From: a virus
Taxonomy: Duplodnaviria; Heunggongvirae; Uroviricota; Caudoviricetes
Reading direction: 5' to 3' (one strand)
Virus record (IMG/VR): IMGVR_UViG_2734482780_000007
Length of the DNA stretch: 26,669 nt
This document shows, piece after piece, positions 1 to 26,669 of this stretch (positions are counted from its first letter, which is position 1; each line of letters starts with the position of its first letter). The notes beneath the pieces were generated by a model. The model saw only the letters and a list, made by a program, of their open reading frames with translations. It was not told the origin of the DNA and ran no database searches. The position numbers and the translations under genes are program-made.

Positions 1-591
1 ATGTCTCGAATTTTTGCTTACTGTCGGATATCAACGCTGGATCAGACCACCGAAAATCAACGCCGGGAAATCGAAAGTGCAGGTTTTAAAATCAAACCTC
101 AGCAAATAATCGAAGAACACATTAGCGGCTCAGCAGCAACCAGTGAGCGTCCTGGTTTTAACCGGTTGCTTGCTCGCCTGAAATGTGGTGATCAATTGAT
201 TGTGACAAAACTGGATCGCCTTGGTTGTAATGCAATGGATATCAGGAAAACAGTGGAACAACTGACCGAAACAGGTATCAGAGTGCATTGCTTAGCATTG
301 GGGGGCATTGACCTGACCAGTCCAACAGGAAAAATGATGATGCAAGTAATTTCAGCAGTCGCTGAATTTGAACGAGACCTTTTACTTGAACGCACTCATT
401 CCGGGATAGTAAGAGCCCGGGGCGCAGGGAAACGTTTTGGTCGACCACCTGTGTTAAATGAAGAACAGAAACAGGTGGTATTCGAACGAATTAAGTCAGG
501 TGTAAGTATAAGTGCCATTGCCCGGGAATTCAAAACCTCGCGGCAAACCATTTTAAGAGCCAAAGCAAAACTTCAGACACCTGACATATAA
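1..591 (+). CDS. pinQ: Serine recombinase / DNA invertase (Pin/Gin/Hin family), 196 aa
   Basis: N-terminal catalytic-Ser motif (YCRISTLDQ) and C-terminal HTH typical of Hin/Gin/Pin invertases; sits next to tail fibre genes. Confidence 0.93.
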
Positions 592-688
592 AAAATAATC
601 TCGGTGTGAGATGCTTTACGTCTTCCAAGCCACCTTCCTTGCCGTAAATGGAAAGATACATCTAATTATAGAATTTATATGTTTTACC

Positions 689-1264
689 CTACGGCAGTGC
701 TGGCCATTCAATATCCTGTGCAGTTGACGTATCAACACGGTTCAGCAATACCCGATACTTTTTCCATGCTTCCAGCAACGAGATTTCTTCCTCCGTTGCA
801 ATTTCCAGATCTGCAGCATCCTGAAGCGGCGCAATATGCTCACTGGCTACCTGCATCAGGCTGTTTTTTGTTTCTTCCGCCTCCCGGATCCGGAACAGTT
901 TTTCTGCTTCCGTATCCTTCACCCAGGCTGTGCCGTTCCACTTCTGATATTCCCCTCCCGGCGATAACCAGGTAACATTTTCCGGTAACGGACCGAGTTC
1001 AGAAATAAATAACGCGTCGCCGGAAGCCACGTCATAAACCGTTTTACCCCGATGATCTTCAACGAGATGCCACGATGCCTCATCACTGTTGAAAACAGCC
1101 ACGAAGCCTGCCGGAATATCTGGCGGTGCAATATCGATACTGTTTGCTGGCAGACCTGTATGAGGCGGAATATATGCGTCACCTTCACCAATAAATTCAT
1201 TAGTTCCGGCCAGCAGATTATAAATTTTTATGGTCCGTGGTTGTTCACTCATTCTGAATGCCAT
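689..1264 (-). CDS. tfaQ: Tail fibre assembly protein (lambda Tfa-like), 191 aa
   Basis: Near-identical to lambda Tfa ([26 protein letters not shown]...); start ATG overlaps the stf stop (TAATG). Confidence 0.93.
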
Positions 1265-4017
1265 TATGCAAGCCTCACAATATAGTTAAATGCGATGTTT
1301 TTGACGGTGTTTTCCGCGTTACCAGCAGCGTTAACGGTGATGGTATGTCCATGTGAACCAATCGCAACGGAGTGCGTATGAGCACCAATACCGACAGTAT
1401 GTGCGTGTGCACCTGCGCTTGCAGCAGTACCCGATACAGAGTGCGTATGAGCGCCTGCAGAAGAAGTGTTAACACTGTATTTAGAATAATCAGGTGATCC
1501 ACTTCCCGGAGCACCACTGGAACCACCTGAAACAAATGTCATCGAATGGGTATGTGCACCGGCTGAAGCAGCCGTACCGCTAACACTATGGGTATGCGCA
1601 CCAGTGTTATTCGTGGATTTAGTGCCGTAATCAAACGACGATGTGGTTTTCGTCCCCAAATCCGTACTGGATACGCTGGCGCTGTGGGTGTGTGATTTAA
1701 TGCCGTCCTGTTCCTGAGACAATACGGCTCGATCACTGGCGGGCTTGCCCTTAATCGTCCAGCCACGCATATCAGGGATCACGCCTGACGGATAAGCGGC
1801 TGCAAGTTTCGGGTAAGCAGATTTGTCAAAAGTCTGCCCCTGCATCAGGGCATAACCAGACGGAACGGTATCTGATGGCCACGGGATTGGTGCACCGACT
1901 GGATAAAACTCTGCAGGAGGATGAGCCGAGGTGTAAAGCTGCGCCCACGGCGACCAGTTTGCGTCGGTCGTATCCCGTCGTGAACGAATAAATGCCGGAG
2001 CATGAGCACCGCTTGTACCACTCCAGCCGATGAGTAACTCACCTTCGCCAACGGCTGTCATCCCTTTCAGGTGAATGATATTTCCATACGCTGTTGGATA
2101 TCCGTTGTTATACACCTCGTATAACTCAAGACCTGTTGCCCCCTGCGTATTGTCTGTCAGCGCGGTTACCCGACCTTTTGAAGACAGATTAACTGATGAT
2201 ACTGCTGTTCCACCTGACGGTAACGCCCCGATCTCTGATGCCGTTGGCTTATTTCTGGAGTTATAGTCCCTTCGCCAGCCAGGTGAATAATCTGTTCCGT
2301 GATTAATATAGGTAAACTGGGCGTTAGTTGTTCCACCACCAGTGGAGGTGGTCGGTGTGGTAATGCGGATCGTCATCGCTGACTTTATCCCCATTACTTC
2401 AATGACAGCTCCGGCGAGATGAATATTACCGCAGCCAGTATCAGTAATGATTTTATTATTGCCATAAGACCAGGAACCCTTGCACATCCAGTATGGATGG
2501 TTAAATGCTCCCTGAGAATCCAGCCACTCGATAAACTGTGCAGTCGTCCAGTTTCCTGTTGTTGTGCTTACTGACCCACCGAAGGCACGGCAGGCACCAA
2601 TATTTTTCGTAAAGGTGTCTTTGCCAGGGATATCCGCACCGTTCTGATCTTTCTGCAGACGTTTCTCAGCATTGTCATTGGCTGCTTTTACTGCCTTTGG
2701 CGTTGCCGCCAGCGTTTCAGACGTGCTGTTGGTCGCGCTGCTTAGCTGGATTATCCCTTTCTGTGCTGTCGTTGCATCCTGTGCGGTGTATTTCCCGTTA
2801 GCCAGGTCATACGCGGCCTTAACGGCTTTTGGCGTTGCCGCCAGTGACTCGGAAGTGCTGTTGGTCGCACTGCTGAGCTGTACTATCCCCTTTTTCGTCG
2901 TGCTCGCATCCTCAAGCGCCACGGCGGATGCAATATCCTCTGCCCGTTTTGCCGCTGTCTCAGCGCGCGTTGCTGCAGATTCCGCCGTACTTTTGCTCTG
3001 AGCTGCTGCCGTCGCACTGCCAGCTGCCTCTGTCGCCTTCGTGGATGCCGTCGTGGCGCTACCCTTCGCTGCTGACGCCTGTCTGGTCGCCTCATCTTTT
3101 GAAGCAGACGCAGATGATGCCGATGACGACGCCGAACTGGCTGACGATGCGGCAGCCGTTTTTGAGGATTCTGCGCTGGTTTCCGACGCTTTCGCGTTCG
3201 TTTCGGATGTCTTCGCTGCGGAAGCAGACCTCGCTGCTGCGCTGGCTTGTTCAGTGGCTTCGCCAGCCTTCGTTGTGGCTGTTGAAGCAGACGATGCGGC
3301 GCTTTCTGCCGATTTTCCGGCGGCGGTGGCACTGGCTGAGGCCTGCCCGGCACTTGTTGACGCTGCACTGGCAGACGACGCAGCCGCTGTTTTTGAGCCT
3401 GCCGCAGCCGAGGCGCTCTGTCCCGCTGCCGTTTCAGAAGACCTGGCGTTCGTCTCTGACGTTTTTGCCGCCTTCGCGGAATTTCCTGCCGCTGTTGCCG
3501 AGGAAGCTGCGCTACTGGCGCTCGAGGATGCGTTCGTTTCTGATGATTTTGCCGCCTCTTTTGAAGCCGCCGCATCCCGGGCTGAGGTGGCAGCTTCTGA
3601 CGCTTTCGTAGTCGCGGTGGATGCAGAAGTGGCTGCTGATTGTTGTGACGCTGCAGCATTCGTTTCTGACGTTTTCGCGGCACTGGCACTGGTAGCTGCC
3701 GCGCTTTTTGAGGACTCTGCAGCGGCAGCACTTTTTGATGCTTCAGTGGCCTTTGTTGATGCCGTTCCTGCGCTGGAAGTCGCTGACTGAGCCGACGACG
3801 CGGCCTGTCCGGCTGACGTGCTGGCTGCGCGTGCTGAGCCTGCAGCATCAGTCGCATGGGTTTCGGCATACCATCTTATAACGGCGGCAGAGTCATAAAG
3901 CACCTCATTACCCTTGCCACCGCCTCGCAGAACGGGCATTCCCTGTTCCTGCCAGTTCTGAATGGTACGGATACTCGCACCGAAAATGTCAGCCAGCTGC
4001 TTTTTGTTGACTTCCAT
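1264..4017 (-). CDS. stfQ: Side tail fibre protein fused in frame to the N-terminal ~52 aa of terminase small subunit Nu1 (917 aa chimeric ORF)
   Basis: First ~52 residues match lambda Nu1 N-terminus ([46 protein letters not shown]...), then continues as lambda Stf-like sequence ([18 protein letters not shown]...), the [31 protein letters not shown] repeat and a His-rich C-terminus. Confidence 0.9.
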
Positions 4018-4194
4018 TGTTCATTCCACGGCCAAAAACAGAGAAAGGAAACGACAGAGGCCCAAAAGCTCGTTTTCAGCACCTGTCGTTTCCTTTCTTT
4101 TCAGTGGGTATTTTAAATAAAAACATTAAGTTACGACGAAGAAGAACGGAAATGCCTTAAACCGGAAAATTTTCATAAATAGCGAAAACCCGCG

Positions 4195-4206
4195 AGGTCG
4201 CCGCCC
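4195..4206. other. cosN cohesive-end site (12-nt GGGCGGCGACCT on the minus strand) with flanking cosB-like sequence
   Basis: Minus-strand sequence GTTACGGGGCGGCGACCTCGCGGGTTTTCGCTATTTATGAAAATTTTCCGGTTTAAGG matches the junction of the lambda genome ends, immediately upstream of the Nu1 start. Confidence 0.8.
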
Positions 4207-4405
4207 CGTAACCTGTCGGATCGCCGGAAAGGACCCGCAAAATGATAATAATTATCATCTGCATGTCACAACGTGCATCTACGCCATCAAACCACGTCAA
4301 ATAATCAATTATGACGCAGATATCGTATTAATTGATCTGCATCAACTTAACGTAAAAACAACTTCAGACAATACAAATCAGCGACACTGAATACGGGACA
4401 ACCTC

Positions 4406-4639
4406 ATGTCAACGAAGAACAGAACCCGCAGAACAACAACCTGCAACATCCGCTTTCCTAACCAAATGATTGAACAAATTAACATCGCTCTTGAGCAAAA
4501 AGGGTCCGGGAATTTCTCAGCCTGGGTCATTGAAGCCTGCCGCCGGAGACTGTGCTCAGAAAAAAGAGTTTCTTCTGAAGCAAACAAAGAAAAGAGTGAC
4601 ATTACTGAATTGCTCAGAAAACAGGTCAGACCAGATTGA
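4406..4639 (+). CDS. ynfO: Small hypothetical protein, 77 aa (YnfO-like)
   Basis: ORF in moron block between cos and the lysis genes; weak SD. Confidence 0.6.
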   Translation: MSTKNRTRRTTTCNIRFPNQMIEQINIALEQKGSGNFSAWVIEACRRRLCSEKRVSSEANKEKSDITELLRKQVRPD

Positions 4640-4696
4640 AGCAATTTAGATAATCGTGCAGACTACGCCCCCTCATATCACATGGAAGGTTTATCT

Positions 4697-5107
4697 ATGG
4701 ATCAGGTAGTCATTTTTAAACAAATATTTGATAAAGTTCGAAACGATTTAAACTATCAATGGTTTTATTCTGAGCTAAAACGTCACAATGTCTCACATTA
4801 CATTTACTATTTAGCCACAGAGAATGTTCATATTGTATTAAAAAATGATAATACAGTGTTATTAAAGGGCCTAAAAAACATTGTGTCTGTCAAATTTTCA
4901 AAGGATAGGCATCTTATAGAAACGACCTCTAATAAGCTGAAATCCAGAGAGCTCACATTTCAGGAATACAGAAGAAACCTTGCTAAAGCAGGAGTTTTTC
5001 GGTGGGTTACAAATATCCACGAACAAAAAAGATATTACTATACCTTTGATAATTCATTACTATTTACTGAAAGCATCCAGAAAACTACACAGATCTTACC
5101 ACGCTAA
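4697..5107 (+). CDS. ydfO: DUF1398-family protein, 136 aa (YdfO-like)
   Basis: ORF with GGAAGG SD 7 nt upstream of the ATG at 4697; a hairpin follows the stop. Confidence 0.8.
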
Positions 5108-5258
5108 ACCATAACGTCCGGCTTCTCTCACTCCTGAGCCGGACTGCATTGGTTTAATAAAAACCATCAACAATTGTGATTTAGATATTCGGAACCATTC
5201 AAATATAACAAAACCCCGTAAAAACGAGGTTTATGGATAAATTTTATTATTGAATACA

Positions 5259-5435
5259 TCAGATTAAATTAATCTTGACATCATAGCTTTCAAGACCCGT
5301 CATTTTTTCCCGTGCGGTAAACTGAATACTGGTAACTTCTTTCCCGGTCTTTTTCTTAAGTTCAATAATTTTTTTTGTTATATATTCAGAAATATCTGCT
5401 TCTGCTTTTGTTTTTAAGTTTTCAATATTCATCAT
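5259..5435 (-). CDS. gnsB: GnsA/GnsB-family small protein, 58 aa
   Basis: Translation MMNIENLKTKAEADISEYITKKIIELKKKTGKEVTSIQFTAREKMTGLESYDVKINLI; hairpin plus T-run terminator just downstream on the minus strand (about 5216-5237). Confidence 0.85.
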   Translation of the reverse strand: MMNIENLKTKAEADISEYITKKIIELKKKTGKEVTSIQFTAREKMTGLESYDVKINLI

Positions 5436-5603
5436 TTCCTCTTTTAGTCTGTTATGACTTTCCAGTTACACAGTAAGTCGATTATATGGTGCAAACGTGT
5501 AAAAGATAAGATGAAACATCGCAATAATCAACATACGATAGTCTAAATTTTACACAAACAGACAAAGAAAATTTTCCTGAATTATCAATACAATAGCATC
5601 AAA

Positions 5604-5834
5604 TCAACTCAAGAGCCTTATTGCTGCTTCCAGAATTTCTTCTGAAGTAACATGTCGATCCGCGGCTACATAAATGACTTTATGATCTCCGGTCAGAGAT
5701 GGAAACCCTGCGGCCATTACAGTAAGGTGTGTTTTTTCGCCATTTGGATATTCACGCATGATGGTGTTAACTCCAGTCATCGCTGGCACTACCACTGCAG
5801 GTTCAGAGTTAAAAAAAACTATGATTTTTTTCAT
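5604..5834 (-). CDS. YmcE/YnfN-like small protein, 76 aa from the first ATG (the ORF track uses an upstream TTG)
   Basis: ORF adjacent to gnsB and cspI; no clear SD; begins right after a minus-strand terminator. Confidence 0.45.
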   Translation of the reverse strand: MKKIIVFFNSEPAVVVPAMTGVNTIMREYPNGEKTHLTVMAAGFPSLTGDHKVIYVAADRHVTSEEILEAAIRLLS

Positions 5835-5877
5835 GATGTTACCGTAGTATGTGAGTATCCATCGAATAGATACCAAG

Positions 5878-5898
5878 CAAAAAAGCTCCCGAAGGAGC
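5878..5898 (-). terminator. Rho-independent terminator (GCTCC-CGAA-GGAGC followed by a U-run on the minus strand)
   Basis: GC hairpin followed by six T on the minus strand, downstream of cspI. Confidence 0.55.
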
Positions 5899-6105
5899 CT
5901 TCATTTTCACTTTTTTAAATCCAACGACAGACGGCTGGCATTTAAGTATTGTGAAATATTATCAAATGTAATCATCATTGATTTACAAAAGATACATTTT
6001 GCCCCGAAAGGATTCATGTCAGAAACATCAAAAGATGATGTTCTATACTGGGAACCATGACAACACGGGCATCTAAAGTGAATATGGTTTGTAATATTGT
6101 CTACC

Positions 6106-6318
6106 TCAAAGCGCCACTACATGAACAGCGGCAGGACCTTTAGGTCCGTTCTCAATACCAAATTCAACTTCCTGATTCTCAGTTAATGTTTTGAAATCGT
6201 TGCTCTGAATTGCTGAGAAATGGACAAACACATCTTTGCTGCCATCTTTCGGCGTGATGAAACCAAAACCTTTTTCAGGGTTAAACCATTTCACTAAACC
6301 AGTCATTTTGTTAGACAT
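6106..6318 (-). CDS. cspI: Cold-shock protein, CspA family, 70 aa
   Basis: [23 protein letters not shown]... cold-shock domain with RNP motifs; long AT-rich 5' leader. Confidence 0.95.
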
Positions 6319-6681
6319 AATTATTACCTTTTGAAGAAATTAGCCCTTGGGCAGAATGGTCCGAAAAAAAATATCAGAGAGAAAAACCAACAAGGAAATC
6401 TCAAGAGGTACAAATAATAAAATTATAACAATGACTGCTTCAGATAAATTTGTAACAAACCAGAACACCATTAACGCATGATTAACCACCCATAGCAAGG
6501 ATTACTTTTGTAAAGAAAAACACAGCAATGAAAGAATAGCTTTATTTATTAATAATAACGTGTCATTCTGATTAAGACCTTTTATCTTACCCTTAAGATT
6601 TCAGGAATTTTGGCTCATGGAAGAGTCCTTTTTATTTAAATTTTACATTCCGCGATGTAAATGTTCCGATTTAATATTACC

Positions 6682-7705
<1,024 letters not shown>

Positions 7706-7709
<4 letters not shown>

Positions 7710-8017
7710 ATATATTTATGATGAGGACGCTCGTGCTTATTGGCAGGATTTTCAATCTTAAAGGAGTACTGATGCTGCAGATAAGACTCAACTTTTTCTG
7801 ACAATTTTTCTGCTACTTCCAGGAAGACTTGCCGGACGCTCCTTCTGGCTGCTGCCTCATAAAACTCCAGCGCAGCTCCTTCAACACGGTCCATGGCGAC
7901 ATCCAGGTCAAAAATTTCACCGTCAAAGCGTTCTTTGTCCTGTAAGGCTACAGTTACCGTAACTTTATTCTCAAAATTACGGACTCCTTTCACAACCAGT
8001 TCATAGTCTTGAGTCAT
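7706..8017 (-). CDS. ydfR: Hypothetical protein (DUF1327-like), 103 aa, sitting between holin and endolysin
   Basis: ORF translationally coupled to the endolysin (overlapping stop/start). Confidence 0.8.
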
Positions 8018-8021
8018 TGGA

Positions 8022-8237
8022 TTACTCTCCTCTCGCAGCCTTACGCCTGTCTTCTTTAATCTTGAAATAAAGATTTGTCAGATACGTCAGCAGGCCAAAA
8101 ACCAGGCTACCCAGCACACCGATTGCAGCCCACTGTGACGGAGTTACTTTATCGAGTAACTGCAATGCCCAGAAACCAGCATTACCCGCCGATGTGCCAT
8201 AGGCAACACCTGTTGTTAACTTATCCATTGATTTCAT
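8022..8237 (-). CDS. essQ: Pinholin (phage 21 S-like class II holin) with dual start motif MKSM, 71 aa
   Basis: [71 protein letters not shown] resembles S21; GGTGAGG SD upstream; two TM segments. Confidence 0.88.
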
Positions 8238-8456
8238 ATCCTCACCCCGATGTACACGGATGGTGCAATATGTTTGAAAAGATCGGAGTCTACGGGGTAG
8301 TTTTGACAGCACACGTTGTTCTCAACGGCGCTAAAAAAACATACACATTAAAAATGTGGGTAATTATTTTGAAAGAAAGTCATATATAAAATAATAATAC
8401 GAGAAATGTTTTCATATTTAGTGTACTGTATACGGCCATTTATACAGGAAAAGCCT

Positions 8457-8627
8457 ATGTCAGAACGTAAAAACTCAAAATCACGCCGTAATTATCTCGT
8501 TAAATGTTCCTGCCCAAACTGCACCCAAGAGTCAGAACACAGTTTTTCAAGAGTACAAAAAGGTGCCCTTTTGATCTGCCCTCATTGCAACAAAGTATTC
8601 CAGACAAATCTTAAAGCTGTAGCCTGA
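8457..8627 (+). CDS. Small zinc-ribbon-like protein, 56 aa (CxxC ... CxxC)
   Basis: MSERKNSKSRRNYLVKCSCPNCTQESEHSFSRVQKGALLICPHCNKVFQTNLKAVA; AGGAAAA SD upstream; hairpin terminator downstream. Confidence 0.55.
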   Translation: MSERKNSKSRRNYLVKCSCPNCTQESEHSFSRVQKGALLICPHCNKVFQTNLKAVA

Positions 8628-8684
8628 TTGATTTTATTAGTAACAAGTATTTTTTATATTTTAATAATATATTTAAAGCAGATA

Positions 8685-8710
8685 ATAAAAAACCCGCCTG
8701 AGCGGGTTTG
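8685..8710. terminator. Bidirectional rho-independent terminator (AAACCCGC-CTGA-GCGGGTTT)
   Basis: GC-rich hairpin flanked by an A-run on one side and T on the other; downstream of cspB (minus) and of the zinc-ribbon ORF (plus). Confidence 0.6.
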
Positions 8711-8990
8711 AGATTGTGGTGCTTTTTGTGGGAGTCATCCACTTACGCACTTTGTTTTGCCATGCCAGCAGTTAGCTTCTGCTGTAAAACTATTCATGCA
8801 GCAAACCTGCACTTCACCACAATGGTTAGCATACTTTTCCTGATTAAGATTTTGCCAAATATGCTAGCCATTGTTTCATGTATTGGACCTCCTTACTTTT
8901 TATTAAAGAGATCCAATATTCACTACTCTGTCCGTATCTCTACTCAGGCATCAGCCTTCTTCGTTATCGTATACAGACGAGCGATGAATT

Positions 8991-9206
8991 TTAATCAGTA
9001 ATGATGACATTTGCTGCTGCAGGACCTTTAGCACCACTCTCTATAGAGAAGGTAACCTTTTGACCTTCAAATAAGGTTCGATAATTATCATTCTGAATCG
9101 CAGAAAAATGCACAAACACATCTTTACTACCATCAACAGGAGAAATAAAGCCGAAACCTTTATCAGCGTTAAACCATTTTACTAAACCAGTCATTTTATT
9201 TGACAT
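8991..9206 (-). CDS. cspB: Cold-shock protein, CspA family, 71 aa
   Basis: [23 protein letters not shown]... Confidence 0.95.
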
Positions 9207-9506
9207 TCTACATTCCTTAACTTGAGCCTTTCGGCATAAATGGTTTGCATAACAGAAACGACTTCGTACTTAATTGGAGAGACTCAAAGAAGGAATAAGT
9301 GAATAACACCTGAAATGAGAACTGCTTTAGTAAACTACTTCGTATATCGTCTGTTCTTCAAACCGACGCAATCATTAACGCATAGTTGAACATATGAAGC
9401 AATGTTTATTTTAGACATCCAGCCATCTTCAACCCCATCAAAAAACTATAGCTTTCTTCAGGAACGTGTGTATAGTGCGCCAAGTTATCAGTATTAAGGA
9501 ATTTTT

Positions 9507-9719
9507 TTGTCCCGTAAAATGACAGGAATTGTCAAAACCTTTGACGGCAAAAGCGGCAAGGGTCTTATCACCCCATCCGATGGTCGTATCGATGTCCAGC
9601 TTCATGTCTCAGCGCTCAATCTCCGCGATGCAGAAGAAATTACCACCGGATTACGCGTGGAATTTTGCCGGATAAATGGTCTGCGTGGCCCTTCAGCTGC
9701 CAATGTTTACCTTTCATGA
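9507..9719 (+). CDS. cspF: Cold-shock protein, CspA family, 70 aa
   Basis: [23 protein letters not shown]...; divergent from cspB. Confidence 0.93.
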
Positions 9720-9773
9720 GCTATATTAAAGCTTTAATTTCAGGCCCCATCGGATCACACATGGAGAGTTTTT

Positions 9774-9863
9774 ATGAATAACCCCGTCTGTCTTGATGAC
9801 TGGTTGATTGGCTTTAAAAGCTTATGCTGTACTTTGGCCGTAATAGCTCTGCTAATAATATAA
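9774..9863 (+). CDS. Possible small hydrophobic peptide, 29 aa
   Basis: [29 protein letters not shown] with GGAG SD 7 nt upstream; unverified. Confidence 0.25.
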
Positions 9864-10010
9864 TAAGCAGACTCATTGTGTTTAGGGACATTGTACTGGA
9901 AGAAAACATTTTAAACATCAGGCAAATAACCAAGTCACCAGCTAAATAATAAGTTAACAGACATGAGTCCCGGGATGAGATTCAACATTACCATTGCCCC
10001 ATTTAAAGCA

Positions 10011-10046
10011 CAAAACCCGCTCATCAGCGGGTTTTCTACTTTTTCT
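10011..10046. terminator. Bidirectional rho-independent terminator (AAACCCGC-TCATCA-GCGGGTTTT); candidate tR' for the late promoter
   Basis: Perfect GC hairpin with T-runs on both strands, about 100 nt downstream of the Q stop. Confidence 0.65.
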
Positions 10047-10075
10047 TAACGTCGGGTATACAAAGCCCATCGTTG

Positions 10076-10104
10076 AAAAAATTTTATCCATATTTTTTGA
10101 AAAA
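10076..10104 (-). promoter_or_regulatory. Candidate late promoter (pR'-like): TTGCAT-N17-TAAAAT on the minus strand
   Basis: Sigma-70-like hexamers with 17-bp spacer directly downstream of the Q gene and upstream of the terminator hairpin. Confidence 0.35.
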
Positions 10105-10140
10105 TGCAAACATCATGTCGCCATCTTCAGCAAAAATCAT

Positions 10141-10893
10141 TTATCTCGTCACCTTCCTCAATTGCGCTTCCGCGTATGCTTCTTCCTGCCAGCACTTTGT
10201 TACCAGTTTACCAATGACGTCCGCATACCCCTTATACCACTGATAATCGGTCAGGTCTGGTACCAGCTTCTGGACATGACGTCGTGCCAGCGTGGTCGGT
10301 AAACGACTAAACCGGTTTCCATTACAACGCCCACAAATCTTATATACCGGTACGCCATGAAACCGGGTTCTTTTTTCATCCAGAACAATCCCTTTACCCT
10401 TACACCCTCTGCACGCTGTGCTGGCTTCGCCCTTACCATGGCAATGCTGACATAGTTCCTTCACCCATTCTTCCTTGATTACAGATTCCCCGCGTCTGTA
10501 GTGTTTCACCACTTCGCGCAATACATTATAAAATCCCGTACCTGAACAATGCTCACAGCGAGCCTTACTTGCCGCAGACCTGGAGTAATCAGCAAAGGCA
10601 AAACTCACGAGGTAAGGAATAATCTGTAACCGGATTTCTTCACTCAATTTGTTCAATGTCGGGTTATCCAGTGCCATCGCGTAATTTAGCAGGCCTTCAA
10701 TCGCAAACTGAGGGTCCTGAACACCAACTTTTGCCAGAAATAAGGCCAACCCAAGTGGTGCTTTCGACTGCACCATCCCCTGCGCTGCCATTACATCCGT
10801 AATTGTTAAACAACCGGTGCCTGTCGCTGGAGCGTCATCGCTCAATTTTGGAGATTTTGGGGAGTAATATTTTGGTAAGGCTTCAAGGTTCAT
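10141..10893 (-). CDS. quuQ: Late-gene antitermination protein Q, 250 aa
   Basis: Q-family protein with Cys-rich zinc-binding region (CEHCSGTG ... CQHCHGKG ... CRGCKGKG ... CGRCNG); GGAG SD before the ATG at 10893. Confidence 0.9.
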   Translation of the reverse strand: MNLEALPKYYSPKSPKLSDDAPATGTGCLTITDVMAAQGMVQSKAPLGLALFLAKVGVQDPQFAIEGLLNYAMALDNPTLNKLSEEIRLQIIPYLVSFAFADYSRSAASKARCEHCSGTGFYNVLREVVKHYRRGESVIKEEWVKELCQHCHGKGEASTACRGCKGKGIVLDEKRTRFHGVPVYKICGRCNGNRFSRLPTTLARRHVQKLVPDLTDYQWYKGYADVIGKLVTKCWQEEAYAEAQLRKVTR

Positions 10894-10906
10894 GCTCGTT
10901 CTCCAC

Positions 10907-11956
10907 TTACGCCAGTACGCCAATTGCCAGCGCGCGATCGATAAAACGAAATATCAGCTCCAGTTGGGAGCCATACTTATCTTCAAATGCCACTGTATCC
11001 GTATGCAGCTCGTTGTGATGCTTTCTGCACAAAGGCAACACAAAGAGATCATGTGCTTTTGTTCCCATTCCGCCCTGCCCGTGACCAATCAGATGATGCG
11101 GATCGTCGGCTGGCATACCGCAGCAAGCACACGGCTGTGTCTTAACCCAACGTGTGTATTTCTCCTTAACCCAGCGGCGACGTTTAGGCAGCTTCATGAA
11201 AGATTCCGGAGACTCTGGATCAACGGTGATGCTTACCACCGTCTTTTCCTGTGGTGATTTTTGTTGCTGGTGGGCGTAAGGCAACGGTGCAAGATTTTTT
11301 GTGCGTTGTTTCAATATGCTGGTGGCGGTCTGCTCTCCCGGTACGATGTCGCTTTCGCGGTACACCGAGCAGATTTTTTCCGCTGGTAATCCCAGCGAAC
11401 GACGCGATACAGCCTCAGGTAGTGCATCCACCACCTGATTGCAGACCGCCCACCAGGATAATTCAGCCAAAGATAATTCCCGCTCCTGCGTACCGCTTAT
11501 TGCGTGACGGATGACGTCAATCACCCATGCTGTCAGATTTTGTTGAGCAAGCAGCTCCAGTGATTCCGATGTCTGGTCACGCAGTTGGTTGTCGCAGTGC
11601 CAGCACAACACCATTGCGCCGGTACCATAACGGTGAATGACTGTTTCAGTGTGATGGTAATCGCCATTAGGCCACTGGCAGGATGTAACATGACGTAATA
11701 GCCAGTCGGACAATGCGCCAACGCCGCCAGCAGCACGAATCACCCGTTCGTTACTAAAAAACGGCAGCAATGTTTTGTCTTCCGCCAGCGGCTGGCGAAC
11801 GGCAGGAACGACTCCGGATGGCAGATTACGCATGCTTTTTGGTTCCGGTTCCACCAGCACTCGAGGATTATGAAATATCTGTATGGATTCACGGCCCGGC
11901 TTAAGGACCACCAGCCCAAGCTCAGGCACCAGAACAGGTCTAAGTAATACCCGCAC
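10907..11956 (-). CDS. ydfU: DUF968-family protein with HNH-like Cys/His motif, 349 aa (GTG start)
   Basis: GTG start preceded by GGAGG SD and immediately after the rem stop; C-terminal CACCG ... PHH ... LCRKHHNELH motif. Confidence 0.8.
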   Translation of the reverse strand: MRVLLRPVLVPELGLVVLKPGRESIQIFHNPRVLVEPEPKSMRNLPSGVVPAVRQPLAEDKTLLPFFSNERVIRAAGGVGALSDWLLRHVTSCQWPNGDYHHTETVIHRYGTGAMVLCWHCDNQLRDQTSESLELLAQQNLTAWVIDVIRHAISGTQERELSLAELSWWAVCNQVVDALPEAVSRRSLGLPAEKICSVYRESDIVPGEQTATSILKQRTKNLAPLPYAHQQQKSPQEKTVVSITVDPESPESFMKLPKRRRWVKEKYTRWVKTQPCACCGMPADDPHHLIGHGQGGMGTKAHDLFVLPLCRKHHNELHTDTVAFEDKYGSQLELIFRFIDRALAIGVLA

Positions 11957-11957
11957 G

Positions 11958-12236
11958 TTACCTCCAGATCCGTTGCTGGAAAGTGCGGGACGCACGTGGT
12001 GGGCGTTCGGAATAAGGCAGCCTGACAGAGATTATCCAGTGCCGATAGTCGAGACTGAGAGCTTTCTTAACCTCGAACCCGCGCCTGCGGTAAGAATGAA
12101 TCAGCCATTCGGCCTGTTCTGCAGTGCATGGAGGGTGCTGGAACCATTCAGACTTGAATGCGTGAGAATACCGCCCGTGCGTGCAGGCAAGAACGGGCGA
12201 ATTATCAGAATTGTAATATTTTGCGTTGCGTGCCAT
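11958..12236 (-). CDS. rem: Small hypothetical protein (Rem-like), 92 aa
   Basis: ORF with GGAG SD; directly upstream of ydfU. Confidence 0.7.
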   Translation of the reverse strand: MARNAKYYNSDNSPVLACTHGRYSHAFKSEWFQHPPCTAEQAEWLIHSYRRRGFEVKKALSLDYRHWIISVRLPYSERPPRASRTFQQRIWR

Positions 12237-12302
12237 CGGTTTTCTCCGGTGGCACGGTGTTACTCAGCGGGAGTTCAGCCCCGCGCAAGATTGTAGATGA
12301 GT

Positions 12303-12554
12303 TTATTCTCCTGAAAAAGCAGAAAAGCCAGCTTTTATTCCGATCTCTTTCAATGCCTGTAATGAAGAGACAAACTCACCTTCGCGCAAGATAAATCCGT
12401 CCGTGACCCGAGCATCCACAAAATTAATTAACGCAGCCCCATTCTTTCGCAAACACATAATGCGGTAATGACTAACAAGATTTCCATTTTCAACGCACAC
12501 AGCATAGAGGCCATCTTCACAAAAAATTTTACGCAGTTCTTCGATGTTCATCAT
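12303..12554 (-). CDS. Hypothetical protein, 83 aa, with its own promoter-like and SD signals
   Basis: MMNIEELRKIFCEDGLYAVCVENGNLVSHYRIMCLRKNGAALINFVDARVTDGFILREGEFVSSLQALKEIGIKAGFSAFSGE; GGAAGGA SD 5 nt upstream; TTGAAG-N18-TAGAAT at 12633-12662. Confidence 0.6.
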   Translation of the reverse strand: MMNIEELRKIFCEDGLYAVCVENGNLVSHYRIMCLRKNGAALINFVDARVTDGFILREGEFVSSLQALKEIGIKAGFSAFSGE

Positions 12555-12670
12555 CAGAATCCTTCCGGATAATTAGCTCTCCCCTTTAAGGGACCATCCC
12601 TCTTATCCCTGCGCGCTACTTAAGTATTTTTGATTCTATTCCGGCACCGTCCAGAACTTCAAACGCGTTG

Positions 12671-12702
12671 AAAATAAAAACAAAAACCCGCCGAAGCGGG
12701 TT
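12671..12702 (-). terminator. Rho-independent terminator of the relBE-hokD operon
   Basis: CCCGC-TTCG-GCGGG hairpin followed by TTTTTGTTTTTATTTT on the minus strand, about 70 nt after the hokD stop. Confidence 0.8.
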
Positions 12703-12770
12703 AAGTGCGGGTGCGTTGAGGATGCCTGCCACATCAGAGGTGGCGAGGGATTTCTCCCCCGCCGGGTCTC

Positions 12771-12926
12771 TTACTCCTCAGGTTCGTAAGCTGTGAAGAC
12801 AGCGACCTCCGTCTGGCCGGTTCGGATTCGTACCTCGCAGAGGTCTTTCCTCGTTACCAGTGCCGTCACTATGACGGTTAAACAGATGACGATCAGGGCG
12901 ATTAACATCGCCTTTTGCTGCTTCAT
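12771..12926 (-). CDS. hokD: Hok-family membrane toxin (RelF/HokD), 51 aa
   Basis: Translation MKQQKAMLIALIVICLTVIVTALVTRKDLCEVRIRTGQTEVAVFTAYEPEE. Confidence 0.92.
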   Translation of the reverse strand: MKQQKAMLIALIVICLTVIVTALVTRKDLCEVRIRTGQTEVAVFTAYEPEE

Positions 12927-12997
12927 AGCCTGCTTCTCCTGTCAACGCAAAGCAGAAGTGTCACCTTCGGTGCGAAACAGAGATGTCATGCTTTGGT

Positions 12998-13285
12998 TCA
13001 GAGAATGCGTTTGACCGCCTCGCTATATACTTCCGAGCGTTCTCTTTTCCCAACAGAAATCACGAAAACGACAACTTTCTCGTCTATAACCTGGTATACA
13101 AGGCGATAGCCTGAAGACCGGAGCTTAATCTTGTAACAATCAGGCATACCACGGAGCTTGTTTGCTTCAATCCGGGGTGACTCAAGTACTTCAACCAGCT
13201 TCTTTTTCAACTGTTCACGTACCGTCGAGCCCAGCTTTCGCCATTCCTTTAGTGCCCGCTCGTCAAAATCCAGAAAATACGCCAT
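12998..13285 (-). CDS. relE: RelE mRNA interferase toxin, 95 aa
   Basis: MAYFLDFDERALKEWRKLGSTVREQLKKKLVEVLESPRIEANKLRGMPDCYKIKLRSSGYRLVYQVIDEKVVVFVISVGKRERSEVYSEAVKRIL; start overlaps relB stop. Confidence 0.95.
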   Translation of the reverse strand: MAYFLDFDERALKEWRKLGSTVREQLKKKLVEVLESPRIEANKLRGMPDCYKIKLRSSGYRLVYQVIDEKVVVFVISVGKRERSEVYSEAVKRIL

Positions 13286-13524
13286 CAGAGTTCATCCAGC
13301 GTCACACGTACTGGCTTAGGATTACGAAGCCGTTCTTTCACTATCTCCACAAGTTCAGCATCTTCATCACTCAGGAGTGTCTGTTTGAACGGCAAGCGTT
13401 CATTGTCAGCGATATACTCGAGCATGAGACGAAGCGCTTCAGAAGGAGTTACACCCATTTTTTCAAGCGCGGCGTAAGAACGCGCTTTAAGTTCATCGTC
13501 AATACGCAGGTTAATGCTACCCAT
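13285..13524 (-). CDS. relB: RelB antitoxin, 79 aa
   Basis: MGSINLRIDDELKARSYAALEKMGVTPSEALRLMLEYIADNERLPFKQTLLSDEDAELVEIVKERLRNPKPVRVTLDEL. Confidence 0.95.
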   Translation of the reverse strand: MGSINLRIDDELKARSYAALEKMGVTPSEALRLMLEYIADNERLPFKQTLLSDEDAELVEIVKERLRNPKPVRVTLDEL

Positions 13525-13535
13525 GTCTTACACCT

Positions 13536-13561
13536 CTTGTAATTACAAATGTCATTACAAG
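13536..13561. promoter_or_regulatory. relO-like operator: tandem TTGTAAT/ATTACAA inverted hexads overlapping the relB promoter/SD region
   Basis: CTTGTAATTACAAATGTCATTACAAG 12-37 nt upstream of the relB ATG. Confidence 0.6.
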
Positions 13562-13854
13562 TATCGCACTACAACATGCTTAGGGCAAGTCACGAAGGAA
13601 GTCAGAAAGTAGTCGTAAGAACGGTGATCACTGTCCGCTTTGTGCCAGGAGCAGCCATTGCTAAGTCCATCCTGTATTGTGCAGGTCAGCTCGTTTTTAA
13701 AGAGTCCGGCCATCATCTTACTGGTACAGACACCATATACTTTGTGACGGTCAGGCTACATATGCACAACTCAACTTATTCATCTATTTTTTGCTTTAGC
13801 ATGTCAGTGTTGCTTTCTCGTCGGCGGGTGAGCGGTGACCTGACCTGTCGATAA
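13549..13854 (+). CDS. Doubtful ORF, 101 aa (YdfV-like), opposite strand across the relBE promoter region
   Basis: Open frame only; low-complexity composition, no clear SD; may not be expressed. Confidence 0.2.
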   Translation: MSLQVSHYNMLRASHEGSQKVVVRTVITVRFVPGAAIAKSILYCAGQLVFKESGHHLTGTDTIYFVTVRLHMHNSTYSSIFCFSMSVLLSRRRVSGDLTCR

Positions 13855-14006
13855 AGGAACGTAGCACGTTTTATGCAACACCCGCATGCGGCAGAAAATT
13901 ATTGCCGAACGTTTACCCCTGTCAACAAGCTTTACTTTCTGAGGCGCGCCAGCCCGCGAGGAAAACAATCTGAACATCAAACAATTAATGACACAAGAAA
14001 TACGAT

Positions 14007-14033
14007 TAAAGATTTTTTTGTGCATGCCGATAG
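14007..14033 (+). promoter_or_regulatory. Sigma-28 (FliA) class 3 flagellar promoter: TAAAGATT-N11-GCCGATAG
   Basis: Matches the TAAAGTTT-N11-GCCGATAA consensus at 7/8 and 7/8, 24 nt upstream of flxA. Confidence 0.7.
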
Positions 14034-14056
14034 TGCTTTTTTAAAAGGAGAAATCT

Positions 14057-14389
14057 ATGTCTGTCACAATTCAGGGAAATACCTCAACCGTTATTTCAAA
14101 CAACTCCGCCCCGGAAGGAACATCAGAAATAGCCAAAATCACAAGACAAATTCAGGTGCTGACTGAAAAGCTTGGGAAAATCTCATCGGAAGAGGGGATG
14201 ACGACACAGCAGAAAAAAGAAATGGCTGCATTGGTACAGAAGCAAATTGAAAGCCTCAGGGCTCAACTGGAGCAGTTGTTAAGGCAGCAGGCAGAGAAAA
14301 AGAATAAAGACGCGACAGTTCAGCCTGATAAAAAAGAAGAGAAAAAAGACGATACAAATACCGCTGGCACCATTGATATTTACGTCTAA
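14057..14389 (+). CDS. flxA: FlxA, FliA-regulated protein, 110 aa
   Basis: MSVTIQGNTSTVISNNSAPEGTSEIAKITRQIQVLTEKLGKISSEEGMTTQQKKEMAALVQKQIESLRAQLEQ...; AAGGAG SD. Confidence 0.93.
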   Translation: MSVTIQGNTSTVISNNSAPEGTSEIAKITRQIQVLTEKLGKISSEEGMTTQQKKEMAALVQKQIESLRAQLEQLLRQQAEKKNKDATVQPDKKEEKKDDTNTAGTIDIYV

Positions 14390-14403
14390 GTGACAGCCGT
14401 ATT

Positions 14404-14427
14404 GTGGCCCTCATCGGGCCACTTTTC
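14404..14427 (+). terminator. Rho-independent terminator after flxA (GTGGCCC-TCATC-GGGCCAC-TTTT)
   Basis: 7-bp GC stem followed by a T-run, 15 nt after the flxA stop. Confidence 0.6.
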
Positions 14428-14825
14428 GCCATCAGCCTTTTCTTTAAAGACATATTATCTTTGTATCATTTCTGATAGTTAACATTACAAGATATAAGTA
14501 ATGGACGCACTCCCAATTAGTCTATTTAAATCGCCACGAGTTTAACTGACAACCCATGATCAATTATGAATTGCAACTATTTCTGTAGTCACTTTTGTGG
14601 GGACAGTCCACAAAACTGCCAACTTCCGCTTCTTGCTCTTAGCGGACATTAGCATAGGCTATTTACCATAACGCCTCATTACGCGCACCGCCCAGACTGA
14701 CTCAGCGCGTTTCTGGCATATCCCCGGTAAAACAAGTAACAAACCACCCGAAAATGAACACCAGAAACGCGACTTAAGAATCTACCCTATGAATGGATAT
14801 GCACTCAACCGAATCGATCTTGGTT

Positions 14826-15815
14826 TCAATCTTTTTTATCGGGATCAGGCTTCTTTTTAGGTAACTTCGGGGGCTTAACTTGCTGATGACTTTGCGTTCG
14901 GCGCGTAAGCCAGGGATGGTCAGCTTTAGGTTTAACATAGTATTTTGAGCGTAAATCAATACGGGCATTATCCACTCGTTCATGGACACTCTTTTCATCA
15001 TCCAGTGGTATAGGCTCCGGGCCATCAACATACTTTTCCCAGCCCAGCGCTTTCCCGTCATACAGAACGTTAATTTCACCGTCAAAGTTCTCGCATACAG
15101 TAACAACCGAATGCCTAAGTCGATATCCCCGGCCCTCACTGCGTACCTGAAACGCACTGCTTGTGTACTGGAAAGTGAGATTTTTAGACAGAACGCGCTT
15201 CGCCTGTAGGCTGAAGATATAACCCAGTTCCTCTTCAGAATGGTGCACATCAAGATGAGCATTATCAGTAGTACGAGGCGACGTAGCGAACCGGTTGTTA
15301 TAGGCTTCAATAAAGGTCGGCAACCATGCATTTGCTGTTTCAATATCACTGATATTCTGAAGCCGCATTTCTTTGACCAGCCTGTCCTGTAGTGTCTGAT
15401 TGGCGCGCTCTACCCGCCCTTTTGCCTGCGGGCTGTTGGCATGGATTGGCTCGATGCCCAGTGTCTTTATCGCACGAGTGAACTGGGTCAGCTCACCTTC
15501 CCGCTCTGGGTTATTTACCCTGAATATACTGTGTCTATCAGAGTAGAGAGCGAGCGGTACGCCATGATCATTAAGGTAACCCCGGAGGGTTTCCATGTAA
15601 GCCCGGGTTGTTTCAGCAGGCACAAAACGCAACGCCATCAACGCACTGGTGGCATCATCAATGAAAACGATCAGTGTACATCTGGGGCCTCGATTTTCAA
15701 ACCAGTCATGAGGTGAGCCATCAATCTGGATCAGTTCACCGTAAGATGGTCGTCGCATGCGACGTTGATATATACGGGCAATTTTACGACGGCGTTCACG
15801 CCATACCCCCCTCTT
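14826..15815 (-). CDS. Transposase catalytic part (rve/DDE integrase core), frame open from 15815; first ATG at 15758
   Basis: IQIDGSPHDWFE ... IVFIDDATSALMA ... HANSPQAKGRVERANQTLQDRL; joins the N-terminal ORF frame if one G of the G6 run (15806-15811) is removed. Confidence 0.75.
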   Translation of the reverse strand, partial: KRGVWRERRRKIARIYQRRMRRPSYGELIQIDGSPHDWFENRGPRCTLIVFIDDATSALMALRFVPAETTRAYMETLRGYLNDHGVPLALYSDRHSIFRVNNPEREGELTQFTRAIKTLGIEPIHANSPQAKGRVERANQTLQDRLVKEMRLQNISDIETANAWLPTFIEAYNNRFATSPRTTDNAHLDVHHSEEELGYIFSLQAKRVLSKNLTFQYTSSAFQVRSEGRGYRLRHSVVTVCENFDGEINVLYDGKALGWEKYVDGPEPIPLDDEKSVHERVDNARIDLRSKYYVKPKADHPWLTRRTQSHQQVKPPKLPKKKPDPDKKD

Positions 15816-16167
15816 CTATCATCCACTTTCTGAGAGTTTCAACGGATAAAGATAAACCGTGTATCTCGCGCAATTTTTCGCACGCAAACGTAGGTCCAAA
15901 ATCAGCGTAACGGCCTTTGAGGAGTGAAATTACTGTTGCTCTGAATTCAGTAGAAAAGGAATTATTAGGACGCTTTCCACGTCGGTGGGAAACCAGACCA
16001 GAAGGCCCTTCATTTCTATACCGTTGCACCAGACGTTTAACCTGCCGAATAGAAATGCCAATGCGTGCCGCAGCTTGTTCCTGAGTAATATGTCGATTAA
16101 TTGACTCCTGAATAATCTGAAGTCGGTGGAGTTCCTTATGACTCATCGTAACAGTTTCTTTGGTCAT
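15796..16167 (-). CDS. Transposase N-terminal part (HTH domain), 123 aa, ends at a stop just after a G6 run
   Basis: MTKETVTMSHKELHRLQIIQESINRHITQEQAAARIGISIRQVKRLVQRY... Confidence 0.75.
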   Translation of the reverse strand: MTKETVTMSHKELHRLQIIQESINRHITQEQAAARIGISIRQVKRLVQRYRNEGPSGLVSHRRGKRPNNSFSTEFRATVISLLKGRYADFGPTFACEKLREIHGLSLSVETLRKWMIEEGGMA

Positions 16168-16501
16168 GAAAAATCCCCCAGAGAATTGTCTGGGGACATT
16201 TTAGAATGGTTCAAAGGGGACATTACAGCTTGGTGTTAACAATAGCCTGCTTCTCCTTGCCTTTCGGCACGTAAGAGGCTAACCTACATGTGTCTGGCAT
16301 GAAATTGGCCTCAGATTAATGTTAAGCGTCTTGCAGGACGCGTAATGTTAACTGGGGCTTTTCTCTACCTGCCGTTGGTGTTCGTGCCCGAGGCAGATAG
16401 CCTCAAGCACCCGCAGTCATTCTACTTAACTAAGATTTCCCCGCAAACCGTTTTTGTCCAGCACAGTAAATATCCAACTAAACCAATGGAGTTCGCTGTA
16501 T

Positions 16502-16681
16502 TTACCGCCAGTATTCAATGCACATGACCGCCATGAACACCCCTAAAAAAAGGGCATTTATATATCCAAATATTAATATCAAAACATCAACTTTTTCCAT
16601 ATACCTTGCTGTGAAGATGATGGGCATACATGATGCGAACAACCAGAACGCAACAAACAAAAACTGCAATGCGTTTTTCAT
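16502..16681 (-). CDS. Small predicted two-TM membrane protein, 59 aa
   Basis: MKNALQFLFVAFWLFASCMPIIFTARYMEKVDVLILIFGYINALFLGVFMAVMCIEYWR; perfect AGGAGG SD 5 nt upstream of the ATG at 16681. Confidence 0.5.
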   Translation of the reverse strand: MKNALQFLFVAFWLFASCMPIIFTARYMEKVDVLILIFGYINALFLGVFMAVMCIEYWR

Positions 16682-16935
16682 TATTCCTCCTACAATCAAT
16701 GTGCAATTACATTTAAACACACCTCAATTTGGCCGGACATATAAATATCTAAACCAGAAAAAATCACTTACATAGCGTTACAAACTCTTTAGTCTAAAGG
16801 TTCATCGTAAAACATTCCCCATACTTATCAGTCCGTTCCGCGCCAGGTAGCTCATTGCCTTATCTGGCAACCTGTAATCAGGTTTCCGCTTTTTCAGTTG
16901 GCTGGTCGTTTAACCGACATAGTTAACCCATTAAT

Positions 16936-17223
16936 CTAGTTGCCGGATGTTGGTGGATTTTCGCGTTTTAGTTGTTCATAAAAGTGCACAGCTTTAACCA
17001 ATTCTTCTGATGTAACCGGGACTGGTGAGGCAGTGAATAAGGCCTGAATTTGATAGTTCGGCCTGTCGTTACAATCCTCTTTTTTCGGTACATATTTCCA
17101 GTCACCAGACCACTACTTCCCCTGAAAGTCCGTAACGCCTTTTTTCACGTAGCGATATCGCCATGTCACTGGTTTTGCTTGCCCCGCCGTTTCATGCCCT
17201 TCCTGATAATTAATCTCGCTCAT
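16936..17223 (-). pseudogene. 95-codon ORF interrupted by a single in-frame TAG (complement of 17113-17115)
   Basis: MSEINYQEGHETAGQAKPVTWRYRYVKKGVTDFQGK*WSGDWKYVPKKEDCNDRPNYQIQALFTASPVPVTSEELVKAVHFYEQLKRENPPTSGN, same frame either side of the amber codon. Confidence 0.3.
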
Positions 17224-17833
17224 TCATCGCCCCACTCATCACAATATGCTTCGACCGGAGTTTTTCCCGCTTCATAGTCATCACGCTAGGATTCGACATC
17301 AGCAGCACTTCCACCGCGTAACTCACCATAGTCCATTAATAGTTCATCCCGCTCTTCAAAACTGATGTTATATTTAGCTGAACAAAAATCAGCCACTTTG
17401 TTCTTCCTCATCGTCTTTTATTTCGTGGTATGAGTAATTGCAGTAGTTAAAGAAAATTTCTTATGCTCCGTCATGAATTTCATCAGGTGTTGCGTCATCG
17501 TCCACTTCGAATACATCCTCAAAATCTCCACCAGCTATTCCCGTTTCAATAATAATTTTGAACTTTCGCATTTCACTACCGCCCTTTCGGGCGGCCTCCT
17601 GATGTTCTGAGGGTGCAGAAATCCATCCGGTTAAGGATTAAGTTTTATTTACAGAACTGAATTTAATTATTCAGATATACGTATCTGTAACCTTACGAAT
17701 CTACTCACTGGATGCCTCTTTCATAAAAATAATCCAGTGGGTTTTATCGTTTTTTCCCTGTTCGTTGACAGATAACAGGCTTTCTATCTGTCAGTGCCAG
17801 AATCTGGCTTACCGGTATTTGCGTTTCATTCCA

Positions 17834-18190
17834 TTAAAAAATCAGAACGCCGTGCGGCCTCAACACCCGAAAAGCTTCTTTAAATCTCTGTCGCAAATCA
17901 TCACGCCAGGCATCTTTATTCAGCCGTCCATATTTCTTTCCCATCCAGGCGTTATCACCAACACGCTCAAGATGCGGAGGGTCTAATACAACCATCGAAA
18001 AAGATGCGTCTGCAAATGATAATGCACGAAAATCTGCGATAATGTCAGGGCTGATAATCAAGCGTCTCCCATTGCGTAATGTGTATCCTTCTTTTCTGAT
18101 ATCGCTGAATATCGCCCGTTTGTCAGACTTATCGAACCAGAACATGCGGCTGCCACAGCACATATCAAGAATGGTTGCCGGTGCACTCAC
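17834..18190 (-). pseudogene. C-terminally truncated SAM-dependent DNA amino-methyltransferase, 118 aa remnant
   Basis: Motif I ILDMCCGS and motif IV VVLDPPH present, ORF stops soon after; start ATG overlaps the upstream ORF stop (ATGA). Confidence 0.55.
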
Positions 18191-18561
18191 TGCGCCACGT
18201 CCTGAAAATTACCCTGATAGAAAGCCAGTATGCGCTGCATAACTTCGCTCTTCCGGCACTCGCGACAGATTATGTTTAGGCGACTGTCGTAGCGACGTAT
18301 TTCTCCGTCAGGTGATGACCAGATAAGGTCCGGATCAACCACAGCAGGTTTCTTCACCTTTGCCCTCGAGAGTTTTTTGCGGGCGTTTTGCCAGTCCTTA
18401 CGCGCCTGTTCAGAGGGGAATAACCCGTAGCCGGAGTTGTATACATCGCCACTGACTACCAGCTCTCTGGCAAGAACGCTCATCAGATATCTAGTCGCAC
18501 CTGTTTTAGCTTCCAGTTGCCGTAACGTCTCACGGCCGCTCTGGCGCACGAGTTCCACCAC
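18187..18561 (-). CDS. Hypothetical protein, up to 124 aa, start uncertain (GTG at 18561 or ATG at 18483)
   Basis: Open frame translationally coupled to the methyltransferase remnant; no good SD/ATG at the 5' end. Confidence 0.35.
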   Translation of the reverse strand: MVELVRQSGRETLRQLEAKTGATRYLMSVLARELVVSGDVYNSGYGLFPSEQARKDWQNARKKLSRAKVKKPAVVDPDLIWSSPDGEIRRYDSRLNIICRECRKSEVMQRILAFYQGNFQDVAQ

Positions 18562-18649
18562 CTGTCATTTAATTTTTTCCCGCTCTTCTTGTGTAAAAAC
18601 TTTTGCCACCAGTCCCCCTTAAAATTACCTCATGACCTGAAATCAACAC

Positions 18650-19615
18650 TTATCCTCTGAAACCAGGCGGAATTTCTGTATCCGGTTCAGAAATATGATT
18701 AACACAACGCTGTACAGGTGAACGTCCCAGGCGGATGACCAGTTCGTCCCATTTTTCGCGGAGCTTTGACGGGCTCATGATGTTTTTTACCCAGAATGGA
18801 TCTCGCTGAACCCGACCAAACATTTCGCAAATTTGTCTGTGGCTTCTGCCATCCAGCATCCGCATTGTGCGCACGTCATTGGCCCAGGCAGTCCAGTTAG
18901 GCTCTTTTGGTCGCATGATCTCGCCATCATCACTGGCTGCCTGTTCGTAGAGACCCACGATCCGCCCCCAGATCCACTGCGCACACGCCAAATCCTCCCT
19001 GCTACCCCACTGGCGTTTTTTCGCACTAAACACAACCGCGTCGGAGTTCCGGGTTAAAGAATCCTGTTCAGTCGTCTGCGGGTCCGGTTGCGAAGCTTCC
19101 GGACGAAAAGTGTTTTTATTCTCTGTAGTAATCTCTGTTGTATTCTCTGTAAGATCATCAGGCCATTTTGACCCGATGACATTGGGTCGTTTTGAACCAA
19201 TGGAGCGTTTCATTTTGACCTCTTCCATCGTGTCATTTTGACCTGATGGAGCGGCGCATTTTGAACCGATGGATTCGCTCAATTTGCCACCATCTAAAAG
19301 CTCGCTCCCATAGTTGATCGTGTAGAAATTGGTCATATCGCGCTTTGATTTATTGAGCTTTTCACAACGCAAAAGCCCCAGCGTTTTCAGACTTGCAAAC
19401 GCGCGCTTTAACGTTGACTCTGACCAGAATGGGAACTGTTCCAGCCATTGTTCCGTTGTGTTATAAATCCAGCGAACACCATCACATTCCATGCCGGAGT
19501 TGGTATCTCTCAACCAGTAGTGCAGTTGTTGCAAAACAATGGCTTCGTTTAAGCCAATTTTCATTGCCAGCTGCGTGTTTATAACCAGTGGGCGTTCAGC
19601 AAAAAGAAGGCTCAT
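18650..19615 (-). CDS. Phage replication initiator (lambda O-like replisome organiser), 321 aa from the ATG at 19615
   Basis: Position after the cro-like/cII-position genes; contains an in-gene iteron array encoding SIGSK-type peptide repeats, as in lambda O. Confidence 0.75.
   Translation of the reverse strand: MSLLFAERPLVINTQLAMKIGLNEAIVLQQLHYWLRDTNSGMECDGVRWIYNTTEQWLEQFPFWSESTLKRAFASLKTLGLLRCEKLNKSKRDMTNFYTINYGSELLDGGKLSESIGSKCAAPSGQNDTMEEVKMKRSIGSKRPNVIGSKWPDDLTENTTEITTENKNTFRPEASQPDPQTTEQDSLTRNSDAVVFSAKKRQWGSREDLACAQWIWGRIVGLYEQAASDDGEIMRPKEPNWTAWANDVRTMRMLDGRSHRQICEMFGRVQRDPFWVKNIMSPSKLREKWDELVIRLGRSPVQRCVNHISEPDTEIPPGFRG
19164..19297. repeat. Putative prophage origin: six direct iterons of 23-24 bp (CATTTTGACC-n-GATGG consensus), preceded by three 12-bp tandem repeats (TCTCTGT core, 19117-19152)
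   Basis: CATTTTGACC / CGTTTTGAAC / CATTTTGACC / CATTTTGACC / CATTTTGAAC / CAATTTGCCA starting at 19164, 19188, 19211, 19234, 19257, 19280. Confidence 0.75.
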
Positions 19616-20117
19616 AATTCCATCCAGCTTTTTGTTGGTATTGCTGTCGATACGCAAGCTTGAAAGCAATTGCTTTTTCTATAAGTTCGTCAGTTTCACG
19701 ATCCACTACGGCAGGATCAGCAAAAAGCAGTCCGGACTCCACCACATCGCCATATTCTTTGTTTAACCCGGCGATCATGCACGTGATGCTTTTTCCGTCA
19801 GTAATTTCACGATACAACCTGAAATCACTAATCCGGATAGCCTCCATAATCGCAGGCACTAGCGCCGTGAACTTTTCACGCTTATCCCTGGTGTCGATAG
19901 CCTTCCAGCGTTCGAATATCTTCACTCGATTAACACCAAGCGCTCGCTGATCAACCGCGCCACCTTCATCTGTGACACGCTGAACATCGATGTTCGGGCG
20001 CTCTTTCAAAGCCCAGAATGCTTCAGTGATTAATATCGTCGCCTGCTCCTGTGTCATTCCTGGTCGACATATCCAGGCATCCAGAGCCTCACGAGCCTGT
20101 TCAGGAGTGATTTTCAT
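19596..20117 (-). CDS. Hypothetical protein in the cII position, 173 aa
   Basis: ORF between the cro-like dicC and the O-like gene, overlapping both by about 20 nt. Confidence 0.6.
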   Translation of the reverse strand: MKITPEQAREALDAWICRPGMTQEQATILITEAFWALKERPNIDVQRVTDEGGAVDQRALGVNRVKIFERWKAIDTRDKREKFTALVPAIMEAIRISDFRLYREITDGKSITCMIAGLNKEYGDVVESGLLFADPAVVDRETDELIEKAIAFKLAYRQQYQQKAGWNYEPSFC

Positions 20118-20331
20118 TGTTCAACCACCCCGCCCGCTTCGTCTTACGATATTCATCATAAACTTTGGGATCATACTGAAGCTCCCCGCCAGATGCCTCC
20201 TGTAGACGCATCGCGCGACCTTCGGGAACTAAATCCCCTTTCCAGCTATAAAGCGAAGCCAAACGAATACCTGCTGCTTGTGCAAGTTTTGTTTTTGAAC
20301 CGAAATACAAAAGAGCGTCAGTTTTAAGCAT
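20101..20331 (-). CDS. dicC: Cro-like HTH regulator DicC, 76 aa
   Basis: MLKTDALLYFGSKTKLAQAAGIRLASLYSWKGDLVPEGRAMRLQEASGGELQYDPKVYDEYRKTKRAGWLNNENHS; divergent from dicA. Confidence 0.9.
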   Translation of the reverse strand: MLKTDALLYFGSKTKLAQAAGIRLASLYSWKGDLVPEGRAMRLQEASGGELQYDPKVYDEYRKTKRAGWLNNENHS

Positions 20332-20346
20332 TTAAAACACCTTTAT

Positions 20347-20364
20347 TGTTAGTCATAACTAACA
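20347..20364. promoter_or_regulatory. Operator-like palindrome TGTTAGT-CATA-ACTAACA in the dicA/dicC divergent promoter region (second palindrome TGTTAACA at 20372-20379)
   Basis: Perfect 7-bp inverted arms sharing the TGTTA half-site with the downstream 8-bp palindrome. Confidence 0.5.
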
Positions 20365-20414
20365 AGATAGATGTTAACAAAAACATAGTCAATACGATTT
20401 AGCATTAGCTAACT

Positions 20415-20822
20415 ATGGAAACAAAAAATTTAACTATCGGCGAACGCATCAGGTATCGTCGGAAAAACCTCAAACACACCCAAAGGTCTCTTGCTAAAGC
20501 CCTGAAAATCTCCCATGTGTCTGTATCACAATGGGAACGGGGTGATAGTGAACCTACAGGGAAGAACCTTTTTGCCCTCAGCAAAGTATTGCAATGCTCA
20601 CCAACATGGATTCTATTTGGCGATGAAGACAAGCAACCAACACCACCTGTTGAGAAGCCAGTTGCCTTATCCCCCAAAGAACTAGAGCTCCTTGAGCTGT
20701 TTAATGCACTGCCAGAATCAGAACAGGATACCCAGCTCGCCGAAATGCGAGCTCGAGTAAAAAACTTCAATAAACTCTTTGAAGAATTACTAAAAGCCCG
20801 TCAGCGGACAAATAAAAGATAA
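20415..20822 (+). CDS. dicA: cI-like repressor DicA (HTH_XRE), 135 aa
   Basis: METKNLTIGERIRYRRKNLKHTQRSLAKALKISHVSVSQWERGDSEPTGKNLFALSKVLQCSPTWILFGDED... Confidence 0.95.
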   Translation: METKNLTIGERIRYRRKNLKHTQRSLAKALKISHVSVSQWERGDSEPTGKNLFALSKVLQCSPTWILFGDEDKQPTPPVEKPVALSPKELELLELFNALPESEQDTQLAEMRARVKNFNKLFEELLKARQRTNKR

Positions 20823-20988
20823 CATCATCAATGAGTTATCTTTTACCACATCAATTATGTTAGCTATAGCATACAAAATCACTTGACCGATATGTTAGTC
20901 ATGGCTAATCTTGTTTGCATCAACACACCGCACGGTGTTCTCAGCAAACAGTTCCGCTACCCCAGCGTTAAGGGGAAATGAGGTCCGC

Positions 20989-21144
20989 ATGGATACTATC
21001 GATCTTGGCAACAACGAATCTCTGGTGTACGGCGTGTTTCCAAACCAGGACGGTACGTTCACCGCGATGACGTATACCAAAAGCAAAACGTTTAAAACCG
21101 AAAATGGTGCCCGTCGCTGGCTGGAAAGAAACTCAGGTGAGTGA
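20989..21144 (+). CDS. ydfA: Small protein YdfA, 51 aa
   Basis: MDTIDLGNNESLVYGVFPNQDGTFTAMTYTKSKTFKTENGARRWLERNSGE; GAGG SD. Confidence 0.85.
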   Translation: MDTIDLGNNESLVYGVFPNQDGTFTAMTYTKSKTFKTENGARRWLERNSGE

Positions 21145-21145
21145 T

Positions 21146-21274
21146 ATGGATTTCGACACAATCATGGAAAAAGCTTACGAAGAATACTTCGAAGGTCTTG
21201 CCGACGGCGAAGAAGCTCTCAGCTTCAACGAATTTAAACAGGCGCTTTCCAGTTCGGCAAAATCTAACGGCTGA
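21146..21274 (+). CDS. ydfB: Small acidic protein YdfB, 42 aa
   Basis: MDFDTIMEKAYEEYFEGLADGEEALSFNEFKQALSSSAKSNG, starts 2 nt after the ydfA stop. Confidence 0.8.
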   Translation: MDFDTIMEKAYEEYFEGLADGEEALSFNEFKQALSSSAKSNG

Positions 21275-21303
21275 TAAGCGAAACAGCACCGCGAGGAATC
21301 AGT

Positions 21304-21522
21304 ATGCAGAAACGAGAACCCGTCATCATCGCGCCAGACTATACCGATGATGAACTTTATGAGTGGATGCGCCAGAAAATTAATGCAGCGCAGGATCTGA
21401 AATGGGCCAATGAAGCCAGGGCTAAGCAGGCTGAAAATCTGTCCGCTCTGGAGCAGGATATCACCAATCTGGAAAAAGCAGCGGCATTAAGCATTGCCAG
21501 AATGATTACATACCCGCGTTAA
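21304..21522 (+). CDS. ydfC: YdfC, 72 aa
   Basis: MQKREPVIIAPDYTDDELYEWMRQKINAAQDLKWANEARAKQAENLSALEQDITNLEKAAALSIARMITYPR. Confidence 0.9.
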   Translation: MQKREPVIIAPDYTDDELYEWMRQKINAAQDLKWANEARAKQAENLSALEQDITNLEKAAALSIARMITYPR

Positions 21523-21862
21523 TAGCTAACCAACGAAGCTAAGGTTGGTAATTAAGGAGTTCTCCACGGGTGAGGTGGAGTGCGTGCGCCGGACACGGGT
21601 GAGCATCCGGCACTGACAGTTTACTGAAAGGATATTTCCCTGAAAAGTCAGACCATAACGCGAAAGCGCACGGCGAGGTAGCTGGTTCATAGATAGCCTG
21701 TCGTTAAATTTTCGTCGACCGTGCGCTTCCGGTTGTGGCAACCCGCGAAATGGTGCGGCGGTAAGTATGGCGGGGTTATTTCTTCCCCGTTGAGGACACC
21801 GGGTTGTCAGGTTGACCATACGCTTAAGTGACAACCCCGCTGCAACGCCCTCTGTTATCAAT

Positions 21863-21920
21863 TTTCTGGTGACGTTTGGCGGTATCAGTTTTACTCCGTG
21901 ACTGCTCTGCCGCCCTTTTT
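21863..21920 (+). ncRNA. dicF: DicF small RNA (Hfq-dependent antisense regulator of ftsZ and other targets), processed from the ydfABC-dicF-dicB transcript
   Basis: TTTCTGGTGACGTTTGGCGGTATCAGTTTTACTCCGTGACTGCTCTGCCGCCCTTTTT matches DicF as recalled, ending in a hairpin plus T-run; exact mature ends approximate. Confidence 0.85.
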
Positions 21921-22089
21921 AAAGTGAATTTTGTGATGTGGTGAATGCGGCTGAGCGCACGCGGAACAGTTAAAACCAAAAACAGTGTTATGGGTGGATT
22001 CTCTGTATCCGGCGTTAATTGTTAACTGGTTAACGTCACCTGGAGGTACCAGGCACTGCATCACAAAATTCATTGTTGAGGACGCGATA

Positions 22090-22278
22090 ATGAAAACGTT
22101 ATTACCAAACGTTAATACGTCTGAAGGTTGTTTTGAAATTGGTGTCACTATCAGTAACCCAGTATTTACTGAAGATGCCATTAACAAGAGAAAACAAGAA
22201 CGGGAGCTATTAAATAAAATATGCATTGTTTCAATGCTGGCTCGTTTACGTCTGATGCCAAAAGGATGTGCACAATGA
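22090..22278 (+). CDS. dicB: Cell-division inhibitor DicB, 62 aa
   Basis: MKTLLPNVNTSEGCFEIGVTISNPVFTEDAINKRKQERELLNKICIVSMLARLRLMPKGCAQ; GAGGA SD. Confidence 0.92.
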   Translation: MKTLLPNVNTSEGCFEIGVTISNPVFTEDAINKRKQERELLNKICIVSMLARLRLMPKGCAQ

Positions 22279-22466
22279 ATTCAGCATTTGTGCTTGTTCT
22301 GACAGTTTTTCTTGTTTCCGGAGAGCCAGTTGATATTGCAGTCAGTGTTCACAGGACAATGCAGGAGTGTATGACTGCAGCAACCGAACAGAAAATTCCC
22401 GGTAACTGTTACCCGGTCGATAAAGTTATTCACCAGGATAATATCGAAATCCCGGCAGGTCTTTAA
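22275..22466 (+). CDS. ydfD: Small membrane protein YdfD, 63 aa
   Basis: MNSAFVLVLTVFLVSGEPVDIAVSVHRTMQECMTAATEQKIPGNCYPVDKVIHQDNIEIPAGL; start overlaps the dicB stop (ATGA). Confidence 0.85.
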   Translation: MNSAFVLVLTVFLVSGEPVDIAVSVHRTMQECMTAATEQKIPGNCYPVDKVIHQDNIEIPAGL

Positions 22467-22558
22467 AACAGTTCCGTAATAAATATCCGGTTTCATTCTT
22501 ATATGCCAGCAATGGCAGGGATTTGTTCATCCTTAAATCTGTCATGAGGTTAAAACAA

Positions 22559-25030
22559 ATGAGTAAAGTCTTTATTTGCGCCGCTATTCCTGACGAACTG
22601 GCAACAAGGGAAGAAGGCGCTGTGGCTGTAGCCACAGCCATTGAAGCTGGCGACGAACGCCGTGCTCGAGCAAAATTTCACTGGCAATTCCTGGAACATT
22701 ATCCGGCTGCTCAGGACTGCGCTTATAAATTTATTGTCTGCGAGGATAAACCTGGCATACCCCGCCCTGCCCTCGATTCATGGGATGCTGAATATATGCA
22801 GGAAAACCGCTGGGATGAGGAGTCTGCTTCTTTTGTCCCGGTTGAGACTGAATCCGATCCGATGAACGTCACTTTTGACAAGCTGGCCCCTGAAGTACAG
22901 AACGCTGTCATGGTTAAGTTCGACACATGTGAAAACATCACCGTTGATATGGTTATTAGCGCACAGGAATTGTTGCAGGAAGACATGGCAACATTCGACG
23001 GACATATCGTTGAAGCGTTGATGAAAATGCCAGAAGTTAACGCCATGTATCCGGAGCTTAAGTTGCACGCCATTGGGTGGGTTAAGCATAAATGTATTCC
23101 TGGTGCTAAATGGCCCGAAATTCAGGCAGAGATGCGCATCTGGAAAAAACGTCGCGAAGGTGAACGCAAGGAAACCGGAAAATACACGTCTGTTGTTGAT
23201 CTCGCCCGCGCCAGAGCCAATCAACAGTACACTGAAAATTCAACAGGAAAAATCAGCCCGGTCATTGCTGCCATTCATCGCGAATACAAGCAGACATGGA
23301 AAACACTGGATGACGAACTGGCCTACGCTCTCTGGCCTGGTGATGTGGATGCCGGAAACATTGACGGCAGCATCCATCGCCGGGCAAAAAATGAAGTTAT
23401 CGACAACGACCGCGAAGACTGGAAGCGTATCTCGGCATCAATGCGCAAACAGCCTGATGCCCTTCGCTACGACCGCCAAACTATTTTTGGCCTTGTCCGT
23501 GAGCGTCCGATCGACATTCACAAAGATCCCGTAGCACTGAACAAATATATCTGCGAATACCTGACGACAAAGGGCGTGTTTGAGAATGAAGAAACAGACC
23601 TGGGCACTGTTGATGTTCTCCAGTCATCAGAAACACAAACTGATGCAGTGGAAACTGAGGTATCTGATATCCCAAAAAATGAAACCGCGCCGGAAGCTGA
23701 ACCATCTGTAGAGCGTGAGGGGCCGTTCTATTTCCTCTTCGCAGATAAGGACGGAGAAAAATACGGTCGCGCAAACAAACTTTCTGGTCTGGATAAGGCA
23801 CTGGCTGCTGGCGCCACTGAAATCACAAAAGAAGAATATTTTGCCCGAAAAAATGGCACATACACGGGCTTACCGCAAAATGTAGATACCGCTGAAGATT
23901 CAGAACAACCAGGGCCGATAAAAGTTACCGCTGACGAAGTAAACAAAATTATGCAGGCAGCCAATATCATCCAGCCTGACGCCGATAAGTTGCTTGCTGC
24001 ATCACGTGGTGAATTTGTTGAAGGGATTAGTGACCCGAATGATCCGAAATGGGTTAAGGGGATCCAGACCCGCGATTCTGTGAACCAGAACCAGCATGAA
24101 TCGGAACGGAACTACCAAAAAGCGGAACAAAACAGCCCAAATGCGTTACAAAACGAGCCAGAAACGAAACAGCCTGAATCAGTGGCGCAACAGGAAGTGG
24201 AAAAAGTCTGCACCGCCTGCGGTCAGACCGGCGGCGGCAACTGCCCTGATTGTGGCGCGGTAATGGGCGACGCAACATACCAGGAAACATTCGATGAAGA
24301 GTATCAGGTTGAAGTTCAGGAAGATGATCCGGAGGAAATGGAAGGCGCTGAACATCCACACAAGGAGAACACTGGCGGCAATCAGCATCACGATAGCGAT
24401 AATGAAACTGGCGAGACGGCAGATCACTCAATTAAGGTGAACGGTCATCAAGAAATCACATCCACCAGCAGGACGTGTGACCATCTAATGATCGACCTTG
24501 AAACCATGGGAAAAAATCCTGATGCCCCGATCATCTCAATAGGTGCAATATTTTTCGATCCGCAAACCGGAGATATGGGACCGGAATTTAGTAAGACTAT
24601 CGATCTGGAAACTGCTGGCGGAGTCATTGATCGGGACACCATTAAATGGTGGCTTAAGCAATCACGCGAAGCGCAATCTGCCATTATGACCGATGAAATC
24701 CCGTTAGATGATGCACTGTTACAATTGCGGGAATTTATCGACGAAAACTCCGGTGAATTTTTTGTTCAGGTCTGGGGAAATGGAGCCAACTTCGACAACA
24801 CGATTTTGCGCCGTTCATACGAACGGCAGGGGATCCCCTGCCCGTGGCGTTACTACAACGATCGCGATGTACGCACAATCGTTGAGCTGGGGAAAGCCAT
24901 AGACTTCGATGCCAGAACGGCTATTCCATTCGAAGGTGAGCGCCATAATGCACTTGATGACGCCCGTTACCAGGCAAAATACGTTTCAGTTATCTGGCAA
25001 AAACTGATCCCGAGTCAGGCTGATTCTTAA
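22559..25030 (+). CDS. ydfE: Full-length YdfE-like protein, 823 aa: N-terminal domain, acidic linker, C4 zinc ribbon, C-terminal DEDDh (DnaQ-like) 3'-5' exonuclease domain
   Basis: GAGG SD before MSKVFICAAIPDELATREEG...; CTAC-x7-CPDC at about 24207-24258; exonuclease motifs MIDLETMG, WGNGANFD, HNALDDA in the last ~180 aa. Confidence 0.85.
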   Translation: MSKVFICAAIPDELATREEGAVAVATAIEAGDERRARAKFHWQFLEHYPAAQDCAYKFIVCEDKPGIPRPALDSWDAEYMQENRWDEESASFVPVETESDPMNVTFDKLAPEVQNAVMVKFDTCENITVDMVISAQELLQEDMATFDGHIVEALMKMPEVNAMYPELKLHAIGWVKHKCIPGAKWPEIQAEMRIWKKRREGERKETGKYTSVVDLARARANQQYTENSTGKISPVIAAIHREYKQTWKTLDDELAYALWPGDVDAGNIDGSIHRRAKNEVIDNDREDWKRISASMRKQPDALRYDRQTIFGLVRERPIDIHKDPVALNKYICEYLTTKGVFENEETDLGTVDVLQSSETQTDAVETEVSDIPKNETAPEAEPSVEREGPFYFLFADKDGEKYGRANKLSGLDKALAAGATEITKEEYFARKNGTYTGLPQNVDTAEDSEQPGPIKVTADEVNKIMQAANIIQPDADKLLAASRGEFVEGISDPNDPKWVKGIQTRDSVNQNQHESERNYQKAEQNSPNALQNEPETKQPESVAQQEVEKVCTACGQTGGGNCPDCGAVMGDATYQETFDEEYQVEVQEDDPEEMEGAEHPHKENTGGNQHHDSDNETGETADHSIKVNGHQEITSTSRTCDHLMIDLETMGKNPDAPIISIGAIFFDPQTGDMGPEFSKTIDLETAGGVIDRDTIKWWLKQSREAQSAIMTDEIPLDDALLQLREFIDENSGEFFVQVWGNGANFDNTILRRSYERQGIPCPWRYYNDRDVRTIVELGKAIDFDARTAIPFEGERHNALDDARYQAKYVSVIWQKLIPSQADS

Positions 25031-25102
25031 TGTTCAACTGTCGCCGGTTGTGACTGGTATTCTGCAACCGGCGCTCGTCTGATGTAAGAGATAAAGAAAT
25101 CG

Positions 25103-25354
25103 ATGAGCGAAGTAATCATGATTGTCTCTCCCGGCAAATGGGTATCCGAAGAGCAGTTAATTGCGCTGAAAGGAATAAAAAAAGGTACGTTAAAAAAGGC
25201 CCGGGAAAAATCGTTTATGGAAGGAAGGGAATATAAGCATGTCGCTCATGACGGTATGCCATGGGATAACAGTCCATGCTTTTACAACCTGGAAGAAATT
25301 GATCGCTGGATTGAGCGCCAGGCATCAGCAAGACCAAGACGTCATCTTACTTGA
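25103..25354 (+). CDS. Putative excisionase / small DNA-binding protein upstream of int, 83 aa
   Basis: Small basic ORF directly upstream of and co-oriented with the integrase; start (25103 or 25118) uncertain. Confidence 0.55.
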   Translation: MSEVIMIVSPGKWVSEEQLIALKGIKKGTLKKAREKSFMEGREYKHVAHDGMPWDNSPCFYNLEEIDRWIERQASARPRRHLT

Positions 25355-25388
25355 CTAAAAGCCACACTAACTAATGAGAGAAGTTGAA

Positions 25389-26669
25389 ATGAAATATCCG
25401 ACAGGCGTGGAAAACCATGGAGGGAAATTACGTATCTGGTTTGTTTATAAAGGCGTAAGAGTCAGGGAAAACCTGGGGGTTCCTGACACAGCAAAAAACA
25501 GGCGCGTTGCAGGTGAGCTACGCGCCTCTGTTTGTTACGCAATAAAAACTGGTGTTTTCGACTATGCAAAACAGTTTCCCTCCTCACGCAATCTGGAAAA
25601 ATTTGGTGAGACTCGACAAGATTTAACCATAAAAGAACTGGCTGAAAAATTTCTGGCACTGAAAGAAACTGAAGTCGCAAAAACATCACTCAACACATAC
25701 CGTGCCGTCATCAAAAATATCCTGAGCATAATCGGTGAAAAAAATCTTGCCTCATCGATTAATAAAGAAAAATTACTGGAGGTTCGTAAAGAGCTACTGA
25801 CTGGATACCAGATCCCCAAAAGTAACTATATTGTTACACAACCAGGGAGATCGGCTGTAACTGTAAATAATTACATGACAAATCTTAACGCCGTGTTCCA
25901 GTTTGGTGTTGATAACGGTTACCTGGCAGATAACCCGTTTAAGGGGATCTCGCCATTAAAGGAATCAAGAACCATTCCGGATCCTCTTTCGCGGGAGGAA
26001 TTCATCCGTCTTATCGATGCGTGCAGAAATCAGCAAGCCAAAAATTTATGGTGTGTTTCTGTTTATACTGGCGTTCGCCCTGGTGAGCTGTGTGCACTTG
26101 GATGGGAGGACATAGATCTGAAAAATGGAACAATGATGATCAGGAGAAATTTAGCAAAAGACCGTTTCACGGTACCAAAAACACAGGCGGGAACCAATCG
26201 GGTCATTCATCTTATTAAGCCAGCAATCGACGCTCTCCGGAGTCAGATGACATTAACGAGACTGAGCAAAGAGCATATCATTGATGTTCACCTCAGAGAG
26301 TATGGCAGAACAGAAAAACATAAATGCACCTTTGTTTTTCAACCTGAAGTGTCAGCGAGAGTAAAAAATTATGGTGACCATTTTACCGTTGACTCAATAA
26401 GGCAGATGTGGGACGCAGCGATAAAACGTGCCGGACTCCGCCATCGAAAATCATATCAGTCGAGACATACTTATGCCTGCTGGTCGCTGACAGCTGGTGC
26501 TAATCCGGCATTTATAGCAAACCAGATGGGCCATGCAGATGCGCAAATGGTATTTCAGGTATACGGAAAATGGATGTCTGAAAACAATAATGCACAGGTA
26601 GCTTTGTTAAATACACAGTTAAGCGAGTTTGCCCCAACCATGCCCCATAACGAAGCAATGAAAAATTAA
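25389..26669 (+). CDS. Tyrosine recombinase (phage integrase), 426 aa, intact to its stop at the last base of the window
   Basis: C-terminal catalytic residues consistent with the R..H-x-x-R..Y family (SRHTYACWSL ... QMGHADAQMVFQVYGKW); N-terminal arm-binding-like region MKYPTGVENHGGKLRIWFVYKGVRVRE. Confidence 0.9.
   Translation: MKYPTGVENHGGKLRIWFVYKGVRVRENLGVPDTAKNRRVAGELRASVCYAIKTGVFDYAKQFPSSRNLEKFGETRQDLTIKELAEKFLALKETEVAKTSLNTYRAVIKNILSIIGEKNLASSINKEKLLEVRKELLTGYQIPKSNYIVTQPGRSAVTVNNYMTNLNAVFQFGVDNGYLADNPFKGISPLKESRTIPDPLSREEFIRLIDACRNQQAKNLWCVSVYTGVRPGELCALGWEDIDLKNGTMMIRRNLAKDRFTVPKTQAGTNRVIHLIKPAIDALRSQMTLTRLSKEHIIDVHLREYGRTEKHKCTFVFQPEVSARVKNYGDHFTVDSIRQMWDAAIKRAGLRHRKSYQSRHTYACWSLTAGANPAFIANQMGHADAQMVFQVYGKWMSENNNAQVALLNTQLSEFAPTMPHNEAMKN

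Follow-up and report, generated by a model that had tools for sequence, protein, structure and literature searches.

How an open reading frame (ORF) of 917 codons came to begin as the terminase small subunit Nu1 and to continue as a side tail fibre (Stf), and whether its product could do anything, is the question raised by this locus. The window, the whole stretch of 26,669 nt that was analysed, carries the ORF at 1264..4017 on the minus strand. We conclude, with a probability of roughly 0.85, that it is the scar of a recent single deletion in a Qin-type lambdoid prophage of E. coli, arising from microhomology-mediated illegitimate recombination.

Composition of the chimeric ORF and its junction

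As shown by Pfam and PDB matches, the ORF consists of Nu1 residues 1-52 followed by Stf residues 143-1007. The nu1-derived part (3861..4017, minus strand) comprises nt 1-157 of nu1, that is, 52 codons and 1 nt, and encodes only the winged helix-turn-helix DNA-binding domain. The initial annotation had assigned the first ~52 residues to Nu1, and this was borne out by a Phage_Nu1 match at the N-terminus (PF07471, E 1.3e-29), by matches of residues 1-55 to the solved Nu1 DNA-binding domain (PDB 1J9I and 7LW0, E ~3e-28) and by nu1 DNA homology up to 3861.

The stf-derived part (1264..3862, minus strand) covers codons 143-1007 of its parent, a Qin-type Stf of 1007 aa. The repeats of the shaft, the collar domain and a receptor-binding tip like that of gp37 are all present, with the cognate tfa directly downstream. 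Pfam detected the tail-fibre families Phage_fiber_2, Collar and Phage_fiber (PF03406, PF07484 and PF03335), and the C-terminus matched the T4 gp37 tip (PDB 2XGF, E 4e-86). The tail-attachment domain (phage_tail_N, PF08400), which occupies residues 1-134 of the parent Stf, is missing. A switch into an internal part of lambda Stf had been proposed. The sequence is indeed internal to Stf, but the parent is the Qin-type protein and not lambda Stf; lambda's own stf covers just 35% of the Stf part, at 86.5% identity.

Alignment to the parents placed the breakpoint at 3861/3860, the upper edge of the range predicted earlier (about 3849-3861). It lies inside a 2-nt AA microhomology (3861..3862, minus strand) common to both parents (nu1 ...GCCGAAA|GGG and stf ...GGCAA|CCCATG), where nu1 nt 157 is joined to stf nt 426. 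On the nu1 side, window positions 4400..3861 were 96-99% identical to the lambda, DE3 and PhiR42_1 sequences of cos and nu1 nt 1-157, with the homology ending at 3861. On the stf side, positions 3862..1264 were 100% identical (2599/2599) to the 3' 2,599 nt of intact stf genes. Codon 53 of the chimera is A|CC, and both parents stand at codon position 1 there; the frame was therefore probably kept open by chance, for which the prior is ~1 in 3.

Extent and origin of the deletion

Two complete relatives were compared with the window: phage PhiR42_1 (48.7 kb) and L011, an undeleted prophage that occupies the same chromosomal locus. Window positions 16092..3861 matched L011 6426..18655 at 99.65% and positions 3862..1 matched L011 38320..42181 at 99.95%. 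The two were colinear, and the sole gap of 19,666 bp contained 20 annotated morphogenesis genes. PhiR42_1 was likewise colinear except for one 19,814-bp gap. The whole genes lost are A, W, B, C, D, E, FI, FII, Z, U, V, G, T, H, M, L, K, I, J and lom. From nu1 the 3' end is also gone, and from stf the first 142 codons, with the tail-attachment domain of Stf. The single deletion that had been postulated, from early nu1 into stf with loss of all head and tail genes and the frame kept, agrees with this colinearity and its one gap. The DNA ends were joined at the AA overlap, with a loss of ~19.7 kb. The deletion appears to be recent, because the Stf part shows no difference from intact stf and 36 of the 37 PhiR42_1 genes checked outside the gap are intact in the window.

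The prophage is of the Qin type. Its gene order is Q, lysis genes, cspI, gnsB, ydfO, ynfO, cos, nu1', stf', tfaQ and pinQ, the morphogenesis genes are missing, and its ydfK/ydfJ locus was read from assemblies that equal the window, or nearly so, where the two overlap (at most 2 nt different in 10 kb). The identical ORF and junction were found in at least three NCBI draft assemblies (GCA_016112795.1, GCA_000819245.1 and GCA_000797575.1). The contigs that carry the junction are 78-439 kb long with consistent flanks, and two of the loci (L008 and L009) reach the ydfK-ydfJ flank. The junction was not found in 5,426 complete E. coli genomes, nor in JGI metagenomes, IMG/VR or GTDB representative genomes. 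An exact-sequence look-up of the 917-aa protein in a collection of 15 billion proteins gave no match, though the gene index did match; a homology search with the junction-spanning 118 aa returned other Nu1 variants and not the chimera itself. A literature search gave no description of this allele.

An improbable alternative is a two-step origin of the chimera or its formation by inter-prophage exchange. For example, a junction such as that of L002 (nu1 nt 455 :: stf nt 426) could have been followed by a 298-bp deletion in nu1 ending precisely there. The stf endpoints of the window and L002 are the same to the nucleotide, within the AA ambiguity, and a deletion between AA repeats would turn one junction into the other. 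However, L002 sits in a DLP12-type prophage at a different locus, and its stf allele is just 93% identical, with intact versions (99.7% identical to it) existing elsewhere, whereas the stf of the window shows 100% identity with Qin-type alleles as far as the junction. An intermediate at the Qin locus was not found among the complete genomes, and a second deletion ending at the first junction is no likelier than two independent hits at the same site.

Expression and possible function of the chimera

The chimera adjoins an intact cos, as had been claimed. The 12-nt cohesive end of cosN (GGGCGGCGACCT; 4195..4206, minus strand) is an exact match, and the R1/R2 terminase-binding repeats of cosB, with inverted 26-nt arms (4042..4098, minus strand), show no difference from PhiR42_1. 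Over the cos region and nu1 leader as a whole (4018..4400, minus strand), 4/383 nt differ from PhiR42_1 and 18/383 nt from lambda DE3. The leader and ribosome-binding region of the chimera would be the same as in working phages.

In lambda-type phages, nu1 is transcribed from the Q-dependent late promoter. The expectation that the chimera is expressed from a Nu1 promoter of its own was not upheld, as a scan gave 8 promoter-like matches against 11.9 expected from shuffled sequence. A late operon lies upstream of cos (6685..10893, minus strand) and encodes proteins 99-100% identical to those of PhiR42_1. On the same strand it contains intact genes for antiterminator Q (10144-10893), holin (8025-8237), lysozyme (7179-7709) and an Rz-like protein (6685-7179), together with ydfR. 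Judging from this arrangement, any transcript that includes the chimera is likely to come from this operon. The promoterless chimera would occupy the nu1 slot of a Q-dependent operon and would be transcribed only once the late genes of the prophage were switched on.

If translated, the fibre might still fold with the help of TfaQ. The tfaQ gene, for a tail fibre assembly chaperone, is located at 689..1264 on the minus strand, and its start overlaps the stop of the chimera. The product would lack the N-terminal tail-attachment domain, and the element would have no tail to which it could attach. It could not be expected to act as a terminase subunit either, because it has only the DNA-binding head of Nu1 and not the oligomerisation and gpA-binding parts. 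With no tail attachment, no tail and no terminase activity, the chimera probably plays no part in the life cycle of the phage. As in a working phage, genes for integrase, excisionase, immunity, replication, Q and lysis are present in the element and cos is intact, but virion genes are gone. Its packaging by a helper phage was considered and rejected: the prophage of ~27-28 kb would be too small as a monomer and too large as a dimer for the lambda cos-to-cos packaging window of 38-51 kb. Regardless of frame, lambdoid phages that enter the cell could still acquire cos and stf-tfa sequence from the locus by homologous recombination. Recombination of lambda with the K-12 Qin stf-tfa and with the DLP12 cos-nu1 has been shown experimentally (PMC3945230).

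The initial annotation had left the choice between a neutral scar and a selected way to keep stf-tfa expressed. The first fits the data; the second is very improbable. Under selection, the in-frame fusion would ensure continued translation of Stf' and TfaQ from the nu1 start, either as an expressed reservoir for tail fibre exchange or as a free receptor-binding fibre released on induction of a virion-less, lysis-competent prophage, blocking, e.g., OmpC-type receptors on sister cells. The 917 codons are fully open behind a native nu1 translation start, the intact tfaQ is translationally coupled to them, induction would both transcribe the ORF and lyse the cell given the intact Q, holin, lysozyme and Rz genes, and many defective prophages retain stf-tfa-pin modules. 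Against this, nothing has tested the ORF yet, because its Stf part is free of substitutions relative to intact alleles and only near-identical assemblies share the junction, so that selection has had no time to act or to show. With the event so recent, the open frame is no evidence of selection, and the junction is absent from the complete genomes.

The frames of other fusions gave the same answer. Besides the window, six independent Nu1 junctions were read at the DNA level (K-12 Qin, L002, L003, L004, L012 and L013), and the microhomology ranged from 0 to 5 nt across the seven. Another ~49 Nu1 fusions were found at the protein level among public proteins, with A, B, C, E, FI, Z, V, H, L, J, lom, stf and tfa as partners. 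In-frame junctions are not enriched: they made up 3/7 at the DNA level and 13/49 at the protein level, that is, 16/56 (~29%), matching chance. Out-of-frame Nu1::stf scars (K-12, L002, L004 and L013) last equally well, and rescue of stf-tfa by recombination needs neither translation nor an open frame (PMC3945230). A recent neutral accident is the most likely nature of the scar.

That the fusion is an assembly or sequencing artefact has practically no chance of being true because at least three separate NCBI assemblies, with long, consistently flanked contigs, carry the same 917-aa ORF and the same junction; a k-mer misjoin is impossible from a 2-nt overlap, closed genomes show comparable junctions, and nothing was found in its favour, the idea having been considered solely since the complete genomes lack the junction.

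Recurrent breakpoints and related Nu1 fusions

The survey indicated that deletion breakpoints recur at specific sites. Left endpoints recur in nu1 at GCCGAAA|GGG (codons 50-53; at least five fusions besides the window), at ACGAAAA|GC (codons 60-61; eight different partners) and at CTGATAC|CGGGG (nt 506-515; four partners). Right endpoints were also reused independently: the window and L002 have stf nt 426 in common, and two other fusions have one tfa codon in common. CC at the start of the retained right side is far commoner than expected. Since both breakpoints of the window are at recurrently used sites, deletion formation was not purely random and may involve a site preference or an enzyme. 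It is conceivable, if unlikely, that the loss of morphogenesis genes in lambda-like prophages is a site-preferring process of breakage and joining and not random decay. The recurrence is possibly due to a defined nuclease or protection boundary, such as the limit of a cos-bound terminase complex or a cut in stf at a site resembling cosN. If true, this boundary would explain why many cryptic prophages of E. coli end as cos-nu1 joined to stf-tfa.

Several specific mechanisms were examined and rejected. The serine recombinase gene pinQ (invertase family) is located at 1..591 on the plus strand. Paired 26-bp crossover sites of the Hin/Gin/Pin type (..AAACC NN GGTTT..) were not found near pinQ or flanking stf/tfa, and no inverted repeat brackets stf-tfa. 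The scan gave a single match with 3 mismatches, distant at 10701; chance alone would give 1.45. Deletion by Pin at quasi crossover sites was rejected because no such site lies near either breakpoint or within pin-tfa-stf, and the half-sites around the AA overlap are unlike the consensus. The stf site GGCGGCAACC equals the cosN core at 9/10 positions. A terminase cut there is a weak idea: the 23-kb region contains 5 equally good and 23 looser matches, the comparison was post hoc, and the predicted nick is ~3 nt off. Against a hairpin or cruciform, the parental sites folded no better as DNA than shuffled sequence, nu1 nt 455 being a mild exception (z = -1.75). No Chi site in either orientation was found from L011 15226 to the end of the locus, so Chi-limited RecBCD resection cannot explain the nu1 endpoints.

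By itself the scar is of little importance, as it adds another deletion allele to a well-known family of cryptic prophages. It offers an unusually clean view of the first step of prophage decay. Automated annotation would label the chimera 'phage tail protein'; chimeras with a Nu1 N-terminus are widespread and are best read as pseudogene scars, K-12 nohA being one of them.

Compared with lambda gpNu1, chimera residues 1-52 match the cosB-binding winged helix-turn-helix, with DNA ~96% identical to lambda, and the gene adjoins cos. The chimera lacks residues 53-181, which in gpNu1 hold the self-assembly and gpA-binding regions; these central and C-terminal regions are gone, gene A is deleted downstream, and the element has no gpA.

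Two undeleted phages of the Qin type, the prophage of strain CFSAN061762 (NZ_CP042901.1) and PhiR42_1 (PV340562.1, 48,668 bp), are 99.2-99.9% identical to the window and colinear on both sides of the junction, and the match to PhiR42_1 runs from the integrase gene to pin. Unlike the window, they carry a whole nu1, the genes from A to lom and an stf of full length (1007 or 1025 aa) with the tail-attachment domain.

Such scars are frequent in E. coli. A Nu1::Lom protein in strain L725, which is annotated as Ail/Lom, an in-frame Nu1::Stf in strain FG31-1 and Nu1::Tfa proteins also have an N-terminal Nu1 segment joined by deletion to a downstream late gene, some in frame. They differ from the chimera of the window in breakpoint, partner gene and prophage background (DLP12-type), and the 917-aa product is the longest such chimera seen.

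A close parallel is the cryptic prophage Qin of K-12, in which nohA/nohQ is followed by the stfQ pseudogene, tfaQ and pinQ. Both prophages share the ydfK-ydfJ side of the locus, the flanking cspI, gnsB, ydfO, ynfO and cos, and tfaQ and pinQ, and both carry a nu1-into-stf deletion with a 2-nt overlap. The initial annotation had contrasted separate nohQ and stfQ genes with the fused form. This contrast does not apply, as K-12 nohA is itself a Nu1::stf junction: the 189-aa NohA consists of Nu1 residues 1-176 and 13 unrelated residues, and the stf remnant has 233 codons. In K-12, unlike the window, nu1 nt 529 is joined to stf nt 2120, ~21 kb apart and out of frame. The two deletions are independent events, and neither allele can be derived from the other.

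Composition and parentage of the chimeric reading frame

The 917-aa ORF at 4017..1264 (minus strand) joins Nu1 to a side tail fibre. This reading and its coordinates, proposed in the initial annotation, were borne out by Pfam, by matches to solved structures and by base-by-base comparison with the parents. Phage_Nu1 was found at the N-terminus (E 1.3e-29), and the tail-fibre families Phage_fiber_2, Collar and Phage_fiber were also present. Residues 1-55 match the DNA-binding domain of lambda Nu1 (1J9I and 7LW0, E about 3e-28), the middle matches tail fibre S of phage Mu (8JU3), and the C-terminal 214 residues match the receptor-binding tip of T4 gp37 (2XGF, E 4e-86). The Stf part (1264-3862, minus strand) is a mosaic in which a lambda-like Ala/Ser-rich shaft is combined with the Mu S-like middle and the gp37-like tip. 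Several long ORFs of 109-328 aa overlap the GC-rich Ala/Ser-repeat stretch in other frames and on the opposite strand (2672-3869); they are by-products of repetitive composition, not genes.

Window 4400..3861, spanning cos and nu1 nt 1-157, had 96.3% identity with lambda/DE3 and 99.3% with phage PhiR42_1, and this homology block stopped exactly at 3861. Window 3862..1264 was 100% identical to the 3' 2,599 nt of the intact stf of several complete E. coli genomes. The match to lambda's own stf was partial, covering 35% of the Stf part at 86.5% identity. The attribution to a side tail fibre holds, but lambda Stf is not the parent; the parent is a 1007-aa Qin-type Stf.

At the junction the nu1 parent reads ...TATGCCGAAA/GGGATGC, the stf parent ...GAGGCGGCAA/CCCATGCGAC and the window ...TATGCCGAAACCCATGCGAC. 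Base-by-base comparison of the three placed the deletion junction at 3861/3860 (minus strand), with AA at 3862-3861 common to both parents. Because both genes are at codon position 1 there, the frame runs on through the junction, reading ...W Y A E / T H A T D....

Undeleted relatives and spread of the junction

An undeleted prophage (L011, strain CFSAN061762, NZ_CP042901.1) occupies the same chromosomal site as that of the window and shares its neighbours (cspI, gnsB, ydfO and ynfO to one side; tfaQ, pinQ, ydfK and ynfT to the other). The two aligned as two colinear blocks of 99.65% and 99.95% identity separated by one gap of 19,666 bp, which contains the 3' 389 nt of nu1, 20 complete genes (A, W, B, C, D, E, FI, FII, Z, U, V, G, T, H, M, L, K, I, J and lom) and stf codons 1-142. 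The lost codons include the entire phage_tail_N domain (parent residues 1-134, Pfam). The window was also colinear with PhiR42_1, a complete phage of 48,668 bp; the alignment ran from the integrase gene to pin with a single gap of 19,814 bp. The single gap against both relatives bears out the proposal of one in-frame deletion from nu1 into stf that removed the morphogenesis region. Outside the 19.8-kb gap, window 1-26669 and PhiR42_1 1065-47568 were 99.2-99.8% identical. The ΦR-named phages are a plaque-tested panel of lambda-related temperate phages (PMC13190303), to which PhiR42_1 would belong by its name.

Thirty-six of the 37 PhiR42_1 genes outside the gap were full length in the window, with 96-100% protein identity. 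Among them are integrase, excisionase, exonuclease VIII, DicA/DicC-type immunity genes, O, RelBE, HokD, Q, holin, lysozyme and an Rz-like gene. The sole disrupted gene, DUF977/LygF-like (18190-18609, minus strand), carries one in-frame stop relative to PhiR42_1. The intactness of these genes indicates that the window prophage is a working phage from which only the virion genes are gone, and that the deletion is recent.

The same 917-aa protein and the same 31-nt junction were found in three NCBI drafts (GCA_016112795.1, GCA_000819245.1 and GCA_000797575.1) on contigs of 78-439 kb, and two of these loci extend into the chromosomal flank ydfK-ynfT-ydfJ-ydfI. A sequencing error had been raised earlier as a possible origin of the fusion; the identical junction in three separate assemblies rules out an assembly artefact, and with 0-2 nt differences from the window across 6.6-10 kb, the carriers are close relatives. 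The junction was absent from 5,426 complete E. coli genomes, from GTDB (one genome per species), from JGI metagenomes and from IMG/VR, and is therefore a rare, young allele.

Expression, product and cos

The initial annotation had a Nu1 promoter driving the tail fibre. A promoter scan of window 600-8400 gave 8 matches against 11.9 expected in shuffled sequence, and so no evidence of such a promoter. Late genes of lambda type, nu1 included, are transcribed from a Q-dependent late promoter, across cos. Since the gene order from the lysis genes to nu1 is that of PhiR42_1 and the nu1 leader and start are unchanged, the chimera would be transcribed only when Q is made, i.e. on induction. Induction would also lyse the cell, since holin, lysozyme and the Rz-like gene match their PhiR42_1 counterparts at 100% identity. 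The prophage is thus likely to be inducible and lysis-competent, and incapable of making virions.

If made, the product would retain shaft, collar and receptor-binding tip, with the chaperone TfaQ at hand; it would lack the tail-attachment domain, and no tail would be present either. Its Nu1 part would comprise the DNA-binding domain but none of the assembly and gpA-binding regions. Judged by these domains, it would work neither as a terminase subunit nor as a fibre. The adjacent cos site is intact, as first described: cosN matched exactly (4195-4206), the R1/R2 repeats were present (4042-4098) and 4 of 383 nt differed from PhiR42_1. The gene pinQ (1-591) encodes a serine recombinase of the invertase family and is intact. 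Neither a crossover site of Hin/Gin/Pin type nor an inverted repeat bracketing stf-tfa (within 592-4017) was found, which leaves it no obvious invertible segment to act on.

Nu1 fusions, reading frame and recurrent breakpoints

Among the best 120 Nu1-N-terminal proteins of a public protein collection, 84 had non-Nu1 tails. Frameshifts inside nu1 accounted for 22 of these and deletion fusions for about 49, with A, B, C, E, FI, Z, V, H, L, J, lom, stf and tfa as partners. Thirteen of the latter were in frame, as were 3 of 7 DNA-level junctions, giving 16/56 (29%), near the one-third that chance predicts. The open frame of the chimera is therefore no sign of selection, and the suggestion that it was kept to express stf-tfa is not supported. 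The related suggestion, that the locus acts as a reservoir in tail-fibre exchange, is plausible for the DNA itself but does not account for the kept frame, since stf-tfa exchange is independent of an open reading frame. Recombination of lambda with K-12 Qin stf-tfa occurs at about 2x10^-6; that with DLP12 is about 100-fold more frequent, and half of the junctions sequenced there lie next to cos (PMC3945230). The chimera is a recent and rare scar, most likely a neutral one.

Five further junctions lie in complete genomes. Three DLP12-type loci join nu1 455 to stf 426 (L002, out of frame), nu1 515 to stf 196 (L003, in frame, 583-aa ORF) and nu1 103 to stf 372 (L004, out of frame). A Qin locus (L013) joins nu1 508 to stf 145 out of frame. 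In another prophage (L012, strain L725), nu1 510 is joined to lom 325 in frame, giving Nu1(1-169)::Lom(109-end) of 244 aa at 2646-3380. RefSeq names it 'Ail/Lom family outer membrane beta-barrel protein', an annotation trap, as the N-terminal 70% is terminase small subunit. This layout and annotation are listed in at least 14 complete genomes counting L012, the one in which the junction was mapped.

Several breakpoints recur. The stf endpoint of the window is the same to the nucleotide as that of L002 (window 3861-3862; L011 38320-38322; L002 5398-5399), although L002 is a different prophage type whose stf allele is only 93% identical and has intact copies elsewhere (99.7%). The nu1 site of the junction, codons 50-53 (L011 18653-18655), is also the left end of at least five other fusions, with L, J, B and, twice, stf as partners. 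Codons 60-61 (ACGAAAA/GC, L011 18678-18682) form the left end for 8 different partners and nu1 nt 506-515 (L011 19004-19013) for 4. Two Nu1::Tfa fusions have one tfa endpoint in common and different nu1 endpoints. Of 28 junctions, 12 have CC at the start of the retained right-hand side, where 6-11% would be expected (binomial P about 2e-5, post hoc test). The DNA searches needed both flanks close together and 90% identity clustering hides late nu1 breakpoints; such sampling bias affects part of the pattern, but leaves the pile-up at single codons unaccounted for.

As causes, Chi sites were unsupported, as were hairpins (by a folding test) and Pin crossover sites, none having been found. The parental stf breakpoint (L011 38313-38324, destroyed in the window) sits in AGGCGGCAACCC, which resembles cosN GGGCGGCGACCT at 9/10 core positions. 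A causal role is likewise unsupported; with five such core matches in the 23-kb late region, the resemblance may be coincidence. Of the whole finding, the recurrent-breakpoint pattern alone might open a new direction.

K-12 Qin carries a deletion of its own, independent of that in the window. Its ends, nu1 nt 529 and stf nt 2120, overlap by TA, and the junction is out of frame; neither allele is derivable from the other. The annotated 'DNA-packaging protein NohA' of K-12 MG1655 (189 aa, L006 5945-6514) is accordingly a deletion chimera, consisting of Nu1 residues 1-176 and 13 unrelated residues that stf encodes, out of frame, from nt 2120 on. Nu1 deletion fusions are a known and common kind of prophage scar, of which the 917-aa chimera is a new allele.

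Follow-up and report, generated by a model that had tools for sequence, protein, structure and literature searches.

Insertion sequences of the IS1202 family encode a transposase with a DDE triad in which a Q, not a K or R, stands seven residues after the E, and one passage in the same account places a further binding site for the transposase close to either end (PMC10132070). The target-site duplications of the family fall into length classes of 3–6, about 16–17 and 27–28 bp. Among its members, ISEsa1 is listed in ISfinder with 1609 bp, terminal inverted repeats matching at 15/22 positions, a 439-aa transposase and no target-site duplication (PMC10132070, Table 7), and it was placed in a transposase clade separate from the long-duplication members (Harmer, Pong & Hall 2023, PMC10132070). 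Duplications of 16–17 bp characterise the ISTde1 subgroup (Siguier et al. 2022, bioRxiv 10.1101/2022.12.17.520857), and target preference is unreported for the long-duplication groups in either of these sources. The ISAba32/ISAjo2 subgroup, together with ISKpn21 and ISKpn65 (transporter IS), inserts beside dif-like sites, 5 bp from their XerC arm; the duplications of these elements are 3–6 bp long, and in ISAba32/ISAjo2 IRL lies 5–6 bp from the XerC arm of the external Xer site.

The relBE genes are among the most studied toxin–antitoxin systems. In the Qin prophage of E. coli K-12 they form the relB-relE-hokD (relBEF) arrangement, and this is the same locus as the one described here. That relBE integrated into hokD was pointed out earlier in a passage of PMC6379469, which cites Ramisetty & Santhosh 2016; the literature searched names no vehicle for it. 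The window, i.e. the whole 26,669-nucleotide stretch of caudoviral DNA that was analysed, matches the corresponding locus of E. coli IAI1 at 99.9%, and the RelB, RelE and HokD accessions of IAI1 are identical to those of K-12. We attribute positions 12940–16241, with a probability of roughly 0.85, to an IS1202-family transposon of the ISEsa1 lineage that would have inserted at the start of a prophage hok/sok locus, and whose transposase would later have been broken by a frameshift.

Element ends, target-site duplication and empty site

The element comprises 3302 bp (12940–16241) with TGT...ACA termini. The transposase-distal terminal inverted repeat, IRR (TGTCAACGCAAAGCAGAAGTGTCACC, 12940–12965, plus strand), and the transposase-proximal IRL (TGTTAACACCAAGCTGTAATGTCCCC, 16216–16241, minus strand) are imperfect inverted repeats of one another (19/26 or 22/30 identical positions). 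All independent copies diverge from one another directly outside 16241, which fixes the outer border of IRL, and the IRR sequence also forms the element end beside relE in plasmids and other genera and is homologous to the IRR of a compact insertion sequence in Hahella. The junctions read TGTCAAC and GTTAACA, and directly outside them stands a perfect 15-bp duplication, the left copy (ATAGCCTGCTTCTCC, 12925–12939) being repeated exactly at 16242–16256. Read on the minus strand, the left copy (GGAGAAGCAGGCTAT) consists of the hok Shine–Dalgarno sequence and the AT of the ATG; the same sequence is single-copy in the intact hok locus of pYLMB10a and in empty sites of 100% identity. TGT...ACA ends with imperfect repeats of about 24–26 bp are those of the IS1202 family, and the 15-bp duplication (13–16 bp in the elements of 14 relatives) was counted as falling within the duplication lengths of the family. 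A second copy of the inner IRL motif (GGGGACATTTTAGAATGGT, 16192–16210; direct-repeat family D4) lies subterminally and pairs with 16216–16234 as a direct repeat. At the IRR end only a weak second repeat copy was discerned by eye (about 12978–12992).

On the far side of the left duplication lies the target gene, hokD (12771–12926, minus strand), which is annotated at the same place in IAI1; its coding sequence at 12777–12926 is 94% identical to a plasmid HokD (tblastn). Beyond the right end of the element, an orphaned hok leader with the sok/mok/translational-control region occupies 16242–16431 (minus strand). Its identity is given by the Rfam family RF01794 sok (16241–16412, minus strand; 99.8 bits, gathering threshold 59), next to which Rfam returned only sub-threshold matches, by 83% identity to the corresponding leader in an intact hokD from a plasmid, and by the empty sites, in which hokD and leader are contiguous. 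The first-pass annotation had proposed a search for empty-site alleles, and a precise one exists: the reconstructed uninterrupted site of 240 bp has a counterpart of 100% identity in E. coli HH97, and 4022 of 5426 genomes carry the site contiguously. In strain STO_Bone1B the prophage genes follow the same order, with hokD present and relBE, flxA and transposase absent. The interval 14620–14810 was also considered as the missing hok coding sequence and was rejected, as it gave no tblastn match with Hok proteins and consists of the cer-like site described below and its accessory side.

Read together, these data suggest that the element would have transposed into the prophage hok/sok locus by cuts staggered by 15 bp and spanning the hok Shine–Dalgarno sequence and start codon, with the 15-bp duplication as a consequence. 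hokD would have kept its ribosome-binding site, lost the sok/mok leader and ended directly downstream of relBE, the outcome being the classical relB-relE-hokD (relF) arrangement.

Previously, the transposase gene had been bracketed by a 12-bp inverted repeat as possible element ends, and no target-site duplication had been seen. The pair itself is exact, AGTTAACATTAC (14477–14488) and GTAATGTTAACT (16342–16353) being reverse complements, but its arms are not the ends. The left arm falls within the cargo, between flxA and the transposase gene, inside the duplication-flanked element and in a region missing from relatives with other cargo. The right arm lies outside the element, in the hok leader and within the Rfam sok match, and is unchanged in the empty-site genomes, being part of the reconstructed query found there at 100% identity. 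Such a pair is also unexceptional, as the 26.7-kb window holds four distinct exact 12-bp inverted pairs at 0.5–3 kb spacing. The duplication was missed because the left end lies 1.5 kb further out, at 12940, past relBE. That the mobile unit should be this interval (14477–16353), or the 1.6-kb ISEsa1 alone (about 14632–16241) with relBE, ydfV and flxA as mere prophage neighbours, is improbable. The 1609 bp given for ISEsa1 in ISfinder, counted from IRL, do reach to about 14632, and the conserved transposase module of the relatives ends at 14610–14635. Still, there is no TGT-terminated, IRL-like inverted sequence near 14610–14635, and such a unit has no flanking duplication, in line with Harmer et al., who likewise report none (PMC10132070). 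The homology boundary at 14631 in IncHI2 plasmid copies is the insertion point of the IS110-family element ISEsa2. Conversely, the 12940/16241 pair yields exact 13–16-bp duplications at many independent sites over element lengths of 3.3–9.1 kb, and precise empty sites lack relBE, flxA and transposase together.

Two further delimitations were discarded. The interval 14631–16300, drawn from the homology edge with the IncHI2 plasmid copies, owes its inner edge to the said ISEsa2 insertion, and its outer stretch, 16242–16300, belongs to the hok leader, which different hok genes have in similar form; 14477 as left end, where AGTTAACA resembles the IRL tip, gave only a weak gapped alignment and is not followed by hok sequence. 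Literature searches on ISEsa1, on hokD/relBE transposons and on ISNCY elements with relE or hok returned no description of the element.

The split transposase gene

The transposase gene is read from the minus strand and contains a run of six G at 15806–15811 (CCCCCC on the plus strand). An N-terminal helix-turn-helix (HTH) ORF of 123 aa (15796–16167, minus strand) is cut short by the frameshift, and the C-terminal catalytic part occupies 14826–15811 (minus strand) in another frame; the listed rve/DDE ORF covers 14826–15758, and its frame stays open further upstream. The two frames meet at the G run as previously described, and removal of one G yields a 446-aa ORF that spans both parts. The repaired protein matches the NCBIfam profile NF033594 (ISNCY, transpos_ISNCY_2) with 463.7 bits over residues 17–377 at a cutoff of 250 bits, followed by IS481 with 130.8 bits against a cutoff of 224. 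It also matches Pfam HTH_28/29/32/23, all falling on the 123-aa ORF, and rve_3, which bears out the initial assignment to IS-type DDE transposases. The triad is found in the motifs QIDGS (D149), YSDRHS (D210) and GRVERANQTLQ (E253), and Q260 stands seven residues past E253 in agreement with the IS1202 rule, as judged by inspection and not from a family alignment. PGAP names the gene "IS1202-like element ISEsa1 family transposase", and the HTH ORF is annotated in IAI1 as "helix-turn-helix domain-containing protein" (WP_021511900.1). The separately annotated ydfW (14826–14975) corresponds to the last 49 codons of the transposase. RefSeq splits even intact copies in this manner, into ydfW or a 49-codon ORF and a transposase flagged "missing C-terminus"; the split transposase itself is already flagged there as a pseudogene.

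Where the window reads GGGGGGT, intact relatives read GGGGTT (EEGLW). Counting the run length in other strains, as had been recommended, gave 50 records with G6, 5 with G5 and about 734 with GGGGTT among the roughly 789 complete E. coli genome records that contain the segment. The rare G5 allele (T>G, EEGVW) keeps the reading frame, and G6 equals G5 plus one G. The earlier proposal that removing one G restores a single transposase holds with respect to the ORF, but the ancestral state is not G5, as intact copies carry GGGGTT. A single 446-aa ORF is present in the chromosomal allele of EC01307 and in plasmid copies (WP_000589001.1), and every related copy examined outside the G6 lineage has it uninterrupted. 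The locus has also been damaged independently in two other ways, by an in-frame deletion of 27 bp and by the K-12 truncation. Judged from these sequence comparisons, the gene was split by an inactivating mutation of one lineage and not by programmed frameshifting or a faulty assembly, because the relatives have one ORF and G6 occurs in only 50 of about 789 records; of the two options left by the first-pass annotation, the inactivating indel is the one borne out.

Two ORFs are the layout conserved throughout the IS1 and IS3 families, where a −1 shift takes place on an A-rich slippery site. The locus resembles them in that an HTH ORF overlaps, at a homopolymer, a catalytic ORF lying downstream of it, and the ratio of an HTH regulator to full transposase could in principle be set at the G run by programmed frameshifting or transcriptional slippage. 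Binding of the element ends by the truncated HTH protein is plausible, and G6 is stably inherited across the 50 complete genome records. This regulatory function is nevertheless very improbable, as it is contradicted by the allele distribution: the split is a rare allele confined to one E. coli sublineage, and the approximately 739 other records (GGGGTT or G5), like the plasmid and other-genera copies examined, are single-ORF. Restoring the frame at G6 moreover requires a +1 or −2 shift, not the −1 shift of IS1 and IS3, other independent decay alleles exist at the same locus, and neither of the two papers on the IS1202 family, PMC10132070 and Siguier et al. 2022 (bioRxiv 10.1101/2022.12.17.520857), reports frameshifting or contains the word. 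Homopolymer indels are common in long reads, and an assembly error in the G-run length had been named as a possible refutation. An identical 74-bp stretch with G6 recurs in the 50 complete records from many laboratories, hosts and years, IAI1 included, and PGAP annotates the resulting HTH ORF as the recurring protein WP_021511900.1, which makes a sequencing or assembly error extremely improbable.

For the inactivating mutation we infer a two-step order, in which the T>G change would have come first in the lineage of the strain and produced the G5 run, the rare G5 allele thus being the likely intermediate between GGGGTT and G6; the gain of one G would then have broken the frame. The 446-aa protein would now be represented by the 123-aa HTH fragment and a catalytic remainder without its own start in a normal context. 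Since the protein is split, the window copy would have lost transposase activity and be unable to move itself, i.e. be non-autonomous, albeit low-level +1 slippage on G6 may still occur. As both ends are intact, an intact copy could still move the element in trans.

Cargo, related elements and target preference

Read along the minus strand, the element is composed of IRL, transposase gene, cer-like Xer site, variable cargo (flxA, ydfV), relB-relE and IRR. The type II toxin gene relE (12998–13285, minus strand) and the antitoxin gene relB (13285–13524, minus strand) are annotated in IAI1. They adjoin IRR in 14 of 16 elements delimited by IRL and IRR, and relBE is the constant module beside IRR. 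The annotated genes ydfV (13549–13854, plus strand) and flxA (14057–14389, plus strand) belong to the variable cargo: what relatives have in common with the window is limited to two modules, one from 12940 to about 13650 and the other from about 14625 to 16241, and the DNA between them varies from element to element. A cer/dif-like XerC/XerD site (GGTGCGCGTAA-TGAGGCG-TTATGGTAAAT, 14661–14689, minus strand) is predicted 137 bp downstream of the transposase stop codon. It is the sole pattern match in the window (0 expected from 100 shuffles), and published dif-like sites are tabulated for comparison (PMC10132070, Table 8). Its arms are conserved in relatives while the spacer varies; three relatives have an 8-bp spacer between the arms GGTGCGTACAA and TTATGGTAAAT. 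The stretch 14661–14809 is 75% identical to small ColRNAI plasmids.

Equivalent units were found in pDEC9B-1 and p7_33_46A-2 (both with the 16-bp duplication CATCATAGCCCCTCCA), in pSTEC2018_166-c (16 bp, CATCGCAGCCCCTCCA) and in the IncHI2 plasmid pKM72_1 (15 bp, ATGGCCTTCTTCTCC), each of these plasmid copies lying in a different hok gene. Fourteen loci in other genera carry the IRL/IRR pair 3.3–9.1 kb apart with exact 13–16-bp duplications; at two more loci with the pair, the matching flanks measure only 4 and 10 bp. The compact Hahella IS, 62% identical, has homologous ends and 15–16-bp duplications at eight sites. The insertions of relatives in other genera and plasmids are mostly at hok start sites, and about nine flanks of enterobacterial elements are not hok. 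From this pattern we infer that the element genuinely prefers hok start regions as targets. Common ancestry of plasmid-borne copies, or selection, could instead account for part of the surplus of hok sites.

Compared with ISEsa1, by way of the PGAP name and the table in PMC10132070 and not its ISfinder sequence, the transposase is similar in size (446 against 439 aa) and the names agree; the listed 1609 bp correspond to IRL plus the conserved transposase module. The difference lies in the partner of IRL, which is found beyond relBE at 12940, giving an element of at least 3.3 kb with 13–16-bp duplications. The absence of a duplication in ISEsa1 is probably explained by a wrongly assumed right end. 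With the ISTde1 subgroup the element shares TGT...ACA ends, imperfect repeats about 25 bp long in which a block near position 20 is conserved, one large HTH–DDE transposase and a duplication of about 15–16 bp; it differs in carrying cargo and in its hot spot at hok start sites. The ISAba32/ISAjo2 subgroup, of the same family, is similar in its target-site selectivity, the passenger gene of some members and the link to Xer sites. The relBE element, in contrast, has a 15-bp duplication, abuts the hok ribosome-binding site and carries its cer-like site internally, 1.55 kb from IRL, and no external dif-like site stands beside IRL.

Implications for relBE and the IS1202 family

In K-12, the transposase is deleted beyond the position corresponding to 15010 of the window, and IRL, the hok leader and the right copy of the duplication are likewise missing, which is why the transposon is unrecognisable there; the K-12 gene ydfW is merely the end of an IS1202-family transposase. 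A transposon origin is proposed for the K-12 relB-relE-hokD operon. The frameshift in the transposase is in itself routine gene decay. The ends, duplication and empty site provide a concrete vehicle for the entry of relBE into the Qin prophage and its fusion to hokD. A broader reading is put forward tentatively: E. coli relBE may be cargo of a previously undelimited IS1202-family transposon that carries a plasmid-maintenance cassette of Xer site and relBE and prefers the ribosome-binding site and start codon of hok genes, one insertion of which would have made relB-relE-hokD, and in which the cargo between Xer site and relBE may be exchanged. For the IS1202 family, the data point to a second target selectivity, directed at hok start regions as opposed to dif-like sites.

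Boundaries of the element and its empty site

The region is part of the Qin-type lambdoid prophage of E. coli, in which rem, hokD, relE, relB, ydfV and flxA follow one another in this order. APEC20/16, IAI1 and other complete genomes match positions 14300-16600 at 99.9–100% identity, and most of this segment is carried by 774 genomes. All independent copies of the transposon match one another up to ...CAGCTTGGTGTTAACA at 16241 and then immediately diverge, each into a different hok leader; in the window, this right flank (16241-16412, minus strand) matches the Rfam sok model (RF01794) over its full length, at 99.8 bits. The intact hokD locus of plasmid pYLMB10a aligns to 16242-16424 and 12747-12940, the two alignments overlapping by ~15 bp, and the junctions read ...GCTTC ATAGCCTGCTTCTCC / TGTCAACGCAAAGC... 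on the left and ...GGTGTTAACA / ATAGCCTGCTTCTCC TTGCC... on the right. The element is therefore delimited to 12940-16241 (3302 bp), with termini TGT...ACA, inverted repeats of 19/26 and 22/30, and a 15-bp target duplication (ATAGCCTGCTTCTCC) that spans the Shine–Dalgarno sequence and the AT of the hok ATG.

Empty-site alleles, proposed in the first-pass annotation as a means of defining the ends, were sought with a 240-bp query reconstructed from the left flank, one duplication copy and the right flank. Of 5426 genomes, 4022 contain the query in one uninterrupted piece, and E. coli HH97 has an empty site that matches it with 100% identity. Moreover, STO_Bone1B retains the same prophage gene order and hokD but is devoid of relBE, ydfV, flxA and the transposase. 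The ends initially considered, a 12-bp inverted repeat at 14477-14488 and 16342-16353, are indeed an exact pair; as four such exact pairs occur at 0.5–3 kb spacing within the window, the repeat alone weighs little. Its right arm lies inside the hok leader and its left arm inside cargo DNA, and it was rejected as the element boundary. Likewise, the earlier impression that a target-site duplication was lacking is superseded by the 15-bp duplication flanking 12940-16241. The structure and boundaries are well supported and, judged from sequence comparison, the element is a cargo-bearing IS1202-family transposon with cleanly defined ends, duplication and empty site.

Two observations concern the surroundings. 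EC01307 (from 3371 of that locus) parts from the window exactly at 16431, where the hok leader ends on its outer side, and carries a SIR2-family gene in place of the prophage pseudogenes; this makes a second variable junction bordering the hok locus. Just downstream of hokD, a sub-threshold Rfam match to isrK (12681-12762, minus strand; 25.1 bits against a gathering value of 50, E = 0.017) is probably noise.

The split transposase gene

The plus-strand CCCCCC at 15806-15811 corresponds to G6 on the coding strand. The ORF listing gives a 123-aa HTH ORF (15796-16167) and a 310-aa ORF (14826-15758), both on the minus strand, and the window sequence confirms that the HTH and catalytic ORFs lie in different frames around this run. 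Deletion of one G joins them, as anticipated, into a single transposase, of 446 aa compared to the ~445 aa first estimated. The repaired protein carries Pfam HTH_28/29/32/23 and rve_3 domains and scores 463.7 bits against NCBIfam NF033594, “ISNCY family transposase” (cutoff 250). RefSeq annotates the locus as a pseudogene, “IS1202-like element ISEsa1 family transposase”, a “helix-turn-helix domain-containing protein”, and ydfW (14826-14975, minus strand; 3267-3416 of the K-12 locus), which represents the final 49 codons of the transposase reading frame. Intact 446-aa copies are also still split in RefSeq, into “transposase, missing C-terminus” and a separate 49-codon ORF named ydfW in EC01307 and “hypothetical protein” in an IncHI2 plasmid (L004).

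The frameshift had been read either as an inactivating indel or as a device controlling transposase level. A single 446-aa ORF is found in intact copies, both chromosomal (EC01307, at the same locus) and plasmid-borne (WP_000589001.1, on IncHI2 and other plasmids); these read GGGGTT at the run, giving ...EEGLWRERRR. The run length in other strains, a count suggested at the outset, was obtained by exact-match searches with 73–74-bp probes over ~789 E. coli records containing the segment: GGGGTT is found in ~734, an in-frame G5 (T>G) in 5, and the G6 of the window in 50. G5 is likely an intermediate on the way to G6, and the presence of G6 in 50 independent complete assemblies rules out an assembly error. 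Restoration of frame at G6 requires a +1 or −2 shift, and frameshifting is not mentioned in the IS1202-family papers of Harmer et al. or Siguier et al. Two further lesions, independent of G6, affect the same locus. A 27-bp in-frame deletion in the HTH region, between TCCTGA direct repeats (window 16075-16101), removes SINRHITQE in 525 records, for example in ATCC 8739, and likewise in locus L003, making this the most frequent E. coli allele of the transposase; since the probe splits into two alignments on non-deleted alleles, the 273 records in the 95–99% identity band were read as that class. K-12 has lost all sequence past window position 15010, so that ydfW and ydfX are left beside dicC. 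The single-ORF relatives, the low share of G6, the shift needed and the other decay alleles argue against control of transposase level and favor the inactivating indel. On these allele comparisons, the frameshift is decay and not regulation; it would inactivate the transposase, and this copy carries an ordinary pseudogenised gene.

Internal modules and the predicted Xer site

Two modules are common to the relatives and the window: IRL, the transposase-proximal terminal repeat (16216-16241, minus strand), with the transposase gene down to ~14610-14635, and the stretch from ~13650 to the distal repeat IRR (12940-12965), which includes relBE. Between them lies cargo that differs from one element to the next. 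The K-12 RelB and RelE accessions (WP_000534858.1 and WP_000323025.1) are also encoded on plasmids (L018 1959-2485 and L010, IncHI2 pKM72_1; also L014, L015 and L017), so that relBE of the chromosome and relBE of the plasmids represent one mobile module.

A predicted cer/dif-like XerC/XerD site, GGTGCGCGTAA-TGAGGCG-TTATGGTAAAT with a 7-bp spacer, lies at 14661-14689 (minus strand), 137 bp past the transposase stop. The pattern has no other match in the window and none in 100 shuffles. Among relatives the arms are conserved and the spacer varies, three of them having an 8-bp spacer between GGTGCGTACAA and TTATGGTAAAT, the arms of ColE1 cer. Positions 14661-14809 are 75% identical to small ColRNAI plasmids of Klebsiella, and in two sequences similarity to the window stops precisely where the XerD arm ends on its outer side. 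ISEsa2 (IS110 family), or a close variant in pSH12_Vir, occupies one identical transposon position in different plasmids (IncHI2 L004-L007 and L010; also L008), equivalent to window 14631 and ~30 bp beyond the XerD arm, which suggests that it targets this sequence site-specifically.

Independent insertions and relation to ISEsa1

Plasmids pDEC9B-1 and p7_33_46A-2 carry the element in a different Hok/Gef gene with a 16-bp duplication (CATCATAGCCCCTCCA), pSTEC2018_166-c in a related hok (16 bp, CATCGCAGCCCCTCCA), and IncHI2 pKM72_1 in a third hok (15 bp, ATGGCCTTCTTCTCC); the latter copy has additional insertions of a CDF transporter gene, a cytochrome b gene, IS26 and ISEsa2. With one genome scanned for each species, the IRL/IRR pair was located at 16 enterobacterial loci (2.6–9.1 kb between the two ends), with exact 13–16-bp duplications at 14 of them and relB-relE adjoining IRR except in two distant relatives. 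Distinct IRL flanks comprise ~14 hok start sites (one in opposite orientation) versus ~9 other sites. Hok start regions appear to be a hot spot and may be a preferred target. In Hahella, a compact IS (62% identical, 1449 bp, 8 copies or more) has ends homologous to these and 15–16-bp duplications at unrelated sites, supporting the end assignment and duplication length for the clade. On the IRL side, the bases directly flanking the duplication are frequently CAA (often GGCAA), both in enterobacterial elements (IRL flanks L019-L050) and in Hahella loci (L038-L048); this triplet may be a target-recognition cue. In Hahella sp. SMD15-11 (L039 9926-12849), two tandem compact copies are separated by ~11 bp (BLAST coordinates), reminiscent of the tandem insertions that other members of the IS1202 family are reported to show.

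The IS1202 family has been divided by duplication length (5–6, 16–17 or 27–28 bp; Siguier et al., bioRxiv 10.1101/2022.12.17.520857). ISEsa1 was described as a 1609-bp element with a 15/22 TIR and a transposase in a separate clade, with no duplication detected in multiple examples (Harmer et al., PMC10132070), whereas the element here has a 15-bp duplication and its partner end beyond relBE. A distance of 1609 bp from IRL leads to ~14632, which coincides with the ISEsa2 insertion site of IncHI2 plasmids and with the point where the conserved transposase module stops; a search near ~14632 for an IRL-like inverted terminus found none there. We infer that ISEsa1 as catalogued would comprise just the transposase module, and that the whole transposon is larger, with its partner end beyond relBE. 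Integration of relBE into hokD was noted earlier (PMC6379469, citing Ramisetty & Santhosh 2016); in the accessible literature, no paper was found on the transposon, on where it ends or on a possible preference for hok. This IS1202-family transposon accounts for the relB-relE-hokD arrangement.

What the first reader, a model, noticed from the sequence alone, without database searches (positions are those of the whole stretch)
19106..19297. Iteron-type replication origin inside the O-like gene, with no recognisable helicase-loader partner
Six direct repeats of 23-24 bp plus three 12-bp repeats lie inside the replication initiator ORF, the same arrangement as lambda ori within O. The initiator and origin look intact, but what follows is a startless 124-codon frame and a truncated methyltransferase rather than a P- or DnaC-like loader, so replication may depend on host functions or be defective. 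The iteron sequence differs from lambda, implying separate replication specificity.
Basis: partly seen in the sequence, partly recalled or inferred. Interest (0 to 1): 0.5.

Follow-up and report, generated by a model that had tools for sequence, protein, structure and literature searches.

The report
Prophage replication origin without own loader
This is the replication origin of a Qin-type lambda-like prophage of E. coli, lying inside its own initiator gene; the missing helicase-loader gene is a common natural variant also seen in complete phage genomes, which most likely borrows the host's DnaC, so the finding is real but largely ordinary.

Summary
The repeats are real and non-random: five strong iterons and one degenerate one (23-24 bp phasing, core GGTCAAAATG with dyad arms), then three tandem 12-mers in a 72% A+T stretch. 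All lie inside a 321-codon initiator gene (18650-19615, minus strand) of a Qin-type cryptic prophage. Order and position match lambda ori. Across 51 distinct homologous genes, third-codon-position diversity falls from 0.33-0.38 in the flanks to 0.11 (iterons) and 0.006 (12-mers), so selection acts on the DNA itself. Relatives with another N-terminal domain carry other repeats. The protein is a mosaic: a winged-helix-like N-domain matching no Pfam model, a disordered origin-encoded linker, a lambda-O-like C-domain (34% identity), and a 20-residue tail nearly identical to host DnaT's C-terminus. The 'startless frame' is a full-length DUF977/Ren-like gene with a GTG start and a private TGA at codon 15; it is not a loader. 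Near-identical initiators occur both with a DnaC-like loader (50% identical to host DnaC) and without one. The loader-less form is present in complete phage genomes (HannyBb, mEp460). So the origin reading holds, host dependence is likely, and 'defective because loader-less' is not supported. It is a new member of a known kind. The shared DnaT-like tail is the one lead worth following.

The parts
18650..19615 (-). Replication initiator gene (O-like), 321 codons plus stop, containing the origin
   Evidence: PHROG 391 'replication initiation O-like', E 6e-91. Annotated at these bounds in HannyBb, mEp460_ev081, PhiR42_1 and E. coli 2022CK-00450. C-domain 34% identical to lambda O. No Pfam match even at E<=5.
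19272..19294 (-). Iteron 1, furthest from the A+T-rich segment; degenerate in this window (GATGGTGGCAAATTGAGCGAATC on the gene strand)
   Evidence: weak PWM score of 10.4. mEp460_4F5 has a better core here, GGTCAAAGTG.
19249..19271 (-). Iteron 2: CATCGGTTCAAAATGCGCCGCTC
19226..19248 (-). Iteron 3: CATCAGGTCAAAATGACACGATG (16/23 self-complementary)
19203..19225 (-). Iteron 4: GAAGAGGTCAAAATGAAACGCTC
19180..19202 (-). Iteron 5: CATTGGTTCAAAACGACCCAATG (16/23 self-complementary)
19156..19178 (-). Iteron 6, next to the A+T-rich segment: CATCGGGTCAAAATGGCCTGATG; the best conserved copy
   Evidence: Identical to mEp460_4F5 except for two positions in the 3' arm (GGCCTGATG against GGCCCAATG), although the genes are only about 78% identical overall. 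17 of 23 positions are invariant over 51 genes.
19106..19155 (-). A+T-rich segment (72% A+T) containing three tandem 12-mers at 19117-19152 (gene strand TTACAGAGAATA CAACAGAGATTA CTACAGAGAATA); the presumed DNA-unwinding element
   Evidence: 33 of 36 positions are invariant over 51 distinct genes, and third-position diversity is 0.006.
18653..18712 (-). Codons for the 20-residue C-terminal tail QRCVNHISEPDTEIPPGFRG, which resembles the tail of host DnaT
   Evidence: 14/20 identical to the C-terminus of E. coli DnaT. Matches PDB 2ru8, 6aep and 9zbt_D. Predicted disordered. The same tail sits on at least 5 initiator families.
18187..18609 (-). DUF977 / LygF / 'Ren-like' gene (140 codons), inactivated by TGA at codon 15 (18565-18567); not a loader
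   Evidence: Pfam PF06163, E 2e-28, full length. PHROG 142. In-frame stop. Relatives have GGG, TGG or GAG at that codon, 0 of 33 have TGA.
17834..18190 (-). Truncated DNA methyltransferase remnant (118 codons)
   Evidence: PHROG 954, covering profile positions 52-165 of 229. Annotated as a pseudogene in a 99.9% identical genome.
19596..20117 (-). cII-like / YdaT-family gene directly upstream; overlaps the initiator start by 20 nt
   Evidence: PHROG 163, E 3e-40. Pfam YdaT_toxin.
20101..20331 (-). Cro-like DicC gene, first gene of the operon that includes the initiator
   Evidence: NCBIfam DicC, E 3e-46.
20364..20392 (-). pR-like promoter candidate (TTGACT-17-TATCTT) upstream of dicC
   Evidence: Consensus scan only; the number of hits in the region was not above the shuffled expectation.
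20415..20822 (+). DicA repressor gene (immunity repressor)
   Evidence: NCBIfam DicA, E 3e-70.

Best explanation
The segment is the origin of replication of a Qin-type lambdoid prophage and works like lambda ori. When the DicA repressor is lifted, the rightward operon (dicC, cII/YdaT-like gene, initiator, DUF977) is transcribed through the origin. The initiator's winged-helix-like N-terminal domain binds the five or six partly palindromic 23-bp iterons that lie within its own gene, forming an O-some-like complex. Strain from that complex opens the adjacent A+T-rich stretch with its three 12-mers. Host DnaB is then loaded there. This version of the module has no loader gene, so loading is done by host DnaC. 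The lambda-O-like C-terminal domain and/or the DnaT-like C-terminal tail of the initiator acts as the recruiting surface. Shown here: the anatomy, DNA-level selection on the repeats, co-variation of repeats with the N-domain, the protein's domain mosaic, and the natural occurrence of the module with and without a DnaC-type loader. Inferred: iteron binding, unwinding at the 12-mers, use of host DnaC, and the role of the tail. The surrounding prophage is cryptic, so at most in-situ or post-excision replication could result, not virions.
For: 1. Repeat statistics and layout; same order as the annotated lambda ori.
2. Conservation. mEp460_4F5, whose gene is about 78% identical, keeps all six iterons. 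The block from the spacer before the last iteron through the three 12-mers matches the window at every position except two in that iteron's 3' arm.
3. Codon-position test over 51 distinct genes: third-position diversity is 0.327 (N-domain) and 0.381 (C-domain), but 0.108 in the iterons, where pos1, pos2 and pos3 are equal, and 0.006 in the 12-mers.
4. Co-variation. SfIV-type initiators, with an HTH_36 N-domain, have a different 15-bp array. Relatives L071-L088, whose N-domain differs, lack the window motifs.
5. Protein identity: PHROG 391; C-domain homologous to lambda O, E 5e-26; N-domain 44-46% identical to staphylococcal phage initiators. The model shows helix/beta-hairpin repeats, and its top fold matches are iteron-binding RepA_N domains 4pql, 5kbj and 4pt7, at weak E-values. 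The origin-encoded residues 110-190 are predicted disordered.
6. Loader question. There is no DnaC-like or P-like coding capacity in the window, HannyBb or mEp460_4F5. [quoted passage not shown]
7. Nine loci with 93-96% identical initiators and the same iterons have a DnaC-like gene 7 nt after the stop codon. It is 50% identical to host DnaC over its full length.
8. Loader-bearing and loader-less forms differ by one indel of about 745 nt, bounded by the initiator stop codon and the last ~8 nt of the loader ORF.
9. The tail is shared with DnaT and with K-12 Rac YdaU. It is followed by DnaC-like (35 loci) or DUF977 (34 loci) genes and never by lambda P in 80 tail-bearing loci.
Against: No experiment was done: binding, unwinding and replication are all inferred. 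The N-domain fold assignment rests on a modest model (mean pLDDT 55) and weak Foldseek E-values (0.01-0.05). The window's prophage is decayed (nonsense codon in DUF977, truncated methyltransferase, an IS nearby, no structural genes), so the origin may never fire in this host. I could not confirm from records that HannyBb forms plaques. The tail also occurs next to phage DnaC-like genes, so it is not a substitute for a loader. Its co-occurrence with dnaC-type genes could reflect linkage within a recombining cassette rather than function. No partner is assigned to the DnaT tail in the literature I could read. One recent paper favours the DnaT N-domain as the DnaB/DnaC recruiter (PMC13377028).
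Confidence: 0.72

Rival explanations
1. The module is a crippled remnant. The DnaC-like loader gene was deleted from an initiator-loader-DUF977 module, and the origin can no longer fire, so the repeats are a fossil.
For: Sister loci with near-identical initiators do carry the loader, and the difference is a single indel. The surrounding prophage is cryptic and decaying.
Against: The loader-less junction is the commoner form (35 against 19 of 80 loci). It recurs with three different initiator families with the same 41-nt spacer. It is present in complete phage genomes with full structural gene sets. The initiator ORF here is intact and 100% identical to other copies. The host supplies a 50% identical DnaC.
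Confidence: 0.1
2. The repeats are only a by-product of a repetitive, disordered protein linker (SIGSK..., TENTTEITTENK) and have no role as DNA.
For: The repeats do encode repeated peptides, and the region is predicted disordered.
Against: A disordered linker should evolve fast and show the usual excess of third-position change. Here third positions are 3-60 times less diverse than in the folded domains, and codon periodicity is lost. The 23-nt period is not a multiple of 3, so successive copies are read in different frames. The units have dyad symmetry. The layout copies lambda ori.
Confidence: 0.04
3. One of the small winged-helix proteins that always follow the initiator (DUF977 here, a PerC-domain protein in mEp460 and SfIV, DUF1627 elsewhere) is an unrecognised, non-homologous helicase loader or co-initiator. 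In that case the nonsense codon in DUF977 would make this copy defective.
For: A small HTH protein always occupies the slot after the initiator or the loader. Non-homologous loader replacement by phage genes is documented in Vibrionaceae (PMC11087808).
Against: DUF977 also follows the DnaC-like gene in loader-bearing modules (L037, L072, L078, and K-12 Rac ydaW), so it is an addition, not a replacement. It sits where ren sits in lambda, and PHROGs groups it with Ren-like exclusion proteins. The three proteins are unrelated to one another.
Confidence: 0.08
4. The iterons act mainly as regulatory or incompatibility sites (initiator titration, autoregulation) and not as the place where replication starts.
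For: Iterons in plasmids also do this. There is no direct mapping of a start site here.
Against: They are coupled to an extremely conserved A+T-rich 12-mer block in the lambda order, and no other candidate origin was seen in the module. The two roles are also not exclusive.
Confidence: 0.05

Closest known systems
Phage lambda O / ori-lambda, and the six-iteron origins of Stx phages 933W and P27
   Same: The origin lies in the middle of the initiator gene, which follows cII in the rightward operon. An array of partly palindromic iterons is followed by an A+T-rich tract (PMC7466680). The C-terminal domain is homologous (34% identity, E 5e-26). The iteron centre TCAAAA(C/T)G is shared. As in Stx phages there are six copies, and the copy furthest from the A+T tract is the weakest.
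   Different: The N-terminal domain does not match Phage_rep_O. Iterons are 23 bp with different arms (CATCGGG...CCCGATG against ATCCCTC...GAGGGAT). The A+T tract contains three tandem 12-mers. There is no P gene. The protein ends in a DnaT-like tail that lambda O lacks.
E. coli K-12 Rac prophage ydaU-ydaV-ydaW (initiator, DnaC-like, DUF977)
   Same: The same operon logic (repressor / Cro-like / YdaT / initiator...). YdaU ends in ...PDSAIPPGFRG. DUF977 follows.
   Different: YdaU is a DUF1376 protein unrelated in its N-domain. Rac keeps the DnaC-like YdaV 7 nt after the initiator, whereas this window has none. The repeats in ydaU are different and weaker.
Host primosomal protein DnaT (the name RAST gives these phage proteins, 'Primosomal protein I')
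   Same: The last 20 residues are 70% identical, up to the very C-terminus IPPGFRG. The host gene is likewise immediately followed by dnaC.
   Different: There is no similarity outside the tail, and no PF17948 DnaT domain. DnaT acts at abandoned forks through PriA/PriB, not at a sequence-specific origin.
DopC of Brezellec et al. 2017 (O-like N-terminus with a DnaT C-terminal motif)
   Same: A published precedent for an O-like protein carrying a DnaT-type C-terminus (PMC5509034).
   Different: DopC is a domesticated chromosomal gene paired with a P-like partner (DopE). It lacks detectable iterons and lacks the lambda-O C-domain. This initiator has iterons, keeps the lambda-O C-domain, and has no P-like partner.
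RepA_N plasmid initiators of staphylococci and DnaD-like phage initiators
   Same: Top fold matches for the N-domain are 4pql, 5kbj and 4pt7. It is 44-46% identical over about 125 residues to staphylococcal phage initiators. PHROG 'DnaD-like' families also hit it.
   Different: Fold E-values are weak and model confidence is modest. The C-terminal half is of the lambda-O type, not the RepA type.

Membership tests
Lambda-type origin-within-initiator module | Initiator gene follows the cII-like gene in the rightward early operon under an immunity repressor | tested here: met
   Order DicA / DicC / YdaT-cII-like / initiator. The same order is annotated in four related records.
Lambda-type origin-within-initiator module | Array of at least 4 direct iterons with internal dyad symmetry inside the initiator ORF, between the N- and C-domains | tested here: met
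   Five strong copies and one degenerate copy, in codons 108-154. The segment is a predicted disordered linker.
Lambda-type origin-within-initiator module | A+T-rich tract directly after the iterons in the direction of transcription | tested here: met
   72% A+T at 19106-19155; same order as lambda.
Lambda-type origin-within-initiator module | Repeats conserved as DNA in homologous genes and co-varying with the DNA-binding domain | tested here: met
Lambda-type origin-within-initiator module | N-terminal domain of the Phage_rep_O family (PF04492) | tested here: not met
   No Pfam hit at E<=5, whereas lambda O scores 5.7e-36 in the same run.
Lambda-type origin-within-initiator module | C-terminal domain homologous to that of lambda O | tested here: met
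   Residues 147-294 against lambda O 135-270: 34% identity, E 5e-26.
Lambda-type origin-within-initiator module | Adjacent P-type helicase loader | tested here: not met
   No similarity to lambda P in the window (tblastn). The next gene is DUF977.
Lambda-type origin-within-initiator module | Initiator binds the iterons, and the segment supports autonomous replication | not testable with these tools
   Needs footprinting and a replicon assay.
Initiator plus DnaC-like loader module (Rac YdaU-YdaV type) | DnaC-type AAA+ gene starting a few nt after the initiator stop codon | tested here: not met
   Absent from the window. Present in 19 of 80 related loci, 9 of which have this initiator type.
Initiator plus DnaC-like loader module (Rac YdaU-YdaV type) | Initiator ends in the IPxGFRG tail | tested here: met
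DnaT (primosomal protein I) | DnaT DNA-binding three-helix domain (PF17948) | tested here: not met
   No hit, whereas E. coli DnaT scores 3.7e-21 in the same run. BLASTP similarity is limited to the tail.
DnaT (primosomal protein I) | [quoted passage not shown] | tested here: met
   14/20 identical. Matches PDB 2ru8, 6aep and 9zbt_D. The tail is described as flexible in PMC5778457.
RepA_N / DnaD-like winged-helix initiator N-domain | Winged-helix fold superposable on RepA_N domains | tested here: inconclusive
   Top Foldseek hits are 4pql, 5kbj and 4pt7 with probability 1.0 but E 0.01-0.05 and TM about 0.5, on a model with N-domain pLDDT of 60-82.

The most novel reading that the evidence does not exclude
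The C-terminal IPxGFRG tail is a portable docking peptide for the DnaB-DnaC helicase/loader complex (or for DnaC itself). On this reading it is shared by host DnaT, Rac YdaU and at least five unrelated families of phage initiators. That would explain how loader-less lambdoid phages recruit the host helicase. It would also point to the surface by which DnaT hands DnaB/DnaC to restart forks, a step the literature calls unknown. And it would imply that the host dnaT-dnaC operon descends from a phage initiator(tail)-dnaC cassette.
Probability: 0.3. Interest if true: 0.65.

Novelty: new member of a known kind. Interest (0 to 1): 0.33.

Why it matters
In practice, RefSeq names this initiator 'hypothetical protein' in almost every E. 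coli genome, and it matches no Pfam model. Yet it and its origin are present in about 9% of complete E. coli genomes (485 of 5,426). The family can now be annotated as an initiator with an internal origin.

Biologically, a cryptic prophage that keeps an intact initiator and origin under a repressor could over-replicate the neighbouring chromosome when derepressed.

Mechanistically, the same initiator and origin occur naturally with and without a DnaC paralogue. That gives a clean system for asking what a phage-encoded DnaC adds.

The tail shared with DnaT gives a concrete, testable candidate for the unresolved question of how DnaT and these initiators engage DnaB/DnaC.

Tried and rejected
1. 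I first thought the DnaT-like tail replaces a phage loader (tail present means no loader). The IMG/VR census rejected this: 19 of 80 related loci, and 35 of 80 tail-bearing loci, have a DnaC-like gene right after a tail-bearing initiator.
2. I looked for wider homology between the initiator and DnaT. BLASTP and Pfam show none beyond the tail.
3. I compared the 12-mers with the oriC 13-mer consensus. The best match is only 8 of 11 specified positions, so I make no claim.
4. DnaA boxes: none with one mismatch or fewer in 17500-21000.
5. The promoter scan gave no more hits than shuffled sequence. The pR-like site is only a positional candidate.
6. Literature searches for a function of the DnaT tail, and for the term 'initiator-solo', returned nothing usable. 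My recollection that Weigel and Seitz (2006) describe initiator-only modules is from memory and unverified.
7. Fold search of the whole model gave no match at E<=0.001. I did not pursue the C-domain fold.
8. Alignment of the 17-nt filler in the initiator-DUF977 spacer found no convincing source, so the direction of the loader indel is undetermined.

Full report
**Where the window comes from.** The 2.6-kb segment around the finding is 99.9% identical to several E. coli chromosomes. At least 80% of it is present in 485 of 5,426 complete genomes. In strain 2022CK-00450 it lies in the Qin cryptic prophage, between ydfJ/ydfK and rspA. The local order is DicA, DicC, a YdaT-family gene, 'phage replication protein O', a DUF977 gene and a methyltransferase pseudogene. 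Family scans of the window's own ORFs agree:
- DicA at 20415-20822 (+)
- DicC at 20101-20331 (-)
- a cII/YdaT-like gene at 19596-20117 (-)
- an initiator matching PHROG 391 'replication initiation O-like' (E 6e-91)

The initiator is annotated as 321 codons (19615 to 18650, minus strand) in four related records.

**The observation.**
- On the gene strand there are six 23-nt units at 23-24-nt phasing. Five have the core G(G/T)TCAAAA(C/T)G. Three have clear dyad arms (CATCGGG...CCCGATG, 16/23 self-complementary). The copy furthest from the A+T-rich tract is degenerate.
- They are followed by three tandem 12-mers inside a 50-nt stretch of 72% A+T.
- The core 10-mer occurs five times in the whole window, always in this array.
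- Lag-23 self-identity (0.586) is the window maximum, about seven standard deviations above the mean. The 12-mer block is the lag-12 maximum.

**Is it an origin?** The layout matches the annotated lambda ori: iterons in the middle of O, followed by an A+T-rich tract. The centre of the iteron, TCAAAA(C/T)G, is even shared, while the arms differ.
- mEp460_4F5, whose gene is about 78% identical in DNA and 70% in protein, keeps six iterons. From the spacer before the last iteron through the three 12-mers, it differs from the window at only two positions, both in that iteron's 3' arm.
- I compared 51 distinct genes of this type (70-100% identical). Third-codon-position diversity is 0.327 in the N-domain and 0.381 in the C-domain. 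It is 0.108 in the iterons, where all three codon positions are equally constrained, and 0.006 in the 12-mers. That signature means the DNA, not the peptide, is under selection. The 23-nt period also cannot be a coding repeat in one frame.
- The repeats co-vary with the DNA-binding domain. SfIV-type initiators (HTH_36 N-domain, same C-domain) have a different 15-bp array. Relatives whose N-domain differs lack the window motifs.

In Stx phages, six-iteron origins are known, and the copies furthest from the A+T tract are weakly bound (PMC7466680). That parallels the degenerate distal copy here.

**The initiator protein.** It matches no Pfam model even at E<=5, while lambda O, YdaU, SfIV O and DnaT all hit their families in the same run. 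This explains the RefSeq name 'hypothetical protein'. It is a mosaic of four parts.
- Residues 1-130 are 44-46% identical to staphylococcal phage initiators.
- Residues 110-190, encoded by the origin, are predicted disordered.
- Residues 147-294 are 34% identical to lambda O residues 135-270 (E 5e-26).
- The last 20 residues are 70% identical to the extreme C-terminus of host DnaT.

The AlphaFold model is of modest quality (mean pLDDT 55; N-domain 60-82). Its N-domain shows helix/beta-hairpin repeats. Its best fold matches are the iteron-binding N-domains of RepA_N plasmid initiators, at weak E-values. I take this as suggestive only.

**The missing loader.**
- The '124-codon startless frame' is a full-length DUF977 / LygF / 'Ren-like' gene (Pfam E 2e-28 over the whole profile). 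It has a GTG start at 18609 and a TGA at codon 15. Relatives have GGG, TGG or GAG at that codon, so the nonsense codon is private. The gene sits where ren sits after P in lambda and is not a loader.
- tblastn with E. coli DnaC, a phage DnaC-like protein and lambda P finds nothing in the window.
- Among 80 related IMG/VR loci, all of whose initiators end in IPxGFRG, the first downstream gene is DUF977 in 35, a PerC-domain protein in 19, and a 246-248-aa DnaC-like AAA+ protein in 19. Nine of those 19 have this same initiator (93-96% identical) and the same iterons.
- That loader is 50% identical to host DnaC over its full length.
- The two forms differ by one indel of about 745 nt. Its ends are the initiator stop codon and the last ~8 nt of the loader ORF, with 17 nt of unrelated filler between.
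- K-12's own Rac prophage shows the loader-bearing form: YdaU (tail), YdaV 7 nt later, then YdaW.
- The loader-less form is present in complete phage genomes. HannyBb has a 99% identical initiator and DUF977 next. mEp460_4F5 has the same initiator type and origin. Neither has a helicase or loader gene anywhere.
- mEp460 was sequenced and curated in a study which states that lytic and lysogenic growth in E. coli MG1655 was confirmed for its 26 focus phages (PMC9836094).

So the absence of a loader is a normal allelic state, and host DnaC is the obvious provider. 'Defective' does not follow from it.

**The tail.** I scanned IMG/VR for ORFs ending IPPGFRG. The tail occurs on at least five initiator families: this one, an SfIV-N/lambda-O-C hybrid, the Tritos type, the YdaU/DUF1376 type, and phage DnaT homologues. 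The next gene is DnaC-like in 35 loci, DUF977 in 34, and lambda P in none. Every major family occurs in both states. Lambda-type O proteins that pair with P align only to residues 294-315 and lack the tail. In the host, dnaT is followed by dnaC after 2 nt.

The literature I could read describes the DnaT tail as a flexible 20-residue segment with no assigned partner. It states that how DnaT recruits DnaB/DnaC is unknown (PMC5778457; PMC13377028). An O-like protein with a DnaT C-terminal motif has been noted before (DopC; PMC5509034). That the tail is the docking element for DnaB-DnaC is therefore a reasonable hypothesis. It is untested, and linkage within a recombining cassette is a real alternative.

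**Verdict.** The finding is a genuine lambda-type origin inside an initiator gene. It belongs to a poorly annotated initiator family, in a loader-less but natural configuration that most likely uses host DnaC. It is a new member of a known kind. The description of the downstream frame needs correction, and the 'defective' alternative is not supported. The most interesting by-product is the DnaT-like tail shared across initiator families.

Noticed in passing
window 18187-18609 (-), stop codon at 18565-18567: The DUF977/LygF/Ren-like gene is inactivated by a single TGG-to-TGA change at codon 15. None of 33 comparable loci has it, and a 99.9% identical genome annotates the gene as intact.
   Followed up: yes
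window 14826-16167 (-): An insertion-sequence-like pair of ORFs: a 123-aa HTH_28/HTH_32 protein and a 310-aa integrase-core (rve_3) protein. It lies beyond the truncated methyltransferase and may account for the truncation of that part of the prophage.
   Followed up: no
window 19596-19615; proteins P0001, P0002, P0004; locus L047: The YdaT-like gene and the initiator overlap by 20 nt. Some genomes carry fused ORFs of 448-481 aa that are annotated 'toxin YdaT family protein' but contain the whole initiator.
   Followed up: no
L089 2479-3018 (dnaT) and 1739-2476 (dnaC); L212 2620-4230 (ydaU-ydaV); L037 about 4001-5719: The host dnaT-dnaC operon (tail-bearing protein, then DnaC after 2 nt) mirrors the phage initiator(tail)-DnaC-like arrangement (7 nt). 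Phage and host DnaC are 50% identical. This suggests common descent of the cassette.
   Followed up: partly
L006 2627-2790 (SfIV); L005 1035-1119 (lambda): Three initiator types with different N-domains (no Pfam match, HTH_36, Phage_rep_O) all have TCAAAA at the centre of their repeats. The reason is unexplained.
   Followed up: no
L008 3540-3575 (phage Tritos): An unrelated initiator gene (Phage_rep_org_N-like) also contains three tandem 12-mers (TCTTTATCTGTA on the + strand) resembling this window's 12-mers. It ends in the identical 19-residue tail.
   Followed up: partly
L139, L148, L155, L163 (IMG/VR): Phage-encoded proteins of 270-275 aa are 60-67% identical to host DnaT and carry the tail. 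They are followed by an unidentified ORF of 114-155 aa, not a DnaC-like gene.
   Followed up: no
window 22523-25030 (+): An 835-aa ORF is annotated in related records as exonuclease / 3'-5' exonuclease (RecE position), downstream of dicB/ydfD. It was not examined.
   Followed up: no

Follow-up and report, generated by a model that had tools for sequence, protein, structure and literature searches.

Full-length YdfE of a Qin-type prophage joins a RecE-type scaffold to a predicted DEDDh exonuclease

The ydfE gene, its operon and its distribution

We analysed a 26,669-nt stretch of DNA from a virus of the Caudoviricetes (IMG/VR record IMGVR_UViG_2734482780_000007), referred to here as the window. 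It holds a defective Qin-type prophage with the gene order dicB-ydfD-full-length ydfE-xis-int, all on the + strand. Upstream of ydfE lie genes of the same early-left operon (21864..22466), namely the DicF sRNA (21864-21915, identified with Rfam), dicB (22090-22278; Pfam DicB and RefSeq) and ydfD (22275-22466; Pfam DUF1482 and RefSeq). Downstream (25103..26669) are the excisionase gene xis (25103-25354) and the integrase gene int, which starts at 25374 or 25389 and runs past the window end, both according to the ORF list and RefSeq. A preliminary description, made from the sequence alone, had placed the gene in a recombination slot between dicB/ydfD and xis-int, and the annotation of these neighbours confirms that position. 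The surrounding prophage has a Nu1::tail-fibre fusion ORF, transposase fragments and pseudogenes, and has lost structural genes.

Full-length ydfE itself (22559..25030, +) is a single unbroken gene of 823 codons plus a stop, as both the ORF list and its translation establish, in agreement with the uninterrupted 823-aa frame originally reported. The surrounding open frame extends from 22523 to 25030 (+). The ATG at 22559, which yields 823 aa, is preceded by a GAGG 9 nt to its 5' side, and the same ATG is the RefSeq start in the 100%-identical gene of E. coli A38, whose product is labelled 'exonuclease' (WP_016242145.1). By profile search, PHROG 2082 covers the 823-aa protein end to end. A promoter scan found no + strand site just upstream of the gene. 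In K-12 the operon is transcribed from the dicB promoter; the dicBF transcript is repressed by DicA, and derepression follows induction, occurs spontaneously, or is brought about by Rem, heat or urea (PMC10448788). Full-length ydfE would thus probably be expressed via the DicA-repressed dicB promoter, as shown for K-12.

The K-12 copy of ydfE had been described as shorter and disrupted. Alignment with the K-12 locus bears this out: K-12 ydfE matches the window only to 23325 (codon 255) and then runs into an IS2E fragment. The segment absent from E. coli K-12, with the IS2 fragment in its place, is 23326..25509, a loss of 2.2 kb that takes away codons 256-823, xis and the 5' end of int. Outside K-12 the gene is common. 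Of 5426 complete E. coli genomes, 3537 (65%) contain at least 80% of the gene, often in several copies, and near-identical copies are carried by the viable phages Tritos, HannyBb, PhiR42_1 and mEp460. The preliminary description called it an uncharacterised nuclease. Literature searches turned up no functional study of full-length YdfE, but the protein is widespread, is already labelled 'exonuclease' and is covered by PHROG 2082 and YdfE_N/YdfE_C. It is among the most widespread untested nucleases of E. coli, and because K-12 is without the gene, it has never been sampled by laboratory genetics.

The folded parts of the protein are under purifying selection. Over the whole gene dN/dS is 0.22-0.27; in the folded parts it is 0.04-0.27, and below 0.2 in most of them, and in two linkers it rises to about 1.

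A modular protein with a RecE-type centre

The N-terminal head consists of two domains, a small alpha/beta domain at aa 1-100 (22559..22858, +) and a helical domain at aa 101-210 (22859..23188, +). They probably correspond to Pfam YdfE_N and YdfE_C (PF27430 and PF27432), for which precomputed matches are listed in 90-99% identical homologues. The second head domain is modelled by AF2 with pLDDT > 90, has a dN/dS of 0.09-0.16 and is found in relatives with any of four C-terminal types. It is followed by a helical middle domain at aa 245-340 (23291..23578, +; AF2 pLDDT ~90, dN/dS 0.10-0.13), which BLASTP and the NCBIfam RecE model identify as homologous to RecE aa ~278-351. Structure comparison of aa 1-385, which spans the head and middle domains, gave no informative match, in keeping with the earlier remark that the large N-terminal region has no assignable fold.

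Beyond the middle domain, folded and flexible parts alternate. A fast-evolving linker at aa 345-385 (23591..23713, +), predicted to be disordered (pLDDT < 50; dN/dS 0.8-1.5), leads into a conserved 'GPFY...GRANK...EITKEEY' module at aa 386-440 (23714..23878, +; dN/dS 0.04-0.08) that is common to relatives ending in an annealase, a RecE-type nuclease or a small C-terminus. The next part, a mosaic module at aa 475-622 (23983..24425, +), matches recE at the DNA level. By blastn its identity is 78% to K-12 recE nt 1365-1765 (RecE aa 455-588) and 86% to other recE alleles. It holds a RGEFVEGISDPNDPKWV motif (24005-24055), a zinc ribbon and most of an acidic linker. The C4 zinc ribbon and long acidic linker had both been claimed, and both could be located. 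The ribbon, CTAC-x7-CPDC, spans aa 551-565 (C551-x2-C554-x7-C562-x2-C565 in the translation; 24209..24253, +) and is kept in RecE and relatives, with a dN/dS of 0.04-0.19 for aa 546-575. The linker covers aa 576-640 (24284..24478, +) with a net charge of -16 and a dN/dS of 0.46-0.72.

A parallel with the layout of RecE had been drawn in the preliminary description. The relationship is stronger than that, as the middle region, the zinc ribbon and the linker are truly homologous. By BLASTP, aa 262-625 align with RecE 278-591 (E 9e-62) at 39% identity overall and near-identically from aa ~472. The NCBIfam RecE model NF007259 matches aa 246-625 with 284 bits, which is below its equivalog cutoff of 1269 bits. 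The homology ends at RecE aa 588-591, the exact start of RecE's nuclease domain, and Pfam searches of the 823-aa protein returned neither PF12684 (DUF3799, the PD-(D/E)XK nuclease of RecE 588-866) nor the Exonuc_VIII head PF06630. Because homology stops exactly where the RecE nuclease begins, the protein is, judged by its sequence, a RecE paralogue with its nuclease exchanged. In this exchange, the 5'-3' PD-(D/E)XK nuclease would have been replaced by a 3'-5' nuclease through recombination within the shared central module. The relatives P0248, P0358 and P0242 link an Exonuc_VIII (PF06630) head to a DEDDh domain, and P0248 is a natural chimera of a RecE front and a DEDDh C-terminus whose crossover lies inside the mosaic module.

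Like RecE (exonuclease VIII of the Rac prophage in K-12), full-length YdfE is a large multi-part protein encoded in the slot between kil/dicB genes and xis-int, and the two have in common the middle domain, an RGEFVxGISDPNDPKW motif, the C4 zinc ribbon and the acidic linker. They differ at both ends. The head of RecE is Exonuc_VIII (PF06630), whereas that of the 823-aa protein is YdfE_N/YdfE_C; RecE ends in a PD-(D/E)XK 5'-3' dsDNA exonuclease and has RecT next to it, whereas the 823-aa protein ends in a domain of the DEDDh 3'-5' family and has no annealase. The N-terminal region of RecE, its first ~590 residues, has no known function, and full-length RecE raises linear-linear recombination (PMC11611040).

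The YdfE-type scaffold is found with other C-terminal ends as well. A search for homologues with aa 1-470 returned only copies of 81-99% identity, nearly all at 90% or above, and the diversity came from a representative-library search. In some relatives the scaffold is joined to a PD-(D/E)XK nuclease of the RecE type, with RecT downstream, and in others to a small helical domain. The third C-terminal type is a Rad52-like annealase recognised by structure comparison only, Pfam and PDB sequence and profile searches having given no match for it. The 5'-3' nuclease, the 3'-5' nuclease, the Rad52-like annealase and the small helical domain bring the different C-terminal effectors combined with these scaffold modules to at least four. 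This reuse argues that the scaffold has a job of its own that does not depend on the effector. RecE is a recombineering workhorse, and the natural chimeras are available for probing that job.

The C-terminal nuclease domain and its tested relatives

The C-terminal domain, aa 641-823 (24479..25027, +), is predicted to be a DEDDh 3'-5' exonuclease. Its Exo I motif is MIDLETMG (aa 644-651; 24488-24511, +), its Exo II motif WGNGANFD (aa 739-746; 24773-24796, +) and its Exo III motif HNALDDA (aa 796-802; 24944-24964, +). In a Pfam search, PF16473 matched aa 642-813 over profile positions 2-177 of 177 with 226.4 bits (E 2.5e-67), against a curated cutoff of 27 bits. By phmmer, aa 643-776 also matched T4 DexA (8KEL_A) with E 1.5e-6. 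Five residues, D646, E648, D746, H796 and D801, align with DexA D7, E9, D119, H186 and D191. These catalytic columns are invariant in the DexA/EcD alignment except in a single relative, where N replaces the Exo II Asp, and the motifs are retained in nearly all of 104 cluster representatives. As a sequence match, the motif set combined with the Pfam hit is far beyond chance. We are therefore confident in predicting that the C-terminal 183 aa form a DEDDh 3'-5' exonuclease of the Rv2179c/T4 DexA/EcD family. The proposal of a ~180-aa DnaQ-like exonuclease with three motifs thus gains the support of a profile search for a DEDD fold, and every motif named there was found in its place. Stand-alone versions of the domain, 180-190 aa long, are present in other strains.

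Two stand-alone relatives of the domain have been characterised, T4 DexA and E. coli EcD, both in 2025 (PMC12153337). DexA (exonuclease A; PDB 8KEL/8KEN) is a phage 3'-5' DNA exonuclease involved in double-strand-break processing, the scavenging of host DNA and the homing of introns (PMC12153337). It belongs to the same Pfam family as the domain studied here and has the same catalytic residues at ~26-28% identity, but it is a stand-alone protein of 227 aa with extra loops, whereas here the domain forms the C-terminus of an 823-aa scaffold protein. Among experimentally tested relatives of the nuclease domain, EcD, also called HREX (HAK9828821.1), is the closest (38% identical over 183 aa, E 1e-37). 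It too is prophage-borne, in the early operon of a P2-like element; its reported cutting is confined to 5hmC-DNA, and it reportedly gives protection against T4 (PMC12153337). HREX/EcD is described as a stand-alone protein of ~190 aa (EcD has 189 aa); here, instead, the domain is attached to a RecE-type scaffold and encoded in the early-left operon of a lambdoid prophage. Rv2179c of M. tuberculosis, compared by family and description, has DEDDh motifs and PF16473, but is encoded on the chromosome, stands alone and has been described as an exoribonuclease.

We considered reading 5hmC specificity or oligomeric state from the residues reported for DexA and EcD. DexA W152 and D169 are the residues reported for 5hmC recognition, D169 as the key one, and D90, a tetramer residue, is said to set the oligomeric state (PMC12153337). 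W152 aligns with Y766, keeping an aromatic residue, and D169 with A780 in loops that are poorly aligned; the alignment does not show EcD's specificity residues in the full-length ydfE product. D90 falls on D718 in the MAFFT alignment and on A719 in the phmmer alignment, a disagreement of one register. With the D90 alignments in conflict and the D169 loop unreliable, this reading was dropped.

Possible roles of the fusion protein

The preliminary description had offered recombination, degradation of competing phage DNA and action against host defences without choosing among them. These features are best explained, at a probability that we put at roughly 0.55, by a model in which full-length ydfE is functional as an early gene of Qin-type phages and their lambdoid relatives, and its product combines a RecE-type scaffold with a DEDDh exonuclease. 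That the protein is an active 3'-5' exonuclease fused to such a scaffold is, going by the alignments, very probable, and DNA rather than RNA is its likely substrate. The protein would be arranged as beads on a string, from the two-domain YdfE-type head through the middle helical domain, further modules, zinc ribbon and acidic linker to the DEDDh exonuclease. Membership of the family suggests that this last domain would take nucleotides singly off DNA 3'-OH ends by two-metal catalysis, with D646, E648, D746 and D801 as metal ligands and H796 as general base. The scaffold would bring the enzyme to where it acts, probably to DNA ends or to a host partner in DNA metabolism, a targeting role that we infer purely from the fusion patterns, because aa 1-385 have no informative structural match. 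Our best guess is that the enzyme may trim or degrade 3' DNA ends during phage development, as T4 DexA does; a role in recombination or DNA-end processing, rather than in exclusion, is plausible at somewhat short of even odds. If the protein does process DNA ends, it is a possible new tool component.

Full-length ydfE occupies the same genomic slot as lambda Red (Exo-Bet-Gam) and has a similar early-left, repressor-controlled expression, but the window and related loci have no similarity to Exo, Bet or Gam, and the polarity predicted from the nuclease family is the opposite one. The lack of an annealase partner remarked on in the preliminary description is confirmed: neither the window nor any of 88 related loci gave a tblastn match to RecT, Bet, Erf, a Rad52-like domain, lambda Exo, Gam or Abc1/2, with 80 IMG/VR loci being nearly identical to each other and not independent observations. 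In 7 distinct contexts xis/int or int comes immediately after the gene. Because no annealase adjoins it in the contexts examined, full-length ydfE is, on its gene content, not a two-component recombinase of the Red/RecET type; its nuclease, moreover, belongs to a 3'-5' family, with the polarity predicted. As a lone 3'-5' nuclease makes none of the 3' tails needed by recombination, a role in that process is not obvious. This counts against our main reading, as do the report of EcD as a defence nuclease and not a recombination enzyme, and the fact that the founding family member, Rv2179c, is described as an exoribonuclease. More tentatively, and with odds of perhaps one in three, the RecE N-terminal region and its YdfE counterpart may form an effector-independent targeting scaffold with which lambdoid phages bring exchangeable DNA-end enzymes to a single shared location, either DNA ends or a partner in the host. 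The DEDDh form would then be self-sufficient and annealase-free, with a distinct job, such as destroying 3' tails or competitor DNA.

If, instead, the protein is an HREX-like exclusion or defence nuclease, it would degrade superinfecting phage DNA, especially DNA with modified cytosines, and protect the lysogen or the induced cell. The kinship with EcD and its reported activity speak for this, as do the aromatic residue kept at Y766 and the intactness of the gene in a prophage that has lost structural genes; the product of the neighbouring dicB is already reported to protect against phages (PMC6832061). However, the gene lies in a repressor-controlled early operon and not under a lysogenic promoter of its own. 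EcD itself is an early-operon gene of a P2-like prophage. A780 stands at the position of the key D169, and D718 or A719 at that of D90, so that specificity is unreadable from these residues. Exclusion would also leave the RecE scaffold and the recombination slot unexplained, and we regard it as unlikely. Were it true, it would matter for phage therapy and for cultures contaminated by phages.

Two further activities appear improbable. One is an RNA exonuclease that would act as described for Rv2179c, for example by turning over phage or host transcripts or by processing their 3' ends. The Pfam family takes its name from a 3'-5' exoribonuclease, NCBI gives many copies the name '3'-5' exoribonuclease', and the operon yields a processed sRNA, DicF, but the processing of DicF is attributed to RNase III and RNase E (PMC10448788). 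Both tested phage or prophage members, DexA and EcD, act on DNA, and the scaffold's other enzyme partners are DNA enzymes only (the RecE nuclease and the Rad52-like annealase). The other, slightly less probable again and without direct support, is an anti-defence enzyme that would destroy a nucleic acid of host immunity, for instance retron msDNA, signalling oligonucleotides or CRISPR intermediates. Counter-defence genes are frequent in the early-left regions of lambdoid phages, and DEDDh domains are also found in CRISPR-associated contexts, a PADLOC model for them matching here with E 1.8e-5, but that match is generic and reflects a shared superfamily only, comparison with known anti-defence proteins found no specific similarity, and the gene context points to no particular defence system.

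The defects of the prophage and the broken K-12 copy might suggest a decaying remnant, open by chance and now functionless, but we rejected this reading, the least probable of all, because the dN/dS pattern contradicts a chance-open ORF and largely refutes it, as do the catalytic motifs kept across the cluster representatives, the spread through complete E. coli genomes and the near-identical copies in viable phages.

An intact gene in a decaying prophage

The ORF list of the window places full-length ydfE in one open frame only (22523..25030, plus strand). Translation from the ATG at 22559, which has a GAGG 9 nt on its 5' side, yields 823 residues and a stop codon (22559-25030); RefSeq annotates the 100%-identical E. 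coli A38 gene (WP_016242145.1, 'exonuclease') from the same start. Each motif quoted in the preliminary description was found in this protein, namely MIDLETMG (aa 644-651), WGNGANFD (aa 739-746), HNALDDA (aa 796-802) and the zinc ribbon CTAC-x7-CPDC (aa 551-565), together with the acidic linker (aa 576-640, net charge -16). The neighbours are also as described there: dicB and ydfD lie upstream, the excisionase and integrase genes downstream. The DicF sRNA maps to 21864-21915. Between the stop codon and xis, at 25041-25070, is an 8-bp inverted repeat (GCCGGTTG...CAACCGGC, 14-nt loop); as it has no T run, we ruled it out as a typical intrinsic terminator.

Of 5426 complete E. coli genomes, 3537 carry 80% or more of the gene; a genome has a median of two matching places and ten at most. 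Isolated phages, among them Tritos, HannyBb, PhiR42_1 and mEp460, also have it. When compared with two diverged alleles (83% and 89% identical in amino acids), the gene shows dN/dS of 0.04-0.27 in all three N-terminal domains and in the small GPFY module, motif region, zinc ribbon and nuclease. The ratio is close to 1 for two linkers, aa 346-385 and 441-470, and 0.5-0.7 in the acidic linker; the linker figures are rough because the alignment was ungapped. That the gene encodes an intact multi-domain protein under selection is firmly supported. The K-12 copy, given in the preliminary description as shorter and disrupted, is indeed so. Up to 23325 (codon 255) the window and the K-12 Qin region share 99.2-99.3% identity; K-12 then carries an IS2 fragment, and homology restarts at 25510. 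K-12 has therefore lost codons 256-823 along with xis and the beginning of int. This truncation fits with the published statement that K-12 has no DexA homologue (PMC12153337). The 767-nt stump beside IS2 is also present in many K-12-like genomes.

The prophage itself is defective. In a 917-codon ORF at 1264-4017 (minus strand), the N-terminus of the Nu1 small terminase subunit (aa 1-104) is fused in frame with tail-fibre repeats and a collar domain; the deletion behind this fusion took out the entire morphogenesis region. The minus-strand, glycine-rich fibre repeats of this ORF are the probable cause of the unusual composition at 2500-4000 (GC 0.58-0.60, AT skew -0.38). The replication and regulation region at 15096-18145, whose features were placed from the A38 annotation with an offset of +2558, holds an ISEsa1 transposase fragment and three pseudogenes with frameshifts or stops, among them a SAM-dependent methyltransferase. 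This debris is further evidence of a prophage decaying around an intact exonuclease-xis-int block.

A DEDDh domain of the DexA/EcD family

Pfam assigns aa 642-813 to PF16473, the Rv2179c-like 3'-5' exoribonuclease domain (E 2.5e-67). Among solved structures, sequence matches were limited to 8KEL and 8KEN, which are T4 DexA and its S87A/D90A mutant (PMC12153337). In a domain alignment that took in T4-like DexA, an EcD-like protein and enterobacterial stand-alone homologues, DexA residues D7, E9, D119, H186 and D191 correspond to D646, E648, D746, H796 and D801 of the window protein, and the three exonuclease motifs are kept almost without exception in 104 full-length cluster representatives. 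That the window protein carries a DexA/EcD-family DEDDh exonuclease with a complete catalytic set is firmly supported. By analogy with the family, 3'-5' polarity, two-metal catalysis and a DNA substrate would be expected.

For EcD, the E. coli DexA homologue, the reported activity is cleavage of 5hmC-containing DNA only, with protection against T4 (PMC12153337). To obtain a sequence for comparison, an EcD-like protein was rebuilt from exact matches to the published forward primer in IMG/VR contigs; it has 189 aa, includes the A78 mentioned in that study, and shares 38% identity with the window nuclease domain over 183 aa (E 1e-37). DexA W152 and D169 align with Y766 and A780 of the window protein, and D90 with D718 in one alignment and A719 in another. 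Judged by these columns, the specificity of EcD cannot be transferred to the window protein. The EcD-like gene (6404-6970, minus strand, in locus L028; also in L007, L012, L022, L023 and L025) belongs to a P2-like prophage, where it is part of the early operon on the Cox side, in the order integrase, HTH repressor, Cox, DUF4761, EcD-like gene, Dam methyltransferase, DUF4406, and is therefore a phage early gene and not a chromosomal defence gene.

Seven stand-alone proteins of 180-185 aa from other E. coli or E. albertii (P0159, P0168, P0171, P0184, P0186, P0188 and P0194) begin exactly at the equivalent of M644 (MIDLETMG...) and are 70-90% identical to the window nuclease domain; they are either genuine short genes or gene calls on truncated copies, and in P0159 an N replaces the Exo II aspartate. 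P0241 (527 aa) has an internal deletion joining aa 1-384 to '...FFDPQTG', which removes the Exo I motif, and is predicted to be a dead nuclease.

A RecE scaffold with exchangeable C-termini

Outside the nuclease, the protein shows homology to RecE. Model positions 271-602 of the NCBIfam RecE equivalog match aa 246-625 (284 bits against a cutoff of 1269), and by BLASTP K-12 RecE 278-591 aligns with aa 262-625 (E 9e-62), approaching identity from about aa 472 on, zinc ribbon and acidic linker included. At the DNA level, nt 1425-1867 of the window gene (aa 475-622) correspond to recE nt 1365-1765, a block ending at RecE aa 588, where the RecE nuclease domain lies (residues 564-866 according to a 2023 review, PMC11611040); that domain is absent from the window protein. 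According to the same review, the N-terminal region of RecE has no known function, although linear-linear recombination is improved by full-length RecE. The window protein is thus firmly supported as a RecE paralogue in its scaffold (aa 1-640). A natural chimera, P0248 (5001-7418 of locus L035), is 92% identical over nt 1-1820 to K-12 recE nt 1-1772 and, over nt 1387-2418, 94% identical to the final 1026 nt of the window gene; these matches overlap within the shared central block. The block therefore acts as a crossover point at which nuclease domains are swapped between prophages. A deletion fusion, P0323 (703 aa), joins RecE aa 1 to about 527, ending inside the zinc ribbon, in frame to a RecT core (Pfam RecT E 1.2e-42), with the RecE nuclease removed.

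A complete scan with aa 1-640 over 1.84 billion representative proteins found only 248 clusters, so the scaffold family is narrow. Among its long members the parts recombine freely: a head of YdfE or RecE type (PF06630), a common middle domain, and as optional modules the small 'GPFY...GRANK' module, an RGEFVxGISDPxDPKW motif and the zinc ribbon. The C-terminus is a DEDDh domain, as here, a PD-(D/E)XK RecE nuclease (PF12684), a domain with no sequence match in Pfam or PDB that structure comparison recognises as Rad52-like, or a small helical domain; all four are found with either head. The short helical domain (P0246, P0253, P0269, P0381 and P0386, motif 'QQLTIAALQGLCANPA') matched no Pfam family in P0246 or P0386, the two members scanned, and its function is given as unknown in PHROG 26058.

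AlphaFold2 modelling of aa 1-385 from 31 homologues gave a structure of good overall confidence (mean pLDDT 82.7) with three domains, one alpha/beta (aa 1-100) and two helical (aa 105-205 and 245-340). The earlier statement that this region has no assignable fold still stands. Precomputed annotations from current Pfam place YdfE_N (PF27430) and YdfE_C (PF27432) on close homologues; judging by which relatives carry which family, these appear to cover the first two domains.

The protein is already catalogued (RefSeq 'exonuclease' or '3'-5' exonuclease'; PHROG 2082; Pfam YdfE_N, YdfE_C and Rv2179c-like), and stand-alone relatives of its nuclease were characterised in 2025 (PMC12153337). The searchable literature yielded no report of a RecE scaffold with a swapped, opposite-polarity nuclease, of a swap point coinciding with the start of the RecE nuclease domain, or of the same scaffold bearing a Rad52-like annealase.

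Genomic setting, candidate role and expression

Directly after the DEDDh form come excisionase and integrase, or integrase alone, in the window and in six further distinct contexts; the prophage sites include rspB, ompW and potC, and one prophage is in another genus. By tblastn with K-12 RecT, a second RecT, lambda Exo/Bet/Gam, P22 Erf/Abc1/Abc2 and the Rad52-like domain, none of these was found in the window and 88 related loci, 80 of which are nearly identical and so not independent. In contrast, a relative with a YdfE head and PD-(D/E)XK nuclease has a RecT gene next downstream (Pfam E 2e-36), and one bearing the Rad52-like domain is flanked by a Gam homologue and a gp157-family gene. These neighbours mark the slot as a recombination slot. 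The placement of the gene in the early-left recombination slot, with no annealase partner, is firmly supported, and the DEDDh version is the one working without an annealase.

We favour a candidate role in which the enzyme, delivered by the scaffold, would process or degrade DNA 3' ends during phage development. The main rival is exclusion of phages with modified DNA, the activity reported for EcD. Less likely still are RNA processing, anti-defence and loss of function.

A promoter scan found no plus-strand sigma-70-like site immediately upstream of the gene. The K-12 dicBF transcript begins upstream of ydfA and spans six protein-coding genes; DicA represses its promoter, which Rem, heat and urea derepress and which is spontaneously on in about 1% of cells (PMC10448788). 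By analogy, the full-length gene would be expressed likewise, as an early-left gene and not a lysogen-expressed moron.
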